DNA of 64,000 bases from an uncultured archaeon. GTDB taxonomy: Archaea > Nanobdellota > Nanobdellia > Woesearchaeales > UBA583. The DNA is taken from contig CAKZOW010000117.1 in the NCBI GenBank assembly GCA_937138345.1, forward strand, positions 37,572 through 101,571. The letters are read 5' to 3'. A program made the translations under genes and the position numbers. The notes beneath the pieces were generated by a model that saw only the letters and a list, made by a program, of their open reading frames with translations, had not been told where the DNA came from and ran no database searches. Below, piece after piece: positions 1-64,000 of the stretch. Positions within the stretch are counted from its first letter, which is position 1. Each line of letters starts with the position of its first letter.

Positions 1-213
1 TCTTTGCTCCAATACCTTATTCTCCTTAGTAAGACGTGCTTTAATTGTTTTGCAAATATCAACGTATTCAGCTTTAGAAATACTTTTACCTAAGTTAAAT
101 TTTACAAATTCCTCATAGCTAGTATTAGCTATGCTTTGTAATTTTTCTTTGTTATTGTCTAAGGCTACTTGTCTTCTAGCGTTTACACTAACGATGTCAT
201 TTCTATTCTTCAT
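1..213 (-). CDS. hypothetical protein, N-terminal 71 codons only; the gene continues leftwards out of the window
   Basis: ATG at 213-211 on the minus strand opens an uninterrupted frame to position 1 (MKNRNDIVSVNARRQVALDNNKEKLQSIANTSYEEF...). It is absent from the ORF track because it is truncated by the window edge. Confidence 0.45.
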   Translation of the reverse strand, partial: MKNRNDIVSVNARRQVALDNNKEKLQSIANTSYEEFVKFNLGKSISKAEYVDICKTIKARLTKENKVLEQR

Positions 214-729
214 AATACTGTTTTTAATGTGACGCTGTTACACGTCTATGTTAATTAATGACCTTTTAACTCATAAGATTCTCTCTTATGAAACTCAATC
301 CGCAGTTGCTCTAACACATTGCTGCTTAATCACATATCCCCTACACCCATTGTTAGAGCATGGCAAGGCTGTCTTTTGTGAACTGTAACTTGAGAGATTT
401 CAACTTTTATTTATACTCGTTTAAGTCAATCGTCAGATTAATTTCGAGTTAGGTATTACCCTTTTAATTCTTTCTCTTTCTGTCTCCTTAATTTAATAAG
501 TTCTTTAGAAGAAAGTGCGCCTCTTTCACGCTTTTGTGCCTCTAGGATATCTATATCCATATCTGCTAACTCGTTATGAGCATCTTGAGCTTTAGCTCTC
601 ACTTCAGCTTCTTTTACACTTCTAGTACGAGTTTCACCATCCTTGATAAATTTTTATTACTTCGGATAATTCTTTAAGATTTGTAGCTGAATTAACCAAT
701 CTCCATTTATAAATGTCTGTCATATTAAT

Positions 730-1563
730 TTATTTGTCAAAACGATATAATTTCATGTTGTCAATCAAAGTAACTAATTTATCTGCGTATTTCTTATCAG
801 TTGCGTAACCTGCTTTGGATAATCCTTTTGCCCAAGATTTATAATCCGAGCGCGGAATTTTTCTCAAATGCTGATAACGACTACGTTGTAAAAACAAGCT
901 GTGTGCTCTATAGCTTTCCCAAACACTATTATAGTTTCTAAAAAAGTCTTTATGTGAATCATCAGAATGATTTGAGCAATGTCCTGATTTACAATTTCTA
1001 GCAAAACATTTAATGCCAAAATGATTGTTGTTATTGACTGCCAAACGACTCTGACCTGCGTCACTTTCTAATAATCCTTGAGCGAGTGTGATGCTTGCTG
1101 GAATGCCATATTTTTTCATTTCCTTCACAGCTACCAATGAAAAACGCTTTACATAATCATTACAAATGGTATTCTTTTGTGCTACAATTTTTGGATTGAC
1201 ATTGTTTCTTTTCGCGTAAGTCGGATTTAAAACAAAAGCAATATTTGGAAACTGTGAAGCACTTGAAGATCTCGGTTTCTGTTCTGTATTCTTTGTCGAT
1301 TTAGGTGCTGGTAACACTTTTTTCGGAGTATTAATCACATCATTAGTAACGACATTAGCTACTTTAGCTACCTTTTCTTGTATTACTTCAACAATAGGAG
1401 ATTTCTCAATAGAAACACCTTTATTTATGTTAATATCAACATGAAAACTAAACATAAAGGGTAGCATGAATATAAACGCTAATTTATATACTATACTAGC
1501 ATTCTGTACTCTTTTTACTGCATTTGTAGTTTTGTATACTACAAGATTTTTTAAATTTTTCAT
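730..1563 (-). CDS. peptidoglycan hydrolase, mannosyl-glycoprotein endo-beta-N-acetylglucosaminidase (FlgJ/LytD-type) domain, with an N-terminal hydrophobic anchor; candidate endolysin
   Basis: 277 aa. The segment ASITLAQGLLESDAGQSRLAVNNNNHFGIKCF matches the glucosaminidase domain signature AQ..LESg.g.S.la...NNlFGIK. The N-terminus carries a hydrophobic stretch (IVYKLAFIFMLPFMFSF) after a basic region. Confidence 0.7.
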   Translation of the reverse strand: MKNLKNLVVYKTTNAVKRVQNASIVYKLAFIFMLPFMFSFHVDININKGVSIEKSPIVEVIQEKVAKVANVVTNDVINTPKKVLPAPKSTKNTEQKPRSSSASQFPNIAFVLNPTYAKRNNVNPKIVAQKNTICNDYVKRFSLVAVKEMKKYGIPASITLAQGLLESDAGQSRLAVNNNNHFGIKCFARNCKSGHCSNHSDDSHKDFFRNYNSVWESYRAHSLFLQRSRYQHLRKIPRSDYKSWAKGLSKAGYATDKKYADKLVTLIDNMKLYRFDK

Positions 1564-1695
1564 TTTATTGATTTTAGTTATTAAATAGTCGCAAAGTAAG
1601 GAATCGAACCTCTTCTCGTATTATTTAAAGCGTACACCAGTACCTAATTGCGATTTGACAGGTTTTCACCTGCCCTAGATTTAAAGTTCTAGTTC

Positions 1696-2103
1696 TTATT
1701 TGTTTAAAACAGCTAAGATATTACTTTCGACCTTCTCTACATCAAATAACATTCCTACAAATATTTCTACCACATAACGATTAACCACTACCCCTAATTT
1801 GGATATACCTGGTGTTAATCGAATTTCTTCAATTATATCATCAGTTAAGTCAAAATTAGTATTAAGATAGTTTCCTTCTATTTTCACTTTATATTCAAAA
1901 GTATCTGCTTCAAATTTTTTATGTATTTTAAATTCTTTTAAAGGTGTAAAACCTTCCAGTAATAATCCTTTTTTAGTTCTACGAATTGTGTAAGGCGTTA
2001 GTGATAAATGAGGAGTAGTATCTTCTTTATAAGTACGTCCTTCTTTTGTAAAAGAATCTCTAACACTTCCATTTACCACATAAAGGTATTCAGCGCTTTC
2101 CAC
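1696..2103 (-). CDS. hypothetical protein
   Basis: 135-aa ORF in 30% GC DNA; no recognisable motif. Confidence 0.55.
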   Translation of the reverse strand: MESAEYLYVVNGSVRDSFTKEGRTYKEDTTPHLSLTPYTIRRTKKGLLLEGFTPLKEFKIHKKFEADTFEYKVKIEGNYLNTNFDLTDDIIEEIRLTPGISKLGVVVNRYVVEIFVGMLFDVEKVESNILAVLNK

Positions 2104-2179
2104 TATTCTTTCAATAACTCCTTCCTGCTGTAAAACATAAACTTCTCATAAAAATTGTATTTAAAAAGTGAATAATTAT

Positions 2180-2494
2180 TTATTTACCAAATCTCCTATT
2201 CCTAAGTTTAGAATGTTTATTTCTAAACTCTTGATAGTTTGCTTCAGTGTTCTCAGATGCTTCATCAACCATTCTCTGAGCTGCTCTAGTCAGTTGATTG
2301 TAACTAAAATATCTACTAAGTAACGCTGCTCTAGTATTATGATGTTGTCTACCATCAATATCACGGATATTAATAGTATCTCCCTCATACCAGTTTTCTT
2401 TACCTGTAGCCTTACTAATACGCTTCACATCTCCATTATTTGAAAGATGTGTAGTCATATTAATTGATTCTAATTCTGGAATTTCTTTCCACAT
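2180..2494 (-). CDS. hypothetical protein
   Basis: 104-aa ORF, tightly packed with the next gene (2497). Confidence 0.5.
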   Translation of the reverse strand: MWKEIPELESINMTTHLSNNGDVKRISKATGKENWYEGDTINIRDIDGRQHHNTRAALLSRYFSYNQLTRAAQRMVDEASENTEANYQEFRNKHSKLRNRRFGK

Positions 2495-2496
2495 AA

Positions 2497-2769
2497 TTAT
2501 ATATGTTTAAGCATTTCTGAAAAATCTATTAAAGCTCTATAATATCCTTGTTCTTCAATCCTAAGTACAGAGAACTCCTTACCATCCCAATCTTTAATGT
2601 TTTGAGAACTTTCTTTAAGAGAATCTTCTATTTGCGCTTTTAAGTCAATTAAATCAGTTTCCTTGCTTTCAATTTTGATTTGTCTAGGAATCTTATCTAA
2701 TTTTTTTGTTAAAAGAGTTCCGACATCTTCTAAAATATCAGCCTTAATTTCTTTTATTAATTCTTCCAT
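2497..2769 (-). CDS. hypothetical protein (acidic, coiled-coil-like)
   Basis: 90-aa ORF in gene-dense minus-strand packing. Confidence 0.5.
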   Translation of the reverse strand: MEELIKEIKADILEDVGTLLTKKLDKIPRQIKIESKETDLIDLKAQIEDSLKESSQNIKDWDGKEFSVLRIEEQGYYRALIDFSEMLKHI

Positions 2770-2891
2770 AATTACTCAAGTATAGGCTCTACGCCTGATT
2801 TATTAGGTAATGGTTTTCCCTCAAACATTTTCTTAATGTGAGGTTTCTGCTCTTCTAAAATTTTTTTTGATTTTTTACTCATAATTATTTT

Positions 2892-3329
2892 TTAATAATG
2901 AAAAACGTGGAAAAAGCCGTTATTAGCCATTTCATAAACATCATCTCTCCAATCTTGGTCGAAGAAATACTCATCTCTTGAAGGCAACTCGTCCTTATCT
3001 AAGTAACCTAGTGTACATCTCTGTAGTTTCTCATCATAGAGTACCACAAAGAATATATTCTCTAAAGAATTATCTAAGTCGTTTACATGAATTTTCTTAG
3101 CTATATCTCTATTAGGCTTATCCTTAAACAATAGTACGATGTTTATTTTAGTGTCAGGATTGCAAGCAAGGTATACTGTACTTGTGTCAATATCTACAAA
3201 TTGATTTCCCTCTAATTGAAATGTTCCAATAGAAGTATCTGAACAATGTACGTGTTTGAATCCTGTACAACTACTTAACCAAGCTATTGCTAGGATGATT
3301 AAGTAGATCGATAACTTATTTTTCTTCAT
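2892..3329 (-). CDS. putative lipoprotein
   Basis: 145 aa. N-terminus MKKNKLSIYLIILAIAWLSSC is a signal peptide with lipobox LSSC. Confidence 0.6.
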   Translation of the reverse strand: MKKNKLSIYLIILAIAWLSSCTGFKHVHCSDTSIGTFQLEGNQFVDIDTSTVYLACNPDTKINIVLLFKDKPNRDIAKKIHVNDLDNSLENIFFVVLYDEKLQRCTLGYLDKDELPSRDEYFFDQDWRDDVYEMANNGFFHVFHY

Positions 3330-3427
3330 TTTCTAATTATTTTAATTGTTCCTCTGAAATTTTACCAGATTTATTTAATTCAAATAACTCATCAATTTCT
3401 CGTTGAGCGTTTTCACTTCTTATCCAT

Positions 3428-3871
3428 TTACTCATGATATACATTTATGTTGAATGATTTAATACCATATGCCTGATATGTACTTTTCAGTACGTCATTT
3501 ACATACAACCTGATTTCTATGATTTCTGAACCATTTTCAATATAATCAGTTGCAAATTTAAGCCTTTGTCTAAATCTATTGTGATTACTTAATTGTTCAT
3601 CCCAGTAAAACTGAATTATTCCTATAGCATCATAGTGAGTATATGAGAACATTTTCGTCAATGATACAGAAGATATTTTTATATCATCTATGTACATTTT
3701 CTCTGGAGTAATAGAAATACTATTAGTATCACCAAACTCCTGTAAATCTTTGAATAGAGTATTTAACTCCAATTCTTTCTGTAATTCTACTACTGGTACT
3801 ACTGGTAATACTTCATCTGTACAAGACGAAAATAACGACAGTAATGCTAAAAATGTTAATAATTTTTTCAT
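3428..3871 (-). CDS. putative lipoprotein
   Basis: 147 aa. N-terminus MKKLLTFLALLSLFSSC is a signal peptide with a Cys lipobox. Confidence 0.6.
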   Translation of the reverse strand: MKKLLTFLALLSLFSSCTDEVLPVVPVVELQKELELNTLFKDLQEFGDTNSISITPEKMYIDDIKISSVSLTKMFSYTHYDAIGIIQFYWDEQLSNHNRFRQRLKFATDYIENGSEIIEIRLYVNDVLKSTYQAYGIKSFNINVYHE

Positions 3872-4197
3872 TATTTTTGTTTTAGTTAATTAAATTTAGG
3901 TACATTTTCAATATTAGATAACACTTCTTCTAAATAAAAAGCTTTTCCTACAGTTACTATAGCAGAGTACTTACTAGTTACTGTTACGCTATTTACTCCC
4001 GTTACGCTTTCTAACAAGTCTCTATTCTTTTCATTGTTAAAAATTCCCTATCCCCTTCTGAATAACGGTAAATAGATTCTGTAGTACTAGACATACCAAT
4101 AGCCATTAAAAATAATTTACTGAAAGCTCCAAAGCTACTGTAGTGTCTTTCGCCTTTTTTTAATTTGTTAATTACGTCTATAACTCTCATAATTTTA

Positions 4198-4599
4198 TTA
4201 TTTATAACGAGTAAATCCGTAGTGTTTAGCTATTTTATTTAATGTAGGGATACCATAATTAGTATAATTATCAATGTCATCTACAATTTCTCCATAAAAA
4301 GAATTATCATCTAACCAAATCCATGTTTTAAAATGTAGCATAGAACGTCCTGCCGAAAGACCTCTTTCATTTTCTGCTTTATTATATGCAAAATCTAGAT
4401 AATCTAGTATTTCTTTTTTAGGATCTGTACTAATTACCCATTTTACTGTACCAGCTTCAACTTCTTTAACATATTCCTCTTTTAAAAATGTTTTAGCATT
4501 ATCAAAAGTCATATAGTTAATTAAATCATTTTTTTGTGTTCCAAACAAATCACTAACCTTTTGGAATCTAACTTTAATTTCTTCTTGATTTCTTATCAT
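4198..4599 (-). CDS. hypothetical protein
   Basis: 133-aa ORF; the iteron-like repeats lie immediately upstream of its start. Confidence 0.55.
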   Translation of the reverse strand: MIRNQEEIKVRFQKVSDLFGTQKNDLINYMTFDNAKTFLKEEYVKEVEAGTVKWVISTDPKKEILDYLDFAYNKAENERGLSAGRSMLHFKTWIWLDDNSFYGEIVDDIDNYTNYGIPTLNKIAKHYGFTRYK

Positions 4600-4600
4600 T

Positions 4601-4713
4601 TTTACTTATTTTGAATAGTTTAATATAACTTTTACTTATAATTAATTTAAAGTTTATAAGTTTTACTTATGATAAGTTTTACTTATGTCTTATCATTTTT
4701 ACTTATAATTAAC
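4601..4713. repeat. iteron-like direct repeat cluster: five copies of TTTTACTTAT(A/G), flanked by a 19-bp direct repeat TCTTATCATTTTTACTTAT
   Basis: Copies at about 4601, 4631, 4661, 4677 and 4697. The 19-mer occurs at about 4591-4609 and 4688-4706. The cluster lies in the intergenic region between the 4198-4599 and 4839-5240 genes. Confidence 0.7.
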
Positions 4714-4838
4714 CAAAAACATACAAATTGTCATAAAAAAACTGTAACTTTGGGACAGGTCGAACAACCTGTAAGAAGTGAAGGACTTAACTTACAAACT
4801 TGTTTTGTGTTCTTCCTTCCTATTAATTAAAGCAATTA

Positions 4839-5240
4839 TTAATACCCATACAACTTTTTAAATCTAATTTCATTCTTTTTAGATAATCTACTCAGTTCAT
4901 GTAGTTCCATCCAAAGGAAGTAAGCATCTACATGTTTTTTCCACAGATCATTTAGTTTATCTTTTACGTGATATAACCGTACATATTCATAATGTTGTAA
5001 TTGTGGGAATAGTCTATATTCCATCCAGTAAGTATAATTATAACCAGACCCTCCTCTTTCTGGCTTCCACCATTGTCCTAGTCTTTTAATGTACTCCTGC
5101 CTTTTTCCTTTACTATTACCTCTGACTAAATACTCACCATCAGGTAAATATTTATCATTATACTTAGTAGGATTATCTACTTTGATATAATCGCTATCAG
5201 GGAAGTAATCTGGATCGTATTCTACTGATATAAATTTCAT
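4839..5240 (-). CDS. hypothetical protein (aromatic-rich)
   Basis: 133-aa ORF. It is followed, in minus orientation, by a hairpin ACAGG..CCTGT at about 4747-4767 and then a T-run. Confidence 0.55.
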   Translation of the reverse strand: MKFISVEYDPDYFPDSDYIKVDNPTKYNDKYLPDGEYLVRGNSKGKRQEYIKRLGQWWKPERGGSGYNYTYWMEYRLFPQLQHYEYVRLYHVKDKLNDLWKKHVDAYFLWMELHELSRLSKKNEIRFKKLYGY

Positions 5241-5319
5241 ATTATTTAGTTTTTACCACCCAGTTAATAATGAAGATTAACCTCCACTTTAACATGGATG
5301 GCTATGATTAATTTACCTA

Positions 5320-5469
5320 TCATGGTAAAATTATTGCTCCTGCTATGATCAATATTAATCCCATGGCAATTATACCAAAAGAAATTATTTTGAATTTATC
5401 AGATTTTACTACTTGATTGCCTATAATACCTAGTATTATAAGCAAAAATCCTAATACTATCGCTATCAT
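5320..5469 (-). CDS. small two-TM membrane protein (49 aa); holin-like candidate
   Basis: Read from the minus strand as MIAIVLGFLLIILGIIGNQVVKSDKFKIISFGIIAMGLILIIAGAIILP*. Two hydrophobic helices. Below the ORF-track size cut-off. Confidence 0.4.
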   Translation of the reverse strand: MIAIVLGFLLIILGIIGNQVVKSDKFKIISFGIIAMGLILIIAGAIILP

Positions 5470-5555
5470 AATTTAATTTTTAATAAGTTTATAAAATAGG
5501 GAGGTAAAATAATTTACGCTGTTAAATATTTAAAACCCTCCCTGATGAAAAATAG

Positions 5556-5627
5556 AGCCAATGGTAGGAATCGAACCTACTTACTACTAAGATTGTAACC
5601 TAGCGCATTCCATAATGCTACATTGGC
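5556..5627 (-). tRNA. tRNA (72 nt) with apparent anticodon ACA (A34); isotype uncertain, Cys-decoding if genuine
   Basis: Cloverleaf derived by hand: acceptor GCCAATG/CATTGGC, D-stem GCAT/ATGC, anticodon stem CTAGG/CTTAG with loop TTACAAT, T-arm GTAGG-TTCGATT-CCTAC, discriminator T. Confidence 0.6.
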
Positions 5628-5703
5628 AAAAACCAACCACGGTTAAAAATAAATTGAATTAAAAATGGATTAATAAATTAAAATTGTGTGGTTGGTGTAC
5701 TTT

Positions 5704-6423
5704 TTATAGTTTCTTTGGTAAATTTTTCTTTAGCCACTTTAATCTAGGAGATATATTAGCTCTTGTCCAGTAATAACCTGTGTTATTTTGACGCTCTTTT
5801 CTTATTTTTACATTTATGTATTCACTCTCTGCTTTAGTAATTAATTTACTTTCTAATAAAGAAGCTAACCATGAGCAGAGTCCTGTTTTAAAATAATCTT
5901 TGTTATGCTTAAATACTTTAAGTAATTTTTTTTGTGTACGGATTTCACCAGTCATATGAATATGTATCCAGTCTATTCTGGATTGCATATCATCGCGTGA
6001 CCAATAAAAAACACTAGCTCTTTTAGTTCGGTGTTTATTTATTAGTAATTTTATATATATAAACTCTTCTTGTAAGATTTTATTCTTACTTAATAAATCA
6101 CAGGCACTGAAACACAGAGTATTCCGTGTACAGTCTCTTTTATTACTGTTAGTTAATTCCTCTAATAATAATAAACCTAATCTCTTTTTGTTAGATATTA
6201 GATTGGCTATTAACCAATCTTCTCTAACCTCCCAATTACCTCTTTCCCATTTATAGCTTGCATCAGTTTCTTCTACATCTTTATGTAAGCTATTAATGTA
6301 TTTCTCTTCTTGATCAGTTATAATTTTTAATTCTACAAGATAATGTGTGTAAGCACATAGACCTGTTTTAAAAAATTCTTTATTTTCTATAAGAATTTTT
6401 AGTAATTTCTTTTTACTTATCAT
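5704..6423 (-). CDS. hypothetical protein with internal tandem duplication
   Basis: 239 aa. Two homologous halves: KKLLKILIENKEFFKTGLCAYTHYLVELKIIT and KKLLKVFKHNKDYFKTGLCSWLASLLESKLIT. Confidence 0.6.
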   Translation of the reverse strand: MISKKKLLKILIENKEFFKTGLCAYTHYLVELKIITDQEEKYINSLHKDVEETDASYKWERGNWEVREDWLIANLISNKKRLGLLLLEELTNSNKRDCTRNTLCFSACDLLSKNKILQEEFIYIKLLINKHRTKRASVFYWSRDDMQSRIDWIHIHMTGEIRTQKKLLKVFKHNKDYFKTGLCSWLASLLESKLITKAESEYINVKIRKERQNNTGYYWTRANISPRLKWLKKNLPKKL

Positions 6424-6629
6424 AATTTAAAATTTGATAGAATGAATTCTAGCGTCTCTATATCAAGGTTAGTAGAATCCATATTTTTTATGATATAATA
6501 CTCTGCTTCGAATAAATGAAACAGAGCTTTTTCTGCTTGCTCTTGGTAACCTAACTCATGAATTAGATTACCTACCTTAGCTAACTGCTCTGGGAACAAT
6601 TTAGCTAAGGTATAGATAATTTCTTTCAT
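6420..6629 (-). CDS. hypothetical protein
   Basis: 69-aa ORF; its stop overlaps the next start (ATGA coupling). Confidence 0.4.
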   Translation of the reverse strand: MKEIIYTLAKLFPEQLAKVGNLIHELGYQEQAEKALFHLFEAEYYIIKNMDSTNLDIETLEFILSNFKL

Positions 6630-7000
6630 ATTCCTAACTGTTTTTCCAATTGTGTTATTACTTCTGTTTGAAGGTATAACAGTTCTGCCAACTGGTTATT
6701 AGTTATTGTAGTTATTTTTAACCTATTTATATTTACTACAAAAGTAGGTGAATTATGTTCATTGGACAAATTTATATTATAATTCAAAGACATTCCATCT
6801 ATTACAATCATAGTTTGTTTCATCTCAAAAGCATACTTATAAGTATCAGACCCTTTAGGATTACTAAACCCTAATAAGTTATGATGTCTCACCTGTGTAT
6901 GTGTGCGGTGTAAATACATAGAATTCCAGCTTAATATTTCTAAAGCTGAAGGGATGTAATTTAAATGAATTACTCTGTCTTTTACTTCTATTGTTTTCAT
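6626..7000 (-). CDS. hypothetical protein
   Basis: 124-aa ORF, overlapping-coupled to its neighbours. Confidence 0.5.
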   Translation of the reverse strand: MKTIEVKDRVIHLNYIPSALEILSWNSMYLHRTHTQVRHHNLLGFSNPKGSDTYKYAFEMKQTMIVIDGMSLNYNINLSNEHNSPTFVVNINRLKITTITNNQLAELLYLQTEVITQLEKQLGI

Positions 7001-7002
7001 AA

Positions 7003-7239
7003 CTAAAATTTATCATCTGTATGACCTAATTTTTTTCTAAAGCCATGTACCCTATGAGCATCTCTTCTACTCATGTTACCATTTCTACCTTCTTCAGGTT
7101 CGATACCTTCATCTTTATACTTTTTCTTTATGCTTAGTATTTTAGATACTAGTCTTAATAAGAATGGTAGCTTTATTTCCTCTTCTGGGAGGTCTGTAAT
7201 TTTTGTATTATCTGTGCTCATTTCTATTGATTTATCCAA
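7003..7239 (-). CDS. hypothetical small basic protein
   Basis: 78-aa ORF. The overlapping plus-strand ORF 7073-7267 is judged spurious. Confidence 0.4.
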   Translation of the reverse strand: MDKSIEMSTDNTKITDLPEEEIKLPFLLRLVSKILSIKKKYKDEGIEPEEGRNGNMSRRDAHRVHGFRKKLGHTDDKF

Positions 7240-7479
7240 AGAAGAATGTTCTAAGGAAATTTATTAAATGGTTTTCACTATATACTTTACCTAATGATTG
7301 AGTTTCTGTACCATAAGTTATAGCAGCTATAACACAATCGTCTCTTTGAGAGTAAGTGACTACTATAGCACACCAGCTACTTCCCCCACAGATGAATTCT
7401 ATGCTTTGTTAGCTGGTTGCATTAAATTAGTTCGTTACATTCTTTAATTTAGCAATTTCTAGACCTGCCAATTGGTAGG

Positions 7480-7839
7480 TTATAATGATTTAATATATCT
7501 AGATGTTTTAACCATACGAGGATGATACTCTAATAATGCTTCAGCACTACTGTAAATACCATATTCTCCTTCGACTTCATATAAGGTATTTTTATCCTTG
7601 CAGTTAAATATAACCTCAATATCCTGTACCCTATACTTAGGGTTCGATTTCTCTACAGAGGCTAAGACTGCGTGTGCTTGACTCACAAACTCTTCGGCAT
7701 CACAAGCACAAGAGTCAAAGTTTTCTACACTCTTATCGCCATCGTAGAAACTAACTACGTAATTTGGTTCTCCGAATCTAGGACACGGATTAAAAACTAG
7801 GGTAGGATTTGAAGTTCTCTCTTTATTATATTGTATCAT
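7480..7839 (-). CDS. hypothetical protein
   Basis: 119-aa ORF. Confidence 0.5.
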   Translation of the reverse strand: MIQYNKERTSNPTLVFNPCPRFGEPNYVVSFYDGDKSVENFDSCACDAEEFVSQAHAVLASVEKSNPKYRVQDIEVIFNCKDKNTLYEVEGEYGIYSSAEALLEYHPRMVKTSRYIKSL

Positions 7840-8032
7840 AATTTTTGCTTTACGTATATAAAATGTTTAACCACGAGAAATGTGGCTTTTTTAAAAGGGT
7901 TAAAAGTATGGGGTTTTTGGACTGGGTTCATAACCTCCACACTTTCAACCATTTACAACAGAATTTAAATAAAAACACAGGCAAAGTGATAACTTTTTAC
8001 CACTCACCTGTGTAACATCCAAATCAACCTTT

Positions 8033-8455
8033 TTAATTCTTTTGAATTTTAGTTTTCCCTAGCTTACCGTTCCTAACTACCAGTACATGGTAACTAGATT
8101 TTCCAGTAGGTTTTTTAACTGAGCGCCAAACAGTTTTACCTTCCAGTGTATAAGTAGTTTTATAACCATAAGACTTTTTATACTCAGTGCCAGATTTAGA
8201 CACTTTATTCAAATAGTGTTTACCACTATCTGAAACTAGTACTGTAAAGTTTTGCCCATCGACCACAAGGTTGACAGTTTCATTTACAGATTTAGCTACA
8301 TTAGTACTAACATAACTAAAATTTACAGGAGTAGTGTCGTCACCCATGTTAATAGATGCAGCCATAACCTCACCATCTGTAGATGTAGAACAGGACCATA
8401 TCAATAAGACAAACAATAAGATTGTGCCTCCTAGGCATTGTATAAATACTTTCAT
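8033..8455 (-). CDS. putative lipoprotein / secreted protein
   Basis: 140 aa. N-terminus MKVFIQCLGGTILLFVLLIWSCS has a signal peptide and a Cys lipobox. Confidence 0.55.
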   Translation of the reverse strand: MKVFIQCLGGTILLFVLLIWSCSTSTDGEVMAASINMGDDTTPVNFSYVSTNVAKSVNETVNLVVDGQNFTVLVSDSGKHYLNKVSKSGTEYKKSYGYKTTYTLEGKTVWRSVKKPTGKSSYHVLVVRNGKLGKTKIQKN

Positions 8456-8622
8456 GATATTTGAATTTTACCCTAAATCTCAATTGATATAGGGTTTCCG
8501 AAGGAAAAGAAATAAATACATAGAGCGAAGCGATACGCCAACTCTAAGAAACGCTCGTTAAAAAAAGATTTAGTAAAAGATAAGGCTAGTACTACCGAAG
8601 TAATACTAACCTATACTATTAA

Positions 8623-8985
8623 CTAGAAGTCGTCCTCATCGAAGTCTTGGTCGAATTCCAACACTAAAGAGTCAGCTACTTTCTGTTGGTACATCTTGTT
8701 TAACTGAAGAGAGTAGTTCAAACGCTTCAATCCTGGTTTCTTAAAGGTGATACCAGAGAATACGTGAGGGTTCTCTACTGTAGTATCGTCTGGAGCTGTA
8801 GTTTCCTCCCAGTTAAGTTTGTTACCGATAGCCATAGTGTAAGGAGTATTACGCCCTAAGCCTAAGTCAGTGAACAAAGTCTGTAAGTCTCTTTTAGAAA
8901 GCCAGATTGAGCCATTAACCAAGTAAGAGATACGACCATCAGATAATTTTACTCTACGAACAGTTTTGATTACGAAAGATTGCAT
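8623..8985 (-). CDS. hypothetical protein with acidic C-terminal tail ending in Phe (SSB-like tail)
   Basis: 120 aa ending ...LEFDQDFDEDDF, which resembles the acidic C-terminal protein-interaction tails of bacterial SSB and T7 gp2.5. Confidence 0.5.
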   Translation of the reverse strand: MQSFVIKTVRRVKLSDGRISYLVNGSIWLSKRDLQTLFTDLGLGRNTPYTMAIGNKLNWEETTAPDDTTVENPHVFSGITFKKPGLKRLNYSLQLNKMYQQKVADSLVLEFDQDFDEDDF

Positions 8986-9325
8986 AATATTAATTTTTGT
9001 AATAGACCCAGAGAATTAACCACAATATTGTAGCTCTTAGCATCTCAAGGTCTAATGATTTGAAAATAAAGGTTTTAAAACGATGCAAATGGATATATCG
9101 CTTCCACAAGCCGAGTTCTTTACTAGTCGGTTTCCTCAATAACCTCAAGGGTTATCAGCACGTCAGTAAAGCTTACATCGTTTTTAAAACTCTAGGGGGT
9201 CTTACCCCGTCAAGATAAGACCGGTGGAGTTAAGGAAGGGAGGATGTCCAATGTTAACATATACAACGAAATAAATATAATGTTTTATTGAAAAAAATTG
9301 AAAAAAAATTTCGTATCTTTACAGT

Positions 9326-10198
9326 ATGAAAGGAATATACGGAATAACAAATGCAGTAAACGGTAAAGTCTATGTAGGGTCTAGTAAGTCTATCTCTAGA
9401 AGATGGAAGGAACATAGAAAAATGCTAAGAGGTAATATTCATCACTCTAGTCACTTACAGTACTCTTGGAACAAATATGGTGAAGAAAACTTTACTTTTG
9501 AAGTTATTGAAGAAGTAGAGGATGTAGAGAGAATCTTTGAAAGAGAGGCTCATTGGATAATAGAATGGAATACTCTAGATGCCAAGTACGGTTACAACAT
9601 GTGCCTACCAAACGGAGGAGCAAAAAGAGAAGAATCTATACAAAAATTAAGAGACCACTGGAATGTAACAGTACCTCATAATTACATAGGTTGTCATAAA
9701 GAATACCTAGAAATGAAGGCTAAAGGGTATGAGAAGGTAGGTATGAAATGGTTAAAGAAGGATAGGGTTAAAGGATTTAGCCGTACTAAAAGAGCAGTAG
9801 ACCAGTACGACTTTAATTTCACTTTAATAGGTTCTTACGATAGTATAATAGATGCTGCTAGAGCTACAGGTTTATCAGACAAGATAGGTGGTTCTTGTAG
9901 AGGAGATAAGAAGTCTTGTGGTGGATTCTATTGGAAGTTTAGAGAAGAGTCCTTAGAGGAGCTTAAAACGCGTGTACAAATAAAAGATACTAAACTGATG
10001 TGCGGGATTACTCAAGTAAAAGTATACGAATACCAAGGGAAAAGAAGTCTACATAAGAAAAATTTCGATACTTACAGAAAGAACAAAGCTATAAAAATGG
10101 TAGAAGTATACATGGTACCATCCAAGATAGAGAGGAAGAGATTAACACCAGAACAAATCAGTATATCTAACTACAAATATCTAGAAACACTTAATTAA
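9326..10198 (+). CDS. GIY-YIG family homing endonuclease (free-standing)
   Basis: N-terminus GIYGITNAVNGKVYVGSSKSISRRWKEH carries the GIY...YVG motif with the conserved Arg and Glu; the C-terminal half is basic and DNA-binding-like. 290 aa. Confidence 0.8.
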   Translation: MKGIYGITNAVNGKVYVGSSKSISRRWKEHRKMLRGNIHHSSHLQYSWNKYGEENFTFEVIEEVEDVERIFEREAHWIIEWNTLDAKYGYNMCLPNGGAKREESIQKLRDHWNVTVPHNYIGCHKEYLEMKAKGYEKVGMKWLKKDRVKGFSRTKRAVDQYDFNFTLIGSYDSIIDAARATGLSDKIGGSCRGDKKSCGGFYWKFREESLEELKTRVQIKDTKLMCGITQVKVYEYQGKRSLHKKNFDTYRKNKAIKMVEVYMVPSKIERKRLTPEQISISNYKYLETLN

Positions 10199-10217
10199 TT
10201 TTTACTACCTTTATAGT

Positions 10218-10595
10218 ATGAAGGACAAATATTGGGATGCAGTGTACAGACCAGATAACCCTAGGGAATGTGGTATACTAACAGAAGACGATGAGTTGGT
10301 ACTAGACGTACTTGATGTAGATTACTCGACTATAGCCTACATAGTCGGTATACATAATAATTCTGTTAGAGATAGGAGAGAGCCTAGGAGACTAATGTTC
10401 TCGGAGACTGGTGACAGATTCGAAATGTTAGTACAAAATAAGTATAATACAGGAGAAGCACTTCATAAAGGCGAGTTAAAGATAACTGTAGTTAAAGGTA
10501 ATAAAAGGACTAGGTTACAGAAGTTTTTGAATAGGATTTACAAAAAGTGGTATCCTGAAATTAATACAATAAAAGTAGAGCATGAGAGAGATTAA
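10218..10595 (+). CDS. hypothetical protein
   Basis: 125-aa ORF. Its upstream element TACCTTTATAGT-ATG resembles the one at 9326 (TATCTTTACAGT-ATG). Confidence 0.5.
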   Translation: MKDKYWDAVYRPDNPRECGILTEDDELVLDVLDVDYSTIAYIVGIHNNSVRDRREPRRLMFSETGDRFEMLVQNKYNTGEALHKGELKITVVKGNKRTRLQKFLNRIYKKWYPEINTIKVEHERD

Positions 10596-10884
10596 AGATA
10601 TTATACCTATTACAGCTAAAAGATTAGGTATACCTGAAGAGGAATTAGCTAGACATGTAAAACAGTATGAGAAAGATTTAAAAGACGCTTTAGCTAATAA
10701 GCCTTATTTAGAGTACGATTTTTACTTCCTAGGTAAACTAAGGTACATGAAAAATCCTCTTAAAAAAGTAATAAAGAACTTTAGTAACAAGGGATTTGAC
10801 GTAGAGCACTATAAGAAAGTTTTGAAACTTTTCGACATAGATTACGAAATAAAACGTAAAAGATGGAATAAGAGTAGTGAATAA
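10582..10884 (+). CDS. hypothetical protein
   Basis: 100-aa ORF. Confidence 0.45.
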   Translation: MREIKDIIPITAKRLGIPEEELARHVKQYEKDLKDALANKPYLEYDFYFLGKLRYMKNPLKKVIKNFSNKGFDVEHYKKVLKLFDIDYEIKRKRWNKSSE

Positions 10885-10924
10885 TAATTTTTTTTATTAT
10901 ATTTGTGTATACAAATGAATAAAA

Positions 10925-11257
10925 ATGAAAAGAACGCACCCTATAGTGTTAAAAGTAGGTAAAGTAGTGTTAGTAGAATTTCAACTGAAATGGATGCTAC
11001 ATCCTAAACCTATTACAGGTAAAGATTTAAAAGTACTAGCTTATGTATTCCTATATAAAGGAAAAGCTATTGAGAAGATGTTAGAGGACGGAGTATCTAA
11101 GAGTAAGAAGAGTTTAGAGAACACTATATCGACTTACAGGAAATTAGGTGTAATACAGGGATTCCAAGAGAAGACGATACTTAATCCGGCTCTTAACGCT
11201 TTGACACAAGATTTGTCATACACAATAAATTTTAAACTAGATGATACGTTGGATTAG
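10925..11257 (+). CDS. hypothetical protein
   Basis: 110-aa ORF. Confidence 0.45.
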   Translation: MKRTHPIVLKVGKVVLVEFQLKWMLHPKPITGKDLKVLAYVFLYKGKAIEKMLEDGVSKSKKSLENTISTYRKLGVIQGFQEKTILNPALNALTQDLSYTINFKLDDTLD

Positions 11258-11582
11258 GAACTATAGAAAGTCTACTAAAAAGCTTACGTGGGAAAATGTA
11301 AAGAACTACTTTGCCGCTAAGAGGAGACAAAGGAGAATACAGTTAATTGAGGATACTTTTTTTTCTGGTCCAGGACTAAAACCAATACCGGGAGCTAAGA
11401 CAGTAGTTTGGCGAGAAAAACAAGTAAAGAAATTCTCACCAATCTGTTTAAAGCAAGGTTATTGTAAAGAATGTTACTGTTCGTTTGAGGATGGTTTATT
11501 ATACGAAGAAAAAGCCTGTGAAGGTGGATGCTACCCAAATTGGGAAGAATCAAAAAAATTAGCAAATGATATTCAAGAGTAA
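11241..11582 (+). CDS. hypothetical Cys-rich protein
   Basis: 113 aa with a CKECYCS...CEGGC cysteine cluster; possible metal binding. Confidence 0.45.
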   Translation: MIRWIRNYRKSTKKLTWENVKNYFAAKRRQRRIQLIEDTFFSGPGLKPIPGAKTVVWREKQVKKFSPICLKQGYCKECYCSFEDGLLYEEKACEGGCYPNWEESKKLANDIQE

Positions 11583-11880
11583 AAATATTAAAGTAGGAAG
11601 TAAAGTTAGGACAGATGCTCCTTTCACTTTCGAAGGTAAAGCAAGTACAGATTATAAAAATATTAAAGCGACTCCTAGTTGTGGATGTACAGGTGCCACA
11701 TTTAGAGTACTAAGAAATAGTCAATGGCAACCTTCAACAAGGGTGGCAGAAGGCGAAGCCTTTAGAGTTACAGGTAAGTTGAATAACGTACCTACTAATG
11801 GATCTGTTACTAAAAAAGTGACTATTACGGCTACGGGATTGGCTCCTATTCCTTTACTATTCACAATGTATTTAGTATGA
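11566..11880 (+). CDS. DUF1573-like protein
   Basis: 104 aa. Contains PSCGCTGATF, resembling the SCGCT signature of DUF1573 (a Bacteroidota family, recalled from memory). Confidence 0.4.
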   Translation: MIFKSKNIKVGSKVRTDAPFTFEGKASTDYKNIKATPSCGCTGATFRVLRNSQWQPSTRVAEGEAFRVTGKLNNVPTNGSVTKKVTITATGLAPIPLLFTMYLV

Positions 11881-12749
11881 TTTTTCACGCAGATACTCAT
11901 TCCTATTACAATGGAGATGAAAAATACTTAGGCGTTACTTCTACAATAGGTAAAATGAAACAACCTACTGATTGGGATCAGATAGCAGAGAATTACGTGA
12001 ATAAAAAAACACGTAGAGAATTGTTAGAGGACCTAGCTAAAAAGTGGAAGATTACTTTCAGACAAGCTAGAGAGAAGTGGGGTAATGAAGAGTTTACAGG
12101 TCCTTGGATTAGAACTGTCTGGAAAGATAAATCAGAAAGAGCATTAGCAGGTGGTAGTTTCTTCCATGATTGGAAAGAGATACAAGATTCTGATACTTGC
12201 TTCTACAACCCAGTTGTAAATAACAAGAAGACTCTTTTAGACCTGAATGAGTTAACTGATGGTACTTACTTAGAATTAGGAGTATACGCACATCAGTACT
12301 ATACTTGTGGACAAGTAGATAAGATTAAATTTGAAGGAAAGTACTTTGATATTTCTGATTACAAAACAGATGCAGAGAAACCTTCAACAGAAACTAAGGC
12401 TTATTGGAATAGTAATACAGGTAGAAGTGAGGTAAAGAAGTTTATATCTCCCTTATCACATATACCAGAAACTAATTACTACAAACATGCCTTACAGATG
12501 TCTACTTATTCTAGGATGTTAGAATTATACAAAGGTTATAAGTGCAGGAGTTTGACTGTGAAGTATGTACACACAGAATATCGACATCCCTTACAAGCTG
12601 GAGATGATTTAGTTATACATGAAGAACCTGAGTTCGATAGAGTACGAGTATTCTTAGGGTTAGAAGATATTGAATTACCTTATTTAAAAAAAGAAGCAGA
12701 AGCTATCTTAAAATACAATAGAAATGCCTACAGACAAAAAAACCGATGA
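11877..12749 (+). CDS. PD-(D/E)XK nuclease, RecB/Cas4/YqaJ-like
   Basis: 290 aa. GQVDKIKFEGKYFDISDYKT supplies the D...(D/E)xK motifs, followed by ALQMSTY (the QhxxY motif of RecB-family nucleases). Confidence 0.55.
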   Translation: MIFHADTHSYYNGDEKYLGVTSTIGKMKQPTDWDQIAENYVNKKTRRELLEDLAKKWKITFRQAREKWGNEEFTGPWIRTVWKDKSERALAGGSFFHDWKEIQDSDTCFYNPVVNNKKTLLDLNELTDGTYLELGVYAHQYYTCGQVDKIKFEGKYFDISDYKTDAEKPSTETKAYWNSNTGRSEVKKFISPLSHIPETNYYKHALQMSTYSRMLELYKGYKCRSLTVKYVHTEYRHPLQAGDDLVIHEEPEFDRVRVFLGLEDIELPYLKKEAEAILKYNRNAYRQKNR

Positions 12750-13569
12750 ATATTACAAGCGACTAGATATAATATCTGCTAAAAAGTTTTATGCTGGACG
12801 TGATTCTTGTATAAATTCTTCGCAATATCTAGGATGGAATGGTATGGCTACTAGTATAACGGATTCAACTGTTTCATCAAAAACAAAACTAATAGGAGGT
12901 ACTTTTATACAAGAAAGTCCTTATATGGTGCAAATATGTAAATCAAACAAAATGCAATCAACATTATTTTTAGACGTAGATAATACATTGATAGTGTCCA
13001 AAGATGGTTCACTGTTTCCAACAGTAGATAACTGGGTATTCAAAGCAGGTATTTTGGAAACTTTGATTAAGAAAGTCAGGGAGTATGACCAAGTGATTCT
13101 AGTAACTAATCAGGGCGGTGTAGATGCAGGTTTCAAAACACCTCAAGAAGTAGAACGCTATATCAGTGAAGTTTGTCACGGATTGGAAGTAGTTACTAGT
13201 ATTCAGGCGAAAACATTCATTGCGTATATAAATGAGGACAGAAAGCCAGTATTAGGTAATTTCATCAAGGATTTAACTAGGCTTAATGAGTTAACTCACT
13301 TAGAAGAGTATGCAGGACTTAACTATGATGCTAAAGTGAATGTGTTTGATAACATTAATCTTAATCAATCTACAATGGTAGGAGATGCTTCAGGATTAAC
13401 TAGAGTATTAACTAAGAAAGGTAAATTTGTTAGATTAGGAAAAGATTTAGAGATAGCGGAAGAAGATGAAGGTTATATCGTTAAAAAAGACTTCTCAGAT
13501 TCAGACAAATTATTTGCGGAGAATATGGGAGTATTTTATCAAGATATTGAAGAATTTTTAAACAAATAA
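12724..13569 (+). CDS. HAD-superfamily phosphatase (subfamily IIIA / polynucleotide 3'-phosphatase-like)
   Basis: 281 aa. LFLDVDNTLI is the DxDxT motif I; VILVTNQGGV is the TNQ motif typical of HAD IIIA enzymes (GmhB, Pnk phosphatase). Confidence 0.6.
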   Translation: MPTDKKTDEYYKRLDIISAKKFYAGRDSCINSSQYLGWNGMATSITDSTVSSKTKLIGGTFIQESPYMVQICKSNKMQSTLFLDVDNTLIVSKDGSLFPTVDNWVFKAGILETLIKKVREYDQVILVTNQGGVDAGFKTPQEVERYISEVCHGLEVVTSIQAKTFIAYINEDRKPVLGNFIKDLTRLNELTHLEEYAGLNYDAKVNVFDNINLNQSTMVGDASGLTRVLTKKGKFVRLGKDLEIAEEDEGYIVKKDFSDSDKLFAENMGVFYQDIEEFLNK

Positions 13570-13571
13570 AC

Positions 13572-13850
13572 ATGGATATTTATACTAAGAAGTGTACTAA
13601 AGCAGAAATTCAAGAGTTATTTGATAATCTTCCTGAAGAACCAAACTGGAAAGTAGTTACTCCTGAAAGACCTTGGATGTATATATATGATAAGTCGAGA
13701 CACATTTACGTAGTCAATGAAGAAGTAGCCCAACAAAACGCTTCAGAAATGTACTGGTTTTTATCTAAAGTTGATAAATCAAAAGTACATTATACCAAAG
13801 AATACAATCCTGAAAAAGCTTTAGCAAGTATTAACTCTACAGAAGTATGA
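13572..13850 (+). CDS. hypothetical protein
   Basis: 92-aa ORF with ATGA-type coupling to its neighbours. Confidence 0.45.
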   Translation: MDIYTKKCTKAEIQELFDNLPEEPNWKVVTPERPWMYIYDKSRHIYVVNEEVAQQNASEMYWFLSKVDKSKVHYTKEYNPEKALASINSTEV

Positions 13851-15145
13851 TAGATCCGATGTTAAAAGAATTTGGATACGAATTAGGAGAAGTACTTTCT
13901 AAAAAAGATATAAGTACGAAAAGACTGGAATGTAATAATAAGATGAGAACACTTGGATATGAAACACCTAGTACAGTCTACTATTTTCATGATCCATTAA
14001 GTCATTTTTCTACAGGTTCAATGAGATTATCCTTTGACAAAGATATGAATGAAATTTATCATAAATTATATAAAATGGACATTTACAATCAAAAAATCCC
14101 TACATACAAAGTAGGTACAGAAGGTTTAGAGCAGACAGGAGAAATGGGTATTCCTTTAGTAAGAGGAAGTAAAGATTCTCCAGGTCAAAAAGGAGATGAT
14201 TTTGATATAGATAAACCTTTAACTGAAAATGAAAAATTCCAAGTAATGTCTGCCTATGGTAAAAATTTTGAAGATTTTTTGATGAAATCTAGTAAGATGA
14301 TAATTCCTGATATTACAAAGGATAAGCCTGTAGCTAATACAGGTATTCCTGGTAAAGGGGGTGAGAAGTTTACAGTTAAATTTAGTAAAGATATGTTTAA
14401 CGCAGTTAGATTTCCCACAGTTACACCTGATAACCCTAGTGAGTATGCTTTAGCGATGCTGGCTAATGGTCTACATATTTACAAGGATGGTGAATGGCGA
14501 GAATTACCTTTAAAACCAGAAGAAGCGTTCGTATCTAAAACTAACGTTGAAACTAAATTAGGTGATAGGTATACAGATAGTGTTAACGAAAAAAATTATA
14601 TATATGAAGGGTTTTGGGTAGAAAGTTATAAGTCTATAGAGAATATGCCTGATGCAATACTTTCCTTAAATAAAGATGTAAGACGTACTTATGTACCTGA
14701 AGAGTTGGGTACCTTTTGCTTATGTCCGGATACTAATAAATTCTATGAATGGAAAGGTCGTTGGGTAGAATTTTTTGAATTCGAAGTAGAGTTGAAAGAA
14801 CATCCAGGATATAAGGTGTTTAGAGATAAAGTAAAAGAAGGTAAGTGTGAACTTGGTATAGATAATCCTCAACTAAAAGAATCAGAAGGTAAGTTACCTT
14901 ACGAATTAGAATGGGGCTTTATAGAAGGTATGGCTAAGAGAATGCAAGCTAACAAAGGAAAGTATGAACCTTATAACTGGAAGAACAATAAGATACCAGT
15001 ACATAAACTCAAAGAAGCCTTATCTCGACACTTTATCGAAGTACAGAAAGGTAACTACGATGATGAAGGATTATATGGACATTTATATGCTTTGGCTTGT
15101 AATTCTATGATGATTATCGAACAGTTAAAAATGAAAGCTGTCTAA
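13847..15145 (+). CDS. hypothetical protein with C-terminal DUF5664-like (dATP/dGTP pyrophosphohydrolase-associated) domain
   Basis: 432 aa. The C-terminus YNWKNNKIPVHKLKEALSRHFIEVQKGNYDDEGLYGHLYALACNSMMIIEQL matches the pattern nW..g......A..RH......G..D.eSG..HLaha..N..f that I recall for DUF5664 phage proteins. Confidence 0.4.
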   Translation: MIDPMLKEFGYELGEVLSKKDISTKRLECNNKMRTLGYETPSTVYYFHDPLSHFSTGSMRLSFDKDMNEIYHKLYKMDIYNQKIPTYKVGTEGLEQTGEMGIPLVRGSKDSPGQKGDDFDIDKPLTENEKFQVMSAYGKNFEDFLMKSSKMIIPDITKDKPVANTGIPGKGGEKFTVKFSKDMFNAVRFPTVTPDNPSEYALAMLANGLHIYKDGEWRELPLKPEEAFVSKTNVETKLGDRYTDSVNEKNYIYEGFWVESYKSIENMPDAILSLNKDVRRTYVPEELGTFCLCPDTNKFYEWKGRWVEFFEFEVELKEHPGYKVFRDKVKEGKCELGIDNPQLKESEGKLPYELEWGFIEGMAKRMQANKGKYEPYNWKNNKIPVHKLKEALSRHFIEVQKGNYDDEGLYGHLYALACNSMMIIEQLKMKAV

Positions 15146-15265
15146 ATTATATGTAATTACTAAATTAGGTACAAGTATACTTAGAGATGAGGAAATCTTT
15201 AAAGGTTATATCAGAACTACTAGAGACTTGGATGTAATTCTTTCAGCAGTTATAAATACAGATTA

Positions 15266-15607
15266 ATGAGAATAGTTAACTTAGAAGAGTTTAGAAAACT
15301 CCCAGAAGGTGTTCTTTTTATGGAGTATCATTCTACAGCATTTGGTCCTTTGACTATTAAAGGTGAAACTTGGGAAAGTGACTATCTAGAATGTATACCT
15401 TTTAGAGATTTGGATACTCAAGATTCCAAAGAATATTACGAGGTACTGAAGCACATGGAGGAAACAGGTGAACCTAGACCAATTGAGATTTCATATAGTA
15501 GAGAAGGTTTATTTGAAAAAGATAAAAAGTACGCTATTATTGAGAAGGGAGATTATGATAAATTTTTAAACCATATACAAGATTTAGGATATTATGAAGG
15601 TAATTGA
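15266..15607 (+). CDS. hypothetical protein
   Basis: 113-aa ORF. Confidence 0.5.
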   Translation: MRIVNLEEFRKLPEGVLFMEYHSTAFGPLTIKGETWESDYLECIPFRDLDTQDSKEYYEVLKHMEETGEPRPIEISYSREGLFEKDKKYAIIEKGDYDKFLNHIQDLGYYEGN

Positions 15608-15728
15608 TTTTTTAAAACAGTTAGATGCTGGAGCATTAGTAGAAGAGATGTTTCCAGAGTTTGTCGAAGATGGAGAAGGCGGTGTTCGTATAGATAGTAA
15701 CTATGATTCTAAACAACTAGGAGCTGAA

Positions 15729-15800
15729 ATGGCTTTTTAGCCCAAATGGACGATGTTGTGCTGTTGTCGGTCGTTTTCTTTTTTTCGGCAGTAGCACAAT
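15729..15800 (+). repeat. related GC-rich imperfect inverted repeat (TTGTGCTGTTGTCGG ... CGGCAGTAGCACAA) with GGACGATGTTG motif
   Basis: Long imperfect hairpin with a T-rich loop immediately upstream of the DUF4326 gene. Confidence 0.5.
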
Positions 15801-15807
15801 TTTAATT

Positions 15808-16284
15808 ATGGATGTATCATTGAAAGGACTTGCACAAGAAATGCGAGAAAATTTATTAGAAGAAATTTCAAATTTTAAAAAGAAAATATACATGAATGGA
15901 ACAATAATTAATAATCCAAAACGAATAAAAAGACAATATTACAAGAAACTTCCACCCAAATCAAAATCAGTAACAAGACCTGGCAAGTGGGGCAATCCTT
16001 TTTTAATTGTTTTAGAGGATGATGTTTATTTTGTCAAAGATAAAAGCGGAAATTATTGGGGCAATAATAATGAAGGATATAAAACAAAAGAATTAGCAGC
16101 AAAAAAATCGGTTCAATGTTTTAAAGGCTATTTATCAGCTAAAGTAATGAAAGGCGAATTAAGTCTTTCAGCTTTTGACAATATTGACAATATAGCTTGT
16201 TTTTGTAAATTAGAAGAAACTTGTCACGCTGATATTATTATTGATTTTGTTTCTCAATATCGAAATGGTCAGACTTTTTTCTAA
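15808..16284 (+). CDS. DUF4326-family protein (NADAR/YbiA-related fold per the literature)
   Basis: 158 aa. Contains TRPGKWGNPF, ...KKSVQCFKGYL and IACFCKLEETCHADIIIDF, matching the DUF4326 hallmarks (WGNPF, then C.C....CH near the C-terminus). Confidence 0.65.
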   Translation: MDVSLKGLAQEMRENLLEEISNFKKKIYMNGTIINNPKRIKRQYYKKLPPKSKSVTRPGKWGNPFLIVLEDDVYFVKDKSGNYWGNNNEGYKTKELAAKKSVQCFKGYLSAKVMKGELSLSAFDNIDNIACFCKLEETCHADIIIDFVSQYRNGQTFF

Positions 16285-16345
16285 TGACCGACAATGCCTG
16301 CAACCGCAGCCGTATGAGCGGCTGTGAAATATGGACGCTGTTGCA
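16283..16345 (+). repeat. related GC-rich hairpin element (CAGCCG-TATGAG-CGGCTG) with flanking motifs GACCGACAATGC and GGACGCTGTTGC
   Basis: It shares the GAC(C)GACAATGC left motif with 18233 and the GGACG(A/C)TGTTG right motif with 15735 and 17121. Confidence 0.6.
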
Positions 16346-16390
16346 TTTATTATGCACTCGTCTTTTTTTAAACTTTTTTAGACTTTTAAA

Positions 16391-17071
16391 ATGAAAAACA
16401 CTTATTCAGATTTTTTAAATTTATTTAGTACTTTTTGTGTGGAGGTAGGTCTGACCGAAAACCATGCAAAGGAAATGATGACGACATTCGACATTCGTTT
16501 TGATTATATCGAAGCTTATGGAGACAATGAACAAGGCTTAGAATTAGCTTATAATTATTATAAAACAACTGTAATTCCTCACAAAGTAGCTGTTTTTAAA
16601 GAAGCTATGAAAATGGAGGACGCATTTAAAAGACAAAGAAAAGAAGATTTAATCGTTCAACTTCGTGACCATGACTTGTCTAAATTTTGCTTTGAAGAAC
16701 TTGCTTATGCCGATGTAGATTTTAAAAACTTTAAAGACAACCCAAAATGGGTTATAGATAATTTTAAAAAAAGTTGGCATCACCATAAATCAGTTAACCC
16801 ACATCATCCAGAATATTGGTTTGATGTAAAGAAAGACGGAACAGCAAATCCAATTAAAATTCCGACTCATTTTTTAGCTGAAATGGTTGCAGATTGGCGA
16901 GGTGCAGGGATTACTTATGGAAACCCTATTGGGTATTGGTTAAAAAAAAATTTACACACTTTTCGTTTTCATAAAGAAACGGCTATGGAGTTGGCTGTAC
17001 TTTTGGCTAAATACTGTCAAATAGAAACAAAACTAAAAGATGACAGTGATGAAGTTTTGTTTTGTGTTTGA
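16391..17071 (+). CDS. hypothetical protein (His-rich segment HHHKSVNPHHPEYW)
   Basis: 226-aa ORF flanked on both sides by GC-rich hairpin repeat elements. Confidence 0.55.
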   Translation: MKNTYSDFLNLFSTFCVEVGLTENHAKEMMTTFDIRFDYIEAYGDNEQGLELAYNYYKTTVIPHKVAVFKEAMKMEDAFKRQRKEDLIVQLRDHDLSKFCFEELAYADVDFKNFKDNPKWVIDNFKKSWHHHKSVNPHHPEYWFDVKKDGTANPIKIPTHFLAEMVADWRGAGITYGNPIGYWLKKNLHTFRFHKETAMELAVLLAKYCQIETKLKDDSDEVLFCV

Positions 17072-17080
17072 TGGTGCATA

Positions 17081-17374
17081 ATGTCTGGAACAATGCACGG
17101 TCACGGCTTTTGCCGTGGCTGGTCGATGTTGCTTTTATTAGAGGGCGTTTTCTTTATTTTTTTATTTATGAGTTTTAAAATCGGCGACAAAGTACAATAC
17201 TCTATATCATATTTGACAAAAAAGAATATACATTCAATGGATATTGTTTTAGCTGCCTTTGTTGTGGATGGATTTGATGTTTATTTTGGATGCGATAAAG
17301 AATTAAGATTAAAAAGAAAAGATGGCGTTTATATTTATGCGAACGCAAAAGATTTAGAGAAAATAATTGATTGA
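17081..17374 (+). CDS. hypothetical protein; annotated start probably too far upstream (true start likely Met near 17170)
   Basis: The first about 29 codons are read through the 38-bp GC-rich repeat at 17087-17124. The downstream part (MSFKIGDKVQYS...) has normal AT-rich coding character. Confidence 0.4.
   Translation: MSGTMHGHGFCRGWSMLLLLEGVFFIFLFMSFKIGDKVQYSISYLTKKNIHSMDIVLAAFVVDGFDVYFGCDKELRLKRKDGVYIYANAKDLEKIID
17087..17124 (+). repeat. 38-bp GC-rich repeat GGAACAATGCACGGTCACGGCTTTTGCCGTGGCTGGTC (copy 1), containing hairpin CACGGC-TTTT-GCCGTG
   Basis: Identical 38-mer at 18248-18285. GC content is far above the roughly 30% of its surroundings. Confidence 0.85.
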
Positions 17375-17691
17375 CATTTGTTTTAATTCAAGTACAAAAA
17401 AAAATTAAGAATATGAAACTTACAAAAAGACAAATACAAAAAATTAGAACAGCTCATAAAAAAGCATTGAGACTGGAGGAACTTTTATCTAGTGCAAGGC
17501 AAGATTTGTCTTTTGTTATTTCATCAATCACAAAAATAGAGGGTAATGTTGATTTTCTGCAAGGCGATGGTTTCGGTTTTACACCAGAAGTAGACAATGA
17601 TACACATATACCTGTTGATGAATTATTAAATTTTGCAGAAAAAGGAAGAGATATAAATATAGAGTTGGTATTAGATAATTTATCTATTTAA
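17371..17691 (+). CDS. hypothetical protein (start possibly at internal Met near 17413)
   Basis: 106-aa ORF. Confidence 0.45.
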   Translation: MTFVLIQVQKKIKNMKLTKRQIQKIRTAHKKALRLEELLSSARQDLSFVISSITKIEGNVDFLQGDGFGFTPEVDNDTHIPVDELLNFAEKGRDINIELVLDNLSI

Positions 17692-17795
17692 TGCCCTCTA
17701 ATGCTTAGCTCGGTGACTGGTGGTGACGCCTGTCACCGCTGGGCAATGAGCGTTCTTATTGTCGGCTGCTTCATTGCGCTAATGCTCGTTCTCAA
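17692..17795 (+). repeat. GC-rich hairpin element (GGTGAC-GCCT-GTCACC) with CTAATGCT direct repeats
   Basis: Hairpin at 17722-17737. The listed ORF 17701-17886 is probably an artefact of this element. Confidence 0.5.
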
Positions 17796-17851
17796 CTATT
17801 CGATTTTTTCAAATAGTTCAATTTGTTTTTTCACTCATTTTAATAAAAAAC

Positions 17852-18232
17852 ATGCAACTATTATATTTTGGAACAACTATATATGATAAAGGATTTGGTG
17901 TTTTTGACATAACAGAAAATATATATCAAAAAATACATCATAACTTTTCAAAATTAAGTACAATTGGTCAATCATCTGAATTAGCATATACTTATTCAAA
18001 TTCTAAATTTAAAAACGGGACTGTTCATTTTGGAAGGTTTAAAGGTGGAACATTCTTAATTGTAGCAGGAAGCCCAATTGACAAAAGAGGTAATACAGTT
18101 TCTTGTTTTTTTACTTTTGAAAATAAAGACATTTCTTATTCTGACTTTTATAAAAAGATAAAAGACAATATGATTTTTAAAAAAACAACTGAAATTTTAA
18201 AAGCTAACTTTGATGATGTTATTTTCTTTTAG
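17852..18232 (+). CDS. hypothetical protein
   Basis: 126-aa ORF; it ends just before the second copy of the 38-bp repeat. Confidence 0.45.
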   Translation: MQLLYFGTTIYDKGFGVFDITENIYQKIHHNFSKLSTIGQSSELAYTYSNSKFKNGTVHFGRFKGGTFLIVAGSPIDKRGNTVSCFFTFENKDISYSDFYKKIKDNMIFKKTTEILKANFDDVIFF

Positions 18233-18247
18233 TTGACGACAATGCTA

Positions 18248-18285
18248 GGAACAATGCACGGTCACGGCTTTTGCCGTGGCTGGTC
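18248..18285 (+). repeat. 38-bp GC-rich repeat (copy 2), identical to 17087-17124
   Basis: Exact direct repeat. The upstream flank TGACGACAATGC resembles TGACCGACAATGC at 16283. Confidence 0.85.
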
Positions 18286-18399
18286 ATGGAGGATTGAAAA
18301 TGTATCTAAAGCAGGGTGGACCTATCACAGGAATTATGTACAATGGTCGATTAGTAAAAGACGTAAAAAAGTTTTTAAAAATATTTGAATTAATAGAGG

Positions 18400-18903
18400 A
18401 TGAATAAAATATTTACGATAGAAGATGGTAAGGTTGTAGTAACACCTGATGTACTAAACATACCTTGGTTAAGGGTAGTCTATGATAAGTACGAGTTACC
18501 TATGGCTGCTTTGAATTATTTACATTATATGTCTGACCCTATAAGTTCTTACTTTAACTTAGGGGAAGATGAAAGAAGTGATAGATTATTGAAGGAGTTT
18601 CCAGGAGATTACAAAATAACAGATATTGAGATTACAGAAGCTTTCAACAATCTAATAGACTTGAGAGTTAACTACGACCCTATTGTTAGAATGAAAGTAG
18701 CTAACGAAGTTATGATGAATAAATTATCAATAATGTGTGAAGGTATGATATTAGATGATAGTAAAGAAGGTAATCTAGATAAAGCTTTAAAAATATTAGA
18801 GAAGACCGGTAAATTTTCTGACAACCATGTTCGCCTATCTAAAGTAGTAGAAGAGAAGTTAAACAAAGGTAGAGGAGGAGTTCAACTTAGTTATGATATG
18901 TAG
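18400..18903 (+). CDS. hypothetical protein
   Basis: 167-aa ORF. Confidence 0.55.
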   Translation: MNKIFTIEDGKVVVTPDVLNIPWLRVVYDKYELPMAALNYLHYMSDPISSYFNLGEDERSDRLLKEFPGDYKITDIEITEAFNNLIDLRVNYDPIVRMKVANEVMMNKLSIMCEGMILDDSKEGNLDKALKILEKTGKFSDNHVRLSKVVEEKLNKGRGGVQLSYDM

Positions 18904-19076
18904 GTTTGGTTATATGATATAATTTATTTATCTTTGAGTTATGAACACGAATAAGAAGATTTAAAGCAAGGAGAATGTATCGGAGATGTGAGTGTTTCCG
19001 TAGCTACTAGTTTAGATAATAGTTATAGTATAGATTGTAGTGAGTATCGTTGTAGAGTTTGTAAAAGATAGTAGTT

Positions 19077-19364
19077 ATGAAAAAGGTGAAAAATTATAAG
19101 TTATATTATGCGTTGTTTTTCGTAGTAGTACTAGGAGCTATAATACTTGTTGTGAATCTTTCACCAAATAAAACAGACAGTATGATAGTATCAGAGCAAA
19201 TAGAAGTTTGTAAAGAGGAACTCAAAATACTTAACTCTGGTAAAGCAGGTATAGTTACAGGACAACTGGTAATTACAGATGATTTATCTAAGAGAATAGG
19301 GTCAAAGGATTTACATAACTTTTATAAAGGTACAACAGAAGAGTTGTTGAAATTAATGAAATAA
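19077..19364 (+). CDS. hypothetical membrane-anchored protein
   Basis: 95 aa with an N-terminal TM helix (YALFFVVVLGAIILVVNL). Confidence 0.45.
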   Translation: MKKVKNYKLYYALFFVVVLGAIILVVNLSPNKTDSMIVSEQIEVCKEELKILNSGKAGIVTGQLVITDDLSKRIGSKDLHNFYKGTTEELLKLMK

Positions 19365-19371
19365 GTAGTGA

Positions 19372-19440
19372 ACCACTTTAACTCAGGGATAGAGTACCTT
19401 CATATGAAGGAAGTCGTAGGTTTGAGTCCTACAAGTCGTA
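19372..19440 (+). tRNA. non-canonical tRNA-like gene (69 nt). It has acceptor, D and T arms, a short variable loop, and an anticodon loop ATATGAA with apparent anticodon ATG
   Basis: Hand-derived structure: acceptor ACCACTT/AAGTCGT (one mismatch), D-arm ACTC-AGGGATA-GAGT, T-arm GTAGG-TTTGAGT-CCTAC. The anticodon stem CCTTC/GGAAG has a C-A mismatch and sits inside a perfect palindrome CCTTCATATGAAGG. The variable loop is only 2 nt. Confidence 0.35.
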
Positions 19441-19451
19441 CTACTTTACTA

Positions 19452-19525
19452 GCCTCCTTAGCTCAGGTGATTAGAGCACCTCACTTGTAATGAGGATGTC
19501 ACAGGTTTGACTCCTGTAGGAGGCT
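19452..19525 (+). tRNA. tRNA-Thr (anticodon TGT)
   Basis: Acceptor GCCTCCT/AGGAGGC, D-arm GCTC-AGGTGATTA-GAGC, anticodon arm CCTCA-CTTGTAA-TGAGG, variable loop ATGTC, T-arm ACAGG-TTTGACT-CCTGT, discriminator T. Confidence 0.8.
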
Positions 19526-19584
19526 CAATAAGTTTTAATATTTTCCTTTTTACCGTGCGTAGGTATTAGATAAAATATTTATAA

Positions 19585-19657
19585 TGCAGGATAGCTGAGT
19601 CGGTTTAGCACAAGATTCATAATCTTGAGTACGATGGTTCGAGTCCATCTCCTGCGT
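19585..19657 (+). tRNA. tRNA-Met (anticodon CAT; could be elongator Met, initiator, or Ile2 if lysidine-modified)
   Basis: Acceptor TGCAGGA/TCCTGCG (T1-G72 wobble), D-arm GCTG-AGTCGGTT-TAGC, anticodon arm CAAGA-TTCATAA-TCTTG, T-arm GATGG-TTCGAGT-CCATC. Confidence 0.75.
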
Positions 19658-19686
19658 CTAATTGTTAACAAACTAAATTAATTACA

Positions 19687-19938
19687 ATGAGTAGGTTACC
19701 GTTCCGTATAGTAATAGCAGGAATATTATTAGTATTACTACCTTTCTTATTAGGTACAGGTTATTTCACCCTTATACAGGGTAAGAGTGTAGGTGATCCT
19801 GTAAAGTTATATGAGATTCTAATTGGTCTTGGGATTATCTTTGGAGGATATTTTGCCTTATTTTTAATTGCTGTATCTAAAGGAGGTGACTGGATTAGAG
19901 ACTGGATTAACAGTGTGACTAAAAAAGAAAATGATTAA
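19687..19938 (+). CDS. small two-TM membrane protein (83 aa); holin-like or membrane-associated
   Basis: Two hydrophobic helices (VIAGILLVLLPFLLGTGYF and ILIGLGIIFGGYFALFLIAV) and a charged C-terminus. Confidence 0.5.
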   Translation: MSRLPFRIVIAGILLVLLPFLLGTGYFTLIQGKSVGDPVKLYEILIGLGIIFGGYFALFLIAVSKGGDWIRDWINSVTKKEND

Positions 19939-20059
19939 AGAATTTAAGTTACAAAGAATGTATCGATACATCAGATATAGTTAAGTGCAATTGATTATAT
20001 CTACGTTTACTTAGGTTAATTAGGTTCGAATCCTAGTAGTAAAATTTGTAACTTAGTAC

Positions 20060-20133
20060 GGATAATTGGTCTAGCTGGCTAAGACGCTATCCTGTCACGG
20101 TAGAGATCACGGGTTCGAATCCCGTATTATCCG
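20060..20133 (+). tRNA. tRNA-Asp (anticodon GTC)
   Basis: Acceptor GGATAAT/ATTATCC (perfect), D-arm GTCT-AGCTGGCTA-AGAC, anticodon arm CTATC-CTGTCAC-GGTAG, variable loop AGATC, T-arm ACGGG-TTCGAAT-CCCGT, discriminator G. Confidence 0.85.
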
Positions 20134-20148
20134 CTAAAATTAAATACT

Positions 20149-20433
20149 ATGAATCCAATAAAAGAATTTTTAAAAGCTAAAGGTACAGTAGAATTTGTTG
20201 CTGACGAGAATAAATGGGAGAAATACCCTATGCAGATTGTAGTAGAAGGAGAAGTTAAAACTGCTTTTATACAAGATGCTGATAAATCTCATAATGATGA
20301 GGAGCATGTATTAGTAGTACTACTTATGGTAGAGGGTAAAGTATTTAAAGTAGTAAAAGTTTGCCAAGCTCCAGTTACTTGTGAAATTGATTGGGATACA
20401 GTAACTTGTGCTACTACTATAGAAAGTATGTAA
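20149..20433 (+). CDS. hypothetical protein
   Basis: 94-aa ORF starting 15 nt after tRNA-Asp. Confidence 0.5.
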   Translation: MNPIKEFLKAKGTVEFVADENKWEKYPMQIVVEGEVKTAFIQDADKSHNDEEHVLVVLLMVEGKVFKVVKVCQAPVTCEIDWDTVTCATTIESM

Positions 20434-20592
20434 AATTTCTAACTCCTTACGATTATTCTAGGTTTATGTTTACCTTTGAGGTTTAATCTATTGTAGGAGT
20501 TAGTTTTTAAGGGAAAGTATGCAAGTGGTTAAAGCACGCGCATTGTAAATGCGTCACTTCGGTTTCAGAGGTTCGAATCCAAGTAGGCACAC

Positions 20593-20850
20593 ATGGAAAA
20601 GTTAGTAGAGAATGGTTTAGAATTTACTAGATACAATTGCTTAGAAGGGTATGTGGATTATACTCGTCTAAACGCAGGACATGATCCTAATAAAAAGAAA
20701 CCTTTTTCTACTTTAAATCTAATAGTAAACTGGTTACGTTTTAAAGGACATCCTTGGGAACTCTATGATACTAAAAGAGTTCGAGAGATGTTATCTAACA
20801 AGGATGGCTTTACATCAGAAGAACTTTATTTTTTAATTGATAACCGATAG
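20593..20850 (+). CDS. hypothetical protein
   Basis: 85-aa ORF sandwiched between the tRNA-like element at 20511-20590 and tRNA-Cys. Confidence 0.5.
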   Translation: MEKLVENGLEFTRYNCLEGYVDYTRLNAGHDPNKKKPFSTLNLIVNWLRFKGHPWELYDTKRVREMLSNKDGFTSEELYFLIDNR

Positions 20851-20921
20851 TCTACTCAATATTGGTATAGAGGTGGGTCTGCAAAACCTTCTTAATTCCG
20901 GTTCGATTCCGGAGATTATCT
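20846..20921 (+). tRNA. tRNA-Cys (anticodon GCA)
   Basis: Acceptor GATAGTC/GATTATC (one G-T pair), anticodon stem TGGGT/ACCTT with loop CTGCAAA, T-arm TCCGG-TTCGATT-CCGGA. The D-arm is slightly irregular. Confidence 0.65.
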
Positions 20922-20944
20922 CTATTCTTAATCAAAATTAAATT

Positions 20945-21424
20945 ATGAGAATTTTATTTACAACATTACTGTTACTCGTTACTATGTCTGTATTTGCACA
21001 GAATATCGGTGATTGTGTTAAGACAGTATATTACCCTCCTGTAGCTGTGCAGGGCTTTAAAGTAGTCGAACTAGAACCAGCAATTTACGAGACTTACATC
21101 AAAACTCCAGCTGTATCTAGTACAGTGAGAACTGAAGCTGTTTATGAATGGAGAACTAAGGAAATCTTAGTAAAGTCAGCGCACACAGATTACGTTAAAT
21201 CTAATTGTGGTACTGATGCAGGATGTTCTTGGAAGAAAGTAGCAGTTCCAGCAGTTTACAAAACTATTAGGTACAAAGTTTTAGTAAAAGACGCTTGTGT
21301 TACTACAGTAGTAACTATTCCCGCAGTACTTGGTAGACGTTTGGTAAGACCAGCTATTACTAGTAAAGTACGAACTGAAACCATTACAGAGGGTGGTAAA
21401 ATAGTATTACAAAGCTGTAATTAA
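20945..21424 (+). CDS. secreted protein (signal peptide)
   Basis: 159 aa. MRILFTTLLLLVTMSVFAQ is a cleavable signal peptide; the mature protein is Val/Thr/Lys-rich. Confidence 0.55.
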   Translation: MRILFTTLLLLVTMSVFAQNIGDCVKTVYYPPVAVQGFKVVELEPAIYETYIKTPAVSSTVRTEAVYEWRTKEILVKSAHTDYVKSNCGTDAGCSWKKVAVPAVYKTIRYKVLVKDACVTTVVTIPAVLGRRLVRPAITSKVRTETITEGGKIVLQSCN

Positions 21425-21435
21425 AACAATTTATT

Positions 21436-21765
21436 ATGCGTAAAACATTAAAAAATACGACTAGTGATGGTGCTAGTAAAAATGTAAGAGATATTAAATT
21501 TTGGGGAGATGGAGATACTTTCAAATTAATATCAAAAGCTTTTTCAAAAGCGGAAGGTTGGATGAAGTCTACAAAAGCTATGCAAATAGATGGTGTAGGA
21601 TGTGTAATTCAAGTAACTACTCAACAAGGAGAAGGTATTACAGAACACGGTACTAGACAAGTCGATAATATTGCAGAAGCTTTAACATTTGTACCAGGAG
21701 TAAAGATTGAAGAAGTAATGAATTCTGAAGGACTAGTTATTAGTAGAAAAATTGTAGTTATTTAA
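21436..21765 (+). CDS. hypothetical protein
   Basis: 109-aa ORF. Confidence 0.5.
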   Translation: MRKTLKNTTSDGASKNVRDIKFWGDGDTFKLISKAFSKAEGWMKSTKAMQIDGVGCVIQVTTQQGEGITEHGTRQVDNIAEALTFVPGVKIEEVMNSEGLVISRKIVVI

Positions 21766-21827
21766 AGGATTTATAACTCCAAAAACATTTAAATTTTTTA
21801 TTAACTGGTATTTAATTAAAAAAACAA

Positions 21828-22052
21828 ATGGTAATACAGAAAGTAATTTTAAACCCTTGCAAACCTAAAGCAGACGGTACAGCAAATATTACGGGTTGCT
21901 CTTTATTAGAAATCGACAAACCTACTTACGAGTGGATTAATGATATGGCATTTGATAAGGAGGAAGTAAAATTAATAGTAATAGATACGAATAGGTACGA
22001 AGAATTTATTTATCAAGAAGCTAAACGATTAGCGGACAAATTAGAAAATTAA
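21828..22052 (+). CDS. hypothetical protein
   Basis: 74-aa ORF. Confidence 0.4.
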   Translation: MVIQKVILNPCKPKADGTANITGCSLLEIDKPTYEWINDMAFDKEEVKLIVIDTNRYEEFIYQEAKRLADKLEN

Positions 22053-22057
22053 GAGAT

Positions 22058-22579
22058 ATGCAGTTTAAAACATTAGAAGATGCTCAAGCAGCGTTAGATT
22101 CAAATTTAGTAGAGTTTAGAGAATTAGAAAAGATTGTTAATAATCAAGGAAGTAAAATTCAATCTATTAGAGATAAACTTACTAAAGCCGCTGAAGAAGG
22201 TAATAAGAATATGGTAGCCATCCAAACAAAAGCTCAGAAGAGTATGGATGCTATTAAACAGAGTCTTCAAATTCAAGAGACTAAGGCAATTAAAGATGCT
22301 AAAAAATATGAGGCTAAAATTACTAATAACACTATCTTGATGCAAAAAAACATCATGGAGCGTCACGAATTAGCAGGTGCAATCAAACAACTGGGTGGCG
22401 AAGTTCCAGAAGAAAGTAAAGTAGTTTTCCCTGACCTATTACCAGAAGAAGAAGAGTTGTTACAAGAATTCACTGATGTAGGTGGTACAGGAGATTTAGA
22501 AGAAGTAACATCTGGTTATTTACAAGTTGAAGGACAAGAAAATATTACAGAAGGCGTTTTAACTACTACATTGAATTAA
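22058..22579 (+). CDS. coiled-coil protein; candidate small terminase subunit (assigned by position only)
   Basis: 173-aa helical, charged protein immediately upstream of the putative large terminase gene. Confidence 0.3.
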   Translation: MQFKTLEDAQAALDSNLVEFRELEKIVNNQGSKIQSIRDKLTKAAEEGNKNMVAIQTKAQKSMDAIKQSLQIQETKAIKDAKKYEAKITNNTILMQKNIMERHELAGAIKQLGGEVPEESKVVFPDLLPEEEELLQEFTDVGGTGDLEEVTSGYLQVEGQENITEGVLTTTLN

Positions 22580-22597
22580 TTATAGCCCCAAAAAAAC

Positions 22598-24682
22598 ATG
22601 ATTACTGAATTCAAAAACAATGTAGGTGTTTGGAATGGTTCTGAATTTGTTTTAGAGAATATTACTAAAGATCATAGAATACAGATGATTCGGGACTTAA
22701 CTAAAAGACCTGGAGAAATTAAATTCGATGAACGTGTATTCGACTTCACTAAGACTAGGGACTATTTCAATAAGCACAGATATTACACTAACCTAGTCTC
22801 TTACTCAAGAGACTGGGTTTCCTTCTGGGAACATGAGAAATCGCTTCTGTATTCTGGTGTGATAATAGACGACTTCTATATTTCTGGAGATATGTATCAT
22901 TATCTCAATTTCATACAAATACCTAATAAAGTCGCAGGAGGTCCTACCTTTCCTTGGTTCTTAGATACAGATGTTTGGTACCACAATCATATAGAACTAG
23001 CTCCTCTTATTAATAAATTTACAGTAACAGTTAAGAAAAGACAGATTGGTATTTCTTTGAAGCATTGTGCTAAAATGTTAAAGAGATTTTATCATGAGCA
23101 AAATTTCGTAGGAAGATTAGCATCTTTCAATGAAAGTTACGTAAAAGAGAACTGGAAGATTATGGATGATTTTCATGATTTTCTACAAGAACACACTGCT
23201 TGGAAAAGACCTTTAGATCCAGGTAAAACATTAAACTGGAGGCAGAGGATTAAAATGCCTGATAGTACTTACAAAGGTAGAAAGTCTACTTTAAAAGGAG
23301 TTACTACCAAAACCAATCCAGCAGCATTAGTATCAGGTACAGTAAGTGAAGTATGGAAGGATGAAATAGGAATTGATTCTACATTAATTGATAGTGTGGA
23401 ATTTGCTCGTCCTGCTTTGTCTTGGGGAAACCTTATTAAAGGAGAAATGCACCTAACAGGGGCAGTAGGTAAGTTAAAGGATAGTGCAGATTTAAAGAAA
23501 CTCTTTTACAATCCAGATGATTATAACATGCTCTCATTTGAGAATGATTATAATAATGATTCAGAGAAAATAGGAATGTTTATTCCTGAGCAATGGTCTT
23601 ATGGTGATTTTATAGATGAGTACGGTAATTCTGACGTAGAAGGAGCTTTAGTAGAAATAGAAAGATTAGCTGAGTTAGAGAAAAAGAAGTCTTTCAAGGC
23701 TTATATGATTTACAAATCTCAAAGACCTACAGATCCTTCAGAAGCCTTTGCAGAAAGAGAGGAGAATGATTTTCCTGTATATATCATAGAACCTCACTAC
23801 AAAAAACTACAAGCAGGCTTTAATCCTATGACTGTAGAATTATTTACAGATTCTAGAGGTAACGTCAAACACACTTTCTCTACTAAGTATCCTATAATAA
23901 AAGACTTTCCAGTTAAGAAGGATACTATTAAAAATGGTATAATAGTTATTGACGAAATGCCTTTACCTAATACCCCTTTTGGCTTATACTACGCAGGTGT
24001 CGATACAATTAGTCCTATTACGTCAACTGGGTCGTCAATCTCATTGCAATCCTGTTATATATATAAATCAGCACATGAGTTAGATGGTGAATTTTCCAGT
24101 GAAAAAGTTGTAGCATGGTACGCAGGTAGACCTGAAGAAAGATACGGAGCCTTTGATATCACGAAAAATTTGATTAACTTTTATAATGCGAGAGCGGCTA
24201 TAGAAAATGATAATAAGAACTTTATCGAATGGATGATTGGTAAGAAGCAGCAGAATTGTATGATGCGTCGAAGAGAATTCAACCTAGGTAAAGAAACTTT
24301 TGCTAAGTCTAGTATATCTACTATTGAGTATGGTTTACGTACTGGTACTAAAGATATGAAGAATTACTTAATATCATTAGCCATAGAGTATGTTTCTGAA
24401 GAAATTGGTAATAGAGTAGATACTGATACAGGAAAGACTGTTCCTATATATGGTGTAGAAAGAATTAAAGATGAAATGCTTCTAAGAGAGATGTTAGATT
24501 ATACTCCACGTAAGAATGTAGATAGAATTGTATCCTTTGCTATAGCTTTGTTCGCATCTAGATCTAATACTAACAGAGGATTTAAATTATCTAATAAAGT
24601 AAAAGAATACAAACCAAAGGCTAAAAGAGTTGATAGACGTTTTACAAAGACGTATAGTAGTCCTTTCCAAATTAAAAGATAA
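22598..24682 (+). CDS. putative terminase large subunit (ATPase plus RNase H-like nuclease) with a deviant Walker A
   Basis: 694 aa. P-loop-like TVKKRQIGIS sits at about residue 160 (compare the gp17-type SRQLGKT Walker A). The C-terminal half has GIIVIDEMPLP...LYYAGVDTISP, resembling nuclease motif I (h-h-G-h-D) of large terminases. It lies directly upstream of the portal-like gene. Confidence 0.5.
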   Translation: MITEFKNNVGVWNGSEFVLENITKDHRIQMIRDLTKRPGEIKFDERVFDFTKTRDYFNKHRYYTNLVSYSRDWVSFWEHEKSLLYSGVIIDDFYISGDMYHYLNFIQIPNKVAGGPTFPWFLDTDVWYHNHIELAPLINKFTVTVKKRQIGISLKHCAKMLKRFYHEQNFVGRLASFNESYVKENWKIMDDFHDFLQEHTAWKRPLDPGKTLNWRQRIKMPDSTYKGRKSTLKGVTTKTNPAALVSGTVSEVWKDEIGIDSTLIDSVEFARPALSWGNLIKGEMHLTGAVGKLKDSADLKKLFYNPDDYNMLSFENDYNNDSEKIGMFIPEQWSYGDFIDEYGNSDVEGALVEIERLAELEKKKSFKAYMIYKSQRPTDPSEAFAEREENDFPVYIIEPHYKKLQAGFNPMTVELFTDSRGNVKHTFSTKYPIIKDFPVKKDTIKNGIIVIDEMPLPNTPFGLYYAGVDTISPITSTGSSISLQSCYIYKSAHELDGEFSSEKVVAWYAGRPEERYGAFDITKNLINFYNARAAIENDNKNFIEWMIGKKQQNCMMRRREFNLGKETFAKSSISTIEYGLRTGTKDMKNYLISLAIEYVSEEIGNRVDTDTGKTVPIYGVERIKDEMLLREMLDYTPRKNVDRIVSFAIALFASRSNTNRGFKLSNKVKEYKPKAKRVDRRFTKTYSSPFQIKR

Positions 24683-27273
24683 TGCGTTCAAGTACTATAA
24701 GTTTAATAATACCAGAGAAAAAGAAATTCCAGAAGAATAGTAATCAAGGGAGTGATTTAGTGAGAGATATATTTGACTACTACGATTCGATTGGTAGAGG
24801 TCAGGTATTAGATAAGGATCGTAAGTACAGGAAACTAGAGAACCTAGCTATAGGTAAAATTAACCTAGAAGACTATATTGATGTAGAAGTTCCTGAAGAG
24901 ATAGAGTTTAACAGGCAAGAACTACAACATATAGATTTAATGTTCTTCCCTATTATCCCACCTATTATAAACGGTATTATAGGAGAGTATGATAATAAGT
25001 ACATCAAAACTACTGCGAAAGCGGTAAACCCAGAAAATACTAATGATATACTTGAAAACTTTAATCAGAGTTTAAGGTCTTCTTTAGTGAGTTCAGCAGA
25101 GAAATTATTTTTCGCGGAGAATCCTAACGTACAAGAAGAAGAAGTAGCTCAATTTCATCAGTCTGAGAAAATACAAAAATTCTATAAAACAAATTATAGG
25201 ACTGAAGTAGAACTATGGGCTAACCATATGCTAGAAGTAGATGATCAGAGGTTTGATATTAAGAGTATCGAAAGGAAGTTACTTCGAAGAATCCTTACAA
25301 CTGAAGACCCTGTAGTTCATGTACAATACATGGATGGCAGATACTTCCCTGAAGTTTGGAACGAAAAAGACTGTTTTCATCTTAAATCACCTATGGTTGA
25401 AGATTACTCAGAATCAATGATGTTTGGTTGTTATAACTATACTAATTTTGGATCTATACTTAGTAAATGGGGAAGTGAGTTAAAGGCTGAAGATGTAGAA
25501 AGATTGGAAGGCTGGAGTACAGGTAATAAACCTGGAGGTTTGTATATTAATGGTCACTTTGATGCTGTTACAGGTAATAGGACTGGACATATAGAACAAA
25601 CTAATAATTACCTCTTTTTTAAGAACAAAGAGAATAGTACACGTAGGTATGATGACTATAGTAATGAACTAGTAAGAGAAACACAGATTTACTTCTTACT
25701 ACCTAGAAAAAAAGGATTACTAACTTACATGTCTGATAATGGACCTATTAAGTCTATCGTAGATGAAACTTTCAAGAAAACAATTAAAGCTGTTTATAAC
25801 GGTCCTAAGATAGTAGAGAATCTTGTACAAGGAGAGCATATTGAGTGGTACTACGAGAATGAATTATGGTATGGGGTCAAAATAGACTTAGATAATTCTT
25901 CTCCAGGTCAAGTGTCTCAGACAGATATGGATTCTATCTGGGTTAAACTAGAGAAACATCCTATACAATATTCTTTTCCTAATTCAAGATATGGTACGAG
26001 AATCCCTGTACATGGAGGTTCAGTAACTAATATGTACAATGATAGTATGAGTCTTACTAAAATTTGTGCATCTTGGCAAATAATGTATAACTGGTTATGG
26101 AATAGAAATAATCAATTACTATCCTCAGAGATAGGTAAATTCTTAATGCTTAATCAGGCAGCAATTCCTAGTGAATCTCTTGGAGGTTCATGGAATGAGA
26201 AGAATACAGAAAAGTGGGCAGTTACAGGTAGAGATACCGGTATAGCGCCTATGGATTTATCCTTATCAAATATGGGACAATCTTCTGGAGCTATGAATGG
26301 TGGAGTAGCTCAAATGATTGATATGACAAAAACGGAGGAGGTCATTCAGAAAGCTAACTTAGCTCGGATGATTAAAATCGAATGTTATCAGCAAGTAGGG
26401 CTTACAGAAGATTATTTATATGGTAACGTACAATCTAGAGTAAGTGCTCAGGCAGCTGCTATGGGAAATCAAAGAAGTTCTACTCAAATACAGTGGGTTT
26501 ATACTCGTTTAAATACTATTCTTAAAAAACTTAGAACCACTATGCTTGACACTGCCCAGTATATAGCGGTAACTCAAGGTTCTGAATTCTTATCTTATAC
26601 TACTAGAGAAGGTGCAAGAGAATTGTTTAAAATCGATTCTCAAAAATTAGTACTAGCTCAACTTGATATTTACTTGAATAGTAATCTATCCGATTTAGGA
26701 GCAATGGAGAATATCAAGCAAAATATGATGACTAATAATACTATGGGAGCAGATGCTTTCGAAATAGCTGTTATTCAGGATTCTACTAGTATGGCGGAAT
26801 TAATGAACTCTTTAAAAGAACTTAAAGAAGATAAGGAAGCTAAGGAAGCTCAGATTAGGCAAGAGGAGAACCAGAAACACCAAGAAATATTACAAGCTCA
26901 GAAAGAACAGCAACAATTAGCTCTACAGCAAGCTGAGAGAAAAGAGCAATTGGATAGAGAGAAAGATATCATGGTAGCTCAGATTAAAGCGGTTGGTTAT
27001 GGTAACTCTACTTCCGATGAGATTAGTCAAGAAATCTTGGAATTACAGCAAGCTAATAAAGAACAGCGCGACCTTTATGACAGAGTAGTAAGTGATCAGG
27101 AGGATAGAGAAGTTAAACGTCAAGAAGGTGAAAGAAAGGAAAGAATGTCTAATGAGGACAGGATGATGAATAAGGAAATTAAGTTCAAAGAATTAGCTCA
27201 AAGAGATAGAGAGCTTGATATTCGAGAGAAAGAAGTCAAAGCATCTAATAAAAGAACTAAAAAATTAAACTAA
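24682..27273 (+). CDS. putative portal protein with long C-terminal coiled-coil (barrel-like) extension
   Basis: 863 aa. The last about 180 residues are highly charged heptad-like helix (EDKEAKEAQIRQEENQKHQEILQAQKEQQQLALQQAERKEQLDREKD...). Its position follows the large terminase candidate. Confidence 0.45.
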   Translation: MRSSTISLIIPEKKKFQKNSNQGSDLVRDIFDYYDSIGRGQVLDKDRKYRKLENLAIGKINLEDYIDVEVPEEIEFNRQELQHIDLMFFPIIPPIINGIIGEYDNKYIKTTAKAVNPENTNDILENFNQSLRSSLVSSAEKLFFAENPNVQEEEVAQFHQSEKIQKFYKTNYRTEVELWANHMLEVDDQRFDIKSIERKLLRRILTTEDPVVHVQYMDGRYFPEVWNEKDCFHLKSPMVEDYSESMMFGCYNYTNFGSILSKWGSELKAEDVERLEGWSTGNKPGGLYINGHFDAVTGNRTGHIEQTNNYLFFKNKENSTRRYDDYSNELVRETQIYFLLPRKKGLLTYMSDNGPIKSIVDETFKKTIKAVYNGPKIVENLVQGEHIEWYYENELWYGVKIDLDNSSPGQVSQTDMDSIWVKLEKHPIQYSFPNSRYGTRIPVHGGSVTNMYNDSMSLTKICASWQIMYNWLWNRNNQLLSSEIGKFLMLNQAAIPSESLGGSWNEKNTEKWAVTGRDTGIAPMDLSLSNMGQSSGAMNGGVAQMIDMTKTEEVIQKANLARMIKIECYQQVGLTEDYLYGNVQSRVSAQAAAMGNQRSSTQIQWVYTRLNTILKKLRTTMLDTAQYIAVTQGSEFLSYTTREGARELFKIDSQKLVLAQLDIYLNSNLSDLGAMENIKQNMMTNNTMGADAFEIAVIQDSTSMAELMNSLKELKEDKEAKEAQIRQEENQKHQEILQAQKEQQQLALQQAERKEQLDREKDIMVAQIKAVGYGNSTSDEISQEILELQQANKEQRDLYDRVVSDQEDREVKRQEGERKERMSNEDRMMNKEIKFKELAQRDRELDIREKEVKASNKRTKKLN

Positions 27274-27312
27274 TTAAATTTTTTTTTGTAATTTATATAT
27301 AAAGAAACAAAT

Positions 27313-28365
27313 ATGATACAATTTAATACCCCAATAGATAATGAAGGAACTGAGCCAGAGGTTACGCCTCCAGCGACTCCTCCAACGACTCCTCCACCGG
27401 CTGTACCAGCAGATACTCCGCCAGAGACACCTCCATCTGAATATGGGAATATGGAAGATTACTTACCAGAAGCTGCAAAGTTTTTATACGATAAAAAGTA
27501 TATAACACATATTCCTGAAGGATTTAACACTGAGGAATTAGATATAGAATCTTATGGTAATTTACTTACATACAACCAAGAACAAACACAAAAAGAAGCT
27601 TTTGGTAAAGGTATGGAAAGTTACCAAGATAACCTTAACTCTAAACTATCTCCTCTAGGTAAAAAAATCCTACAGTACAGTGTTCAGAACACCAATGTTA
27701 GCGATGAAGATATTCAGGGATTGATTAAAGAGATGCAGAATAAAGCATACTATAGTAATTTGAGTGTAGAAGATTCTCCTCAAGAAGTAGTAAAAGCTTA
27801 TTATGAAGGTATCGGATGGGATCCTGACATGGTTAACCAGAAACTAGATAATTTAATCAGTACAAGTAGTCTTGAAAAAGAAGCAAAATTAGTTAAACCT
27901 GGATTAGATAGGATTGCAGAAAAGCAAACTCAGAAGAGAGAAGCTGATGATAAAGCAATCAGAGATTTCCAGACAAACTTAGATAATAAACTTAAAACAC
28001 AGATTAGTCAACAGTTACAAACAGGTAAACTGAATGGTGTTGATTTAGACCGTGAAACTGCGGAGTTTTTGTACAATGCTACTATGAATCAGAATGTACC
28101 TGTACAGTTAGGAAAACAAACAGTTAATATGGGTTATGCTGAAGCTCTTATGCGTCAACAGAAGTATAATGGTAATACAGAGAATGTAATGCTCTCATTA
28201 TTAGTATTAAAGGATGGTCCTAAAGCTATCCAGAAATATTTTGCACAGCCTTTAAAAAATGATGTAGTAGAAAAGCATGTAAGAGAGATTAAATTCTCTT
28301 CTAAACGTCGCGGAACTGCTAAACACACAAAACCTACCTCAACAGGTACAGGTATAACTTTTTAA
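27313..28365 (+). CDS. hypothetical head-associated protein with Pro/Thr-rich N-terminal linker (scaffold or decoration candidate)
   Basis: 350 aa. The N-terminus is TPPATPPTTPPPAVPADTPPETPP. Confidence 0.4.
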   Translation: MIQFNTPIDNEGTEPEVTPPATPPTTPPPAVPADTPPETPPSEYGNMEDYLPEAAKFLYDKKYITHIPEGFNTEELDIESYGNLLTYNQEQTQKEAFGKGMESYQDNLNSKLSPLGKKILQYSVQNTNVSDEDIQGLIKEMQNKAYYSNLSVEDSPQEVVKAYYEGIGWDPDMVNQKLDNLISTSSLEKEAKLVKPGLDRIAEKQTQKREADDKAIRDFQTNLDNKLKTQISQQLQTGKLNGVDLDRETAEFLYNATMNQNVPVQLGKQTVNMGYAEALMRQQKYNGNTENVMLSLLVLKDGPKAIQKYFAQPLKNDVVEKHVREIKFSSKRRGTAKHTKPTSTGTGITF

Positions 28366-28374
28366 ACATAAAAC

Positions 28375-30072
28375 ATGAATTCTAAACCCTTAGTTTTAAA
28401 TAACGGTGTTTATCTACAAAGTACAGAATGGTCTTCTGCTTCGCATTTAGATAAATCACACGTACAGTATCTAAATAAAGATTCTGGACCTTCTACAGAC
28501 TTAGGTATTGTTACTCCTTTTGTAACAGCCGGTTATAAATTAAAACCATATTTATATGATTTCTCAGGTAGAGGCGCAAGACGTATCTTCTTGGATGGTC
28601 ATACCTATACATGGAAAACTCCTTTAAATGCTGAACCATGTTATATCTTGAAAGATATGTCAGGCACAGACAAGCCAGGTATGGCTGGAGAGAAATTCAA
28701 AGTAAAACTTAGTAACAATCATTATGGTAATGGCTATATCTTAGCAATTGACCAACATGATCCTCATCACATGATGGTTACTGAAGATGAAATTATACAA
28801 GACGGTGATGGTTATATACATACTATGAAGTTAGTATCAGTAGACCAAGCTAACCGTTGGTTCCCTAAAGAGTATTTGCGTCCAAATACTAAGCTTTTCC
28901 CTATTACAACTGTAACTAGTGAGTATGCTCAAGAATATGCAAACATTCCTACTATGAGTGGAGGTATGCGTGAGTATTACAACACTGTAGGAGAATCTAG
29001 CGCAGCATTATACTACTCGGTATCAAGAGATGCAGCTTATAGTAAAATAAAGGATACCATTACTTCAAGTATTAGAGATTACCGTAAGGTTATTGAAATG
29101 TACGTTTTCCGTCCAGGTTCATTAGCATACGACCTATCTTTAAAAGGACAACAGAGTAAAGGTGCTGGTTTAATGAATGAATACCAGAAGGCATATGGTA
29201 TGGGTTCTGCTTCAGGTCGTTTAAATAGCGACATTGTTTTACGTTCTTGGGTACCTGAAATTGAGTTGACAGGTATTGCATGGTTAGAAGCTATGGTTGA
29301 GCAAGCAGCAATGTGGGGTTCAGGTGGTAAAGTAAATGTAGATGGTCGTAGGTCAGTGAAACTTCCATTAGGTTTATTCCATCAATTGAACATGGGTAAT
29401 ACACACTCTTATAACTTATTTAACATGACGTTAGAGAAGTTTGAGTTCATGATTAGCTCACGTTTAGTAGGTAAAGAAGATTTTGACCCTGGTTCTGAAT
29501 TTGTTATCAAAACAGGTCGTGGTGGTTTAGCTATGGTTCGTAATTGGTTACGTTATATTCCAGGTAATAATGGTATGATCACTGACTCTAAAGATTACAC
29601 ACGAAATCACGGTAGTCAACATAACAAGAATCTTATTTTTGATGCTCCTGAGTATACAGGTTGGTCTATGCGTAATGGTATGGGTACAATCAAATTCGAA
29701 TTAGCTCCAGGCCTTGATCCTACTGACGCTAATATGCAAGTGAATCCTGTGATTCCAGCATCTAAAGGTATTGGTGGACACAGATTGAGTTCTTACATGT
29801 TTATCATTGACGATATCACTAACTCAATGGATGGTAATATTTACGAATTGCTTTATGGTCCAGATTGGGATATTAGCAAACGTCATATTTCAGGTAAATT
29901 GAATTACATGGGTACGGATAACTTTGCATCGGCAGGGCACCACCCAGGATTTGAGGTATTCTTAGAGAAGCGCCATAAGGCGTACTGGGTTAAAGATATC
30001 ACTAAATCTTTATTGATTAAACCAATTAATCCATTTACAGGTAGAGAAATTTATAGTTCTTACCACAGATAA
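28375..30072 (+). CDS. candidate major capsid protein
   Basis: 565 aa with no motif evidence. The call rests on its position after portal and scaffold-like genes and on the strong GC-rich hairpin immediately downstream (30086-30106). Confidence 0.35.
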   Translation: MNSKPLVLNNGVYLQSTEWSSASHLDKSHVQYLNKDSGPSTDLGIVTPFVTAGYKLKPYLYDFSGRGARRIFLDGHTYTWKTPLNAEPCYILKDMSGTDKPGMAGEKFKVKLSNNHYGNGYILAIDQHDPHHMMVTEDEIIQDGDGYIHTMKLVSVDQANRWFPKEYLRPNTKLFPITTVTSEYAQEYANIPTMSGGMREYYNTVGESSAALYYSVSRDAAYSKIKDTITSSIRDYRKVIEMYVFRPGSLAYDLSLKGQQSKGAGLMNEYQKAYGMGSASGRLNSDIVLRSWVPEIELTGIAWLEAMVEQAAMWGSGGKVNVDGRRSVKLPLGLFHQLNMGNTHSYNLFNMTLEKFEFMISSRLVGKEDFDPGSEFVIKTGRGGLAMVRNWLRYIPGNNGMITDSKDYTRNHGSQHNKNLIFDAPEYTGWSMRNGMGTIKFELAPGLDPTDANMQVNPVIPASKGIGGHRLSSYMFIIDDITNSMDGNIYELLYGPDWDISKRHISGKLNYMGTDNFASAGHHPGFEVFLEKRHKAYWVKDITKSLLIKPINPFTGREIYSSYHR

Positions 30073-30085
30073 TTAAAAAAAATAA

Positions 30086-30106
30086 AGGGAGGGCTATTCT
30101 CTCCCT
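30086..30106 (+). terminator. stem-loop AGGGAG-GGCTATTCT-CTCCCT downstream of the capsid candidate
   Basis: 6-bp GC-rich stem in an AT-rich intergenic region. The flanks are A-rich rather than T-rich on the plus strand. Confidence 0.45.
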
Positions 30107-30119
30107 AAAAGTATAAAAA

Positions 30120-30983
30120 ATGAGCAGAGAAGCACGTATTAAGCAAGCGCCAACCAAAGATTTTAAATTAGGCTTGGAGAGACATGGATTACAATATTTT
30201 GAGATAACAAATTCTACTTATGAAATGCCTTATATTAGAGGTGAATGGCAGCATGGTTTAAATGAAGCTGATAAAAAAACAGTAGAAAACCATTACGGTC
30301 ATAAGTTTGATAATAAAGACCACTTCCAGTTTTGGGCAGATTTAGGTGCAGTAGATTTAGATCACACTATACAGGGAGTAGATTTATCTAATCCTGTAGA
30401 TATTCTTAAAATTGGTATCTTACGAGGTATGAAAGTTTTAGCAAATGATATTGATGAAGCTTCAGATTCTATGGCAGGGTACGGGTTTTACCTATCAAAT
30501 GTAGAAGAAGAGGAAGAACATAAATCTTCTTTATACGAGAGACGAGATCAAGCTATTGCTGATTTACTAAACATTAGGAAATCTGCTAAGTATATAGTAG
30601 CTTTTGCTAAATACACTTTACCTAAAGGTATTCAAGTAAACGATGCTACTTCTGCTTACATCAAAATGAGAGATTTCTTAGATGGTAAATTAAAAACAGT
30701 TAACAGTAAGGGAAAGAATGATGCTTTAAATTCTTTTGAAGCTACTAAGAAATTAGAGAAGAACTTGTTATATGCAACAGTCGATTATAGAATGGCTGTT
30801 AGACAAAATATTATTAGATTAAATAATGACCAAAGATATTATAATACTGGGTCGAATACTATTTTAGGTAAAAACGAAGAGGAATGTGTTAAATTCCTAC
30901 TAGATCCTAAGAACCAAGACGAATTGGGTATGGGTCATAAAAATGATAAAACCTATAGTATTAGAAATCAATTAAAAAATTAA
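30120..30983 (+). CDS. hypothetical structural protein
   Basis: 287-aa ORF. Confidence 0.55.
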   Translation: MSREARIKQAPTKDFKLGLERHGLQYFEITNSTYEMPYIRGEWQHGLNEADKKTVENHYGHKFDNKDHFQFWADLGAVDLDHTIQGVDLSNPVDILKIGILRGMKVLANDIDEASDSMAGYGFYLSNVEEEEEHKSSLYERRDQAIADLLNIRKSAKYIVAFAKYTLPKGIQVNDATSAYIKMRDFLDGKLKTVNSKGKNDALNSFEATKKLEKNLLYATVDYRMAVRQNIIRLNNDQRYYNTGSNTILGKNEEECVKFLLDPKNQDELGMGHKNDKTYSIRNQLKN

Positions 30984-30986
30984 AAT

Positions 30987-33239
30987 ATGAACTTTTCAAG
31001 ACAAATTCCTTCTACGTTTGTAGTGAAGTCAGTAGCACCGGCAGGTTTACGTGCGCATGAACTTAGCTATTTACAAATAGGAATCATTGATGAAGATACT
31101 AATTTAACAGTCGATAAAGCTACTTATCATCCAGATAAGAAGTACCAGCTTGTATATAAGACAGGTTCAATTGGTTCAGATAATAGAATGTTTCCTGATC
31201 AAGAAGGTGCGAAATTACCTATTAGAATTGACTTAGGTAAAATCGACACTGCTCACTCTTTTGACTCACCTAAAGAAGCTACATCTATGGTAACTACTCT
31301 AGGTTGGGATGGTATCTCTGATTGTGATACTCTTAGTTTAGAATGTGGGCAAGAATACGCTTTACAAGTAACTGCTCGCGGTGAAACAGTACGTAATGTA
31401 TTTAAGCGTAATTTAACAGAAATTATTCCTTTCTCTACTTCTTGTTGTGATGATTGTGATACGGATGCTCAAGCAGAATCTACTGTAGATGCTATTATAC
31501 AAGCTATAGAAAATAACTCTTTCTGGGCTAAAAATTATTTCAAAGCAGAGAAGATTAAATCTACTTGTGTAACTGAAGTACCTTTTGAGAAAGTAGGTTA
31601 TCATGCTTTTGAATTAGAAGTATTAGATGAAGGTAATTCCGCAGCTACGGCTGAGGTACAAGAGGCTTACCCAGGAATGGAAGTTGAGCGTGTATCTCGT
31701 GAAGGTATTACTACTACTTACCGAGTAATTGTAGCTGACCAAGTATTACCTACAATCGCGGTAGCAGCAGCAGCGGCAGCAACTATTGGTTCACGTCATG
31801 ATATTGATAGTACTACTGCATTTACAATCACTGTTCCTGCATCTACAGGTACAACGGATTATTTACGTTTTGTAGATACTTTAGCTACAGCTGGAACTAA
31901 CAACATTACTTTTGCAGGTGCTTATGCTGCTGTACAATCTACTGATGCTTTTGACTTTGTTTTACAAGGTGATGGTGCTGGTGGTTGGGTTATATCTAAT
32001 TTAGCTGGAACGGTAGCTGATTTCACTCAGTCTAAGTCTAAGCGATTAGTATGTGATGAATGTCCTACTTGTCCTGGTTCTTATACTAAAGTAGACTCTA
32101 GTTACAAATTTTTAGCTCGTGTTCAATCATGGACGGAATCTACTACTGTAGATGAAGCAGCTATTGTAGCTTTAGGTATCCCTAATTACATTCCTTTATC
32201 AGGTAAATCATTAGGATTCGATGGTAAAGTAGGTGTAATTGAATTTAGAACTACTACTGCCGCTACTCCTGTAGCTGCTGATGTAGTTATTTCTAGTGAG
32301 TTTGGTTTACAAGTTGGTTACTGTGAAGGTACAAGTACTTTCTCTTGGTGTGAAAAAGAATTTGTTTACAAAATCTCTCGCTTACAAGTAGTAACTGTTA
32401 AGAAAGACGATTGTAGTGAAGGTGCTGTAGGTAATACTGCGGAATTAGAAGCTGAAATCATCGACGTATTAGGTACAGAATTGTATGGTACTTTGACTGT
32501 AAAAGAGAATAACTGTTTAGCAGAAATTACGGTTTCTCAATTAAACAACGATTTCTTAGAAGATGGTTGCGATACTTATGGTAAAGATGGTGCCAAATTT
32601 AACAACTTGACTCCAATTGGAGGTTCAATCTGGACCGATGAGAAATGTCAAGGATGGACGTTTGATGCGGGAGGTTGTCCAGTAGCTCCGGTTGCTGCGA
32701 CTACAACTACTGATTTACTAGGTGTCAAGTTTACTTGTGCTTTTGTAAACCCAGAGAAACCTGTTCCACATGTATACGACATTGGCGACAATATCGAACG
32801 TGAGCCTATTGAAATGGAGTTCACTATTATACGTCAATATGAGGATAGTACATTTGGAGCTTGTGCAGACCACGAGATGCCTAAGATTACAGTCTTACAA
32901 CACGGGTCTATTCCTGAAGGTTTAGGACAATGTGTTATGAGAGAAGAAGTTCTTTCAAGATTCTATGATGGTTACTACTATCACAACCCTAAAGGAATAA
33001 ATGGAAACTTATTTAAGAACGCAGAAGGTTACGACTATGCTGCGGATCCTAGTAAGAAGTACATGCATGTTTCTTTATACATGAATTTTGATCGAAATAG
33101 AAACGCGTTTAAAAATGACCACCGCCAAAGACATTTAATTAAGCTTTATGTCGAAGAGAATGATGTTAAATTGTTCCAAGAGATGAAGTCCTATTTAAAT
33201 AGTACTTTGTTGAGCAACGGTCTTTCAAAATTATTATAA
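30987..33239 (+). CDS. hypothetical structural protein (Thr/Ala-rich; fibre or capsid-associated)
   Basis: 750-aa ORF with low-complexity AVAAAAAATIGS and many Cys residues; followed by a terminator. Confidence 0.55.
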   Translation: MNFSRQIPSTFVVKSVAPAGLRAHELSYLQIGIIDEDTNLTVDKATYHPDKKYQLVYKTGSIGSDNRMFPDQEGAKLPIRIDLGKIDTAHSFDSPKEATSMVTTLGWDGISDCDTLSLECGQEYALQVTARGETVRNVFKRNLTEIIPFSTSCCDDCDTDAQAESTVDAIIQAIENNSFWAKNYFKAEKIKSTCVTEVPFEKVGYHAFELEVLDEGNSAATAEVQEAYPGMEVERVSREGITTTYRVIVADQVLPTIAVAAAAAATIGSRHDIDSTTAFTITVPASTGTTDYLRFVDTLATAGTNNITFAGAYAAVQSTDAFDFVLQGDGAGGWVISNLAGTVADFTQSKSKRLVCDECPTCPGSYTKVDSSYKFLARVQSWTESTTVDEAAIVALGIPNYIPLSGKSLGFDGKVGVIEFRTTTAATPVAADVVISSEFGLQVGYCEGTSTFSWCEKEFVYKISRLQVVTVKKDDCSEGAVGNTAELEAEIIDVLGTELYGTLTVKENNCLAEITVSQLNNDFLEDGCDTYGKDGAKFNNLTPIGGSIWTDEKCQGWTFDAGGCPVAPVAATTTTDLLGVKFTCAFVNPEKPVPHVYDIGDNIEREPIEMEFTIIRQYEDSTFGACADHEMPKITVLQHGSIPEGLGQCVMREEVLSRFYDGYYYHNPKGINGNLFKNAEGYDYAADPSKKYMHVSLYMNFDRNRNAFKNDHRQRHLIKLYVEENDVKLFQEMKSYLNSTLLSNGLSKLL

Positions 33240-33269
33240 ATTCTTGTCTATTTGTTTTTAACTGCTTCA

Positions 33270-33300
33270 AGGGTCAGGGCTTAGTATCTGACCTTCTTTA
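33270..33300 (+). terminator. Rho-independent terminator-like hairpin (AGGGTCAG-10 nt loop-CTGACCTT) followed by a T-rich tract
   Basis: 8-bp stem, then CTTTATAAATTT. Confidence 0.55.
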
Positions 33301-33329
33301 TAAATTTCAACATGAAAGTACAAACGTGA

Positions 33330-33518
33330 GTGACTCTTCCAGATGAAGCTGAAACAGGTACTCCTTTAGTAAGTACTGAAAGAATGGCTGAATTAGAAGC
33401 CAAAGTGGAAGTTCTTAGGAAAGAAAACAAAACTTTAAACAATACTATATTAGCTTTTATAAGTATAATAAAAGAAATCGAAAGTCGTTTAGAAAAAACT
33501 ACTGATGACAGTAAATGA
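33330..33518 (+). CDS. hypothetical small coiled-coil protein
   Basis: 62-aa ORF. Confidence 0.35.
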   Translation: MTLPDEAETGTPLVSTERMAELEAKVEVLRKENKTLNNTILAFISIIKEIESRLEKTTDDSK

Positions 33519-34152
33519 TATTTATTTTACAGTACAAGACAGAATTAATAAGCATAATACAGGCAGTAATCAGAATATATCTGAGAGACAGTTTGTAGGA
33601 GCTTTTAATATGGCTTTGTATTTTTGGTTTGACCAAAGAGTTAAAGTAGAAGAAGGTAATAAAATACTAGCAACAGAGTTACAGAGTTTTATAGTAAACC
33701 TAAAGCAAGTTCCTTCTTACAATGAAGACTATTACTTTATACTATTACCAGAGGATTACTATTACTACAAAAGAGTTAAAGTAAGAGCTACAAAAGAAAG
33801 TTGTGGTGAGCAGGATTTAACAGTCAGAATTGTGGAAGAATCTAATATAGATACTTATTTACAATCTGATTTGGATAAACCTTCGTTTAAATGGCAAGAT
33901 ACTGTAGGTTCGATAGCTTCTAATGAAGTACATGTTTATCATGGAGATGATTTTAAAGTGACTAATATTAACTTAGTCTATTACAAAAAACCTACTGAGA
34001 TTGCTATGGAAGCGGTTAGTGGTGTAAATACTACTACTACTCTTGAAGGAAGCTCTTTATATGAAGTAATTAATTTTACTGCTCTTATACTCGCATCTGA
34101 CATCAAGGATGGCGCATCTATTCAAACACTTAGAAATTTACTTAATCAATGA
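33505..34152 (+). CDS. hypothetical structural protein
   Basis: 215-aa ORF. Confidence 0.5.
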   Translation: MTVNDIYFTVQDRINKHNTGSNQNISERQFVGAFNMALYFWFDQRVKVEEGNKILATELQSFIVNLKQVPSYNEDYYFILLPEDYYYYKRVKVRATKESCGEQDLTVRIVEESNIDTYLQSDLDKPSFKWQDTVGSIASNEVHVYHGDDFKVTNINLVYYKKPTEIAMEAVSGVNTTTTLEGSSLYEVINFTALILASDIKDGASIQTLRNLLNQ

Positions 34153-34604
34153 AGCATGAATTAAATTTTACCATTGCTAAACAAGTATCGTGCGATAGTA
34201 TTCTATTATTCGACACTTCTAAGTATTTGTCAGTAGAACCTACTAATCCAATACTTTACATTACAGTACCTAATAGTTCTGTAGAAGTGGATATGCCTTT
34301 TAATTTAAGTCAAGCTACTAATATAACTAGTTCACATGTAGTACTAATGTCAGGTGTATACAAATTTAGATTAAGCGTCTGCCCCAATGCGACCCTGTAT
34401 ATTGAGAAGAGTTACTTACGTATATGTGATGAACTCGCCATTATAAGAGATTTAGTATGTGAAGGTAAAGACGTTGTAGAAGTTAAAATGATGTTAGAAG
34501 TTGCTCAAGACCTAGTATGGTGTGATCAAATTTCTAAAGGAATAGAACTATACAATCTAACTGTTAACAAATTAAAAAGCTTACAAGGATGTATGACTTG
34601 CTAA
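34149..34604 (+). CDS. hypothetical structural protein
   Basis: 151-aa ORF, overlap-coupled to its neighbours. Confidence 0.5.
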   Translation: MKHELNFTIAKQVSCDSILLFDTSKYLSVEPTNPILYITVPNSSVEVDMPFNLSQATNITSSHVVLMSGVYKFRLSVCPNATLYIEKSYLRICDELAIIRDLVCEGKDVVEVKMMLEVAQDLVWCDQISKGIELYNLTVNKLKSLQGCMTC

Positions 34605-34670
34605 TACTATACAAAGGATTTATTCAAAAAAATTACGGTTTAAAGCAAACTGTGGATATCAAAAAACAAT

Positions 34671-35165
34671 ATGTCAAATACCTCTGTAACAAATCCAGTT
34701 GATGCTAGTCAAGTGATTAACGTCAATGTAAACTGGGGAAACATAACGGCTCCTACTTGCCCTAATCTAAACAATAGTTTACAAACTATACTAGATACGG
34801 TTAATGGGGATTTAGATACTCAGTACACCTTAAACTGTTTAACTCCCGTAACTAATAGTACTCCAGATGTTTTACAATCTCTTATTGACTATACCTGTGG
34901 ACTAACACTCACCACAACAACTACTGTCGAACAAGGTCCGCTAACTTTAGATTTATCTCTTCAGGATACTTTCGATTGTACAGCTAATTCCGCTGTAGTC
35001 GTTCTTGCTGCTGGAGCAACTGAAACTTTACAAGAACAAATTCAAGCACTTACTTCAAGGGTGGTGACATTATCAGAAATGCTTAAAACTAAGTGTACTG
35101 AAGTTACTGACCTAACGGCTGAAGTAGATGCATTAAAAATCACTGTGACAGGTTGCTGTCCTTAA
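34671..35165 (+). CDS. Thr-rich hypothetical protein ending in TGCCP
   Basis: 164-aa ORF. Confidence 0.5.
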   Translation: MSNTSVTNPVDASQVINVNVNWGNITAPTCPNLNNSLQTILDTVNGDLDTQYTLNCLTPVTNSTPDVLQSLIDYTCGLTLTTTTTVEQGPLTLDLSLQDTFDCTANSAVVVLAAGATETLQEQIQALTSRVVTLSEMLKTKCTEVTDLTAEVDALKITVTGCCP

Positions 35166-35174
35166 TAAACTATC

Positions 35175-35471
35175 ATGGCTTGTACTTCTTGTACTTCTGG
35201 TTGTAGCTCTTGTACAACTGTAACATACGTAGATCCTTGTACTACAACTACTGCATGTACAGGTTGCGAGGAATATTACCCTGTCGAATGTATACTAAAT
35301 CCTGACGGTACCAATGGTTCTACAGGAATTACTCTCCCACCACTTACTACAGCTGAAATAACAGCTCTAGGCACGCCTTCCGCAGGTACTACTGTTTACA
35401 ATACAACTCTTTTAACTATATGCTTTTACAATGGTACAACTTGGCAAAAAGTAACTAATACAGCTATGTAA
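35175..35471 (+). CDS. small Cys/Thr-rich protein (13 Cys in 98 aa)
   Basis: Begins MACTSCTSGCSSCTTVTYVDPCTTTTACTGCEEYYPVEC. Confidence 0.5.
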   Translation: MACTSCTSGCSSCTTVTYVDPCTTTTACTGCEEYYPVECILNPDGTNGSTGITLPPLTTAEITALGTPSAGTTVYNTTLLTICFYNGTTWQKVTNTAM

Positions 35472-35533
35472 TCTCTGGTTTTTTGCTTATCTTATAATAA
35501 GTAAGAATATTACTTGTAATAATTTTTTTTATT

Positions 35534-35938
35534 ATGAATAGACCAGACAAGAATAGGACTTATTTACCAGATTTAGATTCCTTTGTGAGCGCAACTTATA
35601 TGAGTGCTTTATCGAAAGATATTATGCAAGCCATACTTGATGATGGCGCTATATCAACTCCATTTGGTACTTTAATTATAGAAGGGTCTAAGAAATTAGC
35701 TCCCTCTGCTAAATTAAGTAAGCTCTATGGTAAACTTGTATATGTAGATAACTCACACTCAGATGGTTACAGATTTACTGTCAAATATAAGCCTAATTGG
35801 AACCACTACATAGTAAGTAGATACAATACAAAAAAATACTGTCTCAAGTTTAAACCCTATGATGTTTTTAAAGGTAAAATCTTTAGAACCATCATGGAAG
35901 GTCTATGGTTAAATTGGTACAGAGATGACCGTCAGTGA
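35534..35938 (+). CDS. hypothetical protein
   Basis: 134-aa ORF. Confidence 0.5.
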   Translation: MNRPDKNRTYLPDLDSFVSATYMSALSKDIMQAILDDGAISTPFGTLIIEGSKKLAPSAKLSKLYGKLVYVDNSHSDGYRFTVKYKPNWNHYIVSRYNTKKYCLKFKPYDVFKGKIFRTIMEGLWLNWYRDDRQ

Positions 35939-36518
35939 ATTTATATATAAAGTTAAAGAACCCTTGAAACTACACAGCGGAGATAATGTTATCTCTAATA
36001 GAACTGTGTGGGCACACATACAATCAAGTTTCTTATTACTACTCAGTAGAGATAAGAGAAAAATCTATAAAACAAACTTATTCAAAAAAATAGAAGTACA
36101 GTTAGAGAAGGTTAACCTATCTAGTTGTATTCCTTTGGATTGTATGGGTGTTAGATTTAAACTACCTTCCTATATCGAAGATGATAGTGGTATAGTCTAC
36201 AGAGGATTAACCACCGCGGATTATTCTAAGTCCTTTAGAATAGTAAGCCCTAGAGATTTCCTAATTAAAACTAATATTAAAGGTAATAACCAGCCATACG
36301 CTTTTCAGCAAGGAGAATACATCTACTTGTCTGAGAACTATAATTGTATGATACTGGAATATTTACCTGATCCTACTGATAGCTGTAAAGTTTTAGTAGA
36401 AGAAGCTCCTATACCTAGTTATATGGAGGATAATGTATGTAGTATGGCTACACAAAAACTTGCTAACGCACTTAGAATTCCGTTTGATCATACTCAAAAT
36501 AAAAATAGTAATCAATGA
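35925..36518 (+). CDS. hypothetical protein
   Basis: 197-aa ORF. Confidence 0.5.
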   Translation: MTVSEFIYKVKEPLKLHSGDNVISNRTVWAHIQSSFLLLLSRDKRKIYKTNLFKKIEVQLEKVNLSSCIPLDCMGVRFKLPSYIEDDSGIVYRGLTTADYSKSFRIVSPRDFLIKTNIKGNNQPYAFQQGEYIYLSENYNCMILEYLPDPTDSCKVLVEEAPIPSYMEDNVCSMATQKLANALRIPFDHTQNKNSNQ

Positions 36519-37405
36519 AGTATATAAAATCTAACCAATTGATAGATGAAGTAAAGAATACCTTATCATCTTGGTTTAATTCGAATAAGTTAGATGAAAG
36601 TATACTGTATAGTAGAATACGTTACTGTTTATCGAAGTTCAGATATGAAACTTATCCTTACAAAACTACTACATTAGTTGTAGAGAATTATAAAGCTACT
36701 TTACCAGAGGATTTAATAAACCTTAATCTAGCTTTATTATGTTATCAAGAAGAAGCTCAGAATCCTTTAGAAAGATATGAAGATATTGTAAATACTAGAG
36801 ATTGGGTAGAAGCTATTGATTGGGGTAATACACATGTAAATGATGTGATGGATTTACACAAGGATGGCAAAGATACAATAGAAAAAATTGTAGTAAGCTA
36901 TAACGATTTCCCTGCCTTAATTTACAATAGATTTTCGCCTTTAACTTTATCTCAAAAATCAGATAGTTGTACTAAAACTTGTTTAAATAGTCAAGGAAGT
37001 ACACAGTCCGGAGCAATGGTAAGAAACGGTGAACTCCATACTAATCAAGAAACAGGGCTAGTTTATATAGAGTATTACTCAGAATTAGAAGATGATGGTG
37101 TTTATTTGATACCTGACCACCCAAGAGTAACTGAATGGATTAAATCTGATATGATTTATGAATGCTTTAAGTACTTATATTTAAATGGCGAAACTGATAT
37201 TTTACAAAGGATGCAGTTAACTAAACAAGAAACCAATATAATGTTTCATGATGCTATGGGTTTAATTAAAACTAGTGAAGTACATGAATACTATGCTTTA
37301 ACCGATAGATTACAAGCACGCTACACAAGAGCAGCTAATAATATTTATAACGAAAAATTATACCCTACAAGATATGGACAGGATTACCACAACAAACGTC
37401 GTTAG
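36515..37405 (+). CDS. hypothetical tail-associated protein
   Basis: 296-aa ORF. Confidence 0.5.
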   Translation: MKYIKSNQLIDEVKNTLSSWFNSNKLDESILYSRIRYCLSKFRYETYPYKTTTLVVENYKATLPEDLINLNLALLCYQEEAQNPLERYEDIVNTRDWVEAIDWGNTHVNDVMDLHKDGKDTIEKIVVSYNDFPALIYNRFSPLTLSQKSDSCTKTCLNSQGSTQSGAMVRNGELHTNQETGLVYIEYYSELEDDGVYLIPDHPRVTEWIKSDMIYECFKYLYLNGETDILQRMQLTKQETNIMFHDAMGLIKTSEVHEYYALTDRLQARYTRAANNIYNEKLYPTRYGQDYHNKRR

Positions 37406-40400
37406 TCACGATACATCTGCTGAACTAGGCGAAGGTGTACTTAACTATATGTTAAACGGAGATATTCAAGGACAGAATACTTCTGAAGGTAATTACTATG
37501 CCCAAAATGTTCTAGGAAATATTTCTTGTCTAGACATAGTACCTTTAGGAGTAATTAGATTAGATAAGGAACAATACATCTTATTCCATGATAATACTAT
37601 TACTTTATTCGATGCTAAAAATTGTGTTAAAACAGAAGTAGCTAAAGGAGATTGTTTAGACTTTAAGAACCCAATTAACGGAGTTTACAAGTACTACCAA
37701 GGGAAGAGGTATATTTACTGGGTGGAAGAAGGAAAACCTTGGAGGTTTCTGAACATAGATGATTGCGAACCAAAGGTTAAAACTAGTACTTGCTCTGATT
37801 GCTTAGAAGTATATGGTACAGATTTGGATTGTGACTATATGTTATTCAATCAGAAATTTAATGTTCCTTGCGTAGAGTTAGAAGAATTACAAGGTAATTT
37901 ACCTAACGGAGTCTACCAAGTAGCTATCGCTTATACTATTGATGGTTCGCGAGTAACTGACTACTATACTTTTCCTAATGTTATTAAACTTTTCTCTCAT
38001 GACTTTACTCATGGAATTAATGTAAAACTAGGAGATTGTATAGATTCTAAATTAGACCAATTCGAATTGGTACTAATAACACAACGAGCTGATAGGAGCG
38101 TCTCTGCGCAACGTATAGGATTTTTTGATACATCACAACGTTCAGTCTTTATAGATACGTTAGACGAGAGCTTTTACGTCCCTATAGACGTATCTGTATT
38201 ACTTTCTTCTAAAGTATATTATGAAGAAGGAGCTGATATGGCAGTTAATGGCGAATCGTTAGTAGTATCAGGTATAAAAGTTAAAGAAGATTTTGACTAT
38301 AGATTAGACGCTCAAAGTATTATAGGCGAATGGGTGAGTATAGCTACTCCAAAAGTAGAAGCCCATAAATACCAATCTTTAATGAGAGATGAGGTATACG
38401 CATTCGATATTGCATTCATCCACCCGGATGGTCAAATAAGTCATAAAACACATTTACCTAATTTAAATCCAGGTACTACTTACCAAGGATTAAATGCTAC
38501 AGATACAGCTCCGACTAGTGACGATTTCTTTGAAGAAGTTGCAGGTACATGTTTTGAAGATAATAGAAGAGTATTTGAAGTATACAATACCGCTACAGTA
38601 ACTACAGCTAATGTAGTAGATTGTACAACTTGTGGTGCTGTGGAGCAAGCTTCAGGGTCGTTTGGTTATTGGGAATCGAATCTCAACTATCCAGATGATT
38701 ATCCTACATTAGGTTGTACTCCTATCAAGTACCATAAAATGCCGTCCCATGATATTACACATATCCATGATGGAGATTGTGCTAATATTTTAACAGTTAG
38801 ATTTAGTAATATCCCTAAACCAAAGGATTGTGATGGTAACGATATTCCTGTTACTGGTTACATAATCTACGTATCAGATAGAAGGAACCATAAATCGGTA
38901 TTACACAAAGGATTGATTTACAATACTAGAAACTATACAGAATCTTGTGAAACTATAGAATATCCTAACTACCCGTTTAATGACCTTAACTCTGATGTAT
39001 TTTTACTAGATGAGAAGAGGAGACAATCTGCCGGTAATGGTAACCAACTAAATGATTTCAATTACGATAAATACACTTACCACTCACCAGATGTTCACTT
39101 TATCAAAGGAAGTCGAGGAAGTGAACTAAAGGTATATACTGAACAAATAGGTAAAATAAGAGGTGAATACCACTACACCAAGGATTACCCTATGTACCAG
39201 AAACTATCTCAGTTAGGTACAATAATCGCTCAAAGTGTAGGAGTACTTGAAACTTTTAAATCTCTTTACGGAGATAAGGAACAAGAAACTATAGTAGAGA
39301 GGACATTAACGAGGCTTAAAGAAAGAGTTACCAATGTAACTAATTTCCCTGTAGCTAGTTATGACCAAAATGCTATTGGCGGAGGAGGAGGTACTTTTAA
39401 CTTAGTATTCGCGCCTCCAGGAGGTACTTTAATAGGTAACTTTAATCCTAATAGTGGAGGAGCAGGTAATACTACTATCCTGCAAGAGGACTACACAACT
39501 ACAGTAGATGGTGATACAGAATGTACTGCTTTAAATAGATATATTTATACTGGAGGGTTACTACAAGATTTTGGGTTAGTAAATGCTTTGATACCTACGT
39601 TAGATGGTCAATGTAAAGTTAGATTAAATACAACTGCTCCAGAAGGTACTGGGGTAAGGTGGGATTTTAATGGTAACACTTACACAGGAATCACTGATGA
39701 TGGAGGTAACGTTACTTTCTTTGTAACTAATGATTGTGAATCTATTTCAAATATTGCTGTAGGTGGACTTATATTACCGGCTGTATTGGATGTATATTTC
39801 ACACCTGAATGTAATTTCGATGGAGATGAAAAAGTAACAGTTACTACTAAGACTAAGAATAAAGAGAATAAGATTCAATTATTAGACGATATGCCTTTCT
39901 TCGAAAGAGTACCAGTTCTAATGTTCTATTACTCAGAAGGTATCTTAGCTGCTCAGAGATTATTACAGTCAATTATAAAGCCTAAACAGTATGCTATAGA
40001 GTACACTGCCTTGGCGGATTATGACGAATATATTCCAGTAACTACTATTGGCGAACAAAGAAGACGAATTACCAAGCAAAGGTATATCGAACCTATCAAA
40101 CAATTGATAGACAGTGAAAGATTTCAAGCTTGGAATAACTCAGAATACATTCAATTAGATAACGTATTACCTGCTCCTACTACTACAGATTTTTCTAGAG
40201 TACTACATAGTGATGCAGGGTGTGATACTACAGATTGTCCGGACATCAGCTCTTTTGGGTTTGGTACTAATGTAGACGGTAACTTAGTTCAAGCAAGTTC
40301 TTATTACGTAGGGTTTAAACGTTATAATCCAAATCAATACGGAGAATTAGATGACTATGTATCTAGGCAAGCTTCTTGTGTACAAACTAACTTTACTCAA

Positions 40401-42125
40401 TCAGATACTATTTTTGCTGGAGATATTCATATTTCTAAATTCCAAGTGGAAAGAAAAATGAAGTTCTTTGATAAACTACCAACTGGTTTAGGAGATAACA
40501 CAGATTTCTCTTTATCAGAATACTTCTCGTTAGCTTATCCTAGATTTTGGATGGATGTAGTTAAGGACAGTGCAATTGAAGATGCAATAGAAAATCTTAT
40601 ACCAGGTGGTAATCGACTAATAGAACAAAACTTAGAAGCTATAAAAGCATTGGGCGAGTGTATGTCAGCATTTGAACAAACTTTACACAATATAGGACCT
40701 AATCTAGGTGTAGCCGGAGTAGCAGCTGAGATACTTGCTTTCATTACAGATATTGTAAATGGAGGAAATTTAACTAATCCTTTTAAACAGGATGGCTTAT
40801 TCTATACACATGTTACAGGTGTAGCAGATTTTTGGACTGAATCTGAGTTTATAGGTGACTATAGATTAGAGAAAAAACACTATCCGTACAGAGATTTAGT
40901 AGATTTAGAGAAGTCAAATGAGTTATTTGAATATAATTTACAGTATCTTTGGGACGGAGTATCTAAAAATCCAACTACTTTAGACCCAGACTGTTGTAAA
41001 AATGATTATGAGAATACTTTAGTTTACTCAGTTAGGAACGACCAAGATAGTAAAATGGATAATTGGTTAAAGTTTTTACCAAACAATTTCCAGAGACTTC
41101 CTAATAATACAGGGCAGTTTACAGGTATGGTGGAAATAGATGACTATAACTTATTCTTAGCCTTCGAAGATGGAGTATATGTAACTCAACAAGATGAAGG
41201 GCTTATAACAGATAGCGGTAATACAGTATTCTTAGGTACTTCTAATGGTTTTCAGAGAAGATTAAAAAGACTATCTACAGATTCTACAGGTTATACTGGA
41301 TGTATAGACAAAGACTCTATAGTATCAACTAGATATGGAGTATTCTGGTTCGATAGGAAACGTAAGAAGTTCTTTCAGTATGGTCAACAAGTTAACGATA
41401 TGACCGGAGATTGGCAATCCTACTTTAATGAACATTTAGATGAGCCTATCCAAGGAGTTTATGATAATTATTCTGATAGATTGTATTATTCTACTTCTAA
41501 ATGGACAATTTCTTTTAACCCTAAACAAGGTAAATTTGTAGGATTCCATAGTTTTTTACCGTCCAGTTACATACAGATGTCTAATAATTTCCTTACTATC
41601 AAGGATGGCATATGGAAACATAACTCTGGTGATTATCAGACTTACTATAATGACTTTTATCCGTTTGAAGTTAGTCTACAGACTAATGAGAAGTTTAATG
41701 TCAATACGTTACAATCTTTAAAGTTCTATTCAGAATACTTCAGAGAAAGTGGGTACAACAATAAAATTTGGTTGAATAAGTTTTTCGATAAGCTAATGAT
41801 ACACAACAATCAAGGTTCGACAGGTATAATGGATTTACACATAAAAGATCCAAATAAACCTACCTTAGATGGTGTGCCAGTTAGTAAGATGAATGGTTGG
41901 AGGTATCAGATTAATAAGTTTAAAGAAGCTAATTTAGCACAGCCTTATGTAAGATGGGATGGAATGAATTACTCTGTAGGACAAGTGATTAATGGTAATA
42001 AGGAGTTTGGTACAATCCAAGGTAATTACTACAACATTCATTTGATAGCAGACAATCCTACTTACTCAGATACTAAAATTAAATTAAAACTCTCAATAGA
42101 ACAGTACGATGCAATTATACAATAA
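37374..42125 (+). CDS. large tail fibre / tailspike-like structural protein
   Basis: 1583 aa, Cys-rich with Gly-rich segments (GGGGGTFNLVFAPPGGTLIGNFNPNSGGAGNTT). Its size and position suit a receptor-binding or tail protein. Confidence 0.5.
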   Translation: MDRITTTNVVSHDTSAELGEGVLNYMLNGDIQGQNTSEGNYYAQNVLGNISCLDIVPLGVIRLDKEQYILFHDNTITLFDAKNCVKTEVAKGDCLDFKNPINGVYKYYQGKRYIYWVEEGKPWRFLNIDDCEPKVKTSTCSDCLEVYGTDLDCDYMLFNQKFNVPCVELEELQGNLPNGVYQVAIAYTIDGSRVTDYYTFPNVIKLFSHDFTHGINVKLGDCIDSKLDQFELVLITQRADRSVSAQRIGFFDTSQRSVFIDTLDESFYVPIDVSVLLSSKVYYEEGADMAVNGESLVVSGIKVKEDFDYRLDAQSIIGEWVSIATPKVEAHKYQSLMRDEVYAFDIAFIHPDGQISHKTHLPNLNPGTTYQGLNATDTAPTSDDFFEEVAGTCFEDNRRVFEVYNTATVTTANVVDCTTCGAVEQASGSFGYWESNLNYPDDYPTLGCTPIKYHKMPSHDITHIHDGDCANILTVRFSNIPKPKDCDGNDIPVTGYIIYVSDRRNHKSVLHKGLIYNTRNYTESCETIEYPNYPFNDLNSDVFLLDEKRRQSAGNGNQLNDFNYDKYTYHSPDVHFIKGSRGSELKVYTEQIGKIRGEYHYTKDYPMYQKLSQLGTIIAQSVGVLETFKSLYGDKEQETIVERTLTRLKERVTNVTNFPVASYDQNAIGGGGGTFNLVFAPPGGTLIGNFNPNSGGAGNTTILQEDYTTTVDGDTECTALNRYIYTGGLLQDFGLVNALIPTLDGQCKVRLNTTAPEGTGVRWDFNGNTYTGITDDGGNVTFFVTNDCESISNIAVGGLILPAVLDVYFTPECNFDGDEKVTVTTKTKNKENKIQLLDDMPFFERVPVLMFYYSEGILAAQRLLQSIIKPKQYAIEYTALADYDEYIPVTTIGEQRRRITKQRYIEPIKQLIDSERFQAWNNSEYIQLDNVLPAPTTTDFSRVLHSDAGCDTTDCPDISSFGFGTNVDGNLVQASSYYVGFKRYNPNQYGELDDYVSRQASCVQTNFTQSDTIFAGDIHISKFQVERKMKFFDKLPTGLGDNTDFSLSEYFSLAYPRFWMDVVKDSAIEDAIENLIPGGNRLIEQNLEAIKALGECMSAFEQTLHNIGPNLGVAGVAAEILAFITDIVNGGNLTNPFKQDGLFYTHVTGVADFWTESEFIGDYRLEKKHYPYRDLVDLEKSNELFEYNLQYLWDGVSKNPTTLDPDCCKNDYENTLVYSVRNDQDSKMDNWLKFLPNNFQRLPNNTGQFTGMVEIDDYNLFLAFEDGVYVTQQDEGLITDSGNTVFLGTSNGFQRRLKRLSTDSTGYTGCIDKDSIVSTRYGVFWFDRKRKKFFQYGQQVNDMTGDWQSYFNEHLDEPIQGVYDNYSDRLYYSTSKWTISFNPKQGKFVGFHSFLPSSYIQMSNNFLTIKDGIWKHNSGDYQTYYNDFYPFEVSLQTNEKFNVNTLQSLKFYSEYFRESGYNNKIWLNKFFDKLMIHNNQGSTGIMDLHIKDPNKPTLDGVPVSKMNGWRYQINKFKEANLAQPYVRWDGMNYSVGQVINGNKEFGTIQGNYYNIHLIADNPTYSDTKIKLKLSIEQYDAIIQ

Positions 42126-43233
42126 AATACAAGAAAACAAATATGGTATGGAGTATGATATGTTAGCGGCTAATTTCTTAATGAATTCCACTGCGAGCCT
42201 GTTAGACGGGCGAACTAATAGAAAAGAAGAAGAAAGACTTCGTAAACAATCTAATCTAGACCAATTTATAGAAACACCTTATGATAGGTATGCTTATGAG
42301 TCTTATTCGAACTCTCCTTATATGAAGGATGGTGGTATGATTGGTAGTATGCGTCACAAAAAGAAAGGTATCTTCAATCAGGATTTATACCAAGAGAGTC
42401 GAAGTGTCGCACCTAAACATAAACCTAATCTAGGTCTGAATGATTTCATGGGAATGACTCCTCAACAAGCTATGGTATTTAAGGATGGGGGTTTATATAC
42501 TAGAGATAGAGAGGCTTATATTAATAGTTCTAATGTAACAATGAGAGGGATTAATAGTCCTGTATTAGGTTTTCCAGATATAGGTGACCCAGTTTTAATG
42601 ATGCCAGGTAAAGAATACAATTTCCCTAATGCTAGAGGTGTTCGTGAGCATAAGTTTCAAGAAGGAGGATTCTGGCAAGGTAATCAAGAAGAAGAAGTTT
42701 ACGATACTACAAGCAAGAATAAAGAAATGCTTAAATCTGCTAGAACTCGTAGACCATTACCTCAACCTATAAAAACTCCTAGAAATATAGCAGACTTAAA
42801 ACCTATCAGAGGTACTAAAGGTAAAAGAAATAGTGGAGGTACTACTATTAAAGAAGGTTTAGTTAAAAGAGGATTTAGTAATGATGAAGCTGCTGCAATT
42901 ACAGGAAACATTTACGCAGAAAGCGCGTTTAATTCTAAAGCAGTTAATCCTAGCTCTAAAGCTTTTGGACTTATGCAGTGGTTAGGTGATAGGAAACGAA
43001 AACTTCATAGTAAGTACGGAGATAATCCTACTACTGAGAATCAATTAGATTACATCGCTTGGGAATTACAAGGAGGTAACAAATATGAGAGTAATCAATT
43101 TGCTAAAGCAATGAGAGGTAAAACTTTAGAGGAAAAAACTTATGGATTTGCTAAACATGTTGAAAGACCTTCGCCAAGAGAAATAGAACAATCAATACAA
43201 AAAAGACAAAATTATGCAGCAACATACCAGTAA
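42109..43233 (+). CDS. virion-associated lytic transglycosylase (SLT domain) protein
   Basis: 374 aa. AITGNIYAESAFNSKAVNPSSKAFGLMQWLGDRKRKL contains the family-1 SLT signature (catalytic E-S followed by GLMQ). Confidence 0.65.
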   Translation: MQLYNKIQENKYGMEYDMLAANFLMNSTASLLDGRTNRKEEERLRKQSNLDQFIETPYDRYAYESYSNSPYMKDGGMIGSMRHKKKGIFNQDLYQESRSVAPKHKPNLGLNDFMGMTPQQAMVFKDGGLYTRDREAYINSSNVTMRGINSPVLGFPDIGDPVLMMPGKEYNFPNARGVREHKFQEGGFWQGNQEEEVYDTTSKNKEMLKSARTRRPLPQPIKTPRNIADLKPIRGTKGKRNSGGTTIKEGLVKRGFSNDEAAAITGNIYAESAFNSKAVNPSSKAFGLMQWLGDRKRKLHSKYGDNPTTENQLDYIAWELQGGNKYESNQFAKAMRGKTLEEKTYGFAKHVERPSPREIEQSIQKRQNYAATYQ

Positions 43234-43528
43234 AAAAGAATTATTGAACGCTTACTTAGGTACATTACCTTCAGACCAACAGGATACATTTATGAGTAAT
43301 TTCATAACTCTTAATGAAGAGAATAAAGGTTATTTATTACAGACTATTCGTAGTATGACTCCTGGGCATAGAGAAGTGCACCAAGAAGGCGGCTTACATT
43401 TCACAGGAGGTGGGTATAGTAATGTACCTAAGAGTACAGAAGAAGATTTAGATAGGTACTTAGCTACTTTAGATAAAGAACCTAAAAGCATTCAAATTGA
43501 TAAATTTAGAAAATACTTACAAATATGA
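43214..43528 (+). CDS. hypothetical protein
   Basis: 104-aa ORF. Confidence 0.45.
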   Translation: MQQHTSKKELLNAYLGTLPSDQQDTFMSNFITLNEENKGYLLQTIRSMTPGHREVHQEGGLHFTGGGYSNVPKSTEEDLDRYLATLDKEPKSIQIDKFRKYLQI

Positions 43529-45198
43529 AATTTAAAGATTATCCTTTTCTAAATTTCCCTGATGCTATAGCTAATGTAGAAGTAGAGAAAGATGAGACAG
43601 TAATGTTACCTAACGGCACTGTTTACAATATAAAAGGAAAGAAGCATAAAGATGGTGGAGAGAAAGTGTTCCTACCGGATGGTACTAAAGTATTCTCAGA
43701 ACATTTAAAACTTCCAGAGGATATTGCTACTAAACTAGTAGGTAGAAAGACTAAAAAATCTTCACCTGCCCAATTATCTAAGAAATTCAATACTTTGAAA
43801 TACAAAGAGATGATGGAGGATAATACAGGTAAGTGGGATAGATTAGCTGTACAAACTGCTGAGATGATGTTTAACAAGAATATCGCTCACCAAAATGCTA
43901 TATTCGAGACTCAAGAAGATTCTAAGAATAAGAAACAAACTGATATTTTTAAGTATGGAGGCGTGTATAAGTCTAAGACTAAATACCAGAATGGGGGACA
44001 GTATCCTTATAAACTAAATCCTAGTGTTAACGAAGAAGATAATTTAGTTACATTTGACTTTGGTAACCAAAATACAGGATTACAACCTCGTTCAGAGAAT
44101 CCAGACTTATTTGGTAAACAAAGTCAATATAATCCTGCTCACGTAGTTTGGCAGAAATACTACTATGGTGAAGACACTAATGCTATTAATTTTCAACAAA
44201 GACATGGCGAGGCTTATAAACACTTTACTGGTCAAGATTACAGGTATGATAACAAAACTCGTACAGATGGGAAATATGGAAACGTTACTGCCCACGCTCC
44301 TTTATTTAGTACTACTATGCAAGGTACAAAAGAAGGTAAAGTAACTCTTCAACAATACTTAGACAATCCTAGTATAGGCGACAGTTACGGTGTAGATTTG
44401 AGTAAAGCTTTTGATAAAAAGAGTAAAGACCCTTTCTATGAGGTGAATATCTTTGCTGAACCAAAAGCTACTATCGAACCTTTTGATTTTAACGTAACTT
44501 CTTTACAGGGAAAACCTATAAAACCTTTAGCTACGCCAGAATTAAATCTACCTGACTTATTACCTAATCCTCCAGCATCTAATGTACCAGAGAGAAAAGG
44601 TCCTACTCAAGAGGATATGTTATATGGTGTTCAACAAGGAATGTTATTAACTGGATTGGCTAGTTTAGGAAAAGAGAATCCGTATTTTAACCGTACAGAA
44701 CTCAAACCTATTTATAAACGATTCGACCCTATTAATAACCTTGCACAGGAAAGAGCATTTAATTTAATGCGAGAAAATATCGAAAGTTCTAATTTACCTG
44801 AACAAGTTAAACAAGCTCAATTACAGAATATGGGAGCTAAGTTAATGGAAAGTACAGGTCAAGTAGATTTACAGAACTATCAAGGTAAACTACAATTAGA
44901 TAACGATAATAGACAGATTCTACAGAATACTCTTAACCAGAATGTACAGAACCGAGAACTAGGTAATAGACAGTATGCTATGGACAAAGCTAGAGTAGAT
45001 GAATTATATAACCGTCAAAAGATGGGTTATATAAATAATATGTTAGATTTGTGGAGAGGTAGAGTAGAGGAACAAAGTAATGTAAACCTATTAAACCAGA
45101 TGTCTCGTAATTACAATATAGTAAATGGTAAAGGAACTTTTGATGCTGGAAAAGGTACAAATATTGATCCTAATACGATAAGAAACAGTTACCAATGA
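43525..45198 (+). CDS. hypothetical virion protein
   Basis: 557-aa ORF. Confidence 0.55.
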   Translation: MKFKDYPFLNFPDAIANVEVEKDETVMLPNGTVYNIKGKKHKDGGEKVFLPDGTKVFSEHLKLPEDIATKLVGRKTKKSSPAQLSKKFNTLKYKEMMEDNTGKWDRLAVQTAEMMFNKNIAHQNAIFETQEDSKNKKQTDIFKYGGVYKSKTKYQNGGQYPYKLNPSVNEEDNLVTFDFGNQNTGLQPRSENPDLFGKQSQYNPAHVVWQKYYYGEDTNAINFQQRHGEAYKHFTGQDYRYDNKTRTDGKYGNVTAHAPLFSTTMQGTKEGKVTLQQYLDNPSIGDSYGVDLSKAFDKKSKDPFYEVNIFAEPKATIEPFDFNVTSLQGKPIKPLATPELNLPDLLPNPPASNVPERKGPTQEDMLYGVQQGMLLTGLASLGKENPYFNRTELKPIYKRFDPINNLAQERAFNLMRENIESSNLPEQVKQAQLQNMGAKLMESTGQVDLQNYQGKLQLDNDNRQILQNTLNQNVQNRELGNRQYAMDKARVDELYNRQKMGYINNMLDLWRGRVEEQSNVNLLNQMSRNYNIVNGKGTFDAGKGTNIDPNTIRNSYQ

Positions 45199-47948
45199 AA
45201 ATAAGTGCATACCAACAAGACGTTGTAACTCCTATGTTTCAGAACGCTAAGTTAAATATTAACCTAGCGTCTCGTGTACTATTAGGTAAACAGCAACAAT
45301 TTGACGCAGCTTATCAGTCAATGCAAAATTTGAAGAAAGATTCTTTGAATATTAAATTTCTGAATAAGCAGTCTCGGGCAAAGATATATGGTTATAACGC
45401 TCAGATTTCCGCGGATTTTCCAGATATTTCTAGTGGGAATTTTGATTTGTCTAGTTCTAATGTAACTGAAAAATACATGAAGAACTTTAGAGCAATCGCT
45501 AATGACACAGAGTTAATCAAGAACTATAAGAAAGATAGAGAAGTACAAGGGTCGCTACAAGCACTAGCTAAAATGAAGGCAGAGAAAGATCCTATGAAAG
45601 CAGGTTATCATGCTATTAATGAAGCTAATTTCTTAGGTCAAGTACAACGCTACATAGATGCTACAGGTGATTTATCTGGACATAATGTAAGTTACACTCC
45701 TTATGTAGATACGGCTAGAGAAATGTCTGCTTTATCTAAGACTATACCAAAGGAAAAAAGTCAAAACTTTCAAACGACTGCTGATGGTGGTATGATTGAG
45801 ATTACCAAAGAAGGTAAAAGTCCTTCCGCAATAAGAGCAAGTTCTCAAAAGTACCACACAGGCAGAGGAGCAGGTCAGATGAGACAAGAAGCTATCTATA
45901 GTTATAACAAGATTAAAGATAACGACGCTGCAAAAACAGAAATACAGAACAATTATAATGATGTTATTGTCTCTCAAATAGCTCAGAATGATAAAATGTT
46001 AGACGCTCTGAAGGCTCGTAAACCTAAGACTGATGAAGAACAGTTCCAGATTATGCAGCAAATAGCTAATATCGAACAAGTCAATGGTCAACTAGAGAAC
46101 AAACAAGAACAATTACTAGACCCTGCTAATTTCAGAGACGATGCTCAGTGGGAAAATTGGATGACTGATTTGTATACACATCAGACTATTGAAAGAGATG
46201 TTCAATCCTATGGTCAGCAATCCATATCTTATGAGTATAAAGAAAACCCAGTATATAGGTCTGCTAGAGATTGGGAAGCTACTGTAAATACTAACGCTCC
46301 TATAAATACTTTAGAGGATATTGTTTCTCAAGGTACTGTAGCAGGAGGAACTTACGAGTCAACTTCTGAAGGAGTACTACCTTCTGATTCTTATATCAAT
46401 GGCATATTTGACCATTTAGAAGATACTCAATACAAATCAACTAATCCTTTTGAGTCAGGAGTGACAGGTGAATACGAGATGACACCTTCTGAATCTAAAG
46501 AGTACGCTACTATCCAAGGAGAAATAGATGAAGTTAAAAAAGGACGTGAAAAGTTCTCGAAGGAAAAAGTATCTATAGTAGATAATCTTAAAGGTACATA
46601 CCAGAAGTCTCGTCCTAAGAGTAATAATCCTAAGAGGAAAGACCCTGGATTCACTGCTGCACCATTATTAGACCAAATAAATAAAGGTCTTTCTGATGCT
46701 GAAAATGTACTTATGGGAGCTAATCAAGTAGAAGGTTATGAGTTAGAATTAAATAATAACGGCACTGAATTAGTTATAGGAAGTATAGAAGGATATACTT
46801 TGAAGTCTCTAGAAGCAGCGCGTAAAAATACCTCTATTGACCCTAAATACAAGAAAGAAGTAGAGAAAGAACTAGATAGAAGGTATAAGGCAATTTGGAA
46901 GGCGGAAAAAACTCTCAAAGATTATAAGTCTGATTTGAAGACTTATAATGAATCAGAGGACGGTTTTATTAAAAAGAATAAGAAACTGTCTCAAAAGTAT
47001 ATAGATAACTACAATAATAAATTACAGGCTTTAGAAGAAAAAAGAGACGCTATCACCAACATTACTACTTTAAAGGGAGATGATATGCTAGATATAGTAA
47101 TGAATGTAGATAAATATAGAGATTTTAAAAAGAACGAGTATTTAGCAGATAATGTTTATATTAAGGCAGCTAGAGATATTGTAAAGAGAAACTCTAGTAT
47201 TACTAAAGAAGAACTGAAAGAGCAAGTTAAAGCTAAAGTAAATGACCAGTCAGGTAAATATTATGGTGAGTTAGTACGTCAGAAAAGAATACAACAATAT
47301 CATCAGCACTTTTTTAGGAACGTTACTAAACCTGAACACATTAAAGCTATTTTAGCTAATCATAATACAGCTTCTTTTTATACTCCTTTTTATATAGATA
47401 TGAGAGGTAAGTCTACAGGTAAAGAACAAACGACTGCTAGACAGAATATTAAGACAGATGTTTTGATAGGCTTACGAGCTAATTTAGTTGGAGGAAAAGG
47501 TAAAATAGGTAGAGATGAAATACCACCAGATGCTATATCTACTTATAGGGTTTATAAAGGCTATACGGAAATAACGATAGATGTTACTAAAATGCCTGGC
47601 TATGATAAAGATAAAGATTATAGTAAGTCTTACAGTATAAATGGAGATAAATTTAAACTGGATTCTAAGAATAACACGATTAAATTTTACGACGCTTCTT
47701 TAGATAAGGATTTATCTCAAGACTTTATGTTAGGAATACCTACTATGGTAGATGTAGAATATGCAGATTATGTAGGTTTAAAAGGTAGAAAATTCATTCT
47801 TCAAACAGAAGATAACGAACACTATGATATTGTTTTAATAGAAAATGGTAAAGAGGTGATGAGAGCAGAAGATAAGAAAATTACAGCGGACGCTATTATC
47901 CAAGCCGGAGATAGATGGGCTAAAGGAGGAAGTTTAAGTATACAATAA
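45195..47948 (+). CDS. hypothetical large virion protein
   Basis: 917-aa ORF. Confidence 0.55.
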   Translation: MKISAYQQDVVTPMFQNAKLNINLASRVLLGKQQQFDAAYQSMQNLKKDSLNIKFLNKQSRAKIYGYNAQISADFPDISSGNFDLSSSNVTEKYMKNFRAIANDTELIKNYKKDREVQGSLQALAKMKAEKDPMKAGYHAINEANFLGQVQRYIDATGDLSGHNVSYTPYVDTAREMSALSKTIPKEKSQNFQTTADGGMIEITKEGKSPSAIRASSQKYHTGRGAGQMRQEAIYSYNKIKDNDAAKTEIQNNYNDVIVSQIAQNDKMLDALKARKPKTDEEQFQIMQQIANIEQVNGQLENKQEQLLDPANFRDDAQWENWMTDLYTHQTIERDVQSYGQQSISYEYKENPVYRSARDWEATVNTNAPINTLEDIVSQGTVAGGTYESTSEGVLPSDSYINGIFDHLEDTQYKSTNPFESGVTGEYEMTPSESKEYATIQGEIDEVKKGREKFSKEKVSIVDNLKGTYQKSRPKSNNPKRKDPGFTAAPLLDQINKGLSDAENVLMGANQVEGYELELNNNGTELVIGSIEGYTLKSLEAARKNTSIDPKYKKEVEKELDRRYKAIWKAEKTLKDYKSDLKTYNESEDGFIKKNKKLSQKYIDNYNNKLQALEEKRDAITNITTLKGDDMLDIVMNVDKYRDFKKNEYLADNVYIKAARDIVKRNSSITKEELKEQVKAKVNDQSGKYYGELVRQKRIQQYHQHFFRNVTKPEHIKAILANHNTASFYTPFYIDMRGKSTGKEQTTARQNIKTDVLIGLRANLVGGKGKIGRDEIPPDAISTYRVYKGYTEITIDVTKMPGYDKDKDYSKSYSINGDKFKLDSKNNTIKFYDASLDKDLSQDFMLGIPTMVDVEYADYVGLKGRKFILQTEDNEHYDIVLIENGKEVMRAEDKKITADAIIQAGDRWAKGGSLSIQ

Positions 47949-50797
47949 TGGAAGAACAACAACAGTATAGGAATAAAGAGATACTTGATGATGACTATAA
48001 GTTCACAGAAAGAGCTAATAGTTTAGAAGCACAGTTGGATCAATCTATTGCTAAAAATGCAATGTATATCCCTGCTTTCAAGACTTCTCAAGCTATGGCG
48101 AAGCGTTATAACAATCCTAATATTGCATTCAATCCGAATGTTAATATGGAGGAGATTTATGCAAAGAGCGACCCGTTTACATTAGGAGATGCTTTATCTA
48201 AAACTAAAAGATTGTTTACAGAACAAGTAGGACAATCTTGGATGTCTTTAGTAGATGGGGCTTTTACAGCTGTAAATACTGGTGATGTATCTAAGTTATG
48301 GGATAACGAAACTAATTCTAATGTGGCTGATGCGATGGCTGCTGTAGAAGAACTATTTCCGCAATATCAAACACAAGACCAACAGGATAATCCAGGTGCT
48401 TTAAGAAACTGGGGTAATACTTTTAAAACTTTCTTACCGTCTTCTGCTTCTGCCGGAGCTATGATGGCTGATGCAGTATTAACAGAGTTAGTATTTATAG
48501 GTGTAGGTGCTGCAACTGGGTATGGTGTAGGAGCTATTCCAGGAGCCGCTGCCGGACTTGCTAGGATAGCTGCTAGAGCACCTAAATACTTTAAGGATAT
48601 TAGAACTTTATCGAATGCTATTGCAGATGGTATAACTGCTGTAAGAGCTTGGAAAGCTGGTAGGGCAATTAAAAGTACCTTACCTAGCGGTAAAATGGTA
48701 ATGTCTGGTTTCATAGCTGCCAATGGAGAGGCAGGGTTACAGGCTAAAATGGCTTCTTCTGAGTTAATGCAATCCGAGGTTAATAAGTATATGGAGCTAT
48801 ACGGAAAACCTCCTGACCAAGCTACATTCGACCAGATAGAAGCCAATGGTAAAGAACTAGAAAAGAAAGTATGGCAAATGAATGTCCCTGTACTTATGAC
48901 TAGTAATTTAATTCAATTAGGTAATATCTTCAAAGGTACTAAACTTGCTAATGCAGGTATCACTTCATTACAACGTTCTGGAGGTAAATTAGGGTACAAT
49001 GGTTGGAAAGCAGGTAGAAAATATTTATGGAATTTAGGTAAGTCTTCTTTTTCTGAAGGTTTAGAAGAGTATTACCAAGGAGCTTCAACTTCTGCGGCTC
49101 AACAACACTTTTCTATATTTACTAAGGATTCTAAGAGTTATACAGATAGATTCTTTAAAGAGGTTTCTCATAGATGGACTACCCAAGAAGGTCAGATGGA
49201 ATTCGCTGGCGGAGCCGTTATTGGAGGTATGTTTACAGGAGTAGGCTCGCTTTATGGTACTAGGAATGATTACAACCGTTATAAACAATTAGCTAATGTA
49301 TCTAACAGTAGTACCCAAGCTCTTTATCAACAGTATGGTCAGAACGAAGCTCTTACAGACCAGATAGTTAAAGATGTAGAAGAGAATAAAATATCTAAAG
49401 CAACATTTGGAATTAATAAGAATATCTTCAATCTAGCTAAGATGCACAAGAATAACGATACTTGGGCAAGTATGGATTCTAACTTCGATGATATGAAGAG
49501 GATGGAAGTAGCTGAATTCAATGAGGTTTATGATACTAAGTTTACTCAAGCTGAAAAAGACCAAATAGTAGGACAAGTTCAGAAGAAATTCAACATGGCT
49601 TTAGAAGCTTCTGCTGTTACGGACAAGTATTTACAATACAATCCCTTGTTACAAGATCCAAGATTTAAAGAACTATCTAGGAAAGTAAAAGGTGTTGAGA
49701 CACAGAAATCTGATTTACTTTGGGGGAAAATTAAAGATTCTTTTACTGAGATGATTTATAATCAAGAGATGTTTGGGTTAGAAGAAGCTAATGCTGCTTT
49801 CACTATCGATAATGACCCAACTATTTCTAATGATATACAAGGATTGCTTAACTTTCAAGACGGAGATATTGATACTTGGTTAAAAACTAAGTTACAGGAA
49901 GCTGAAGCTATGAGTAAACCAAATGCTACTTTACTTAAAATTAAAGATGCAGGTAGTTACTCTGAGAAACTAGGAATGATTTTAAATGACTACTATAAAC
50001 TGGATGGCGAAGCAAAGGATAAGGTTAATAACTTACTGACAATCAGAGGGATGCTTAAAACAATCGGAGATACTGTAGAAGGATTTAATGATCCAGAACA
50101 ATTGTACCAAAATGCTAAAGAGGTTGCTGATTGGATGGAATACTTAGATGTTAATGGTTTGGATACTGTAGGGCAAGAAGATCAACATGCTCCTACTGAA
50201 CCTATAGAAACTCCTGTGGAAGAAGAGTCAGAACCAGAACAGAAGAGTTACAACGATGTAAGAGATGATATCGACAATGCTTCTGAAATAGGATTGGATA
50301 ATATTAGTGTTGACCATTTACCTTCCAAACAGAAGAAGGCTGCTAAAGAAGCTATTCAAACTAAGAAGGATAATATCAGAGGTGATAAGATTAAAGCTGA
50401 ATATAACGCTAAACCTAAAACTAAAGAGAACTTAGATAAGTTAATAGCAGAAGATGAATTTCCAGGAAAAACAGTTGAAGTAGAAGCTTTTAAACAAAAA
50501 GTACTTAGCAAGACTGTAGATAAGGTACTAGCTAAAATAGCTAAAGCTAAACTAGAAGATTTAGATATTGTACTAGAGTTTGGTCCTCATAATAGAAGAG
50601 TAAAAAAAGCTATACAAGCTCGAAAGAATAAACTAGCTTCTGGACAAACACAAGTAGAACAAGTTCAAGTGAATAGAAAAACAAACATAGAAAAGATTAC
50701 AATGGCTGAACAAGAAGCCGCTTATCAGAAAGGTCAGTCAATGACTCCTGAAGAAGCTCTTGCAGACTTAATGAGAATCCATAAAGAAAATTGCTAA
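47948..50797 (+). CDS. internal virion / ejection protein with Gly/Ala-rich hydrophobic segments (tape-measure- or core-protein-like)
   Basis: 949 aa. Segments such as VFIGVGAATGYGVGAIPGAAAGLARIAARA and MVMSGFIAANGEAGL are membrane-interacting glycine-zipper-like stretches. Confidence 0.45.
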   Translation: MEEQQQYRNKEILDDDYKFTERANSLEAQLDQSIAKNAMYIPAFKTSQAMAKRYNNPNIAFNPNVNMEEIYAKSDPFTLGDALSKTKRLFTEQVGQSWMSLVDGAFTAVNTGDVSKLWDNETNSNVADAMAAVEELFPQYQTQDQQDNPGALRNWGNTFKTFLPSSASAGAMMADAVLTELVFIGVGAATGYGVGAIPGAAAGLARIAARAPKYFKDIRTLSNAIADGITAVRAWKAGRAIKSTLPSGKMVMSGFIAANGEAGLQAKMASSELMQSEVNKYMELYGKPPDQATFDQIEANGKELEKKVWQMNVPVLMTSNLIQLGNIFKGTKLANAGITSLQRSGGKLGYNGWKAGRKYLWNLGKSSFSEGLEEYYQGASTSAAQQHFSIFTKDSKSYTDRFFKEVSHRWTTQEGQMEFAGGAVIGGMFTGVGSLYGTRNDYNRYKQLANVSNSSTQALYQQYGQNEALTDQIVKDVEENKISKATFGINKNIFNLAKMHKNNDTWASMDSNFDDMKRMEVAEFNEVYDTKFTQAEKDQIVGQVQKKFNMALEASAVTDKYLQYNPLLQDPRFKELSRKVKGVETQKSDLLWGKIKDSFTEMIYNQEMFGLEEANAAFTIDNDPTISNDIQGLLNFQDGDIDTWLKTKLQEAEAMSKPNATLLKIKDAGSYSEKLGMILNDYYKLDGEAKDKVNNLLTIRGMLKTIGDTVEGFNDPEQLYQNAKEVADWMEYLDVNGLDTVGQEDQHAPTEPIETPVEEESEPEQKSYNDVRDDIDNASEIGLDNISVDHLPSKQKKAAKEAIQTKKDNIRGDKIKAEYNAKPKTKENLDKLIAEDEFPGKTVEVEAFKQKVLSKTVDKVLAKIAKAKLEDLDIVLEFGPHNRRVKKAIQARKNKLASGQTQVEQVQVNRKTNIEKITMAEQEAAYQKGQSMTPEEALADLMRIHKENC

Positions 50798-53241
50798 TGT
50801 CAAAGATAACATGTACACTAAGTAAATCAGCACAGTTAGGTTTCTTGTCTTACTTGTCGGCTAAATTAAAGGATGTAAAACACTTACAACAACAGGAAGC
50901 TATTAGAGAAATAATGAAACCTTTCGATAATTACGATGAAGGAGATAAGTTCCAGTATTATTCAATACTACACGTTAACTTATCTGCTGTAACTGGCTTC
51001 TATACTAGAGAAAATTTAGGAGAAGTTCAATTGTTTAATAACAATAAACTAGATCCTACTTCTTTAACTAATATCGCTGCAAGTATTTACAGTAAAAAAA
51101 CTCCTGAAGCTATTCATGACGCTATTGAAGCTTTGTATAAGACTCCTGTAGTTGAGGAAAATGTAGGCGACCCTGTTATTAGTGGAGAATTTAATACAGT
51201 GAATTTTGAAGAAAAAAGATTAGATCTTAGAAGTCGTAAGTCTAGTAAAGAAGAAAGATTTGAGTTTATTAAAAAACTACCTGATGGTACTATAATTAAA
51301 GATCCTGAAGATGATTCTATCTATACTATAGTAGAAAATAAACCATTAAAGGATGGTAGAGAGAGTATTACTTTAACTACTTACCTAATAAAAGAAGAAG
51401 GTACGGAAAGAATAGATACTAAAATTTACAATAGAACTAGGAGAGGAGACCTTATTAAAGTGGCTTTCCCTTCAATACTACAAGAAGATAATCTAATCTA
51501 TGAAACTAATGCTGAAGTGGGTAAAACTTTTTCTACGAGTACTATCAAGGATGGTAAAAAAGATGTAGTAAAGAGTAACGATGTATTTAATGAGTCTAAA
51601 CCTCTAGGTTGGTCAGAAACCTACGAAGCTCGTAAGCAACAACATATTAAAGATATTGAAACTAAATTAGGTATCAGAGATACTAAAGGTAGAAAAGAAT
51701 ACAAAGATACTGTAGAAGCTAAAAAAGTTGCAGAGACATTAGCTAAAAAGAATCCTAAATATACATTTATTACAAAGGGTAAAACTATTGTAGCAGATGT
51801 TAAAAAGGTAGATAATAAAGCAGAGATAGGTAAATGGGTTAAACCTGGTGAAGGTACTAAGGAAGTCATGAAAAGAATAGGAGAATCTAAACACAGATTT
51901 GCTCCTTTGGCTAGACGATTATTACCTTTTATTAAAACTTCTGTACCTATAAATGTAGTAGACGCTGTGTTTTTAGGTAGGTTTGATAAAGATAAAATAT
52001 TCATATCTCACTCTGCTGCTAGGACTAAAAAAGGAGATGTTGTTACCACCCTTATACATGAAACACTTCATAGTATCACCAATGATATATTAAAAGGAAA
52101 TAGTAAAGAAGCTAGAGACTTTAAAAAGATTTATGATAATGTACTTAAACACAAAGACAAATTCTCTAATGATTACCCTTTAAAGAATATTAGAGAGTTT
52201 ATGACTGGTATTTTTACAGATGAAACCTTTATGGAGGAGTTGTCTAAGATACCTAGCACCAAGTCTACTAATGCCTGGAAAGATATTAAGAACTGGTTAG
52301 AGAAAGTATTTGGAATTAAAGGTAGTTCTTTATTAGCAGAAGCTATTGAAAGTGGTACTGGAGTTATCGCCTATAAACCTGAAAACGGGTCTACAATTGC
52401 TACAGGTTTAGGAGACTTTGGTGAAGCGATGGGTAATGCTATAAAAGGTAGTGTTGAAAAAGCTGTAGTAAGAGATGTTAAGAAGCATGGTGAAGCAGAG
52501 CGAAGAAAGAGAAATCCTAAAGAAACAGATGCTCAGTGGGCTAAAGCTCAGAAAATTATGGAAGCCTTAGCTAATAAAACAGATTTAAGATATGTTAACC
52601 TAACCAACGAACATTGGATAACTAATAAGTCTGGTGTAGAGGTATTAAATTCTTTAAAGAGTAGTACTGAGATAAAAGCGTTCTTATCGAACAGTCCTGA
52701 TAGTATGGCTTTCTTCTACGATTGGTTTAAACAACACGATAAGTTAAAAGATAAAGAAGCTGACTTAGCAGGATTTATAGGTAAACCTAAAAGTGAAGAG
52801 TTTATAATCAGAGTACATCCTAATACTCCTGTAGAGATCAGAAAACTGTTTGGTAATATAGCTAAGGTTGTAGTAAAAGGAGAAGAGGTTTTAAGTACTA
52901 CAGCACCAGAAGGTCAGATATATCTAATAAAAGGGAAGAGTGGTAACTATTTAATAAAGAGCCTTAAAAAAGACGGGAAAACTTATAAAGCTCTAAAAGT
53001 AATTGAAGGAGATAAAACTACTTATAAGACGGTTAGAATTAAGAACCTAGGTAATCCTGAACTTATTCCTATTACAAGTCAAATGAATTCCGTATCTTTG
53101 AAAGCGATAGGCGTAACTCAGGTAGAAATCCCTACAGGGAAACTAAAAAACATAGACATATTTCTAAACGAGCGTCCATTTGAAAACGGCTCGCTCTACA
53201 GAAAGTTAGAAAGTTCGGGTATAATAAACATTAAATGTTAA
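50791..53241 (+). CDS. virion protein with HExxH zincin-like metallopeptidase motif
   Basis: 816 aa. VVTTLIHETLHSITNDI carries HETLH (the HExxH motif). Confidence 0.45.
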   Translation: MLMSKITCTLSKSAQLGFLSYLSAKLKDVKHLQQQEAIREIMKPFDNYDEGDKFQYYSILHVNLSAVTGFYTRENLGEVQLFNNNKLDPTSLTNIAASIYSKKTPEAIHDAIEALYKTPVVEENVGDPVISGEFNTVNFEEKRLDLRSRKSSKEERFEFIKKLPDGTIIKDPEDDSIYTIVENKPLKDGRESITLTTYLIKEEGTERIDTKIYNRTRRGDLIKVAFPSILQEDNLIYETNAEVGKTFSTSTIKDGKKDVVKSNDVFNESKPLGWSETYEARKQQHIKDIETKLGIRDTKGRKEYKDTVEAKKVAETLAKKNPKYTFITKGKTIVADVKKVDNKAEIGKWVKPGEGTKEVMKRIGESKHRFAPLARRLLPFIKTSVPINVVDAVFLGRFDKDKIFISHSAARTKKGDVVTTLIHETLHSITNDILKGNSKEARDFKKIYDNVLKHKDKFSNDYPLKNIREFMTGIFTDETFMEELSKIPSTKSTNAWKDIKNWLEKVFGIKGSSLLAEAIESGTGVIAYKPENGSTIATGLGDFGEAMGNAIKGSVEKAVVRDVKKHGEAERRKRNPKETDAQWAKAQKIMEALANKTDLRYVNLTNEHWITNKSGVEVLNSLKSSTEIKAFLSNSPDSMAFFYDWFKQHDKLKDKEADLAGFIGKPKSEEFIIRVHPNTPVEIRKLFGNIAKVVVKGEEVLSTTAPEGQIYLIKGKSGNYLIKSLKKDGKTYKALKVIEGDKTTYKTVRIKNLGNPELIPITSQMNSVSLKAIGVTQVEIPTGKLKNIDIFLNERPFENGSLYRKLESSGIINIKC

Positions 53242-53633
53242 AGACTAGAAACTGGTTTCCAGAACATACGGAAATCTATACAACCCAAGGATGGGTAAAT
53301 ATTAGTATAATAGAGAAAAAAGACTTTTCATTAGTAGGATACGAAAGTGAAGAGATTGTTGAATGTAAATTAAAAGAATTTAATAAACATTCCTTTGAAG
53401 GTCCTATCCTTAGTTATAAAGCAAAAGATATATTTTTAGAAGGTCTGTATATAGAGAACTACATAACTAGATACAGAGCCACATTAGACCTACCTAAAAT
53501 AAGGTACTCACATTACAACGGTTATCTGTATAATATAGTCACAACTACAGGAAATTTTATTATCAGAAGCCTGAAAGGAAAACATAACAATAACGATTAT
53601 AATATAGTAAAATGCCAAATAAGTGTAAAATAG
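53235..53633 (+). CDS. hypothetical protein
   Basis: 132-aa ORF overlapping the start of the giant gene. Confidence 0.45.
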   Translation: MLKTRNWFPEHTEIYTTQGWVNISIIEKKDFSLVGYESEEIVECKLKEFNKHSFEGPILSYKAKDIFLEGLYIENYITRYRATLDLPKIRYSHYNGYLYNIVTTTGNFIIRSLKGKHNNNDYNIVKCQISVK

Positions 53634-56600
53634 AGGTTACTCACCCTTTACTTAAACAAGTAATTACTGGAGCAGATACAGTTGAAGAAATACTAACAGC
53701 TTTAAATACTACAGATAAGTTCTTAACTAGAGCTGGAAGGTCTATTAGTAGTAAAGACTTTGAGTTCCTAGTAACAGAAGAACAAGATATTGTAGTCAAT
53801 ATTGGAGGAATAGATGTACCTTTAGTAGAGTTCCAAGAATTCACAGATAAACCTATTCCAGTAATTATTCCTCAGATAATTATTCCAGAGGAAATCAAAC
53901 ACATTGATTCTGATACTACATTAAAGGAAGATAACTTTTCTGCTATTAAATGGGAATCAGGACTTGCTTTAGCTAATAAAGATACCGTAGGTTTTACTAA
54001 TGAGATTAGTCAAGAACAGCGTTCTACATTCAGAGGACAGTTGATGGAGAAGCTAACTACTCGTCCTAAAGCTAAATTGATTTTAATAAAAGATTCTGAT
54101 GCTAATTACTCTCAAACAGAAGAAGAAAGAGGTTTCAAAGCTGATGGTCATGTAGCTATAGTTGTAGAAAACTTTGAAGAAGGATTATCTTTAACTGAAC
54201 TACTAAAGAGAGTTCCTGACTACGCTAAACTCAATGGGAAACCTTTCTTACTCCATACAGAATTCTCTGCTAAGAATAATACTTTTGATGAAACAGGTTT
54301 TGGTAAACGTGACCATGAGAAACGCTTAGACATCTATACTGAGAAAACAGGTAAAACTAGAGAACAAGCTAAAGCGCACTTCGATAAAGAGTTTAGAGAT
54401 TGGAAAAGAGCTGCAACTGAAATAGAAGAAAACTCTTACACCGTCCTTGAGATAAAGTCTATCTCTGAAGGTAATATTGGTAAATACAATAAACACAAAG
54501 CTCCTCTATCTCCAGAGATGGTGAATAGAGTAAGCGAAATTGAGATTGTAGACGGACATGTATTTGTAAATTTTGACGAGACTTTACCTACTAAGGAGAA
54601 GATTAAAACTAAGGTAAGGGTAATTGGTAGTAAAGTAAGTAACCACGAGAAAGGAGTTCTATTCAAATTACTAGATAGTTATACTACCCAGATTCCAGAA
54701 GAGTTTGTAGCTTACTTAGTATTATTGTATGGTAAAAGAGTGTCATTGAAACCTAATAACTTATCATTCAAAAGAAAAGGAGATAAGATTCAAATCAGTT
54801 ATGACCAAGGAGGTAAAATATTCTCTATAAAAACAGACCAGAACTACAAAGATTTAGAACAAAGAAAAGAAATACTCAAGACCATCCTAGAGAACATTCC
54901 AAGAAGTATACCTTTTGATATGGTAATCGCCTCACAGAATGGAGATACTATTGATAGATACTTGTCTGAATTAAAAATCAATGATACAGACTTACGTGTA
55001 CCAGATGTAGATGATTTAGTAAAAGGTACTACTACTCTACAAGATTATTTACTAGATGCTGTATATCCTGTACAAATGGATACGAATCATTATAAGGTAA
55101 ACGGTCAGAAGCAATCCAGTTATAAACCAATCAATAGATATGCTTACTATAACATGGATGGTAAAGTACACAAAGACCTTAGTAGAGAACTAGAAACTAA
55201 AGTAAATGAGAAGTTCGAAGCTAGTGGTATAGATACTGTTATTCTTACTGAAGGTGAGATGCGAGAAAAAGCTGCTGAATGGAATAAGGAAGATGGTACT
55301 AACCATCCTGTTACATATGGGCGGTACAAAAATGGTGTAGTTTATATTACTAAAACAGCACCAAAACACGTAGTATTAGAAGAAAGAATACATGCTCTTA
55401 CAGTAGCAGCTATTAAAGAAGAAGATTTAAATGAAAAAGCTGAGATAGTACAAGTAGTTAACGAACTTAGAACTCGTGTAGCTAAACTAGAAAACGGGGC
55501 TTTAAAAGATAAATGGAATGCGACTATTGGTACTGATGGTAAAGTTACTGTAGAACATGTAGCAGAACTTACTGGTAGAGGTATGTCAGATCCTAATATG
55601 GTAGAGTTCTTAAAGAAAAACCAATTAGGAGATTCATTCTATGCTAAGATTAAAAACTGGATAAATGCTTTAATCTCCAAAGTAACAGGTGTAACTTTCT
55701 ACGATACTATAGAAGGATATACTTATAAGTTAATGGATACTAAGATTGAAGAAGATTTAGATGAAGATATATTTGATCCATTAGGAGGTTTCTTTTCTTA
55801 TGAACAATTAAATGAACCTCCTGTAAAAGATATTCATGACCAGTTGAACTACCATTTCCTAAATATATTCTTGAAAAAGAAAAAGATAACATTATCTGAT
55901 TTATTTGAAAAAGATTTACCTAAAGGTATATTCAAAGAGTATAAAGCTCAGTTAAAGTCAAAAGCTAAGACAAAGTTTTTAGTAAAAGATGAAAAAAGTT
56001 TTGATAAATGGTCTAAAAAATTCTTTGCTAAGGAAGAAGTAGAAGAAGTTTCTGAAATTGAAAGACTAGAATCAGATGATTTGTCTGAAGTAATTAACGA
56101 AACTCACTCGACTAAAAGTTCACAAGAAAGGATTAGCAAGAAGATTAAAGCAATTATAGAAACAATGCCTAAAGTTGATGAGAATGGTAAAGCTGTTCGT
56201 TATCCTTCAGGTATTCCTATGGCTGCTAATATCTCTAGTACTCTTTACAAACTTATCAAGAATTATGGAGGTGTAATCGACATCAACGTACTGGCTAAGA
56301 ATATAGCTAAAGCTGCTTACAAGAAAGATGATAAAAATAGGAATGTAGCCAATCAAGATGATATTTTAATACTAGCACTTGCTTTAGGTATTAAACCGGA
56401 TGGTAGTTATCAGAAGACTCCTTTGATGTACTCTTTTGTAACAGGTATGCAGTTGTTTGAATTACCTGCTTATAAAGCAGTAGAAAGTGATATAGCTTCT
56501 TTTGTATTTAAGGAAAGCGGTACTAACACTAAAGCGCTTAAAAAGGAATGGGATAGTGCTTTTAGAGAGAATAGGTCAGGAAGATTTGATAAAGACTTTA

Positions 56601-59600
56601 ATCCTACAGAAGAATATGTAGCAGCAATTAGACAAGCTGTAGATAACAAAGATAGATATACTCTATTCGAGTTACTTAACATCGAAACAGACGCTAATAC
56701 TACACTTAACTGGCAGTTTATAGAGTCTAGGATATTTGGGTATAGACCTCGTAATATAGTAGGGTTAAAAGGCTTTGATAAAGCATCTAACAACCCATTA
56801 GCTTCTCCTATATCTGATATTTTCAGTTCAGGTGAGAATAAGAACTTACTAAAGGAAGCTGCTGTTTTATCTGGTCATAGAGATACTGTAATGTACTTGA
56901 ATAGTGCAGGTAAAATGCAGAACAACTATAGTTTACCTAACTCTGTCATCATGATGAATAGTATTTTCCAAACCTATACCAGCCTATTAGCTAAGGATGG
57001 TGAAGTCGCCGGACATGAGGAGTTGTTGTATGGTATGCTTAGGAATTTTAATTCTCCTAAGTTTAAGGCTACTGATTTGTATAAGATGTTAACGCATCCT
57101 AATCCAGCAAGAAGGTATAAGATTGAGATTATTAACGTGGATGGCTATACTGATTCAAGAAAAGGTGAAGACATAAAAGATACTACTTCTAAGTTACAGA
57201 ATTTCAGTTGGTTACGTCAACAACACTTAAACTGGAAAGAAGGATTTGTAGAGTTTATGCGTACTGGAACAGGTAGTTCTGCTTGGGGTTACAGAGTAGT
57301 AAGTCCTAAAGGTAAAGCTCATAAATGGGTCACAAATGTTAAAGAAGCTCAGACTATATTTGGTAACTTTCTACTAGGAGAATTAGCTCAGTGGCAAAAA
57401 GTAAAAGATAAGACCAACTACAAATACGACCCGTTTACAATAAGCGCTTATTTAAGCGAAGACTTAAAAACGAAGTTAAAAGAAATGGAATTCGATGGTA
57501 CTCTTGGAGAGTATACAGACGAAGTTTTAGCAGAATTGAATGAAGCTTTATCAGGTGTATTTAGAGATACAGAACAACTCTATGCAGATTACGGGATAAC
57601 TGATTTAGAAAAAGTAGGAATGTTTGGTGTTAATTACAAGATACACCAGATATACTCTACTATGATGTTCTATGGTGATTTAAACTGGTTTGGTAAAAAA
57701 TTCTTTAAGCGTTCGCCACTAGCTGTTTCTACTGGTACAGGTAATACAGTTACAGAAGGATTATATGAAACGATTACACATGATTTAAAATCTGTATTTA
57801 CACCTAATACTAAAGGCTCGCTTACAGCTAAAGTATTAGCAGTAAAAGATATTAAAGCAGATTATAGTCCTAAAAAGTTAAAAGAATTCAAATCTAATGT
57901 AGCTAGTTCTGTTGAGAGTTATTTTAAAAACTCTAATATACCTGATCACTTGAAGAAAGATTTTAAAGATGCTTTAATGGAATCTTTGAACTCTTATAAC
58001 GATATCGAAGTAGCAGATGGTCAGTCTTGGGTATCTTTAGATTTAGCTAAATCTATGTTAGTTACTATAGACAAATGGGAGACTAATGGTTTACAAAAGA
58101 TGTATGACTATGAGGTAGCTTTCCTTAAAATGTGGAAACAAGCTCCTGAGAATCTTAAAGAGAGATACCGTGGTAATAATGATATTAATCTAGAATCAGC
58201 TTTAGCTAAGTTAAAACTAACTGAATCTGATATTAAGTTACTATTGAATAAACCTAAAGGAAACTGGACTTCTATGAAGTGGCAGTACTTCGGACCTATC
58301 AAGTCAAACGCTGATGTAGAGGCTTACAATCCATTAGTGTCACTTAAAACATCATTTGCTCCTATTATACCATCTGCTGTTGTAGGTACTAATGCAGAGC
58401 AGTTTATCGGACTTATGTACAAGGATGGTCATGATATCATTACGATTAAGTCTGCAATGAAAACAGGTATCGCAGAACATGGTGCTGCATCTTTAGCTCC
58501 ATTCTATACAAAGGATGGTATACAACAATTGTCTAATGAAGCTGACAGAGCTTATGAAATATACCTACCATACTTAAAAGAACAGTTAGAAACTAACACG
58601 AAAGTAAAGAAGGTGAATCTACTGGCGTCCCAGTTTAGAAAGTTACTTTATGCAGATACTTTAGTTCCTACTTTCGATGGAGATGCTTTTATAGGAAATC
58701 AATGGTTATCTCCAGATGTTGAAAAGTTATTCAATGAGTTCCTAAACATTCAAGAGCAGATAGTAGAAGTCCAAAAGGTTAAACTACTAGAAGAACTTAA
58801 ACTAGAAAGAATAGGTAAAGAGTATATCATTACTGATAGAACTCACCTAATTAAAACTATAAAAGATGAATTAGAACGCCAAGACAAAGGTGACAAAGGC
58901 CTATATGATTTGCTAGAAGCAATTAATAAAGACGATAATAATTTTGATTATTCCGGTGCCACACAAATGTTGGAGAACTTTGTAGGAGGTTTAATTAAGA
59001 AGAGATTGTCTAATATCAAGCTTCCAGGTAATGCTCTTATTCTTAAAGCATCTCCGACCACAGAAAAACTAGATTCAGAAGGATTTGGATTGAAATATTA
59101 CGGTTATGAGAAAGCTGAAGAATTTGAAGGATTTTGGACAAGAAAAGAGGTAGCTAAAGATACAGAAAAAGTTTATCTATTTGGAGATAATACAGCCGAT
59201 AGAGCAACTAAATATGTTCCTTCAAAAACTCAAGCTGTTATTAGAGGTTTAGATAATGCTATAGGTATAGATACTAAAAAGAATAGAGGTACAGGAAAAG
59301 ATTCTTATTTCACAGATAAAGATTTTGATGAGTTTAAAGACCAAGTAGATAAAGCTATTCAAACTGCTAAAGATAGTGGTAAAACTATTGTTATACCTAA
59401 AGATGGTATTGGTACAGGAAAAGCTATGCTTGCTAAGAAAGCTCCTAAACTTTATAAGTACTTAACAGAAGAGTTAAATAAATTAAAAGAACCTAAAGTA
59501 ACAAAAGCAGAAGGTAAAATATCTATATCTCAAGGAGAGTTCGGAAACTTACTTAAAAGAAAGGATGTAATAGAAAATGCATTATCAAATAGAGAAGATG

Positions 59601-62600
59601 ATTTACTAAGGTCTTTAAATGAGTTAATGGCTCAAGGAAAGATACCAGAGGATTTGATCACTATATTTGGTTATCGTATTCCTACATCTGGACTTAACTT
59701 AATGGATAGTTATATTATCAAAGAATTTTTACCTTATAATGAAGGTTCAGTTATTATTTTACCACCAGAAGCTGTTATTAAAGCAGGTGAGGATTATGAT
59801 ATTGATAAAAAGAACTTCTATTTCCCGTCTATCAGTGCGGATGGTACCAGGTTACCTGTACTTACAGAAAAACAATTTACTAAGAACAAGGAGGAGTTAC
59901 AAGAACGTGAAGAAGCTCTTAGCGAGCGTTATAAAGAGTTAACTAACTCAGTGTTAGAAGTTGAAGGAGAAGGTCTTACAGGTAAGGAAATAGAGCAATT
60001 AAGAGAAGATTTAAGATTTGACAACGAACTAGAAAAACTAGATATAGTTGATGAGTACGCTTTAGTAAAAGAACAGTTAAAAACTTACAAGAATTATTTA
60101 GATTACAGGACTAAAACACTTACAAACAAGTTAATTCAAAATGCTGTAGCAGCTACTTTAGTACCAGAAAGGTTCTTTAGTTTAGTTACTCCGGTTAATA
60201 ATAAACACGTAGAAGATAGTTTAAAAGAATTTGGTCAATCAGTAGAACCTACACCTTGGGAAACTACTAACATTAGTACGTCTGCTTCTAAGAGAGAAGA
60301 TATGGTACTTAACGGTCAAGCATTGACAGGTTTCGTAGCTACAGATGCAGTAGCCTTACAGGTAGTATTAAAGAAAGGATTACGGGTTAATAAGGACTCT
60401 AAACTAGGTAAAACTGTTTACCCATTATTAACAGAAGAAGAAGTTGCCAGAATGGATAGAGGAGATTACTTAGATTTATCTAATCCTCTTATGTTCGATG
60501 GTATGCTTAAATCTGATGTATTTAACCAATATACACAAGCTACAATTGATGCAGCTAATTCTCCATTACTTTCTTCAGTAAATATTACTAAGGACACCAT
60601 ACCTGTAATGAGCTGGTTAACTATGGTAGGAATTCCTGTTAAAAGAATTGGGATGTTTCTAACTCAACCTATCCTTAGAGAACGTCAAAGACTACTAGGA
60701 CAAGGAATGAAGAGTACTGCTGTATATACTAAGCAAGGTAAAGCTTTATTAACTCAAATGGTTAATGAAGGTACATTAAAAAGTACTAAGCAATTCTTTG
60801 GAGGTAAAGACCATAACGGTAACGATATTGGTAAGAAGAGTATCAACTGGGCTAAAGTAGGTGCTTATATTAATAGTGAGAGTAGTACAGGTGACGGTAA
60901 AACTAAATACCCTACGCTTACCAACAAGTCTGCGGCAATTGAAAAAAAGACTGGACGTAAAATCCATTCGAGTGAAGCTCCATTTGAGCAGTTGTATGTA
61001 CTATGGTTATTCCATAAACACCAGAATGAAAGTCTAGAATTCCTACAGTTGAAAATGGCTATGGGAGTGGATACCAATCCTGATAGAAACTCGTTGAGTA
61101 TAGCACTTAGAGAAAAAGCTATTGGAGATATTAACTCTGATAAAAATCCTTTCATTGACAAGACTACTATCAACAAGATTCTTAAAAAATCTGAGGTTTC
61201 TCCGTACTATCAACCAGAAATTACAGATGCTGTACTTAAAGCGTTAAATCCTATACGTTCTAACGCTACGTTTGTGAGTAAATTCTTACAAGAGTTTGGT
61301 GATAGTCGAATGAAATACATGGGTCGTAATAGACGTGAAAAATTTATCCGTACTGCTACCAATGATTTCTTGGATTTCTTAGTGAAAACTAAAGTCTACA
61401 TTGACGGTAAACCATTTAATCAACACTACAACTCTATTAGAAAAGATATTTACTCTAGATTTAGAGCCGTAGCTGGACCAACTTTACTTAGATATACATC
61501 TGTTAAAAAGGATGGTATGATTGCTTTGAATTACGAAGCTGTTGAAGATGGATTTACAGATACTTTAAAATATGAATTGTCTTTAATTAAAGATAGCGAC
61601 CCTGTATTATATAGAGATTTACTAGTTGCTTTCCATGCTCAGTATGGTTATAACTTTACTATTGATACTTTACAAACTATTATCCCTAAACTAGATTTCT
61701 ATAATTTAGTTAAGGAGGACTTAGCAGGTGTAAATGTAGATAATGAGGTTAAATACTTTATAACTGCTTGGAAGAGTGAGAATGAATCCTACATCAAAGG
61801 TAAGAAGAATGTAACCACAAAGTTCTTAAAAGTTAAACGAGGAGCTACTTCTAGTACAGTTAGTAGTAATACTAAACTACGTCAACAAGTAAAACAAGGA
61901 GCTGTTAATATCGACAAAGGTATTTACTCTAATCCTTTCTTAGGAATGGCTGACTCTAAAGTTGCTAAAGATATGTACAAAGATTGGTTAAATGGAAGTA
62001 ATAACCCTGTAGCTGCTTATATCGTATCTGATAATAAACTTGTAAACCAAGAGAGAAATTACTTAGGAGAAGTTGAAATAGATGTCGATGGGCAAATACA
62101 GGAAGTAACTTTTTTCCAGTATGGTAACGCTCGAATTATAGAACTAGAGAATGGACAATTGGTATCAGAAAAATCTAGTAAAATAATAGCAGATTCTTGG
62201 GAACACTTGGAAAACCATGTTCCTTTGACTAGAGAATTAGAAGATGAAGGATTTAAACTAGAAGGAGATTTCAGAACTCTAAACGATATAGAGCCTTCTA
62301 GCAGAGAAAAGTTATTAGAAGAGATTAAATCTGGTAAATTAGATAAAACAGAATTTGTTAGTACAAGTACTGATAACCATGCAAGTATACTAATCGACAA
62401 AATTAAGGATAGAAATAAGGTAGCAGCTACTTCTCTTAAACAAAATGACGATACCAAGACTTATGTAGTTACAGAAGGTAAAGGAGGTAAAGGAGGTAAT
62501 AAGTTAGTAATACCTAAGTTCAATAGTATTCAAGATGTAAAAGACTTTGTAGATACTATTCCAGAGGAGGTTGTATTTCCTACTAGAGGATTAGCAGTTA

Positions 62601-64000
62601 CTAAATCTTATCAGAAAGACTTTAACCAATTGGTAAAAGAGAAATTCAATTATACTAACCCTATTGAGTCAGCTTACTCTTTCACTTACAACGGTACTAC
62701 AGTTCCCACACCTTTTGAGTTGTCTAAAGAACAATCCATAGCATTAGAGGAATTGATAGATCATGTTGAATCTGGTACAGAAGTTGACTGGACTTTGAGT
62801 GCAAAAGGAGGATGTTTAGCTAAAGGTACTAAGGTAGTAATGTTCGATGGTACTTTTAAGAATGTTGAAGATGTAGAAGTAGGTGATTTACTTATGGGTC
62901 CAGATTCTACTCCTAGAACAGTGCTTGATTTAAGAAGAGGTCGAGAGCAAATGTACTGGGTAAGACAAACTAAAGGAGATGATTACAGAGTCAATGAGAG
63001 ACATATTTTATCTTTAAAAAAGGTACATCCTGCTACTTATAGTAGGGTTGTTGCAGGTAAAGGTAAAAGAGTTAAAACAAATAAAGTACTTAAACCTAAA
63101 AGAACAGAAACTTTAAACATTTCTGTGAAGGATTATCTGAATTACCCTACTAGTAAGAAACATATTATGGGTTATATGACAGGAGTAGAGTTCTCTAAAA
63201 AAGAAACTACTATAGATCCTTATTATCTAGGGCTATGGTTGGGAGATGGGTCTACTAAAAATATAAACCAAATATCCAATATTGACAAACCTATATTAGA
63301 TTATTTATTTAGTAAATGGGAACATTATAAGTTTGACGGTAGGTGTACCTATACTTCTACAGGTAATAAGTACAATGAAGAGTTTAAAAAGTTATACAAC
63401 TTAACTAATGCTGGTAAATTAAAAGAAAAGTATATACCTACTAGTTACCTTTATAATACAAGGGAAATACGTTTACAATTACTAGCAGGATTAATAGACA
63501 GTGATGGTCACTTAGCTAATAAAACTTATGAAATAACTCAAAAACATAAAAAATTAGCGCACCAAATAGCTTATCTATGTAGAAGTTTGGGACTTAGAAC
63601 ATACATACGTCCTAAAAAGGTTAAAATTAGAGAAGGAGATGTTAGGGTTTATTGGAGAATTACCTTCAATGGTACTCCAGATGTTCCTACTAAATTACCT
63701 AGGAAACAATGTGATAAATTATCTGTATTCAAAGAACGTAAACATACTAGTGTTAAGTTGGAGAAGGATGTAGTAGATGATTATTACGGGTTCACTTTAG
63801 ATAAGGATCATTTATTCTTACTAGAGGATTTTACAGTAACTCACAACACCGGAAAAACGTCAATAATCGGTGTCTTAGGACAATACCTTAAAAGTGCAGA
63901 GATTCTTTATCTTGCTCCCACCCATGCAGTTACAGTGGAGTTAGCTATAGCGACTTTACCTTTTGGTAATACGAATTTCCCTATAACTATTCCTTCTTCT
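53612..64000 (+). CDS. giant multidomain virion/polyvalent-type protein, at least 3463 codons, 3'-partial. Its C-terminal RecD/Pif1-like SF1 helicase domain is interrupted by an intein
   Basis: I translated it by hand from ATG 53612 (preceded by in-frame TAA at 53600) in one frame without stops to the window end. It is not in the ORF track because no stop lies inside the window. Internal landmarks: a Rossmann-like segment VYLFGDN...GIDT...IVIPKDGIGTGKAML (about 59162-59460); a DUF4326-like segment GAVNIDKGIYSNPFLG...YKDWL (about 61898-61990); the helicase Walker A split as ...LSAKGG / TGKTSIIGVLGQYLKSAEILYLAPTHAVTVEL. Confidence 0.8.
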   Translation, partial: MPNKCKIEVTHPLLKQVITGADTVEEILTALNTTDKFLTRAGRSISSKDFEFLVTEEQDIVVNIGGIDVPLVEFQEFTDKPIPVIIPQIIIPEEIKHIDSDTTLKEDNFSAIKWESGLALANKDTVGFTNEISQEQRSTFRGQLMEKLTTRPKAKLILIKDSDANYSQTEEERGFKADGHVAIVVENFEEGLSLTELLKRVPDYAKLNGKPFLLHTEFSAKNNTFDETGFGKRDHEKRLDIYTEKTGKTREQAKAHFDKEFRDWKRAATEIEENSYTVLEIKSISEGNIGKYNKHKAPLSPEMVNRVSEIEIVDGHVFVNFDETLPTKEKIKTKVRVIGSKVSNHEKGVLFKLLDSYTTQIPEEFVAYLVLLYGKRVSLKPNNLSFKRKGDKIQISYDQGGKIFSIKTDQNYKDLEQRKEILKTILENIPRSIPFDMVIASQNGDTIDRYLSELKINDTDLRVPDVDDLVKGTTTLQDYLLDAVYPVQMDTNHYKVNGQKQSSYKPINRYAYYNMDGKVHKDLSRELETKVNEKFEASGIDTVILTEGEMREKAAEWNKEDGTNHPVTYGRYKNGVVYITKTAPKHVVLEERIHALTVAAIKEEDLNEKAEIVQVVNELRTRVAKLENGALKDKWNATIGTDGKVTVEHVAELTGRGMSDPNMVEFLKKNQLGDSFYAKIKNWINALISKVTGVTFYDTIEGYTYKLMDTKIEEDLDEDIFDPLGGFFSYEQLNEPPVKDIHDQLNYHFLNIFLKKKKITLSDLFEKDLPKGIFKEYKAQLKSKAKTKFLVKDEKSFDKWSKKFFAKEEVEEVSEIERLESDDLSEVINETHSTKSSQERISKKIKAIIETMPKVDENGKAVRYPSGIPMAANISSTLYKLIKNYGGVIDINVLAKNIAKAAYKKDDKNRNVANQDDILILALALGIKPDGSYQKTPLMYSFVTGMQLFELPAYKAVESDIASFVFKESGTNTKALKKEWDSAFRENRSGRFDKDFNPTEEYVAAIRQAVDNKDRYTLFELLNIETDANTTLNWQFIESRIFGYRPRNIVGLKGFDKASNNPLASPISDIFSSGENKNLLKEAAVLSGHRDTVMYLNSAGKMQNNYSLPNSVIMMNSIFQTYTSLLAKDGEVAGHEELLYGMLRNFNSPKFKATDLYKMLTHPNPARRYKIEIINVDGYTDSRKGEDIKDTTSKLQNFSWLRQQHLNWKEGFVEFMRTGTGSSAWGYRVVSPKGKAHKWVTNVKEAQTIFGNFLLGELAQWQKVKDKTNYKYDPFTISAYLSEDLKTKLKEMEFDGTLGEYTDEVLAELNEALSGVFRDTEQLYADYGITDLEKVGMFGVNYKIHQIYSTMMFYGDLNWFGKKFFKRSPLAVSTGTGNTVTEGLYETITHDLKSVFTPNTKGSLTAKVLAVKDIKADYSPKKLKEFKSNVASSVESYFKNSNIPDHLKKDFKDALMESLNSYNDIEVADGQSWVSLDLAKSMLVTIDKWETNGLQKMYDYEVAFLKMWKQAPENLKERYRGNNDINLESALAKLKLTESDIKLLLNKPKGNWTSMKWQYFGPIKSNADVEAYNPLVSLKTSFAPIIPSAVVGTNAEQFIGLMYKDGHDIITIKSAMKTGIAEHGAASLAPFYTKDGIQQLSNEADRAYEIYLPYLKEQLETNTKVKKVNLLASQFRKLLYADTLVPTFDGDAFIGNQWLSPDVEKLFNEFLNIQEQIVEVQKVKLLEELKLERIGKEYIITDRTHLIKTIKDELERQDKGDKGLYDLLEAINKDDNNFDYSGATQMLENFVGGLIKKRLSNIKLPGNALILKASPTTEKLDSEGFGLKYYGYEKAEEFEGFWTRKEVAKDTEKVYLFGDNTADRATKYVPSKTQAVIRGLDNAIGIDTKKNRGTGKDSYFTDKDFDEFKDQVDKAIQTAKDSGKTIVIPKDGIGTGKAMLAKKAPKLYKYLTEELNKLKEPKVTKAEGKISISQGEFGNLLKRKDVIENALSNREDDLLRSLNELMAQGKIPEDLITIFGYRIPTSGLNLMDSYIIKEFLPYNEGSVIILPPEAVIKAGEDYDIDKKNFYFPSISADGTRLPVLTEKQFTKNKEELQEREEALSERYKELTNSVLEVEGEGLTGKEIEQLREDLRFDNELEKLDIVDEYALVKEQLKTYKNYLDYRTKTLTNKLIQNAVAATLVPERFFSLVTPVNNKHVEDSLKEFGQSVEPTPWETTNISTSASKREDMVLNGQALTGFVATDAVALQVVLKKGLRVNKDSKLGKTVYPLLTEEEVARMDRGDYLDLSNPLMFDGMLKSDVFNQYTQATIDAANSPLLSSVNITKDTIPVMSWLTMVGIPVKRIGMFLTQPILRERQRLLGQGMKSTAVYTKQGKALLTQMVNEGTLKSTKQFFGGKDHNGNDIGKKSINWAKVGAYINSESSTGDGKTKYPTLTNKSAAIEKKTGRKIHSSEAPFEQLYVLWLFHKHQNESLEFLQLKMAMGVDTNPDRNSLSIALREKAIGDINSDKNPFIDKTTINKILKKSEVSPYYQPEITDAVLKALNPIRSNATFVSKFLQEFGDSRMKYMGRNRREKFIRTATNDFLDFLVKTKVYIDGKPFNQHYNSIRKDIYSRFRAVAGPTLLRYTSVKKDGMIALNYEAVEDGFTDTLKYELSLIKDSDPVLYRDLLVAFHAQYGYNFTIDTLQTIIPKLDFYNLVKEDLAGVNVDNEVKYFITAWKSENESYIKGKKNVTTKFLKVKRGATSSTVSSNTKLRQQVKQGAVNIDKGIYSNPFLGMADSKVAKDMYKDWLNGSNNPVAAYIVSDNKLVNQERNYLGEVEIDVDGQIQEVTFFQYGNARIIELENGQLVSEKSSKIIADSWEHLENHVPLTRELEDEGFKLEGDFRTLNDIEPSSREKLLEEIKSGKLDKTEFVSTSTDNHASILIDKIKDRNKVAATSLKQNDDTKTYVVTEGKGGKGGNKLVIPKFNSIQDVKDFVDTIPEEVVFPTRGLAVTKSYQKDFNQLVKEKFNYTNPIESAYSFTYNGTTVPTPFELSKEQSIALEELIDHVESGTEVDWTLSAKGGCLAKGTKVVMFDGTFKNVEDVEVGDLLMGPDSTPRTVLDLRRGREQMYWVRQTKGDDYRVNERHILSLKKVHPATYSRVVAGKGKRVKTNKVLKPKRTETLNISVKDYLNYPTSKKHIMGYMTGVEFSKKETTIDPYYLGLWLGDGSTKNINQISNIDKPILDYLFSKWEHYKFDGRCTYTSTGNKYNEEFKKLYNLTNAGKLKEKYIPTSYLYNTREIRLQLLAGLIDSDGHLANKTYEITQKHKKLAHQIAYLCRSLGLRTYIRPKKVKIREGDVRVYWRITFNGTPDVPTKLPRKQCDKLSVFKERKHTSVKLEKDVVDDYYGFTLDKDHLFLLEDFTVTHNTGKTSIIGVLGQYLKSAEILYLAPTHAVTVELAIATLPFGNTNFPITIPSS
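62813..63847 (+). mobile_element. intein (345 aa) with a two-motif LAGLIDADG homing endonuclease, inserted in the P-loop of the giant protein's helicase domain
   Basis: N-terminal splice block CLAKGTKVVMFDGTFKNVEDVEVGDLLMG; block B-like YRVNERHILSL; LAGLIDADG motifs YYLGLWLGDGS and LLAGLIDSDGHL; C-terminal block FLLEDFTVTHN followed by Thr at +1. The flanking exteins rejoin to GGTGKTS (Walker A). Confidence 0.85.

Follow-up and report, generated by a model that had tools for sequence, protein, structure and literature searches.

The DNA window analysed here is 64,000 nucleotides long and, to judge from its sequence, is part of the ~128-kb genome (G+C 33%) of an uncultured, deeply divergent marine crAss-like phage. 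Both its terminase and its portal hit PHROG families of the crAss type; the identity of the terminase to that of any deposited crAss-like phage is below 30%. Genes are read leftward up to position 8985 and rightward from 9326, and the ORF calls confirmed that the 340-nt gap between them (8986–9325) separates two divergent gene blocks. The first leftward gene (8623–8985, minus strand) encodes a 120-aa protein that the family search assigned to no known family. The first rightward gene (9326–10198, plus strand) encodes a free-standing GIY-YIG homing endonuclease (Pfam GIY-YIG, E=1.3e-12), for which no close homologue was found anywhere, the best match being 34% identical. No DNA similarity to the gap region was detected in 50,697 phage records. 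At the far end of the window, an open reading frame of more than 3,466 codons (~53603–64000, plus strand) is absent from the list of the ORF tool because it runs off the window end; it may encode a giant virion protein or an RNA polymerase typical of crAss-like phages.

Independent assemblies of the phage were retrieved by exact look-up of the flanking proteins, from metagenomes that include project PRJEB22134, which covers aquaculture systems in Shandong, China (PMC9710629). Contig L021 (80 kb), which belongs to the same phage, is identical to the window over 977–13329. When positions 12593–13518 of this contig were compared with 1–976 of the window, 19 substitutions were seen, clustered in 747–976 at the 3′ end of the endolysin gene, and left of 737 there was no similarity. 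The pattern at 737–976 looks like a recombination boundary between strains.

The inverted repeat and the nested hairpins

Every motif named in the original prediction was found where it had been placed. The left arm GGTTTTAAAACGATG (9071–9085) contains the perfect 10-bp palindrome GTTTTAAAAC (9072–9081), and the right arm CATCGTTTTTAAAAC (9176–9190) contains the near-palindrome GTTTTTAAAAC (9180–9190). The arms enclose 90 nt and form a 14-bp inverted repeat with one bulge (9072–9085/9176–9190), with the palindrome centres ~108 bp apart. Two local hairpins lie inside, one at 9111–9130 with CCGA (9111–9114) and TCGG (9127–9130) around an ACTAGT palindrome, the other at 9139–9155 with ATAACC (9139–9144) and GGTTAT (9150–9155) around TCAAG. 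To the right of the arms, at 9195–9222, the hairpins GGGGG-TCTTA-CCCC (GGGG(G) at 9195–9199, CCCC at 9205–9208) and GGTCTTA...TAAGACC (GTCTTA at 9199–9204, TAAGAC at 9216–9221) overlap each other.

The folding energies were compared with those of shuffled sequences. As RNA, the 128 nt that include both arms were more stable than all 200 shuffles (z −4.4 on the plus and −3.2 on the minus strand), and as DNA they reached z-scores of −3.6 and −4.6. The 90-nt interior alone, which holds the two nested stems, was no more stable than its shuffles (z −1.5 on the plus and −0.7 on the minus strand), and the region 9186–9270 with the GGGG/CCCC and GTCTTA/TAAGAC stems gave no folding-energy signal (z +0.2 and −0.85). 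The folding signal of the 128 nt comes almost entirely from the terminal inverted repeat.

Among inverted repeats with arms up to 150 nt apart, this one ranks top in the window. When the 64-kb window was shuffled 20 times with its dinucleotides preserved, 10 of the shuffles also contained an inverted repeat with one bulge and 14 or more Watson-Crick pairs (on average 0.9 per shuffle, compared to 2 in the real sequence). Since the shuffles match the stem in half of the cases, the stem alone is not beyond chance window-wide. What is notable is its place inside the 340-nt gap and the coincidence of its arms with the independently shown ends of a repeat unit. The local G+C content of 43–46%, compared to 33% in the genome, is mildly unusual for a spacer. 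The gap had been described as far more structured than the usual spacers of this DNA; this holds for the 128-nt fold and for the rank of the repeat, but not for the stem when the whole window is considered, nor for the nested and downstream hairpins, which fold no better than their shuffles.

A tandem repeat with variable copy number

The arms of the inverted repeat are the ends of a 114-bp repeat unit, here called U (9072–9185); in natural populations it is found singly or as a tandem array of two or more. The SPAdes contig L005 from another study reads U|GAAATAAGAGA|U, with the junction ...CATCGTTTTT|GAAATAAGAGA|GTTTTAAAACGATG.... Its second copy, GTTTTAAAACGATG...CCTCAA, is identical to 9072–9148 over 77 nt, where the contig ends. 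The junction truncates the right arm of the first copy, indicating that the array is a tandem duplication and not two insertions.

The same boundaries appeared as breaks in other assemblies. A MEGAHIT k127 contig of 127,896 nt starts at 9072 and ends at 9185, its ends overlapping by 114 nt and not by 127; these are the branch points expected if a one-copy (L1-U-R) and a two-copy (L1-U-L2-U-R) allele coexist. L006 and L022, k=31 contigs that Logan assembled from two separate runs, stop at the same base, 9101 (9071+30), which is where a k=31 graph is expected to branch if the first base of U has two predecessors. A single copy of U is spanned by four contigs (L002, L003, L004 and L021). One run yielded both L003, assembled with MEGAHIT, and one of the broken k=31 contigs, so that both alleles coexist in one sample. 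Taken together, the boundaries 9072 and 9185 are supported by three different assemblers, three values of k and two studies.

In the two-copy array, the linker L2 is an 11-nt AT-rich diverged copy of the left flank L1 (GAAAATAAAGG compared to GAAATAAGAGAG, three indels in 12 nt), whereas the U copies are identical over the visible 77 nt; the strains are otherwise 99.9–100% identical. We infer that the two-copy form is older and predates the sampled population, and that single-copy genomes arise by recombination between the identical units. The interior of U has the same orientation in all five spanning sequences. A 9-bp direct repeat, TTTTAAAAC, at 9073 and 9182 flanks or overlaps U; it overlaps the arms and is itself palindromic.

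No other copy of U was found within the window, and the contig obtained to extend the search for dispersed copies beyond the window ends or diverges just to its left. A covariance model of U matched the window copy and both copies in L005, and nothing else. When U-derived patterns were searched in IMG/VR and in the GTDB representative genomes, chance matches alone were obtained (one within coding sequence, the other on a Phycisphaerae contig of high GC content). The GTTTTAAAAC site is not enriched elsewhere in the window. A link between U and the neighbouring homing endonuclease was also considered and was rejected; the best match of the endonuclease (34%) lies in an unrelated context.

The locus in related phages

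Homologues of the exonuclease gene that lies 2.6 kb right of the gap were found in three Logan lineages with 60–66% identity; IMG/VR had none, and the JGI metagenomes gave two remote fragments alone. As a query for relatives, the 120-aa leftward gene matched only itself. The contigs of the relatives are collinear with the window on both sides of the divergent gap. By tblastn, the 135-aa leftward gene of L010 is 35% identical to the 120-aa gene of the window and the rightward genes are 42–66% identical, and the gap is orthologous to L010 538–1134 and L013 6277–6747.

U was absent from L010, L011 and L013 when tested by blastn, nhmmer and the covariance model. The paired regions, for which conservation had been proposed as a test, had no counterpart in the relatives by sequence or covariance model, neither the long-range stem nor the nested hairpins. 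When the gaps of the relatives were scanned by z-score for structured counterparts, their iteron palindromes alone were detected. Covariation within U was not available across the strains, all of which are identical in U. Between the left gene and the G/C hairpin lie 66–75 nt in the relatives and 211 nt in the window, which fits an insertion of ~115–125 nt.

The right part of the gap, which starts with the overlapping hairpins at 9195–9222, can be aligned with the relatives by the GGGG...CCCC hairpin, CAAGnTnAGAC, a G-run, the invariant ATATACAA (9259–9266) and phased A-tracts; neither BLAST nor nhmmer scores this alignment as significant. The A-tracts, ATTGAAAAAA twice and then AA (9287–9309), are found at the same place in L010 and L013. 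ATATACAA together with the A-tracts is the best-conserved piece of the gap (window 9259–9309, L010 ~664–715, L013 ~6416–6460). For the three sequences, RNAalifold gave no convincing conserved fold of the right segment on either strand; the energies were weak (−3.7 and −5.9 kcal/mol) and the covariation terms, at +2.55 and +1.67, were penalties. The ATATACAA/A-tract piece did not fit a sigma-70 or Bacteroidota promoter consistently across the three sequences in either direction, and its ATATACAA core is not a repeated promoter motif of the window, with 14 near-matches compared to 12 expected.

A further motif, T(T/A)AGACC, which includes the TAAGACC of the overlapping hairpins, has four occurrences in the gap of the window, arranged in two inverted pairs (9003/9049 and 9198/9216), compared to ~0.3 expected for a pattern that was chosen post hoc. 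The gaps of the relatives have it at 628 and 937 in L010 and at 6288 in L013. It could be a conserved protein-binding site. The inverted pair TAGACC (9003–9008)/GGTCTA (9049–9054) brackets the leftward promoter candidate described below.

Precomputed Pfam annotations list Acb2/Tad1-hairpin-like, phage ProQ-C-like and 'Lockin' domain proteins in the rightward early blocks of the relatives (L010 4774–5073, L013 11843–12154, L013 8015–8344, L011 5900–6190 and L014 3542–3886). This suggests that the rightward early block of the relatives holds anti-defence and RNA-binding functions.

Promoter candidates and tests for an RNA

The best sigma-70-like matches in the gap point outward. The rightward candidate, TTAACA-16-TATAAT (9254–9281, plus strand), matches 11 of 12 consensus positions and overlaps the ATATACAA core; the leftward candidate, TAGACC-16-TACAAT (9054–9027, minus strand), matches 9 of 12. 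Both are consensus matches only. U lies between the two −35 hexamers, and the AT-rich spacer L1, TTTGAAAATAAAGG (9058–9071), is directly upstream of the −35 hexamer of the leftward candidate. A bidirectional promoter or operator region had been among the proposals for the gap. At the level of the locus the diverging candidates agree with this, but the flagged stem has no counterpart in the relatives.

The Bacteroidota-type −7 motif TAnnTTTG is absent from the gap and is not enriched in the window, where the two strands have 42 and 54 occurrences, compared to ~38 expected. No recognisable promoter was found upstream of U on either strand, and no promoter-like sequence at a usable distance is common to both linkers. 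Terminator-like sites, defined as a G+C-rich hairpin followed by a T-run, were absent from both strands of 8700–9600. In the crAss-like phage phi14:2 the middle promoters are sigma-70-like and the early promoters have no recognisable motif; abundant early intergenic non-coding RNAs of unknown function have also been described in this phage (bioRxiv 10.1101/2020.03.07.982082). Since crAss-like early promoters have no motif, U may be transcribed.

At the gathering thresholds of Rfam, the whole window contained five tRNAs only, all outside the gap. When 8900–9400 was searched at E up to 10, the four best matches scored 13–15 bits, compared to thresholds of 34–70, and ARAGORN detected no tRNA in the gap. 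The suggestion of a structured non-coding RNA was thus not borne out: structure in the interior is not significant, searches for Rfam families, tRNAs and terminators gave no match, and the element is not conserved. With G-U pairs counted, the closing helix becomes longer on the minus strand and the 9198–9222 hairpin reaches 11 bp; a U-rich tail follows each unit. The G-U pairs and the tails are weak hints of a minus-strand RNA.

A purine-rich AAGGAAGGGAGG precedes two tiny ORFs of 15 and 7 codons at 9244–9291 and 9251–9274 on the plus strand; Shine-Dalgarno-like sequences are absent before the other genes here. Since the relatives have no ATG at the equivalent of 9244–9291, the tiny ORFs are probably not coding.

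Outside the gap, the tRNA calls differed by tool. ARAGORN called a tRNA with the anticodon ACA at 5555–5627 (minus strand). The tRNA at 19372–19440 (plus strand) was found by Rfam alone and the tRNA-Cys(GCA) at 20846–20922 (plus strand) by ARAGORN alone. A T-arm-like GGTTCGATTCC in the intergenic gap at ~1600–1640 (minus strand) was called by neither. A family of G+C-rich intergenic elements follows directly after the stop codons of five small genes on the plus strand (15725–15810, 16280–16392, 17066–17175, 17690–17800 and 18228–18340). In each of them, a conserved AATGC..TGG..AAC precedes a hairpin, which is followed by CTGGnCGATGTTG and a T-run. Their stems differ yet stay paired (GCAGCCG/CGGCTG; CACGGTCACGGC-TTTT-GCCGTGGCTGG; GGTGAC/GTCACC), and the copies 17080–17124 and 18241–18285 are 93% identical. 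None of the five reached an Rfam gathering score. The evidence for an RNA structure is better for these five elements than for U.

RepL-like genes, iterons and GC skew

The first rightward gene of L010 and L013 matches the Pfam family RepL with 27.2 and 22.9 bits, respectively (cut-off 20.3); in the window this position is held by the GIY-YIG gene. Upstream of its RepL-like gene (1135–1599), L010 has an iteron region (953–1067) with four palindromic iterons (TTAGTGAATAnCACTAA) spaced by 22 bp, and also a 68-nt repeat. In L013, the gap contains two copies of a 95-nt direct repeat (6494–6626), and the RepL-like gene is at 6748–7218. Compared with each other, the RepL-like proteins of L010 and L013 show hardly any similarity (E=0.014). 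In the prototype crAssphage (Carjivirus communis), the origin is predicted just upstream of the first forward-strand repL (PMC10983915).

No RepL-like ORF was found by tblastn and phmmer in the 64-kb window, which is half of the genome. The GIY-YIG endonuclease gene appears to have replaced the RepL-like first gene in this phage. The idea that U is a remnant of the missing RepL-like gene was tried and gave no tblastn signal. Short iterons of ~17–22 bp are absent from the window gap, where direct repeats are limited to ATTGAAAAAA and TTTTAAAAC, each present twice.

The cumulative GC skew has its minimum at 8683, near the gap. The coding-strand skew is +0.152 and +0.157 in the two gene blocks, and at third codon positions it is +0.07 in the left and +0.21 in the right block, with no change of sign at the gap. 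Since both blocks have the same coding-strand skew, the switch is explained by gene orientation, and the skew neither supports nor places an origin. A replication origin had been the first candidate for the flagged element, to be checked by GC skew. The locus does match the repL/ori position of the relatives and of the prototype crAssphage, but the element itself is not conserved, and within the window the skew does not place an origin at the gap.

What the repeat unit may do

We conclude with high confidence that the flagged element is a lineage-specific, copy-number-variable tandem DNA repeat and not a conserved RNA structure; its ends are inverted near-palindromes, whether by chance or by evolution. 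Since U varies in copy number between strains and is missing from the relatives, it is taken to be a young repeat within the promoter and probable origin region of the phage. As to its role, the reading that we prefer is a tentative one, namely that the spacer between the divergent promoter candidates carries U as a DNA repeat specific to this lineage, possibly with paired protein-binding sites. The long-range stem is formed by the two ends of a unit that is specific to this phage lineage, and U would act as DNA and not as RNA. Its near-palindromic ends, GTTTTAAAAC-GATG and CATC-GTTTTTAAAAC, are spaced by roughly ten helical turns (~108 bp). A dimeric DNA-binding protein could bind the GTTTT(T)AAAAC end sites, pair them and loop the spacer, and the looping would tune the divergent promoters and/or the initiation at the neighbouring conserved AT-rich segment. 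U would then be the lineage-specific counterpart of the differing repeats at this locus in each relative, and the nested hairpins and the GGGG/CCCC and GTCTTA/TAAGAC stems would be incidental or protein-binding motifs rather than an RNA fold.

This role is consistent with the copy-number polymorphism seen in L005, in the MEGAHIT and Logan assemblies and in the single-copy contigs, with the absence of U from the relatives, with a structure that is confined to the terminal inverted repeat, with the position of U between the −35 hexamers, and with the RepL-like first genes and separate repeats at the locus of the relatives. On the other hand, no protein that binds GTTTTAAAAC has been identified, and the site is not enriched elsewhere in the window. 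U lies left of the conserved segment and the iterons of the relatives lie right of it, beside repL, so that the two are not positional equivalents; the window also has neither a RepL-like gene nor short iterons. The promoters are consensus matches only, so transcription might run through U, the identity of the two U copies could reflect gene conversion and not selection, and chance could account for the inverted repeat in 64 kb of AT-rich DNA. A role of U at the DNA level, as paired binding sites in an untranscribed spacer of a control region, is therefore proposed with moderate to low confidence.

The main competing explanation gives U no function. It would be a recent local duplication or a selfish, MITE-like insertion with palindromic ends that is tolerated in the spacer; we consider this plausible but rather doubtful. 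The stem would then result incidentally from the terminal inverted repeat together with the TTTTAAAA(C) direct repeats, which are palindromic. Absence from the relatives, an unstable copy number, an unstructured interior, an inverted repeat within chance window-wide and the lack of any promoter, terminator or RNA-family signal all agree with a neutral repeat. Like MITEs, U is ~115–125 bp long, has 15-bp terminal inverted repeats (with one bulge) and AT-rich ends, and is present or absent between relatives. The 9-bp direct repeat TTTTAAAAC (9073 and 9182) flanks or overlaps the unit. U differs from MITEs in having one known locus, tandem copies and a target-site duplication that is not clear-cut, and the truncated right arm of the first copy in L005 speaks for tandem duplication and against two insertions. 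No family members or dispersed second copies were found in the window, the related loci, IMG/VR or the GTDB genomes. In addition, the perfect identity of the U copies beside a linker with three indels hints at constraint or homogenisation, and the two-copy form appears older than the sampled population. Still less probable, and in our view unlikely, is a small structured RNA gene of ~115–125 nt with a closing helix and three or four hairpins, sometimes arranged as an array of two genes, the minus strand being slightly favoured. The fold of the unit (z −4.4 on the plus and −3.2 on the minus strand), the raised G+C content, the minus-strand G-U pairs and U-rich tails and the identity of the units next to a diverged linker would suit such a gene, and the highly expressed intergenic RNAs of phi14:2 are a precedent. 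Like those RNAs, U is non-coding, stands at the head of a group of small genes that are probably early and has no recognisable promoter motif; it differs in being known from sequence alone, in lying in a short gap of 340 nt and in its position upstream of both promoter candidates. The interior hairpins are no better than shuffles, the strains offer no covariation, the relatives have no homologue, Rfam and tRNA searches gave no match even at E up to 10, and neither a recognisable promoter upstream of U on either strand nor a canonical terminator was found. It seems fairly improbable that U encodes an as yet undescribed small, structured RNA of marine crAss-like phages, in a recombination-prone array of one or two genes at the head of the early region; if it did, U would offer access, at the level of sequence, to the abundant early non-coding RNAs of phi14:2, which are unexplained.

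Less likely than a small-RNA gene, and indeed very unlikely, is that U itself is the replication origin or holds a single-strand initiation or cruciform signal. The locus corresponds to the ori/repL position of the relatives and the prototype crAssphage, the A-tracts and the conserved AT-rich segment adjoin U, the cumulative skew minimum is near, and single-stranded DNA of the unit folds with z-scores of −3.6 and −4.6. Against this, it is the neighbouring segment that is conserved and not U, the window has no initiator gene or iterons, and the skew switch is fully explained by gene orientation, with a third-position skew that fits a uniform strand bias. Finally, U might be the physical ends of the genome, as a 114-bp direct terminal repeat or packaging site, or an invertible promoter switch. 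The 128-kb contig does carry U at both ends, and inverted repeats flanking ~90 bp between divergent operons resemble the invertons of Bacteroidales. A terminal repeat would give U no second left context, yet the k=31 graph branches at 9072 and L005 reads U-linker-U, and four contigs read through a single copy of U. An inversion would break the assemblies just inside the arms, whereas the breakpoints 9101, 9072 and 9185 fit a direct duplication, and the interior has one orientation in all spanning contigs. The assembly breakpoints and orientations make both of these possibilities most improbable.

Relation to known systems and significance

Paired distant operators can loop the DNA between or around promoters, as do gal OE and OI, which are ~113 bp apart. 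U resembles them in having two near-palindromic sites ~108 bp apart, upstream of divergent promoter candidates. It differs in that no cognate regulator is known and the whole segment between the sites is duplicated as a unit; binding and looping are putative for U. The second comparison is with the repL iteron and operator regions of Crassvirales, of a kind also found in phage P1 and plasmids. These share with the window the position at the head of the rightward block, the lineage-specific repeats and an adjacent AT-rich A-tract segment, and L010 and L013 have both a RepL-like gene and repeats. The window differs by its GIY-YIG endonuclease in place of a RepL-like gene and by a repeat that has a period of 125 bp and one or two copies, compared to iterons of 17–22 bp, and that lies on the other side of the conserved segment. 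Lineage-specific repeats in control or origin regions of phages are already known, and U is a new, orphan example.

The eye-catching stem in this AT-rich phage spacer is formed by the ends of an unstable DNA repeat, and the decisive evidence came from assembly breaks and not from folding. The repeat explains why the terminal overlap of the ~128-kb genome is 114 nt and not k-sized, an overlap that could be mistaken for a true terminal repeat. U itself would be of interest only if it is an expressed RNA, or if its copy number tunes early expression or replication. For the clade, the strand-switch gap is a fast-evolving control region in which each lineage has its own repeats. Two lineages with a RepL-like gene and one that appears to have a homing endonuclease instead would bear on the proposed RepL-dependent replication of Crassvirales.

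Follow-up and report, generated by a model that had tools for sequence, protein, structure and literature searches.

A putative array of mobile gene cassettes joined by GC-rich structured elements in a divergent crAss-like phage

Five structured intergenic elements (E1 to E5) lie between small accessory ORFs at 15.73-18.30 kb of a 64-kb stretch of DNA, hereafter called the window. Do these elements serve as joints at which genes are exchanged or as signals in a transcript, and which known system do they resemble most? The window as a whole is a divergent crAss-like phage and corresponds to about half of a phage genome of roughly 128 kb. It encodes an exonuclease-like protein at 11877-12749.

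The locus was compared with two relatives, L128 and L129, whose TerL proteins are 73-79% identical to that of the window. Both relatives have retained the flanking genes g113 and g167, while the genes in between are entirely different and unrelated to those of the window. This indicates that the region at 15.73-18.30 kb is truly hyperplastic. No element of the E1-E5 type was present between these two anchors in L128 or L129; the closest relatives found for the window phage are distant and lack the elements. The small genes g48 and g35, next to the anchors, had no tblastn match in L128 or L129, and the ORFs at equivalent positions looked unrelated when their translations were read. The preliminary description had reasoned that cassette shuffling would have to be abandoned if the motif was confined to this stretch and related genomes had identical gene content. 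Within the window the motif is indeed confined to the stretch, but the gene content of the related genomes is not identical. The features of the region are as follows (C1 to C4 designate the proposed cassettes).

15266-15607, + strand: g113, left anchor; orthologues in L128 and L129 at 47-50% identity
15594-15740, + strand: g48, 48-aa gene of the left flank, absent from the relatives
15729-15807, + strand: E1, degenerate first junction, with hairpin, core word, C1 left box and T-run
15731-15742, + strand: mini hairpin of E1, GGCTTTTTAGCC
15748-15758, + strand: core word of E1, GGACGATGTTG
15763-15772, + strand: C1 left box in E1, GTTGTCGGTC, then T-run
15808-16284, + strand: cargo of C1, DUF4326 protein of 158 aa (Pfam PF14216, E 1e-9)
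16285-16390, + strand: E2, C1/C2 junction, 72 nt from box to box
16286-16295, + strand: C1 right box in E2, GACCGACAAT
16305-16326, + strand: hairpin of E2 (from the fold), CAGCCG/CGGCTG
16333-16343, + strand: core word of E2, GGACGCTGTTG
16349-16357, + strand: C2 left box in E2, ATTATGCAC, then T-run
16391-17071, + strand: cargo of C2, DUF5662 protein of 226 aa (Pfam PF18907, E 4e-25)
17072-17167, + strand: E3, C2/C3 junction, 73 nt from box to box
17074-17082, + strand: C2 right box in E3, GTGCATAAT
17087-17124, + strand: 38-mer of E3, containing a 10-bp hairpin at 17098-17122
17121-17131, + strand: core word of E3, GGTCGATGTTG
17137-17146, + strand: C3 left box in E3, ATTAGAGGGC, then T-run
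17168-17691, + strand: cargo of C3, two ORFs, g68 (17168-17374) and g92 (17413-17691)
17692-17851, + strand: E4, C3/C4 junction, a compound element (fold z-score -4.9)
17693-17702, + strand: C3 right box in E4, GCCCTCTAAT
17703-17744, + strand: first hairpin of E4, GGTGAC/GTCACC within GCTTAGC/GCTGGGC; a second hairpin is also in E4
17758-17765 and 17792-17798, + strand: split C4 left box in E4, ATTGTCGG and TCAACTA, then T-run
17852-18232, + strand: cargo of C4, g126, an ORFan of 126 aa
18230-18299, + strand: E5, truncated last junction, missing the GTTG core and the 3' box
18230-18243, + strand: C4 right box in E5, TAGTTGA and CGACAAT
18248-18285, + strand: 38-mer copy of E5, with a hairpin at 18259-18283
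18300-18903, + strand: right flank, g35 then g167
18300-18407, + strand: g35, not conserved
18400-18903, + strand: g167, right anchor, 66% identical in L128 and L129

An identical 38-mer had been reported twice in this region. The repeat, GGAACAATGCACGGTCACGGCTTTTGCCGTGGCTGGTC, was found at both places (17087-17124 and 18248-18285) and lengthens to 45 nt at 93% identity (family D3). The same core of 38-45 nt joins different cassettes in E3 and E5, which are therefore mosaic in their cores. The 6-bp GC stems were recovered as described in E2 (CAGCCG/CGGCTG), in E3 and E5 (CACGGC/GCCGTG) and in E4 (GGTGAC/GTCACC), but not in every element. E1 has merely a 4-bp stem, GGCT/AGCC, sharing bases with the stop codon that ends the 48-aa gene, and is a weaker element with a core of 53% GC. 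The GC content of 55-65% attributed to the elements has to be narrowed: values of 60-65% were observed for 40-nt peaks only, whereas the cores have 51-55% and the whole intergenic spacers 40-51%. When a GC island was defined as a 40-nt window of at least 57.5% GC in non-coding DNA, the 64 kb contained such islands only at 16281-16344, 17082-17135, 17691-17769 and 18243-18298, all other GC islands being coding sequence or tRNA. The flanking word that the elements had been said to share, written as GG[AT]CG[AC]TGTTG, has three copies in the window, counting both strands, all in E1, E2 and E3, and four of the ten window copies of ACAATGC lie in E2, E3 and E5. All five element copies are thus in a single hyperplastic region; the rest of the 64 kb, a window that covers about half of the genome, has none.

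The location of the elements at the boundaries of small ORFs was also verified: each runs from a stop codon, or a position just past it, to a start codon. In the remainder of the rightward gene block (9.3-22.6 kb), genes abut or overlap, except at the tRNA region and at three unstructured gaps of 62-173 nt. The g68-g92 spacer contains only 38 nt of AT-rich sequence, and GGAGGA precedes the g35 start within E5. ORFs 17081 and 17701 are plausibly read-through of the repeats, as previously proposed; public gene calls do not use the 17168 start of the 68-aa version. No Pfam or PHROG match was obtained for g68, g92 or g126, and g126 had no homologue in the phage collection. A search with Rfam 15 at gathering thresholds returned tRNAs only, and at E <= 1 the interval 15600-18450 gave a single meaningless 15-bit match to CrcZ.

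The chief new result is a relationship between the arms of neighbouring elements: across each gene, the 3' arm of one element and the 5' arm of the following one are reverse complements. The perfect complementary runs measured 9, 9, 10 and 7+7 nt (the second 7-mer of the last pair was read by eye), with shuffle P values of 0.005, 0.003, <0.0002 and 0.19 in the same order. By comparison, the 5' and 3' arms of the same element share only 4-6 nt of complementarity. This indicates that the heritable unit is arm'-ORF-arm, moved as a block, and that each element is a hybrid joint. Because its two ends are reverse complementary to each other, every cassette amounts to a circular permutation of "ORF - box - core/hairpin - box' - T-run". 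The box-to-box span is 72-73 nt in E2-E4, and the array ends, E1 and E5, are partial sites. Similarity of E5 to E3 stops at the G of GATG|TTGC if one deleted base is allowed.

We propose that four mobile gene cassettes make up an array in this 2.6-kb stretch, with the GC-rich elements as their joints, and give this reading a probability of about 0.7. In order, the cassettes carry DUF4326, DUF5662, g68 with g92, and g126. A joint of about 73 nt begins directly past the stop codon with a 5' box derived from the upstream cassette; in its middle a core (..AAC AATGC / GGWCGMTGTTGC) is conserved and a GC-rich hairpin varies, and the 3' box with the T-run after it belongs to the downstream cassette. 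Recombination within the conserved core would excise and insert cassettes, most likely through a circular intermediate, as for integron cassettes or the minicircles of promoter-early stem-loop (PeSL) cassettes. The latter are described in the literature on T4-type phages. As for the enzyme, a site-specific recombinase of host or phage could act on the folded site, or the short conserved core could be a substrate for phage homologous recombination. Hairpins and T-runs in the transcript are predicted to punctuate the operon as well, probably by weak termination or RNA stabilisation. Several observations speak against the four-cassette array. No variant of the window phage with other cassettes was recovered, all public contigs encoding these proteins looking identical; Pfam and PHROG scans of the window ORFs, covering about half of the genome, revealed no recombinase of any kind; and both array ends are partial sites, an empty site not having been recovered.

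A homologous element family was found on the phage-like contigs L170-L173. In L170, L171 and L172 the cross-gene complementarity reached 10 of 10 nt in every cassette (18 junction pairs, 9 distinct cassettes). Within one element it was 4-8 of 10, rising to 10 only where neighbouring cassettes have an identical box. The sites, spanning 70-76 nt as read off the coordinates, have the layout R''(xxxxAAC), 5-nt spacer, L'', variable hairpin, L', 3-nt spacer, R'(GTTxxxx). Base pairing is preserved in them, as the L-box pairs covary, GCATCT/AGATGC versus GCATAT/ATATGC, with double changes in 7 of the 12 predicted pairs. By inspection of the sequences, this family has AAC/GTT as its box triplet and the window AAT/ATT. 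One L171 cassette has ends (left GTTGTCGGTCGTTTTCTTTATTTTTT, right TTTTTTTAATGACCGACAAC) almost identical to those of C1 with a different cargo, and the box and T-run of E1 are nearly identical to its left end. The L171 hairpin, GGTGACAGC-TTTT-GCTGG, is similar to that of E3 and E5. The DUF4326 protein of C1 has a 68%-identical homologue within the L170 cassette array, and the DUF5662 protein of C2 has homologues at 72% and 48% identity in unrelated phage contexts.

The DNA that L170-L173 have in common is 99.8-100% identical, and these contigs present three different continuations past the same 97-aa gene, plus a two-gene indel. All breakpoints of these cassette gains, losses and replacements fall within the R''/spacer/L'' part of an element, at a variable nucleotide (after AACG or after GCATCT), and the cores appear to move independently of both boxes. 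Variable breakpoints and independent cores fit homology-driven exchange better than a precise integrase. Some assembly artefact behind the differences is possible, since the variants were all seen in short contigs from metagenomes. Pattern scans of IMG/VR, JGI metagenomes and GTDB genomes yielded no further members, so the family is either small or poorly sampled. These comparisons show that the array has a unit structure and hybrid joints, and that the second family is homologous to it and undergoes cassette turnover at its own elements. The initial proposal of a hyperplastic region whose repeats bound exchangeable accessory-gene modules is borne out by the anchors, the cross-gene arms and the L170-L173 breakpoints.

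Could the same features arise without mobility? If the elements were purely regulatory, as intrinsic terminators or mRNA-stabilising intercistronic hairpins, the words they share would stem from common ancestry or from convergent constraints. A T-run of 6-13 nt past each 3' box agrees with this, as do a lower RNA minimum free energy on the sense strand (5/5 window and 11/12 L170-family elements), stems lengthened in several cases by G-U pairs possible on that strand only (read from the folds), and fold z-scores of -2.4 to -4.9 for the window elements. However, a consensus terminator scan called none of the elements, the strong hairpins and the T-runs are separated by 12-40 nt, and the closing boxes form just 3-5 bp in the array. 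The z-scores against composition-matched shuffles were similar on both strands, so that the strand bias is partly a skew of G over C. A regulatory role alone, which also leaves the cross-gene complementarity and the cassette-sized polymorphisms unexplained, seems to us distinctly unlikely. The complementarity might instead act in RNA, as gene-spanning stems of the polycistronic transcript for RNase III-like processing or protection; the inverted repeats would then owe their presence to selection where they stand and not to past recombination. Perfect complementarity over 9-10 nt is kept despite total sequence change between cassettes, the sole mismatch of C1 is a G-T/G-U pair (GTT versus AAT) that RNA tolerates, and the sense-strand minimum free energy is lower in most elements. 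Yet a 9-10-bp helix closing a loop of 0.4-0.7 kb is thermodynamically weak, and we know of no precedent for stems spanning each gene of a phage operon. We consider this explanation very improbable, as it accounts neither for whole-cassette differences of near-identical strains at exactly these sites nor for identical cassette ends with different cargo in two phages.

Two further readings accept mobility and assign it to particular machinery. The elements may be true integron attC sites, the region being a CALIN, a group of attC sites that lacks an integrase, whose cassettes were captured by a host integron integrase during infection; the enzyme would act on the folded single strand and cut it at the conserved GTT/AAC triplet. 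Length, position and orientation agree with this (five sites in 2.6 kb, all on the + strand past stop codons; attC sites range from about 57 to 141 bp). The folds contain the second inverted pair of an attC site, with R helix, asymmetric internal loop (5 versus 3-4 nt), L helix and variable hairpin, and the 3' bases are owned by the next cassette in the window and in all 18 L170-family pairs, where the bases past GTT are the next cassette's, as in integrons. The L170 family has the R/L box layout, and some of its boxes fit RYYYAAC/GTTRRRY exactly (GTCTAAC/GTTAGAC, ACCCAAC/GTTGGGT). An inner pair YTGSAAC/GTTGYNT occurs in E2, E3 and E5; similarity of E5 to E3 is lost exactly at G|TT, with one deleted base allowed; and the inner part of E3, CTGGAAC-AATGC-hairpin-TCGAT-GTTGCTT, matches the validated phage sites TJE1_attC1 and P12002L_attC1 in geometry and in its 50-nt length. 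CALINs are documented in virulent phages, one of them a phage of Bacteroidota (Qi et al. 2023, PMC9892861). On the other side, a crude covariance model (R1) built from six validated attC sites (PMC9892861 Table S3) gave no match at E1-E5 and only weak scores for the L170-family sites (14.8-17.3 bits, E 0.6-1.9), where it matched the strand antisense to the ORFs. The cassette-specific boxes of the window end in AAT/ATT instead of AAC/GTT, GTT being present only in E1; the complementarity of 9-10 nt exceeds the 6-7 nt that integrons need; breakpoints vary, cores move independently of R'', and no consistent extrahelical bases marking a bottom strand were identified in the folds. A complete integron, with an adjacent IntI tyrosine recombinase and an attI site, was not seen in the window: Pfam and PHROG scans of the window ORFs found no IntI. 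The attC reading is possible, but doubtful. Alternatively, repeated regulatory elements could act, as in PeSL cassettes, as short homologies for the phage's own recombination machinery, with no dedicated recombinase: a crossover between two elements would excise a minicircle, reinserted elsewhere. Crossover points that vary within conserved stretches, cores swapped independently of boxes, a window with an exonuclease-like protein and no integrase, and an array in a hyperplastic region, as for PeSLs (PMC4122927), all point this way, and homology-driven excision and reinsertion of circles also yields the circular-permutation signature. Nevertheless, the elements showed no promoter component and are gathered at one locus rather than dispersed, their common core is short (about 10-45 nt) and diverged, and the strictly kept pairing architecture and 73-nt length suggest a structure-specific process. 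This second mobile reading is likewise possible, but doubtful. It is also conceivable, if unlikely, that Bacteroidota phages, this crAss-like phage included, share an integron-like cassette-exchange system of their own with a non-IntI recombinase. Its sites, folded over about 73 nt, would combine outer boxes specific to each cassette (AAC/GTT or AAT/ATT) with an inner box that is conserved and a hairpin that varies; by transferring single ORFan genes as circles from one phage to an unrelated one, such a system would assemble the hyperplastic regions of phages.

Returning to the cassette array, we conclude that its joints are probably recombination sites at the junctions of cassettes and resemble integron attC clusters more than PeSLs, because PeSLs need a promoter and none was found in the elements. 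The initial analogy with PeSLs fails on this defining component. Sigma-70-type promoters were not above chance (one 9/12 match, in E2, at the scan-wide level of 53 found versus 36 expected), and the Bacteroidota -7 box, TAnnTTTG, occurred in none of E1-E5. REP/BIME elements and MITEs are likewise short, GC-rich, palindromic, repeated and intergenic. In contrast to them, the elements have neither target-site duplications nor terminal inverted repeats, the inverted repeats flank genes and not elements, no RAYT or transposase was found, and the copies are confined to one array. With intrinsic terminators they share a GC-rich hairpin and downstream T-run on the sense strand immediately past a stop codon, and the box-core-box'-TTTTTT of a circularised cassette would be a textbook terminator. 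However, the closing boxes are mismatched in the array, the stable hairpin lies 12-40 nt from the T-run, and terminators neither share cores nor pair across genes. PeSLs (Arbiol et al. 2010, PMC2839356; Comeau et al. 2014, PMC4122927) are also repeated intergenic stem-loops that flank small ORFan genes in hyperplastic regions, at indel or replacement boundaries between close relatives (seen here in L170-L173), and movement as excised circles is plausible for both. They differ in joining an early sigma-70-type promoter to the stem-loop and in being dispersed genome-wide in many copies, whereas the elements form one array; cassette-specific complementary arms are, to our knowledge, not described for PeSLs in these two papers. 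Compared with attC sites and CALINs, the elements are unusual in their AAT/ATT box ends in the window and T-run past the 3' box, in a 9-10 nt complementarity with a further outer helix instead of 6-7 nt, in breakpoints not confined to G|TT and cores independent of R'', in a best fold on the sense strand and not clearly on the bottom strand, and in being carried by a crAss-like phage. As in CALINs, there is no adjacent integrase, and each site follows directly on the 3' side of a promoterless-looking ORF, all in one orientation. In shape the sites are imperfect palindromes, about 50-75 nt long, in which outer (R) and inner (L) inverted boxes, set apart by unpaired spacers, enclose a variable hairpin; at the box edge a three-base pair is conserved (AAC/GTT in the L170 family). 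The 3' box of a site is owned by the cassette that follows, whose own 5' box it complements, and the cargo includes, as in CALINs, ORFans and a DNA methyltransferase.

The small accessory ORFs at 15.73-18.30 kb are separated by five structured intergenic elements (all coordinates are window positions unless a contig is named):

E1, 15729-15807, + strand, structured spacer
E2, 16285-16390, + strand, structured spacer
E3, 17072-17167, + strand, structured spacer
E4, 17692-17851, + strand, structured spacer
E5, 18233-18299, + strand, structured spacer

The preliminary description had regarded all of these as GC-rich. This holds for E2-E5, whereas E1 is weak (core of 53% GC, 4-bp stem), and E2-E5 contain the only non-coding 40-nt islands with at least 57.5% GC in the whole 64-kb window. 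The identical 38-mer reported at 17087 and 18248 was recovered, the repeat reaching 45 nt at 93% identity. The shared word was likewise confirmed in the form GG[AT]CG[AC]TGTTG, all three of its window copies lying in E1-E3, and four of the ten window copies of ACAATGC fall in E2, E3 and E5. Outside the elements, genes of the rightward block (9.3-22.6 kb) abut or overlap, the exceptions being the tRNA region and three gaps that lack structure. At gathering thresholds, Rfam detected only tRNAs. Rfam and ARAGORN disagree on the tRNA cluster (19372-20922): ARAGORN missed the Rfam tRNA at 19372-19440, and the tRNA-Cys called by ARAGORN at 20846-20922 is not in the Rfam list at gathering score. T-arm-like repeats at 20009-20039 and 20556-20586 lie outside every called tRNA, and a leftward tRNA with anticodon ACA is located at 5555-5627.

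Alignment of the five spacers revealed one common plan. Its 5' half comprises the stop codon, a 9-10-nt 5' box ending in AAT, a 5-nt spacer and an inner box (TGCAAC, or GGAAC then AATGC), followed by a variable GC-rich hairpin. The 3' half opens with the core word GGWCGMTGTTGC; a spacer of 3-4 nt leads to a 3' box starting with ATT or GTT, and a T-run and a short leader then precede the start codon. The box-to-box length is 72 nt in E2 and 73 nt in both E3 and E4. E5 shows nothing of the plan beyond the hairpin, and the flank gene g48 (genes are named by product length in aa) ends within the 5' part of E1. The possibility that E1 and E5 were clean half-sites bounding a single insertion was dropped; E1 retains a degenerate hairpin and core at its overlap with g48, and there is no empty site with which to compare it. 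E4 contains a 61-aa ORF (17701-17886, + strand), probably an artefact of read-through of the element; its hydrophobic stretch, VLIVGCFIALMLVL, may alternatively belong to a small membrane peptide.

The boxes are complementary across genes. Read as its reverse complement, the 3' box of an element corresponds to the 5' box of the element that follows, on the far side of the gene; it shows no such relation to the 5' box within the same element.

Terminal boxes of the four gene cassettes. The left box is the 3' box of the element before the cassette, the right box the 5' box of the element after it.
C1, cargo DUF4326: left box GTTGTCGGTC, right box GACCGACAAT
C2, cargo DUF5662: left box ATTATGCAC, right box GTGCATAAT
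C3, cargo g68+g92: left box ATTAGAGGGC, right box GCCCTCTAAT
C4, cargo g126: left box ATTGTCG ... TCAACTA, right box TAGTTGA-CGACAAT

Complementary runs within cassettes C1-C4 measured 9, 9, 10 and 7 nt (the second C4 7-mer was read by eye), and those within one element 4-6 nt. Position-constrained shuffles gave P values of 0.005, 0.003, <0.0002 and 0.19 for C1-C4, respectively. A genome-wide scan for 8-9-mer inverted repeats was useless as a detector (55 pairs in the window versus about 48 in shuffles). Since this unconstrained scan was uninformative, significance was taken from the position-constrained tests. As the complementarity runs across genes and not within elements, the inherited unit is box'-T-run-ORF-box, and every element therefore combines the ends of two units in a hybrid joint. 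With its own ends joined head to tail, a single unit gives ORF-box-core/hairpin-box'-TTTTTT, a complete palindromic site that is formally a terminator. The array consists of such units in circularly permuted form.

A homologous family of sites was found on the phage-like contigs L170-L173, which carry a DUF4326 homologue (68% identity). This comparison set consists of short metagenome contigs, whose genes include an endolysin, an HNH endonuclease and a methyltransferase. A site of 70-76 nt comes after nearly every cassette on them. The 5' side of the site is composed of R'' (7 nt + AAC), G plus 4-5 nt, L'' (GCATCT or GCATAT) and a variable hairpin, and the 3' side of L' (AGATGC or ATATGC), 3 nt, R' (GTT + 7 nt) and a T-rich tail. 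R' of one site and R'' of the next were complementary at 10/10 positions in 18/18 junction pairs (nine distinct cassettes). Complementarity within the same element was 4-8, reaching 10 only where neighbouring cassettes have an identical box. The L-box pairs covary, with double changes in 7 of the 12 predicted pairs. The sites show direct homology to the window: the ends of an L171 cassette, GTTGTCGGTCGTTTTCTTTATTTTTT and TTTTTTTAATGACCGACAAC, are almost the same as those of C1 around a different cargo, and the L171 hairpin is similar to the one shared by E3 and E5.

At the sites of the L170 family, polymorphism is cassette-sized. On a background of shared DNA that is 99.8-100% identical, one 97-aa gene has three continuations (in L170/L173, in L171 and in L172), and L170 contains one two-gene cassette more than L171. 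All breakpoints lie within the R''/spacer/L'' part of the site. A second spacer type, CCGCC...GGCGG followed by TTTTT, separates the genes of two-gene cassettes (L170 3196-3265 and 4248-4315); devoid of the box architecture, it looks like an ordinary terminator. An 88-nt repeat (L170 2538-2625 and 3769-3856, 97% identity) follows two attC-like sites and includes TATCTTTG, which resembles a Bacteroidota -7 box; a promoter may therefore be part of some cassettes in this family.

The window derives from a divergent crAss-like phage, as TerL, portal, capsid and crAss ring proteins are all present; its TerL is less than 30% identical to those of catalogued crAss phages, and a public contig of 127,896 bp carries the window proteins. 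The nearest relatives by TerL among those found are L128 (79%) and L129-L134 (73%). The preliminary description of the region as hyperplastic was borne out, because L128 and L129 both retain the anchor genes g113 (15266-15607) and g167 (18400-18903) but gene content between the anchors is unrelated in the three phages. In the two relatives these genes are tightly packed and GC-rich spacers are absent, and comparable intergenic GC-rich elements were not found in the more distant TerL relatives L165-L169 (about 50% identity). The elements are thus not a general feature of this clade. Exact-protein look-ups retrieved only short contigs; no population variants of the window phage were found, because all contigs recovered match the window in gene order and gene lengths. 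No relatives were obtained in IMG/VR via the flanking protein g432, and neither the region nor L170 matched INPHARED phages by megablast and blastn.

Other features of these genomes were recorded. A free-standing GIY-YIG homing endonuclease gene (9326-10198, + strand, PHROG E 1e-29) opens the rightward block, and the L129 version of the hyperplastic region contains an HNH endonuclease. TerL of L128 (10001-13246) is split by an intein with a LAGLIDADG domain, while the window TerL is uninterrupted. The 432-aa protein encoded at 13847-15145 (+ strand) is fusion-like: residues 76-116 match a separate Acb2/Tad1-hairpin gene of L128 and L129, and residues 338-428 the N domain of dATP/dGTP diphosphohydrolase. 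An ORF of more than 3,466 codons (53603-64000, + strand) runs past the window end and may encode a giant virion protein or RNA polymerase, both typical of crAss-like phages.

Further members were sought in public collections with the ACAATGC..CGMTGTTGC pattern, the E3 hairpin and E3-specific patterns, the 3' core plus T-run pattern and the L170-type pattern, and in IMG/VR, JGI metagenomes and GTDB genomes with the full three-part pattern. Each search returned chance matches only, in coding DNA or high-GC contigs, and the known family is confined to the window phage and ERZ6863xxx contigs. Cargo homologues without elements occur on L121 (DUF5662, 72%) and L174 (DUF4326, 67%). On L122, from the ENA study that also yielded L170, the direct repeat ACCACGGGGATACACARCCAACATT precedes a DUF5662 homologue and the next gene (3775-3800 and 4510-4535); it looks like a phage-specific promoter.

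We consider it likely, with a probability of roughly 0.7, that this real and sharply delimited array in a crAss-like phage is one of mobile gene cassettes, with the attC-like elements as their joints. A regulatory role of the elements is also plausible from their sequence, as T-runs follow the 3' boxes and the sense strand folds better in 5/5 window and 11/12 L170-family elements. However, a terminator scan called none of the elements, and the folding bias, a candidate for strong evidence of an RNA role, was downgraded because the two strands have similar fold z-scores and the + strand is rich in G. No Bacteroidota -7 box was detected in E1-E5, and a sigma-70 scan was uninformative.

In a cassette array, recombination would take place inside the conserved centre of the site, and the simplest route would involve cassettes in the form of circles. 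The exchange may be site-specific and integron-like, as suggested by the attC-type architecture and constant length of the sites, by the conserved triplet at the box edge, and by the E5/E3 similarity, which stops at G|TT when one deleted base is allowed. Alternatively, it may be driven by homology, in the manner of the promoter-early stem-loops (PeSLs) of T4-type phages; consistent with this, breakpoints vary, cores move independently of both boxes, and no recombinase of any kind was found among the ORFs scanned in the window, which covers about half of the genome.

Outside the T4 group there is, to our knowledge, little explanation of how virulent phages acquire and shuffle their many small accessory ORFans. 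In the present case the mechanism would be recorded in the sequence itself, in the complementary ends of each accessory gene and the hybrid joints of two cassettes. Complementarity across genes, as opposed to within elements, provides a simple, searchable and reusable diagnostic for cassette arrays in other phages. The array would bring a crAss-like phage into the range of cassette-type gene exchange and connect it with a cassette pool common to unrelated phages. If the sites are real attC sites, they would open a further path by which genes pass between integrons and a phage order that is abundant.

PeSLs require a promoter (PMC2839356, PMC4122927), and no promoter motif was found in the window elements. 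The likeness to PeSLs put forward in the preliminary description may hold for the mode of action, but the elements do not belong to that family. Integrase-less attC clusters have been reported from virulent phages, a Polaribacter phage among them, and were shown to recombine with IntI1 (PMC9892861). Our elements display most structural features of integron attC sites and may belong to that family, but the window boxes use AAT/ATT. A crude covariance-type model built from six validated attC sites gave no match at E1-E5 and weak matches to L170-family sites, on the antisense strand. The best window match of this model (17.9 bits, E 0.4) lies at 309-358 on the - strand, where an intergenic gap of 240 nt interrupts the leftward gene block. 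There, CTCTAAC-AATGG ... AATGT-GTTAGAG forms a RYYYAAC/GTTRRRY pair with all 7 bp matched, which may represent a further attC-like site or have arisen by chance. The array would represent a novel form of the cassette-exchange systems already described.

Follow-up and report, generated by a model that had tools for sequence, protein, structure and literature searches.

An intact DUF4326 gene and a cysteine-free DUF4326-like module in the giant polymerase-helicase of a crAss-like phage

Introduction

Why would a phage carry a DUF4326 domain as a free protein and a similar segment within a giant protein, and do the two perform the same task? DUF4326 occurs widely among the phages and in giant viruses but has no experimental function; the literature searched held no biochemical data on any DUF4326 protein. 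The window (the whole 64,000-nt stretch of DNA that was analysed, on which all coordinates are given) is DNA of an uncultivated crAss-like phage, and crAss-like phages are also the closest relatives of its terminase. Both copies proposed in the initial annotation, one free and one fused, were located in it. The explanation which we favour, and hold to be reasonably probable, is that of an active free DUF4326 enzyme accompanied by a non-catalytic fused relative in a crAss polymerase-helicase.

Results and Discussion

The stand-alone DUF4326 gene

The ORF of the free copy is a real gene, and its main features, together with those of the adjacent spacers, are as follows.

15755..15800, + strand: stable 16-bp hairpin in the spacer directly upstream of the stand-alone gene (-19.3 kcal/mol, z=-2.8)
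15808..16284, + strand: stand-alone DUF4326 gene, an ATG-initiated ORF of 158 aa (coordinates include the stop codon)
15937..16242, + strand: DUF4326 domain, aa 44-145 (Pfam PF14216 match)
15988..16002, + strand: WGNPF motif, aa 61-65, invariant across the family
16198..16227, + strand: C131-F-C133-KLEET-C139-H140 cluster (C-x-C-x5-C-H), falling in invariant alignment columns
16305..16326, + strand: GC-rich 9-bp hairpin in the spacer directly downstream of the stand-alone gene

The product is a bona fide, intact DUF4326 member, as first annotated, with both the WGNPF and the C-x-C-x5-C-H hallmarks in place. It matches PF14216 with E=1.2e-9 and 39.1 bits over profile positions 4-81 of 82, the curated cutoff (gathering threshold) of this family being 25 bits, and it is also matched by PHROG 464 (E=2.3e-12). 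Residues P49, V55, R57, K60, W61, G62, N63, P64 and F65 in the first half of the domain, and A130, C131, C133, C139 and H140 towards its end, are invariant in 27 metagenomic homologues, and the corresponding R-x-x-K-W-G-N-P-F and A-C-x-C-x(4-5)-C-H signatures are kept in eight homologues from sequenced phages as well. An identical protein is present on 7-8 metagenomic contigs. To judge from its relatives, the true start of the gene may be M29 at 15892 instead, because the closest of them start at the equivalent of approximately residue 37; the relatives P0002 and P0003 have no N-terminal helix, and the protein scores 39.9 bits against PF14216 without its N-terminal 28 aa.

Relatives in sequenced phages include Mycobacterium phage Charlie gp57, Bradyrhizobium phage ppBjS10J-1 WAX24454 and Aeromonas phage CC2 CC2_144 ('NrdA.1-like'). 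The profile match, the invariant residues and the predicted fold are common to the stand-alone gene and its PF14216/PHROG 464 relatives, but identity to any sequenced-phage homologue is only 24-31%, and the protein differs by a subfamily-specific beta-hairpin insert following the NPF and, provided that translation begins at the first ATG, by an N-terminal helix of 28 aa that is unique to it. Among the 78 sequenced-phage DUF4326 matches there was no crAss-like phage; the locus adds a clean, intact member from this group. Megablast of the locus against sequenced phages gave no match, and NCBIfam gave none for the stand-alone protein, for its DUF5662 and MazG-like flanking neighbours, for the DUF7831 region of the giant protein or for the internal segment.

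Predicted structure and fold family

The AlphaFold2 model of the stand-alone protein has a pLDDT of 90.6, and the only proteins significantly similar to it in structure are DUF4326 proteins of viruses: in a Foldseek search of BFVD they occupy ranks 1-4 (E=4.9e-6 to 2.4e-3), and the named proteins among the best 25 matches are mostly DUF4326. The grouping of DUF4326 with the NADAR/YbiA fold, made in the initial annotation, is not borne out. Pfam scans of the protein at E<=1 and E<=10 do not report NADAR (PF08719), and Foldseek against 350,542 PDB chains returned nothing under E=0.4 and no NADAR/YbiA structure. In published analyses, DUF4326 was placed in the rhodanese-phosphatase superfamily, with an enzyme predicted, and was reported to form fusions with NADAR, with Macro and with SLOG domains, in some cases in viruses (Iyer, Burroughs and Aravind; PMC9503650, PMC7824862). 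It co-occurs with NADAR by fusion only, the two belonging to different fold families, and with this annotation error corrected, the presence of DUF4326 alone should not count as evidence for anti-ADP-ribosylation counter-defence.

By DSSP, C131 closes beta-strand 128-131 of the model and H140 opens helix 140-152, so that the cluster is laid out as strand, Cys loop and helix. As modelled, this may correspond to the layout of the rhodanese-phosphatases (PTP/DSP, Cdc25/rhodanese), in which a Cys ends a strand and is followed by a loop and then by the N-terminus of a helix. Burroughs and Aravind are said to have described a 'RapZ-C - DUF488 - DUF4326' clade in 2023 (NAR Genom Bioinform), and the Cys motif of the stand-alone protein has a weak, non-significant Pfam match to DUF488-N3a ('Active DUF488-N3 subclade', E=0.03-0.04). 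Yersinia PTP, Cdc14 and RapZ appear at ranks 6, 10, 20 and 33 of the PDB Foldseek search, all of them non-significant (1ypt, E=1.3; 1lyv, E=1.7; 1ohc, E=2.8; RapZ 5o5q, E=3.6). By sequence (phmmer and profile searches), the PDB yielded no relevant match. In contrast to the canonical C-x5-R of PTP enzymes, the DUF4326 loop reads C-x-C-x4/5-C-H and no Arg follows it; its length varies among subfamilies, being C-C-C-x4-C-H in homologues from T4-like Aeromonas phages, and for this reason the motif could also be a structural metal site.

Neighbourhood of the stand-alone gene and the question of counter-defence

The stand-alone gene is a hairpin-flanked accessory gene, and the block to which it belongs lies ahead of the tRNA cluster and of the terminase/structural genes. 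Beyond the downstream hairpin come another hairpin and a T-run; Rfam reports tRNAs only, with the hairpins flanking the gene matching no known RNA family and with no group I intron. The two genes flanking it encode a DUF5662 protein and a MazG-like protein with a dNTP pyrophosphohydrolase domain; also recognisable in the block are genes for an exonuclease, for a 3'-phosphatase of the PNK type (PNK3P) and for a GIY-YIG homing endonuclease. Like its phage relatives, the stand-alone gene is a small accessory gene amid genes of DNA and nucleotide metabolism: homologues in other phages are found in the company of DNA methylases, HNH, RusA, ligase, Rad52/NinB, DUF5131 and 'NrdA.1'.

Both copies had initially been viewed as an anti-ADP-ribosylation or NAD-related counter-defence module. 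According to this explanation, DUF4326 would process ADP-ribose-derived phosphates or signals, thereby disarming host NADase or ADP-ribosyltransferase immunity, with one dose injected together with the virion protein and another expressed later. It agrees with two of the BFVD neighbours, a DUF2493/SLOG-annotated protein (rank 11) and a fusion named 'NADAR domain with protein tyrosine phosphatase' (rank 19), and with a SLOG-family YAcAr gene, seen once, three genes downstream of the homologue P0019. However, no Macro, NADAR, SLOG, Nudix, ART, Sir2 or TIR gene was found among the window ORFs scanned, and the contexts of the closest subfamily consist mostly of DNA replication, recombination and modification genes. 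A stretch after the AlkB-like domain of P0029, an orthologue of the giant protein, looked NADAR-like by eye and was rejected, having no Pfam support. Moreover, the copy that would be injected has no cysteine and is unlikely to carry the same catalysis, and no experiment in the literature searched ties DUF4326 to any defence system. With some points in its favour, counter-defence nevertheless appears to us unlikely.

A crAss-type virion RNA polymerase with added modules

The second copy resides in a giant ORF, in which the following features were identified.

53612..64000, + strand, running off the window: giant ORF, homologous to the crAss-type virion RNA polymerase and enlarged by accreted modules
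59120..59470, + strand: DUF7831 module, aa 1837-1953 (Pfam E=7e-29), absent from P0029
59792..59806, + strand: DYDID motif, aa 2061-2065, matching the DFDxD/DxDxD catalytic motif (DFDID in P0029)
62714..64000, + strand, continuing past the window: start of the C-terminal SF1 (Dda/RecD/Pif1-like) helicase (Pfam AAA_30, AAA_19 and PIF1, in both P0028 and P0029)
62813..63847, + strand: 345-aa intein (Hint plus LAGLIDADG homing endonuclease) inside the helicase Walker A motif

The giant ORF is a crAss-type virion RNA polymerase fused to DUF7831, a DUF4326-like module and an intein-split Dda-like helicase, and not a generic counter-defence polyvalent protein. Its full-length product, P0028, has 4124 aa, and the gene would end near nt 65986. 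In tblastn searches it matched g066 of phi14:2, annotated as 'Catalytic RNA polymerase subunit' (338 aa aligned, E=9e-6), as well as crAss proteins annotated as 'putative RNA polymerase' (E ~1e-6 to 3e-8, 41-45% around the motif). With the crAss-like virion RNA polymerase (Cellulophaga phage phi14:2 gp66, the RNAPB' protein of the transcription block) it shares the DFDxD-type motif; DFDxD/DxDxD is given as the catalytic motif of this polymerase in a preprint (bioRxiv 10.1101/2020.03.07.982082) and also in PMC7886860. As in crAss-like phages, the giant ORF comes after the structural genes and among several very large ORFs, the order being terminase, portal, head, virion proteins, large ORFs and giant ORF. 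It is syntenic with P0029, and the synteny is kept in L019.

The gp66 protein of phi14:2 is about 2180 aa long, so the giant protein is roughly twice its size, the extra parts being DUF7831, the DUF4326-like module and the intein-containing SF1 helicase at the C-terminus. When three parts of the giant protein were compared by tblastn with sequenced phages, only the RNA polymerase core found matches, and none were obtained for DUF7831, the DUF4326-like module or the helicase/intein. P0029 carries an AlkB-like 2OG-Fe(II) oxygenase, while the window protein has DUF7831 and the intein instead. The helicase is homologous to Dda-like helicases of 520 aa, and PHROG 325 (Dda-like helicase) matches P0029. 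The intein is matched by Hom_end_hint (6e-22), Hom_end and LAGLIDADG_3; its junctions read GG/CLAKG...VTHN/TGKTS (slashes marking the boundaries), and the predicted spliced product, GGTGKTS, compares with an uninterrupted GGAGKTS in P0029. It has a Hint domain, an N-terminal Cys, a C-terminal His-Asn and a +1 nucleophile, and its excision would restore the host motif.

Phage polyvalent proteins were reportedly described by Iyer, Burroughs, Anand, de Souza and Aravind in 2017 (J Bacteriol). Like them, the giant protein, which is probably virion-delivered, is a string of unrelated modules, and these are swapped between relatives; unlike the polyvalent MuF/portal-associated anti-restriction scaffold, its core is an essential early-transcription polymerase, and no recognisable anti-defence effector domain was detected in it. 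The 4124-aa architecture (virion RNA polymerase, DUF7831, DUF4326-like module, helicase with intein) speaks to the modularity of crAss 'transcription block' proteins. In the literature searched, no paper was found that mentions DUF7831 or that links DUF488 with RapZ.

The internal DUF4326-like module

The module between polymerase and helicase is split into two halves.

61898..62038, + strand: N-terminal half, aa 2763-2809 (V-x-I-D-K...Y-S-N-P-F, then the helix AKDMYKDWLNGSNNP)
62039..62275, + strand: 79-aa insert splitting the module, delimited by pairwise alignment with P0029
62276..62413, + strand: C-terminal half, aa 2889-2934 (...KLDKTEFVSTSTDNHASILIDKIKDR)

The peptide GAVNIDKGIYSNPFLGMADSKVAKDMYKDWL, on which the initial annotation based its second copy, lies in frame within the giant ORF at 61898-61990, and on its own it is not significant (no Pfam match, about 1 bit). 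The peptide EFVSTSTDNHASILIDKIK of the C-terminal half (nt 62351-62413) sits past the insert, which the initial annotation had missed, and the whole module occupies 61898-62413. The insert, which is beta-rich by DSSP of a low-confidence model and has no family match in Pfam, is absent from P0029, and this sole orthologue therefore reveals a compact full-length module. The NPF and aromatic-W-L elements are retained, as had been noted. The KLDKTEFVSTSTDNHASILIDKIKDR half aligns to L-x-G-K-x-L-A-C-x-C-x5-C-H-A-D-V-L-L-E-L, with 3/3 Cys replaced and His-Ala retained; accordingly, the earlier statement that the Cys/His cluster is missing holds for its three cysteines, there being zero cysteines anywhere in the module in either orthologue, but not for its histidine. 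Residues conserved between the window protein and P0029 fall on the family-invariant N63, P64, F65, H140 and A141 and on the aromatic-x-x-W-L helix.

Profile comparison indicates, with high probability, that the internal segment is a genuine DUF4326 relative, though a degenerate and very divergent one. A compact two-sequence profile of the window protein and P0029, compared with DUF4326 by hhalign, gave a probability of 85% (P=5.8e-6, score 35.9) in an alignment of 74 columns running end to end, over template positions 16-106 of 110, while 300 column shuffles had a mean score of 11.0 (sd 2.4) and a maximum of 21.3. An independent target set of eight DUF4326 sequences yielded a score of 26.1 (P=5e-4) in the identical register, with a maximum of 18.0 in 200 shuffles; the observed scores thus exceed all 300 and all 200 shuffles by >7 sd. 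Among 115 like-for-like two-sequence windows along the giant protein, those at the site scored 36.0 and 33.9 and unrelated windows scored <=14.5, and in 175 single-sequence windows the site was again the sole high scorer.

The alternative is that the segment is not homologous to DUF4326 and constitutes a lineage-specific linker or an N-terminal helicase accessory, in which NPF, W-L and H-A-x-V-L arose by chance. At E<=10, Pfam DUF4326 matches neither the giant protein as a whole nor its segment, whether intact or with the insert deleted, nor the corresponding segment of P0029, and the window's own segment scores only about 1 bit when compared with an HMM built from the 27 homologues. In the uncut alignment, the local match is interrupted by the 79-aa insert, and hhalign consequently aligns just 34 columns at the N-terminus, with a probability of 5%. 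The AlphaFold2 model of the module, built from two sequences, is unusable (pLDDT 46), so that Foldseek matches from it are meaningless and provide no structural confirmation. PHROG 325 aligns from aa 2989 of P0029, taking in the module region. In the reciprocal single-sequence test, the internal profile shows no preference for the stand-alone ORF, ranking it 8th of 205 window proteins, and the DUF5662 neighbour, which looks unrelated, receives a comparable 25-26 from the family profile; a single-sequence score of about 28-29 therefore exceeds the background only modestly. Chance is nevertheless hard to reconcile with an end-to-end alignment that keeps its register against two independent DUF4326 sets, with the shuffles and the two window scans, and with the coincidence of residues shared by both orthologues with family-invariant positions; in addition, stand-alone Dda-like helicases do not span the module region (about 50% query coverage). 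We consider a chance resemblance distinctly unlikely.

Close paralogy of the two window copies was ruled out by the same ranking of the stand-alone ORF, and since the two show no particular similarity to one another, they are not the result of a recent duplication. An exhaustive HMMER search of ~1.84 billion representatives found the module only in the giant protein and P0029. A word-index search for homologues of the segment found none, a search with the module-plus-helicase alignment returned plain Dda-like helicases only and no bridging fusion keeping the Cys, and scans of IMG/VR and JGI metagenome contigs yielded no further relatives and no Cys-keeping intermediate.

Proposed functions

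Returning to the favoured account of an active free enzyme and a non-catalytic fused relative, the stand-alone protein would be a cysteine-dependent phospho-transfer or phosphatase-type enzyme, as predicted for the rhodanese-phosphatase clade, acting on a terminal phosphate on ribose or deoxyribose. The genes recognised around it, both in the window and in other phages, deal with the chemistry of nucleotides and nucleic acids, and for this reason its likeliest substrate in this phage would be a nucleotide or a nucleic-acid end; a product derived from ADP-ribose seems less likely. The internal module, having no cysteine and hence no presumed nucleophile, is probably non-catalytic and may serve as a structural or ligand/nucleic-acid-binding adaptor between polymerase and helicase, which would enter the cell as part of the injected giant protein, by analogy with crAss-like virion RNA polymerases. 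The initial suggestion of two copies of one activity is thus probably not correct, every presumed active-site cysteine being missing from the fused one. The giant protein provides a natural cysteine-free DUF4326 relative inside a predicted injected polymerase-helicase fusion, and, if the homology is true, the two copies would make up a pair of active enzyme and pseudo-enzyme which could help to learn what the fold binds.

Alternatively, the Cys/His cluster could be a structural zinc site, with the free protein acting as a small nucleic-acid-binding or regulatory factor and the fused copy being its zinc-less version; this would fit the spacing, which varies between C-x-C-x5-C-H and C-C-C-x4-C-H unlike the fixed C-x5-R PTP loop, the strongly basic N-terminus of the family (RIQRKRTKGW, here KRIKRQYYKK), the extra N-terminal Cys-rich extension of mycobacteriophage homologues and the lack of a significant enzyme fold by Foldseek, but we find it quite improbable, as the invariant R57, K60, W61, G62, N63, P64 and F65 resemble a ligand pocket more than a scaffold, the strand-end Cys, loop and helix N-terminus of the model would correspond to the active-site geometry of rhodanese-phosphatases, the weak match to the 'Active DUF488-N3 subclade' falls exactly at the Cys motif, and an enzyme was predicted in the published analyses (PMC9503650, PMC7824862).

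A more specific and very improbable version of the account with an active free enzyme and a dead fused copy is that the polymerase captured the latter as an injected reader, or decoy, of the ligand that the free enzyme later removes, coupling its recognition to the Dda-like helicase. The ligand would then be a phosphate-bearing ribose or a modified nucleic-acid end, and a single enzyme family would have supplied both a sensor/adaptor that is injected and an eraser that is expressed, at work in the very first moments of infection.

The stand-alone DUF4326 gene

The stand-alone gene (15808-16284, + strand) begins with ATG and codes for a 158-aa protein, and the opposite strand is closed. It is a new addition to the known, uncharacterised DUF4326 family: Pfam PF14216 matches it over profile positions 4-81 of 82 (E=1.2e-9, 39.1 bits, curated cutoff 25), and PHROG 464 does so at 2.3e-12. 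The protein contains WGNPF at aa 61-65 and a C131-x-C133-x5-C139-H140 cluster; both the family assignment made in the initial annotation and the signature it had given are borne out by the Pfam match and by the invariant columns of the homologue alignment. An identical protein is present on 7-8 metagenomic contigs, and 26 more homologues, with PF14216 detected in 26/26, are 28-68% identical to it (BLASTP column). Residues P49, V55, R57, K60, W61, G62, N63, P64, F65, A130, C131, C133, C139 and H140 are invariant throughout this alignment, and all are intact in the free protein.

The usual DUF4326 protein is 90-120 aa long, with an N-terminus of the type 'KRIQRKR..'; the free protein is longer at this end by 28-36 residues, which AlphaFold models as a helix. 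Because its closest relatives, P0002 and P0003, begin later, M29 (nt 15892) is an alternative start; stop codons are found immediately upstream in P0002.

Genomic neighbourhood

The free gene is flanked by stable GC-rich hairpins, and its block lies upstream of the tRNA cluster and terminase. The recognisable genes of this block are as follows.

Genes near the stand-alone DUF4326 gene
9326-10198, +, GIY-YIG homing endonuclease
11877-12749, +, exonuclease
12724-13569, +, PNK-type 3'-phosphatase (PNK3P, E=1.6e-17)
13847-15145, +, 432-aa protein with a C-terminal MazG-like dATP/dGTP diphosphohydrolase domain
16391-17071, +, DUF5662 protein (Pfam E=4e-25)

The exonuclease, 3'-phosphatase and MazG-like protein are consecutive (11877-15145, +), forming a nucleotide and nucleic-acid-end processing set directly upstream of the DUF4326 gene. 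The GIY-YIG gene is preceded by a structured-looking GC-rich stretch (9188-9251, +), and no group I intron was found near it by Rfam at the gathering threshold. The ADP-ribose or NAD-related counter-defence role originally proposed for this gene seems rather unlikely and is unsupported within the window, since Macro, NADAR, SLOG, Nudix and ART genes were not found among the window ORFs scanned.

Elsewhere, DUF4326 homologues adjoin DNA methylases, HNH endonucleases, RusA resolvase, DUF5131, Rad52/NinB and DNA ligase, and one is annotated as resembling 'NrdA.1'. In the prophage-like lineage of the homologue P0019 (contigs L009 and L010), the DUF4326 gene has a DNA ligase nearby and a SLOG-family YAcAr gene three genes away; of the neighbourhoods viewed, only this one echoes the published DUF4326-SLOG association. 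The DUF4326 proteins of mycobacteriophages Charlie (L012) and Tortellini (L016), whose genes have a DNA methylase on one side and an HNH endonuclease on the other, carry an additional zinc-ribbon-like, Cys-rich N-terminal extension (C-x2-C ... C-C-P-D-C-T-H).

The giant polymerase protein

The window has a G+C content of 33% and no nucleotide-level match to sequenced phages. The crAss-like phage terminases listed share 24-29% identity with that of the window and come, among others, from an Azobacteroides phage and from pig, macaque and human gut crAss-like phages; other matches are mostly to Flavobacterium, Cellulophaga and Bacteroides phages. The major head gene is followed by virion proteins, several ORFs of 800-1600 aa and then the giant ORF.

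Virion genes and the giant ORF
from 22598, terminase
from 24682, portal
from 28375, major head
53612-64000, +, giant ORF, continuing past the window end
59120-59470, +, DUF7831 module (aa 1837-1953, Pfam E=7e-29; PHROG 2072), shortly before the polymerase DxDxD region
59792-59806, +, DYDID motif (DFDID in P0029)
62813-63847, +, intein of 345 aa (Hint plus LAGLIDADG homing endonuclease), exactly in the helicase Walker A

An exhaustive search yielded the giant protein in full, P0028 (4124 aa), and one relative, P0029 (3963 aa, 52% identity overall), around which gene order is conserved. Similarity to phi14:2 g066, annotated 'Catalytic RNA polymerase subunit' (E=9e-6), lies at about aa 2009-2360 of the giant protein; crAss genes labelled 'putative RNA polymerase' match there too, with 41-45% identity around AGEDYDIDKK. 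DYDID, like its P0029 counterpart, fits the DFDxD/DxDxD signature that marks the crAss RNA polymerase packaged in virions, as described in bioRxiv 10.1101/2020.03.07.982082 and in PMC7886860. Given these matches, the motif and its module content, the giant protein is the polymerase of the crAss transcription block, to which further modules have been added, and not a polyvalent anti-defence protein of the generic kind.

DUF7831, of which no mention was found in the literature searched, is missing from P0029, whereas an AlkB-like 2OG-Fe(II) oxygenase (aa 2313-2539) occurs in P0029 only; modules have therefore been swapped between the orthologous giant proteins. The C-terminus is an SF1 Dda/RecD/Pif1-like helicase (AAA_30, AAA_19, PIF1; PHROG 325), with intein junctions GG|C...HN|TGKTS in the window protein and an uninterrupted GGAGKTS in P0029. 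The non-polymerase parts have no relatives in sequenced phages.

A cysteine-free DUF4326-like module

The peptide originally pointed out as a second DUF4326-like segment lies in frame within the giant ORF (61898-61990); taken alone, it is not significant, with no Pfam match and roughly 1 bit from an HMM of the 27 homologues. About 100 residues downstream lies KLDKTEFVSTSTDNHASILIDKIKD, similar to the family L-x-G-K-N-L-A-C-F-C-K-L-x-x-P-C-H-A-D-V-L-L-E-L-A-N. In P0029 the 79 residues between the two are missing, and the module is compact, at about 95 aa: AIDVDRNEFKNPF ... AIIMFRDWLNGSKNP ... LVNPEFVSVNDNSHASVLADYV.

Layout of the internal module
61898-62413, +, whole module
61898-62038, +, N-half
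62039-62275, +, insert of 79 aa, absent in P0029
62276-62413, +, C-half

Besides N63, P64 and F65, the module retains an aromatic residue at the W61 position and a basic one adjacent to R57. Both the A-x-x-x-[FY]-[KR]-x-W-L helix and H140-A141, along with the hydrophobic helix that comes after it, are kept as well. K60, G62, D142 and all three cysteines are lost, and the module is free of cysteine in P0028 and P0029 alike.

In the main hhalign comparison, the P0028/P0029 alignment limited to P0029 columns was matched to the 27-sequence DUF4326 alignment with a probability of 85%, P=5.8e-6 and a score of 35.9 over 74 columns (template positions 16-106 of 110); column-shuffled controls (n=300) averaged 11.0 (sd 2.4), with a maximum of 21.3. 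Against an independent target of eight DUF4326 proteins from sequenced phages, the score was 26.1 (P=5e-4, 76 columns, register unchanged; shuffle maximum 18.0). Among 175 single-sequence windows from both giant proteins, the top five of five fell at the module (best 28.4, background 11.3 ± 2.7), and among 115 two-sequence windows over the whole P0028/P0029 alignment it scored 36.0, 33.9, 25.0 and 24.0, with unrelated windows at 14.5 or less. A like-for-like scan against the independent set yielded 25.9, 25.8 and 25.1 at the module and at most 17.0 in other windows. The narrow family HMM also aligns the P0029 module in DUF4326 register, at 8.7 bits.

Compact module versions still gave no Pfam match, the uncut alignment recovered the N-terminal half only, and the internal profile, run against 205 single-sequence windows, placed the stand-alone ORF at rank 8 without singling it out. 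The AlphaFold model built from two sequences is unusable (pLDDT 46), and searches beyond P0028/P0029 found no more orthologues or Cys-retaining intermediates. On the profile-profile match and its controls, the module is very probably a true DUF4326 homologue, and a chance resemblance is unlikely; the segment first noticed is thus upheld and extended to 61898-62413.

When hhalign compares the DUF4326 profile with the neighbouring DUF5662 protein, the N-terminus of that protein unexpectedly reaches 25-26 (P ~5e-4), pairing LRDHDLSKFCFEE-LAYADV with LRGKNLACFCKLxxPCHADV in the C-terminal half of the profile; this may be chance or a remote relationship, and it calls for caution over the scores of the internal module.

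Predicted fold and function

In the AlphaFold2 model of the free protein (27-sequence alignment, mean pLDDT 90.6), two short strands lead to the NPF loop, which is followed by a subfamily-specific beta-hairpin and a long helix; next is strand 128-131, joined by the Cys loop to helix 140-152. C131 closes the strand and H140 opens the helix, so that the model shows a strand - Cys loop - helix geometry. In a viral structure library, ranks 1-4 are phage DUF4326 proteins (E=4.9e-6 to 2.4e-3), and DUF4326 makes up the majority of the named matches in the top 25, giant-virus proteins among them. Structural neighbours also include DUF2493 (a SLOG family) and 'NADAR domain with protein tyrosine phosphatase' annotations. 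NADAR is a fusion partner of DUF4326, with no kinship: its profile does not match the free protein at permissive Pfam thresholds, and the earlier grouping with NADAR-like folds was mistaken, because the literature on DUF4326 assigns it to the rhodanese-phosphatase superfamily and describes fusions with NADAR, Macro and SLOG domains. A RapZ-C/DUF488/DUF4326 clade with predicted DNA-end-processing roles has reportedly been defined, and a weak Pfam match to 'Active DUF488-N3 subclade', precisely at the Cys motif (E=0.03-0.04), is consistent with it. In amoeba viruses, according to a 2025 preprint, DUF4326 is found C-terminal to homologues of the anti-Avs protein ORF83, a predicted AMP-binding phosphoribohydrolase. 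No experimental work on DUF4326 was found in the literature searched.

The free protein is predicted to be a cysteine-dependent phosphatase or phospho-transfer enzyme, which would target a terminal phosphate linked to ribose; for this phage, a nucleotide or nucleic-acid end would be a more probable substrate than an ADP-ribose signal. That the Cys/His cluster is instead a structural zinc site of a non-enzymatic binder, a reading kept alive by the variable C-x4/5-C spacing, appears quite improbable. The fused copy would be a pseudo-enzyme or an adaptor linking the injected polymerase to its helicase; that the two copies share one activity, as first suggested, is unlikely, as this copy is cysteine-less.

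Spacer hairpins and tRNAs

Spacers between the small genes of this 33% G+C block contain stable GC-rich hairpins (z=-2.4 to -4.3), which match no Rfam family and differ from classic T-run terminators. One occurs twice, at 17080-17124 and 18241-18285, with 93% identity across 45 nt. Mechanical ORFs beginning within hairpins (at 17081, 17701 and 18233) are probably spurious. The tRNA genes of the window are listed with the hairpins; suppressor tRNAs are a known feature of crAss-like phages, which makes the lone minus-strand tRNA worth attention.

Hairpins and tRNAs
15755-15800, 16305-16326, 17080-17140, 17690-17782 and 18237-18305, +, GC-rich stable hairpins
19372-20922, +, tRNA cluster: Thr, Met, Asp, Cys(GCA), plus one at 19372-19440 by Rfam only
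5555-5627, -, lone tRNA; ARAGORN assigns it to Cys, with an unusual ACA anticodon

Follow-up and report, generated by a model that had tools for sequence, protein, structure and literature searches.

Giant multidomain virion proteins with a DxDxD motif are a hallmark of the order Crassvirales (PMC10136315; PMC7886860). In vitro, the RNA polymerase (RNAP) gp66 of Cellulophaga phage phi14:2 uses only single-stranded or denatured DNA as a template and does not transcribe dsDNA; for its relative QDE-1, the helicase QDE-3 and RPA are required (doi 10.1101/2020.03.07.982082). The stretch of DNA analyzed here (64,000 nucleotides, hereafter the window) ends in a giant open reading frame (ORF), which most likely encodes the gp66 homologue of a distant crAss-like phage, i.e. 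a virion-packaged two-barrel DNA-dependent RNAP. That the protein is an RNAP was shown by homology and fold.

The ORF occupies 53612..64000 on the plus strand, as do all features given with coordinates below. In frame +1 no stop occurs over 3463 codons, while the five other frames contain 140-515 stops; from the base composition, the log10 probability of an open frame of this length is estimated at about -130. The single uninterrupted plus-strand frame starting at 53612, as originally predicted, was thereby confirmed. The ORF listing of the window leaves it out because it runs off the window, and gives just three short antisense ORFs for this region. When the frame is followed past 64000, the full protein amounts to 4124 aa: an identical protein of that length (P0001) is found on 4-5 public contigs, the longest being a metagenomic contig of 127,896 bp. 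The window thus holds the first 3463 of 4124 codons, with the stop expected at a position equivalent to 65,986 of the window. P0002, an orthologue with 61% identity, retains the start (MPNKC...). A megablast search of the giant ORF against phage genomes returned no match.

As the source is a metagenomic assembly and different crAss-like phages split their RNAP genes differently (PMC7886860), the single ORF might be an assembly or frame artefact that fuses separate genes (RNAP, helicase, and an intein-bearing gene). This is exceedingly improbable, however, since the contigs with the identical protein come from several sources and the independent P0002, derived from another sample, displays the same architecture minus the intein. 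Furthermore, the helicase is in frame with the RNAP in four relatives from IMG/VR as well as in five additional representatives, and it is followed by a conserved C-terminal Cys tail.

The two-barrel RNAP core (aa 1335-2400, 57614..60811) is homologous to gp66 aa ~836-1670. A single polypeptide here contains the two double-psi beta-barrels and the Connector that joins them, as well as the bridge-helix and trigger-loop region. DYDID (aa 2061-2065, 59792..59806), predicted to be the catalytic motif that binds Mg2+, has all three aspartates and is part of the sequence GEDYDIDK (around aa 2058-2065), and an invariant YRIPTSG is found upstream at 59672-59692. BLASTP aligned aa 2012-2357 of P0001 with gp66 1313-1656 (E 2e-12), placing DYDID opposite 1361-DFDID-1365, and hhalign with gp66 resulted in a probability of 100% (E 6.4e-70). 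When a family profile made without any known crAss sequence was searched against the PDB, 6VR4 was the only match (E 1.5e-21). The RNAP of cr85_1 also matches P0001 collinearly. On the opposing side, the AF2 model of the core reaches only moderate confidence (pLDDT 70). An exhaustive HMMER scan yielded 3294 cluster representatives of this RNAP family, mostly 3200-4500 aa long. The pattern G-x-D-x-D-x-D-K is invariant across the family, and GSD[FY]D[IV]DK is present in all 80 IMG/VR relatives (80/80; median ORF length ~3700 aa).

The original prediction weighed a virion RNAP against a polyvalent anti-defence protein and preferred the latter because no DxDGD motif was seen, and it reported the lack of any RNA polymerase motif. 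That report was mistaken, since a DxDxD motif of the crAss type, together with the two-barrel core, reclassifies the protein as an RNAP. The TFDGD that had been pointed out instead (aa 1687-1691) lacks conservation even with P0002, where TYDNK stands in its place. A giant multidomain protein closing the virion module was rightly recognized, as was its very probable packaging and ejection, and such a position would also suit an anti-defence protein devoid of RNAP function. That reading is nevertheless very unlikely: it is refuted by homology and fold, given the two-barrel core and the invariant catalytic motif, and neither a DarB-like methyltransferase nor an SF2 helicase was found.

At the junction of the Connector and the second barrel, where gp66 has ~30-55 residues, the RNAP core is interrupted by a DUF7831 domain (aa 1837-1953, 59120..59470; Pfam E 6e-29) that stands opposite gaps in the alignments of gp66 and P0004. 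Its AF2 model has a pLDDT of 91. So large an insertion, situated next to the barrel with the catalytic site, might in theory interfere with activity, which is a point against the RNAP function. The domain includes the GIGTG motif (aa 1932-1936) that was originally read as a Rossmann-like module next to a separate DUF4326/NADAR-like one; both are covered by this one Pfam domain, while the SF1 helicase and the intein of the same proposal do exist. None of the searches supported the DUF4326/NADAR label. In cr130_1 and IAS virus annotators have labeled DUF7831 as SLOG/cpYpsA or DprA-like, and this too was rejected: hhalign against a cpYpsA domain gave a probability of 0.1%, and nothing consistent emerged when 36 DUF7831 members were scanned with relaxed Pfam settings. 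A resemblance to triosephosphate isomerase came down to an IGTGK motif shared by chance (E > 0.1). Standalone DUF7831 genes are located amid replication and methylase genes, a context that is uninformative.

Further upstream, a weak remnant of a zincin-like domain was detected at 55304..55687. The match is weak (domain E 0.004), but its place relative to the DxDxD motif fits the family. The zincin motif is degenerate, reading LEERIH here versus YHEAWH...EE..AEDFR in the family, with the first His lost. Apart from this remnant, no domain could be assigned to ~2000 residues (aa 1-1334, 2400-3020, and 3900-4124), another point against the RNAP reading; for aa 1-640, 641-1335, 2401-3040, and 3801-4124, Pfam produced no credible match even at E up to 1.

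The C-terminal part of the protein is formed by a Dda-like SF1B helicase that is split by an intein. The N-extein start of the helicase (62669..62812) closes with the initial half of Walker A (...SAKGG). It is followed by the intein (aa 3068-3412, 62813..63847) and by the C-extein (63848..64000 in the window), which begins at Thr+1, supplies the remaining half of Walker A (TGKTS), and matches AAA_30 from aa 3413 (E 1.4e-13). The helicase runs past the window to ~aa 3900, after which a 220-aa tail ends in ...KSCG. All SF1 motifs are present in order: Walker A, Walker B (DEAS), III (GDxxQ), IV (R), V (QGS[TE]), and VI (SR). Profile matches were obtained with 9KWF (3.8e-41), 8JX6 (2.4e-39), and T4 Dda over its full length (1.9e-28), followed by RecD and Pif1; the Pfam matches are AAA_30, AAA_19, and PIF1.

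The intein comprises Cys1, a Hint domain, a LAGLIDADG homing endonuclease, and a C-terminal His-Asn (C3068...HN3412, followed by T3413), and it splits Walker A as AKGG/TGKTS. It matches Hom_end_hint (4e-22), Hom_end, and LAGLIDADG_3 in Pfam and the PI-SceI and Prp8 inteins in the PDB. Two LAGLIDADG motifs can be recognized (LGLWLGDGS and LAGLIDSDG), and block B reads NERH instead of TxxH. The intein is apparently intact and splicing-competent. As it sits in the Walker A loop, it would have to splice out to give an active helicase ATPase. This helicase-splitting intein is unique to P0001: in P0002 the Walker A is uninterrupted (AKGGAGKTS).

A helicase fusion occurs in only ~5% of the relatives (L012, L017, L060, L074; P0005, P0064, P0071, P0079, P0116). 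Since ~95% are without it, the helicase is not required for RNAP function. A separate Dda-like gene was not found within 10 kb of the RNAP in non-fusion relatives, nor elsewhere in the window, so there is no Rosetta-stone support for the helicase. The fusion is suggestive all the same, because gp66 cannot transcribe dsDNA. By its membership of the Dda-like SF1B family, we infer a 5'-3' polarity. It is conceivable, at somewhat less than even odds, that the fused helicase moves 5'-3' on the non-template strand and opens the duplex for the RNAP or strips the RNA:DNA hybrid. Such translocation would proceed in the same direction as the polymerase, and the helicase could open the ejected duplex and feed the template to the RNAP, or else remove the hybrid. 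The RNAP-helicase fusion is a concrete candidate explanation of how enzymes of this type gain access to their template in vivo, and it offers an experimental handle.

The helicase and DUF7831 may also be viewed differently, namely as ejected anti-host effectors of a virion RNAP instead of transcription helpers, which would make the protein polyvalent in the Iyer/Aravind sense. The modules might then, for example, clear the incoming DNA of host proteins or defence complexes, or undo a modification of DNA or protein. The RNAP core, DUF7831, SF1B helicase, and zincin remnant do make up a polyvalent architecture in one virion-block ORF, and the accessory modules on the RNAP chassis are swappable in relatives: helicase, DUF7831 (N-terminal, internal, or C-terminal), cpYpsA (SLOG), 2OG-Fe(II) oxygenase, and a zincin-like domain. 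The DUF7831 of P0003, a cr85-type RNAP, is 69% identical to that of P0001 whereas the RNAP cores share <30%, which points to module exchange, and the N4 vRNAP was classed as polyvalent by Iyer et al. 2017 (PMC5512222). However, no recognized effector domain directed at the host or its defences (such as ART, MPTase, anti-restriction, or nuclease domains) was detected with Pfam, NCBIfam, and PHROGs, and helicases of the Dda type normally serve DNA metabolism. An effector role is rather doubtful. Of the polyvalent anti-defence concept originally put forward, the interchangeable modules on an RNAP chassis hold up in part, as a description of the architecture; for the anti-defence part, these searches brought no corresponding domain to light.

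The genomic surroundings match those of a crAss-like phage. TerL, portal, and MCP are crAss-like, and the gene order is TerL-portal-X-MCP...RNAP-'RNAP subunit', with the TerL being only 24-29% identical to any classified crassvirus. The RNAP gene closes the virion module beside giant 'RNAP-associated' genes, and the 'RNAP subunit' of cr85_1 and cr128_1 has a homologue in the 1649-aa ORF downstream. The giant protein is very probably packaged in the virion and ejected, as argued from its homology to MS-verified gp66, gp67, and gp65 (annotations) and from the common terminal-cysteine signature. By analogy with gp66, the RNAP would be packaged in the capsid and enter the host with the DNA, where it would transcribe the early genes using the DYDID Mg2+ site between the two double-psi beta-barrels.

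The cysteines of P0001 are confined to positions 5, 3068, 3245, 3323, 3367, and 4123, of which the middle four are inside the intein. Only two are left in the mature spliced protein: Cys5 (53624..53626) and C4123, past the window. The N-terminal Cys is found in 127 of the 136 family representatives. The neighboring cargo-type proteins have single terminal cysteines. In the gp67-like protein (949 aa, 47948..50797), which is homologous to the N-terminal portions of long, fused RNAP ORFs (E 8e-13), the single cysteine is the last residue. The 816-aa protein (50791..53241) has exactly two, of which the first is close to the N-terminus (MSKITC) and the second is the final residue. This restriction of cysteines to the termini, common to the giant protein and its neighboring genes, is an unreported pattern. 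Moreover, junction cysteines are absent exactly where neighboring proteins are fused in one ORF (Fisher p 1.5e-12), which suggests that the ejected proteins may be linked head-to-tail by disulfides.

There is a reasonable, though not quite even, chance that crAss-like cargo forms a disulfide-joined head-to-tail thread via its terminal cysteines, here with a built-in Dda-like helicase for the duplex genome. In the window, the order of the thread would be the 949-aa protein, the 816-aa protein, the 4124-aa RNAP, and the 1649-aa protein, and in phi14:2 it would be gp67-gp66-gp65. The linked cargo would exit the capsid as an unbroken, partly unfolded thread, and reduction in the cytoplasm would free the proteins. 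In the P0001 lineage, the thread would bring along the Dda-like helicase, by which an ssDNA-dependent RNAP could use the incoming duplex genome. If the disulfides are real, the terminal-cysteine rule would explain how several proteins of 100-450 kDa are lined up and drawn through a narrow tail. For annotators, it would also be an easy sequence marker of ejected cargo proteins and their order.

Several known systems can be compared with this protein. Among the closest is gp66 of phi14:2 (PDB 6VR4), which likewise has two double-psi beta-barrels in one chain, a D[FY]DID motif, and cysteines at the two termini only, and whose gene, too, is preceded by the tail/cargo genes and followed by an 'RNAP-associated' gene. 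It is shorter (2180 aa versus 4124 aa), however, and the cores are just ~21-24% identical. Beyond gp66, P0001 possesses the DUF7831 (at gp66 ~1249-1276), the C-terminal Dda-like helicase with its intein, and ~500 extra N-terminal residues with the degenerate zincin-like remnant. The transcription block of other Crassvirales (crAss001 gp47/gp49/gp50; the fused RNAP subunit of crAssphage, up to ~6000 aa) is also giant and multidomain with DxDxD, and the published accounts of the order (PMC10136315; PMC7886860) do not mention a helicase fusion or DUF7831 insertion.

Coliphage N4 gp50, which also prefers a single-stranded template, is another giant RNAP (~3500 aa) that is packaged and ejected. Its accessory domains include a zincin-like peptidase (PMC5512222). 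Its T7-like single-subunit polymerase has an unrelated fold, and no palm, fingers, or thumb domain of the N4 gp50/T7 type was matched in any search of P0001. The virion RNAP gp96 of Thermus phage P23-45 is fused to the tape measure of a long-tailed siphovirus, so both the fusion partner and the type of phage differ from those found here. P1 DarB, with which the protein was initially compared, is also a large packaged and ejected protein. It combines an N6-adenine methyltransferase with an SF2 helicase. Neither of these domains was detected in P0001, its helicase being SF1B, and DarB is not a relative.

In Neurospora, the helicase QDE-3 is separate from QDE-1 and of the RecQ type, whereas a Dda-like SF1B helicase is here fused covalently to the polymerase. 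This helicase resembles T4 Dda and the Dda-like enzymes (PDB 3UPU, 8JX6, 9KWF) in its full-length profile match and in having all SF1 motifs; it differs in being part of a 4124-aa protein and in its intein-split Walker A. Relative to the IMG/VR fused helicases, its domain 2 contains an insertion of ~100 aa. Very large packaged RNAPs are typical of crAss-like phages; the helicase fusion, the intein, and the DUF7831 insertion are the less ordinary features of P0001.

The giant ORF that begins at position 53612 of the plus strand runs in frame +1 to the end of the window with 0 stops in 3463 codons; the remaining five frames contain 140-515 stops over the same stretch. Given the base composition, the chance of a stop-free run of that length is ~10^-130. 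The ORF did not appear in the ORF list only because that list leaves out ORFs that continue past the end of the source. A full-length protein of identical sequence (4124 aa) is recorded on 4-5 public contigs, the longest of which measures 127,896 bp (ENA ERZ928327), and its gene is followed by an ORF of 1649 aa. The original prediction of one uninterrupted giant ORF on the plus strand is confirmed by these observations.

Several lines of comparison identify the encoded protein as an RNA polymerase (RNAP). In a tblastn search against phage genomes, aa 2009-2077 matched 'putative RNA polymerase' genes of gut crassviruses. BLASTP against the RNAP of the gut phage cr85_1 yielded three collinear blocks (best E 8e-12), in which GEDYDIDK is aligned with GSDFDVDK. 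[quoted passage not shown] A family profile built only from the giant RNAP and two uncharacterised relatives found a single entry in the PDB, namely 6VR4 (gp66), in four collinear segments (E 1.5e-21). Profile-profile comparison with an alignment of gp66, cr85 and cr128 gave a probability of 100% and an E of 6.4e-70 over 786 columns, which correspond to gp66 ~836-1670. By the domain assignment published for gp66 (doi 10.1101/2020.03.07.982082), this region includes both barrels, the Connector (1095-1238), the bridge helix and the trigger loop. It had been stated that the ORF shows no DxDGD RNAP motif. The crAss-type DxDxD motif is present, and was overlooked because DxDGD was the pattern sought. 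Even P0002, the closest orthologue, does not conserve the TFDGD reported at the time.

Terminase, portal and capsid genes have matches among the crAss-type PHROGs; terminase and portal additionally match their phi14:2 counterparts. The best terminase matches all belong to the Crassvirales, at 24-29% identity. The gene order, TerL-portal-X-MCP ... giant proteins-RNAP-'RNAP subunit', is the same in phi14:2 and cr85_1. Taken together, the crAss-type genes, the low TerL identity and the shared order identify the source of the window DNA as a distant crAss-like phage. Giant RNAP genes, coding for up to ~6000 aa, have been called a hallmark of this group (PMC10136315; PMC7886860), so that a giant ORF as such was to be expected. 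An exhaustive HMMER scan returned 3294 cluster representatives, of which 1133 reach E <= 1e-30; lengths among the top 150 are mostly 3200-4500 aa. IMG/VR contains at least 326 relatives; GSD[FY]D[IV]DK occurs in 80/80 of those examined, with a median ORF of ~3700 codons. In the gut phage cr108_1 (L007 1-8849) the RNAP seems to be split across two annotated genes at the catalytic motif, with ...AGSD on one side and LYDIDK... on the other. This split, which leaves a gap of ~290 nt, agrees with reports of fragmented genes in some crassviruses. The window also carries a cluster of tRNA genes, namely Thr(tgt), Met(cat), Asp(gtc) and Cys(gca), with positions 19452-20922 (+) and 5555-5627 (-). An odd tRNA-Cys(aca) call, with its anticodon at position 32, may be a false positive.

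The comparisons establish the polymerase core by homology and by fold; they also show that the catalytic and helicase motifs are intact and that the ORF lies in a virion module of crAss-like type. On this homology the product of the giant ORF is a virion RNAP, which replaces its reading as a non-RNAP anti-defence protein. The multidomain aspect of the polyvalent reading stands, and so does the ejected aspect. By analogy with the family, in which packaging annotations are based on virion mass spectrometry, the protein would be packaged in the capsid, be ejected and transcribe early genes.

The C-terminal part of the protein contains a helicase (aa ~3020-3900, intein removed) with all SF1 motifs: AKGGTGKT, VVDEASM, GDYEQFAPIG, FRQGEG, ITSIKSQGST and ASRAKN. 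Its profile matches Dda-like helicases over the full length (9KWF, 3.8e-41; 8JX6, 2.4e-39; T4 Dda, 1.9e-28), followed by RecD and Pif1. The Walker A motif is divided between AKGG and TGKTS by an intein (aa 3068-3412), which starts with Cys, ends with His-Asn before a Thr, and comprises a Hint domain and two LAGLIDADG motifs. The SF1 RecD/Pif1-like helicase with an intein was thus correctly recognised from the start. In P0002 the Walker A motif is uninterrupted (AKGGAGKTS), and among 153 proteins surveyed the intein occurs in the giant RNAP only. An in-frame helicase module is also found in 4/80 IMG/VR relatives and in five further representatives among the 153; ~95% of relatives are without it. 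Two IMG/VR relatives (L021:12635-15613 and L068:11066-14962) have a cpYpsA (circularly permuted YpsA) SLOG domain or a 2OG-Fe(II) oxygenase at the helicase position. No description of an RNAP-helicase fusion in crAss-like phages was found in the papers searched (including PMC10136315 and PMC7886860).

The fusion bears on the template problem of crAss-type vRNAPs. It was reported that gp66 does not transcribe dsDNA, while ssDNA or denatured DNA is transcribed efficiently, and that QDE-1, a structural relative of gp66, depends on a separate helicase and RPA (doi 10.1101/2020.03.07.982082). If the helicase runs 5'-3' along the non-template strand, a polarity taken from the SF1B family, it would advance the same way as a polymerase that reads its template 3'-5'. 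For these reasons it is conceivable, though somewhat short of an even chance, that the fused helicase supplies single-stranded template to the RNAP. Alternatively, it may release the RNA:DNA hybrid or help to draw the phage genome into the cell. Displacement of host proteins, which is the 'polyvalent effector' reading, is considered rather unlikely. A necessary role of the helicase is argued against by the ~95% of relatives that lack it; a separate Dda-like gene near the RNAP was found in none of the examined relatives without the fusion.

A second insertion is DUF7831 (aa 1837-1953), located at the junction of the Connector and the second barrel, where gp66 and the relative P0004 have a short linker only. 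The GIGTG segment previously described as Rossmann-like does exist, yet it lies inside this domain and is not a separate module. The predicted structure (pLDDT 91) shows a three-layer alpha/beta/alpha fold; every sequence-level test of a relationship to macro, SLOG or TIM proteins failed. DUF7831 occurs in ~14/153 representatives, in N-terminal, internal or C-terminal position, and as stand-alone proteins of ~130 aa in many phages and also in giant viruses. The copy in the cr85-type RNAP P0003 shares 69% identity with that of the giant RNAP, whereas the polymerase cores share <30%; DUF7831 therefore moves between RNAPs. P0003 (L009:756-11780), itself from a crassvirus, is extended at its N-terminus by 1365 aa that contain DUF7831 and DUF1848. 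At this locus the standard table fails to reproduce the protein and the next ORF has 29 in-frame stops, which suggests that the phage uses an alternative genetic code. In P0038, DUF7831 apparently sits at about the same site as in the giant RNAP. P0002 (L008) carries a larger insert of ~340 aa at the same site (aa 1805-2145), within which DUF7831 is divergent and interrupted; the site therefore apparently tolerates repeated remodelling.

The distribution of cysteines follows a rule of its own. The mature 4124-aa RNAP has exactly two, C5 and C4123; the four further ones belong to the intein. The 949-aa upstream ORF (47948-50797) has one, as its last residue; the 816-aa ORF (50791-53241) has two, near the N-terminus and as last residue; the 1649-aa downstream ORF (L002:22375-27324) has one at position 3. 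Cys is absent from the four ORFs before the 949-aa ORF (42109-47948). In cr85_1 a single Cys (2515) occurs in the 2518-aa subunit, whose gene lies on the opposite strand; the RNAP carries C3 and the terminal C2401, and the 1351-aa subunit has one at position 5. The layout is thus a relay: a C-terminal Cys in the upstream protein, Cys at both ends of the RNAP and an N-terminal Cys in the downstream protein. This relay was observed in the cargo of the window, in gp67/gp66/gp65 of phi14:2 (L003, L004, L097; gp67 C1797, gp66 C3 and C2179, gp65 C3), in cr85_1 (L001, L098) and in IMG/VR loci L012-L091. Among the latter, 69/72 RNAPs have the C-terminal Cys and 60/60 downstream proteins the N-terminal one, usually the sole Cys in ~1700 residues. 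Cys content of the RNAPs is ~10-fold below that of the remaining ORFs in these loci (0.00047 vs 0.0044). The giant cargo proteins share this ~10-fold depletion, and such Cys as they and the RNAPs retain sits at the extreme termini. In contrast, two virion-module proteins of the window are Cys-rich (30987-33239, 19 Cys in 750 aa; 37374-42125, 27 Cys in 1583 aa) and could be tail components that bind metal or are stabilised by disulfides.

An N-terminal Cys is present in 21 RNAP ORFs, none of which contains a gp67-like N-terminal region; in 13/17 cases the ORF upstream of them has a Cys at its end. Without the N-terminal Cys, 32/35 are fused to a gp67-like region and the upstream ORF is Cys-free in 28/28 (Fisher p 1.5e-12 and 3e-8 for the two tests). 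The junction Cys is missing precisely in those cases in which RNAP and gp67-like protein form one ORF (Fisher p 1.5e-12); thus the terminal-Cys pair is present precisely at junctions that lack a peptide bond. This sequence-level pattern most simply suggests that head-to-tail disulfides would string the cargo proteins together for ejection, although the cysteines may have other partners. The crAss001 structure paper describes disulfides at other places in the virion, and proposes that cargo leaves in a partly unfolded state, in N-to-C direction. Terminal cysteines are mentioned neither there nor in the gp66 paper, nor were they found by text search of the literature. Together with the helicase fusion, the terminal-Cys rule raises the significance beyond the giant ORF itself.

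Most relatives also contain a conserved zincin-like domain (YHEAWH...EE..AEDFR) ~1450 aa upstream of DxDxD, found in 50/80 IMG/VR loci and in at least 90% of aligned representatives. Only a weak remnant, LEERIH, is left in the lineage of the giant RNAP (window 55304-55687; aa 565-692). Judged by its domains, this crAss-type vRNAP with a Dda-like helicase, an intein and a DUF7831 insertion is a variant architecture of a known enzyme. The zincin-like domain of its family parallels the peptidase fused to the N4-type vRNAPs.
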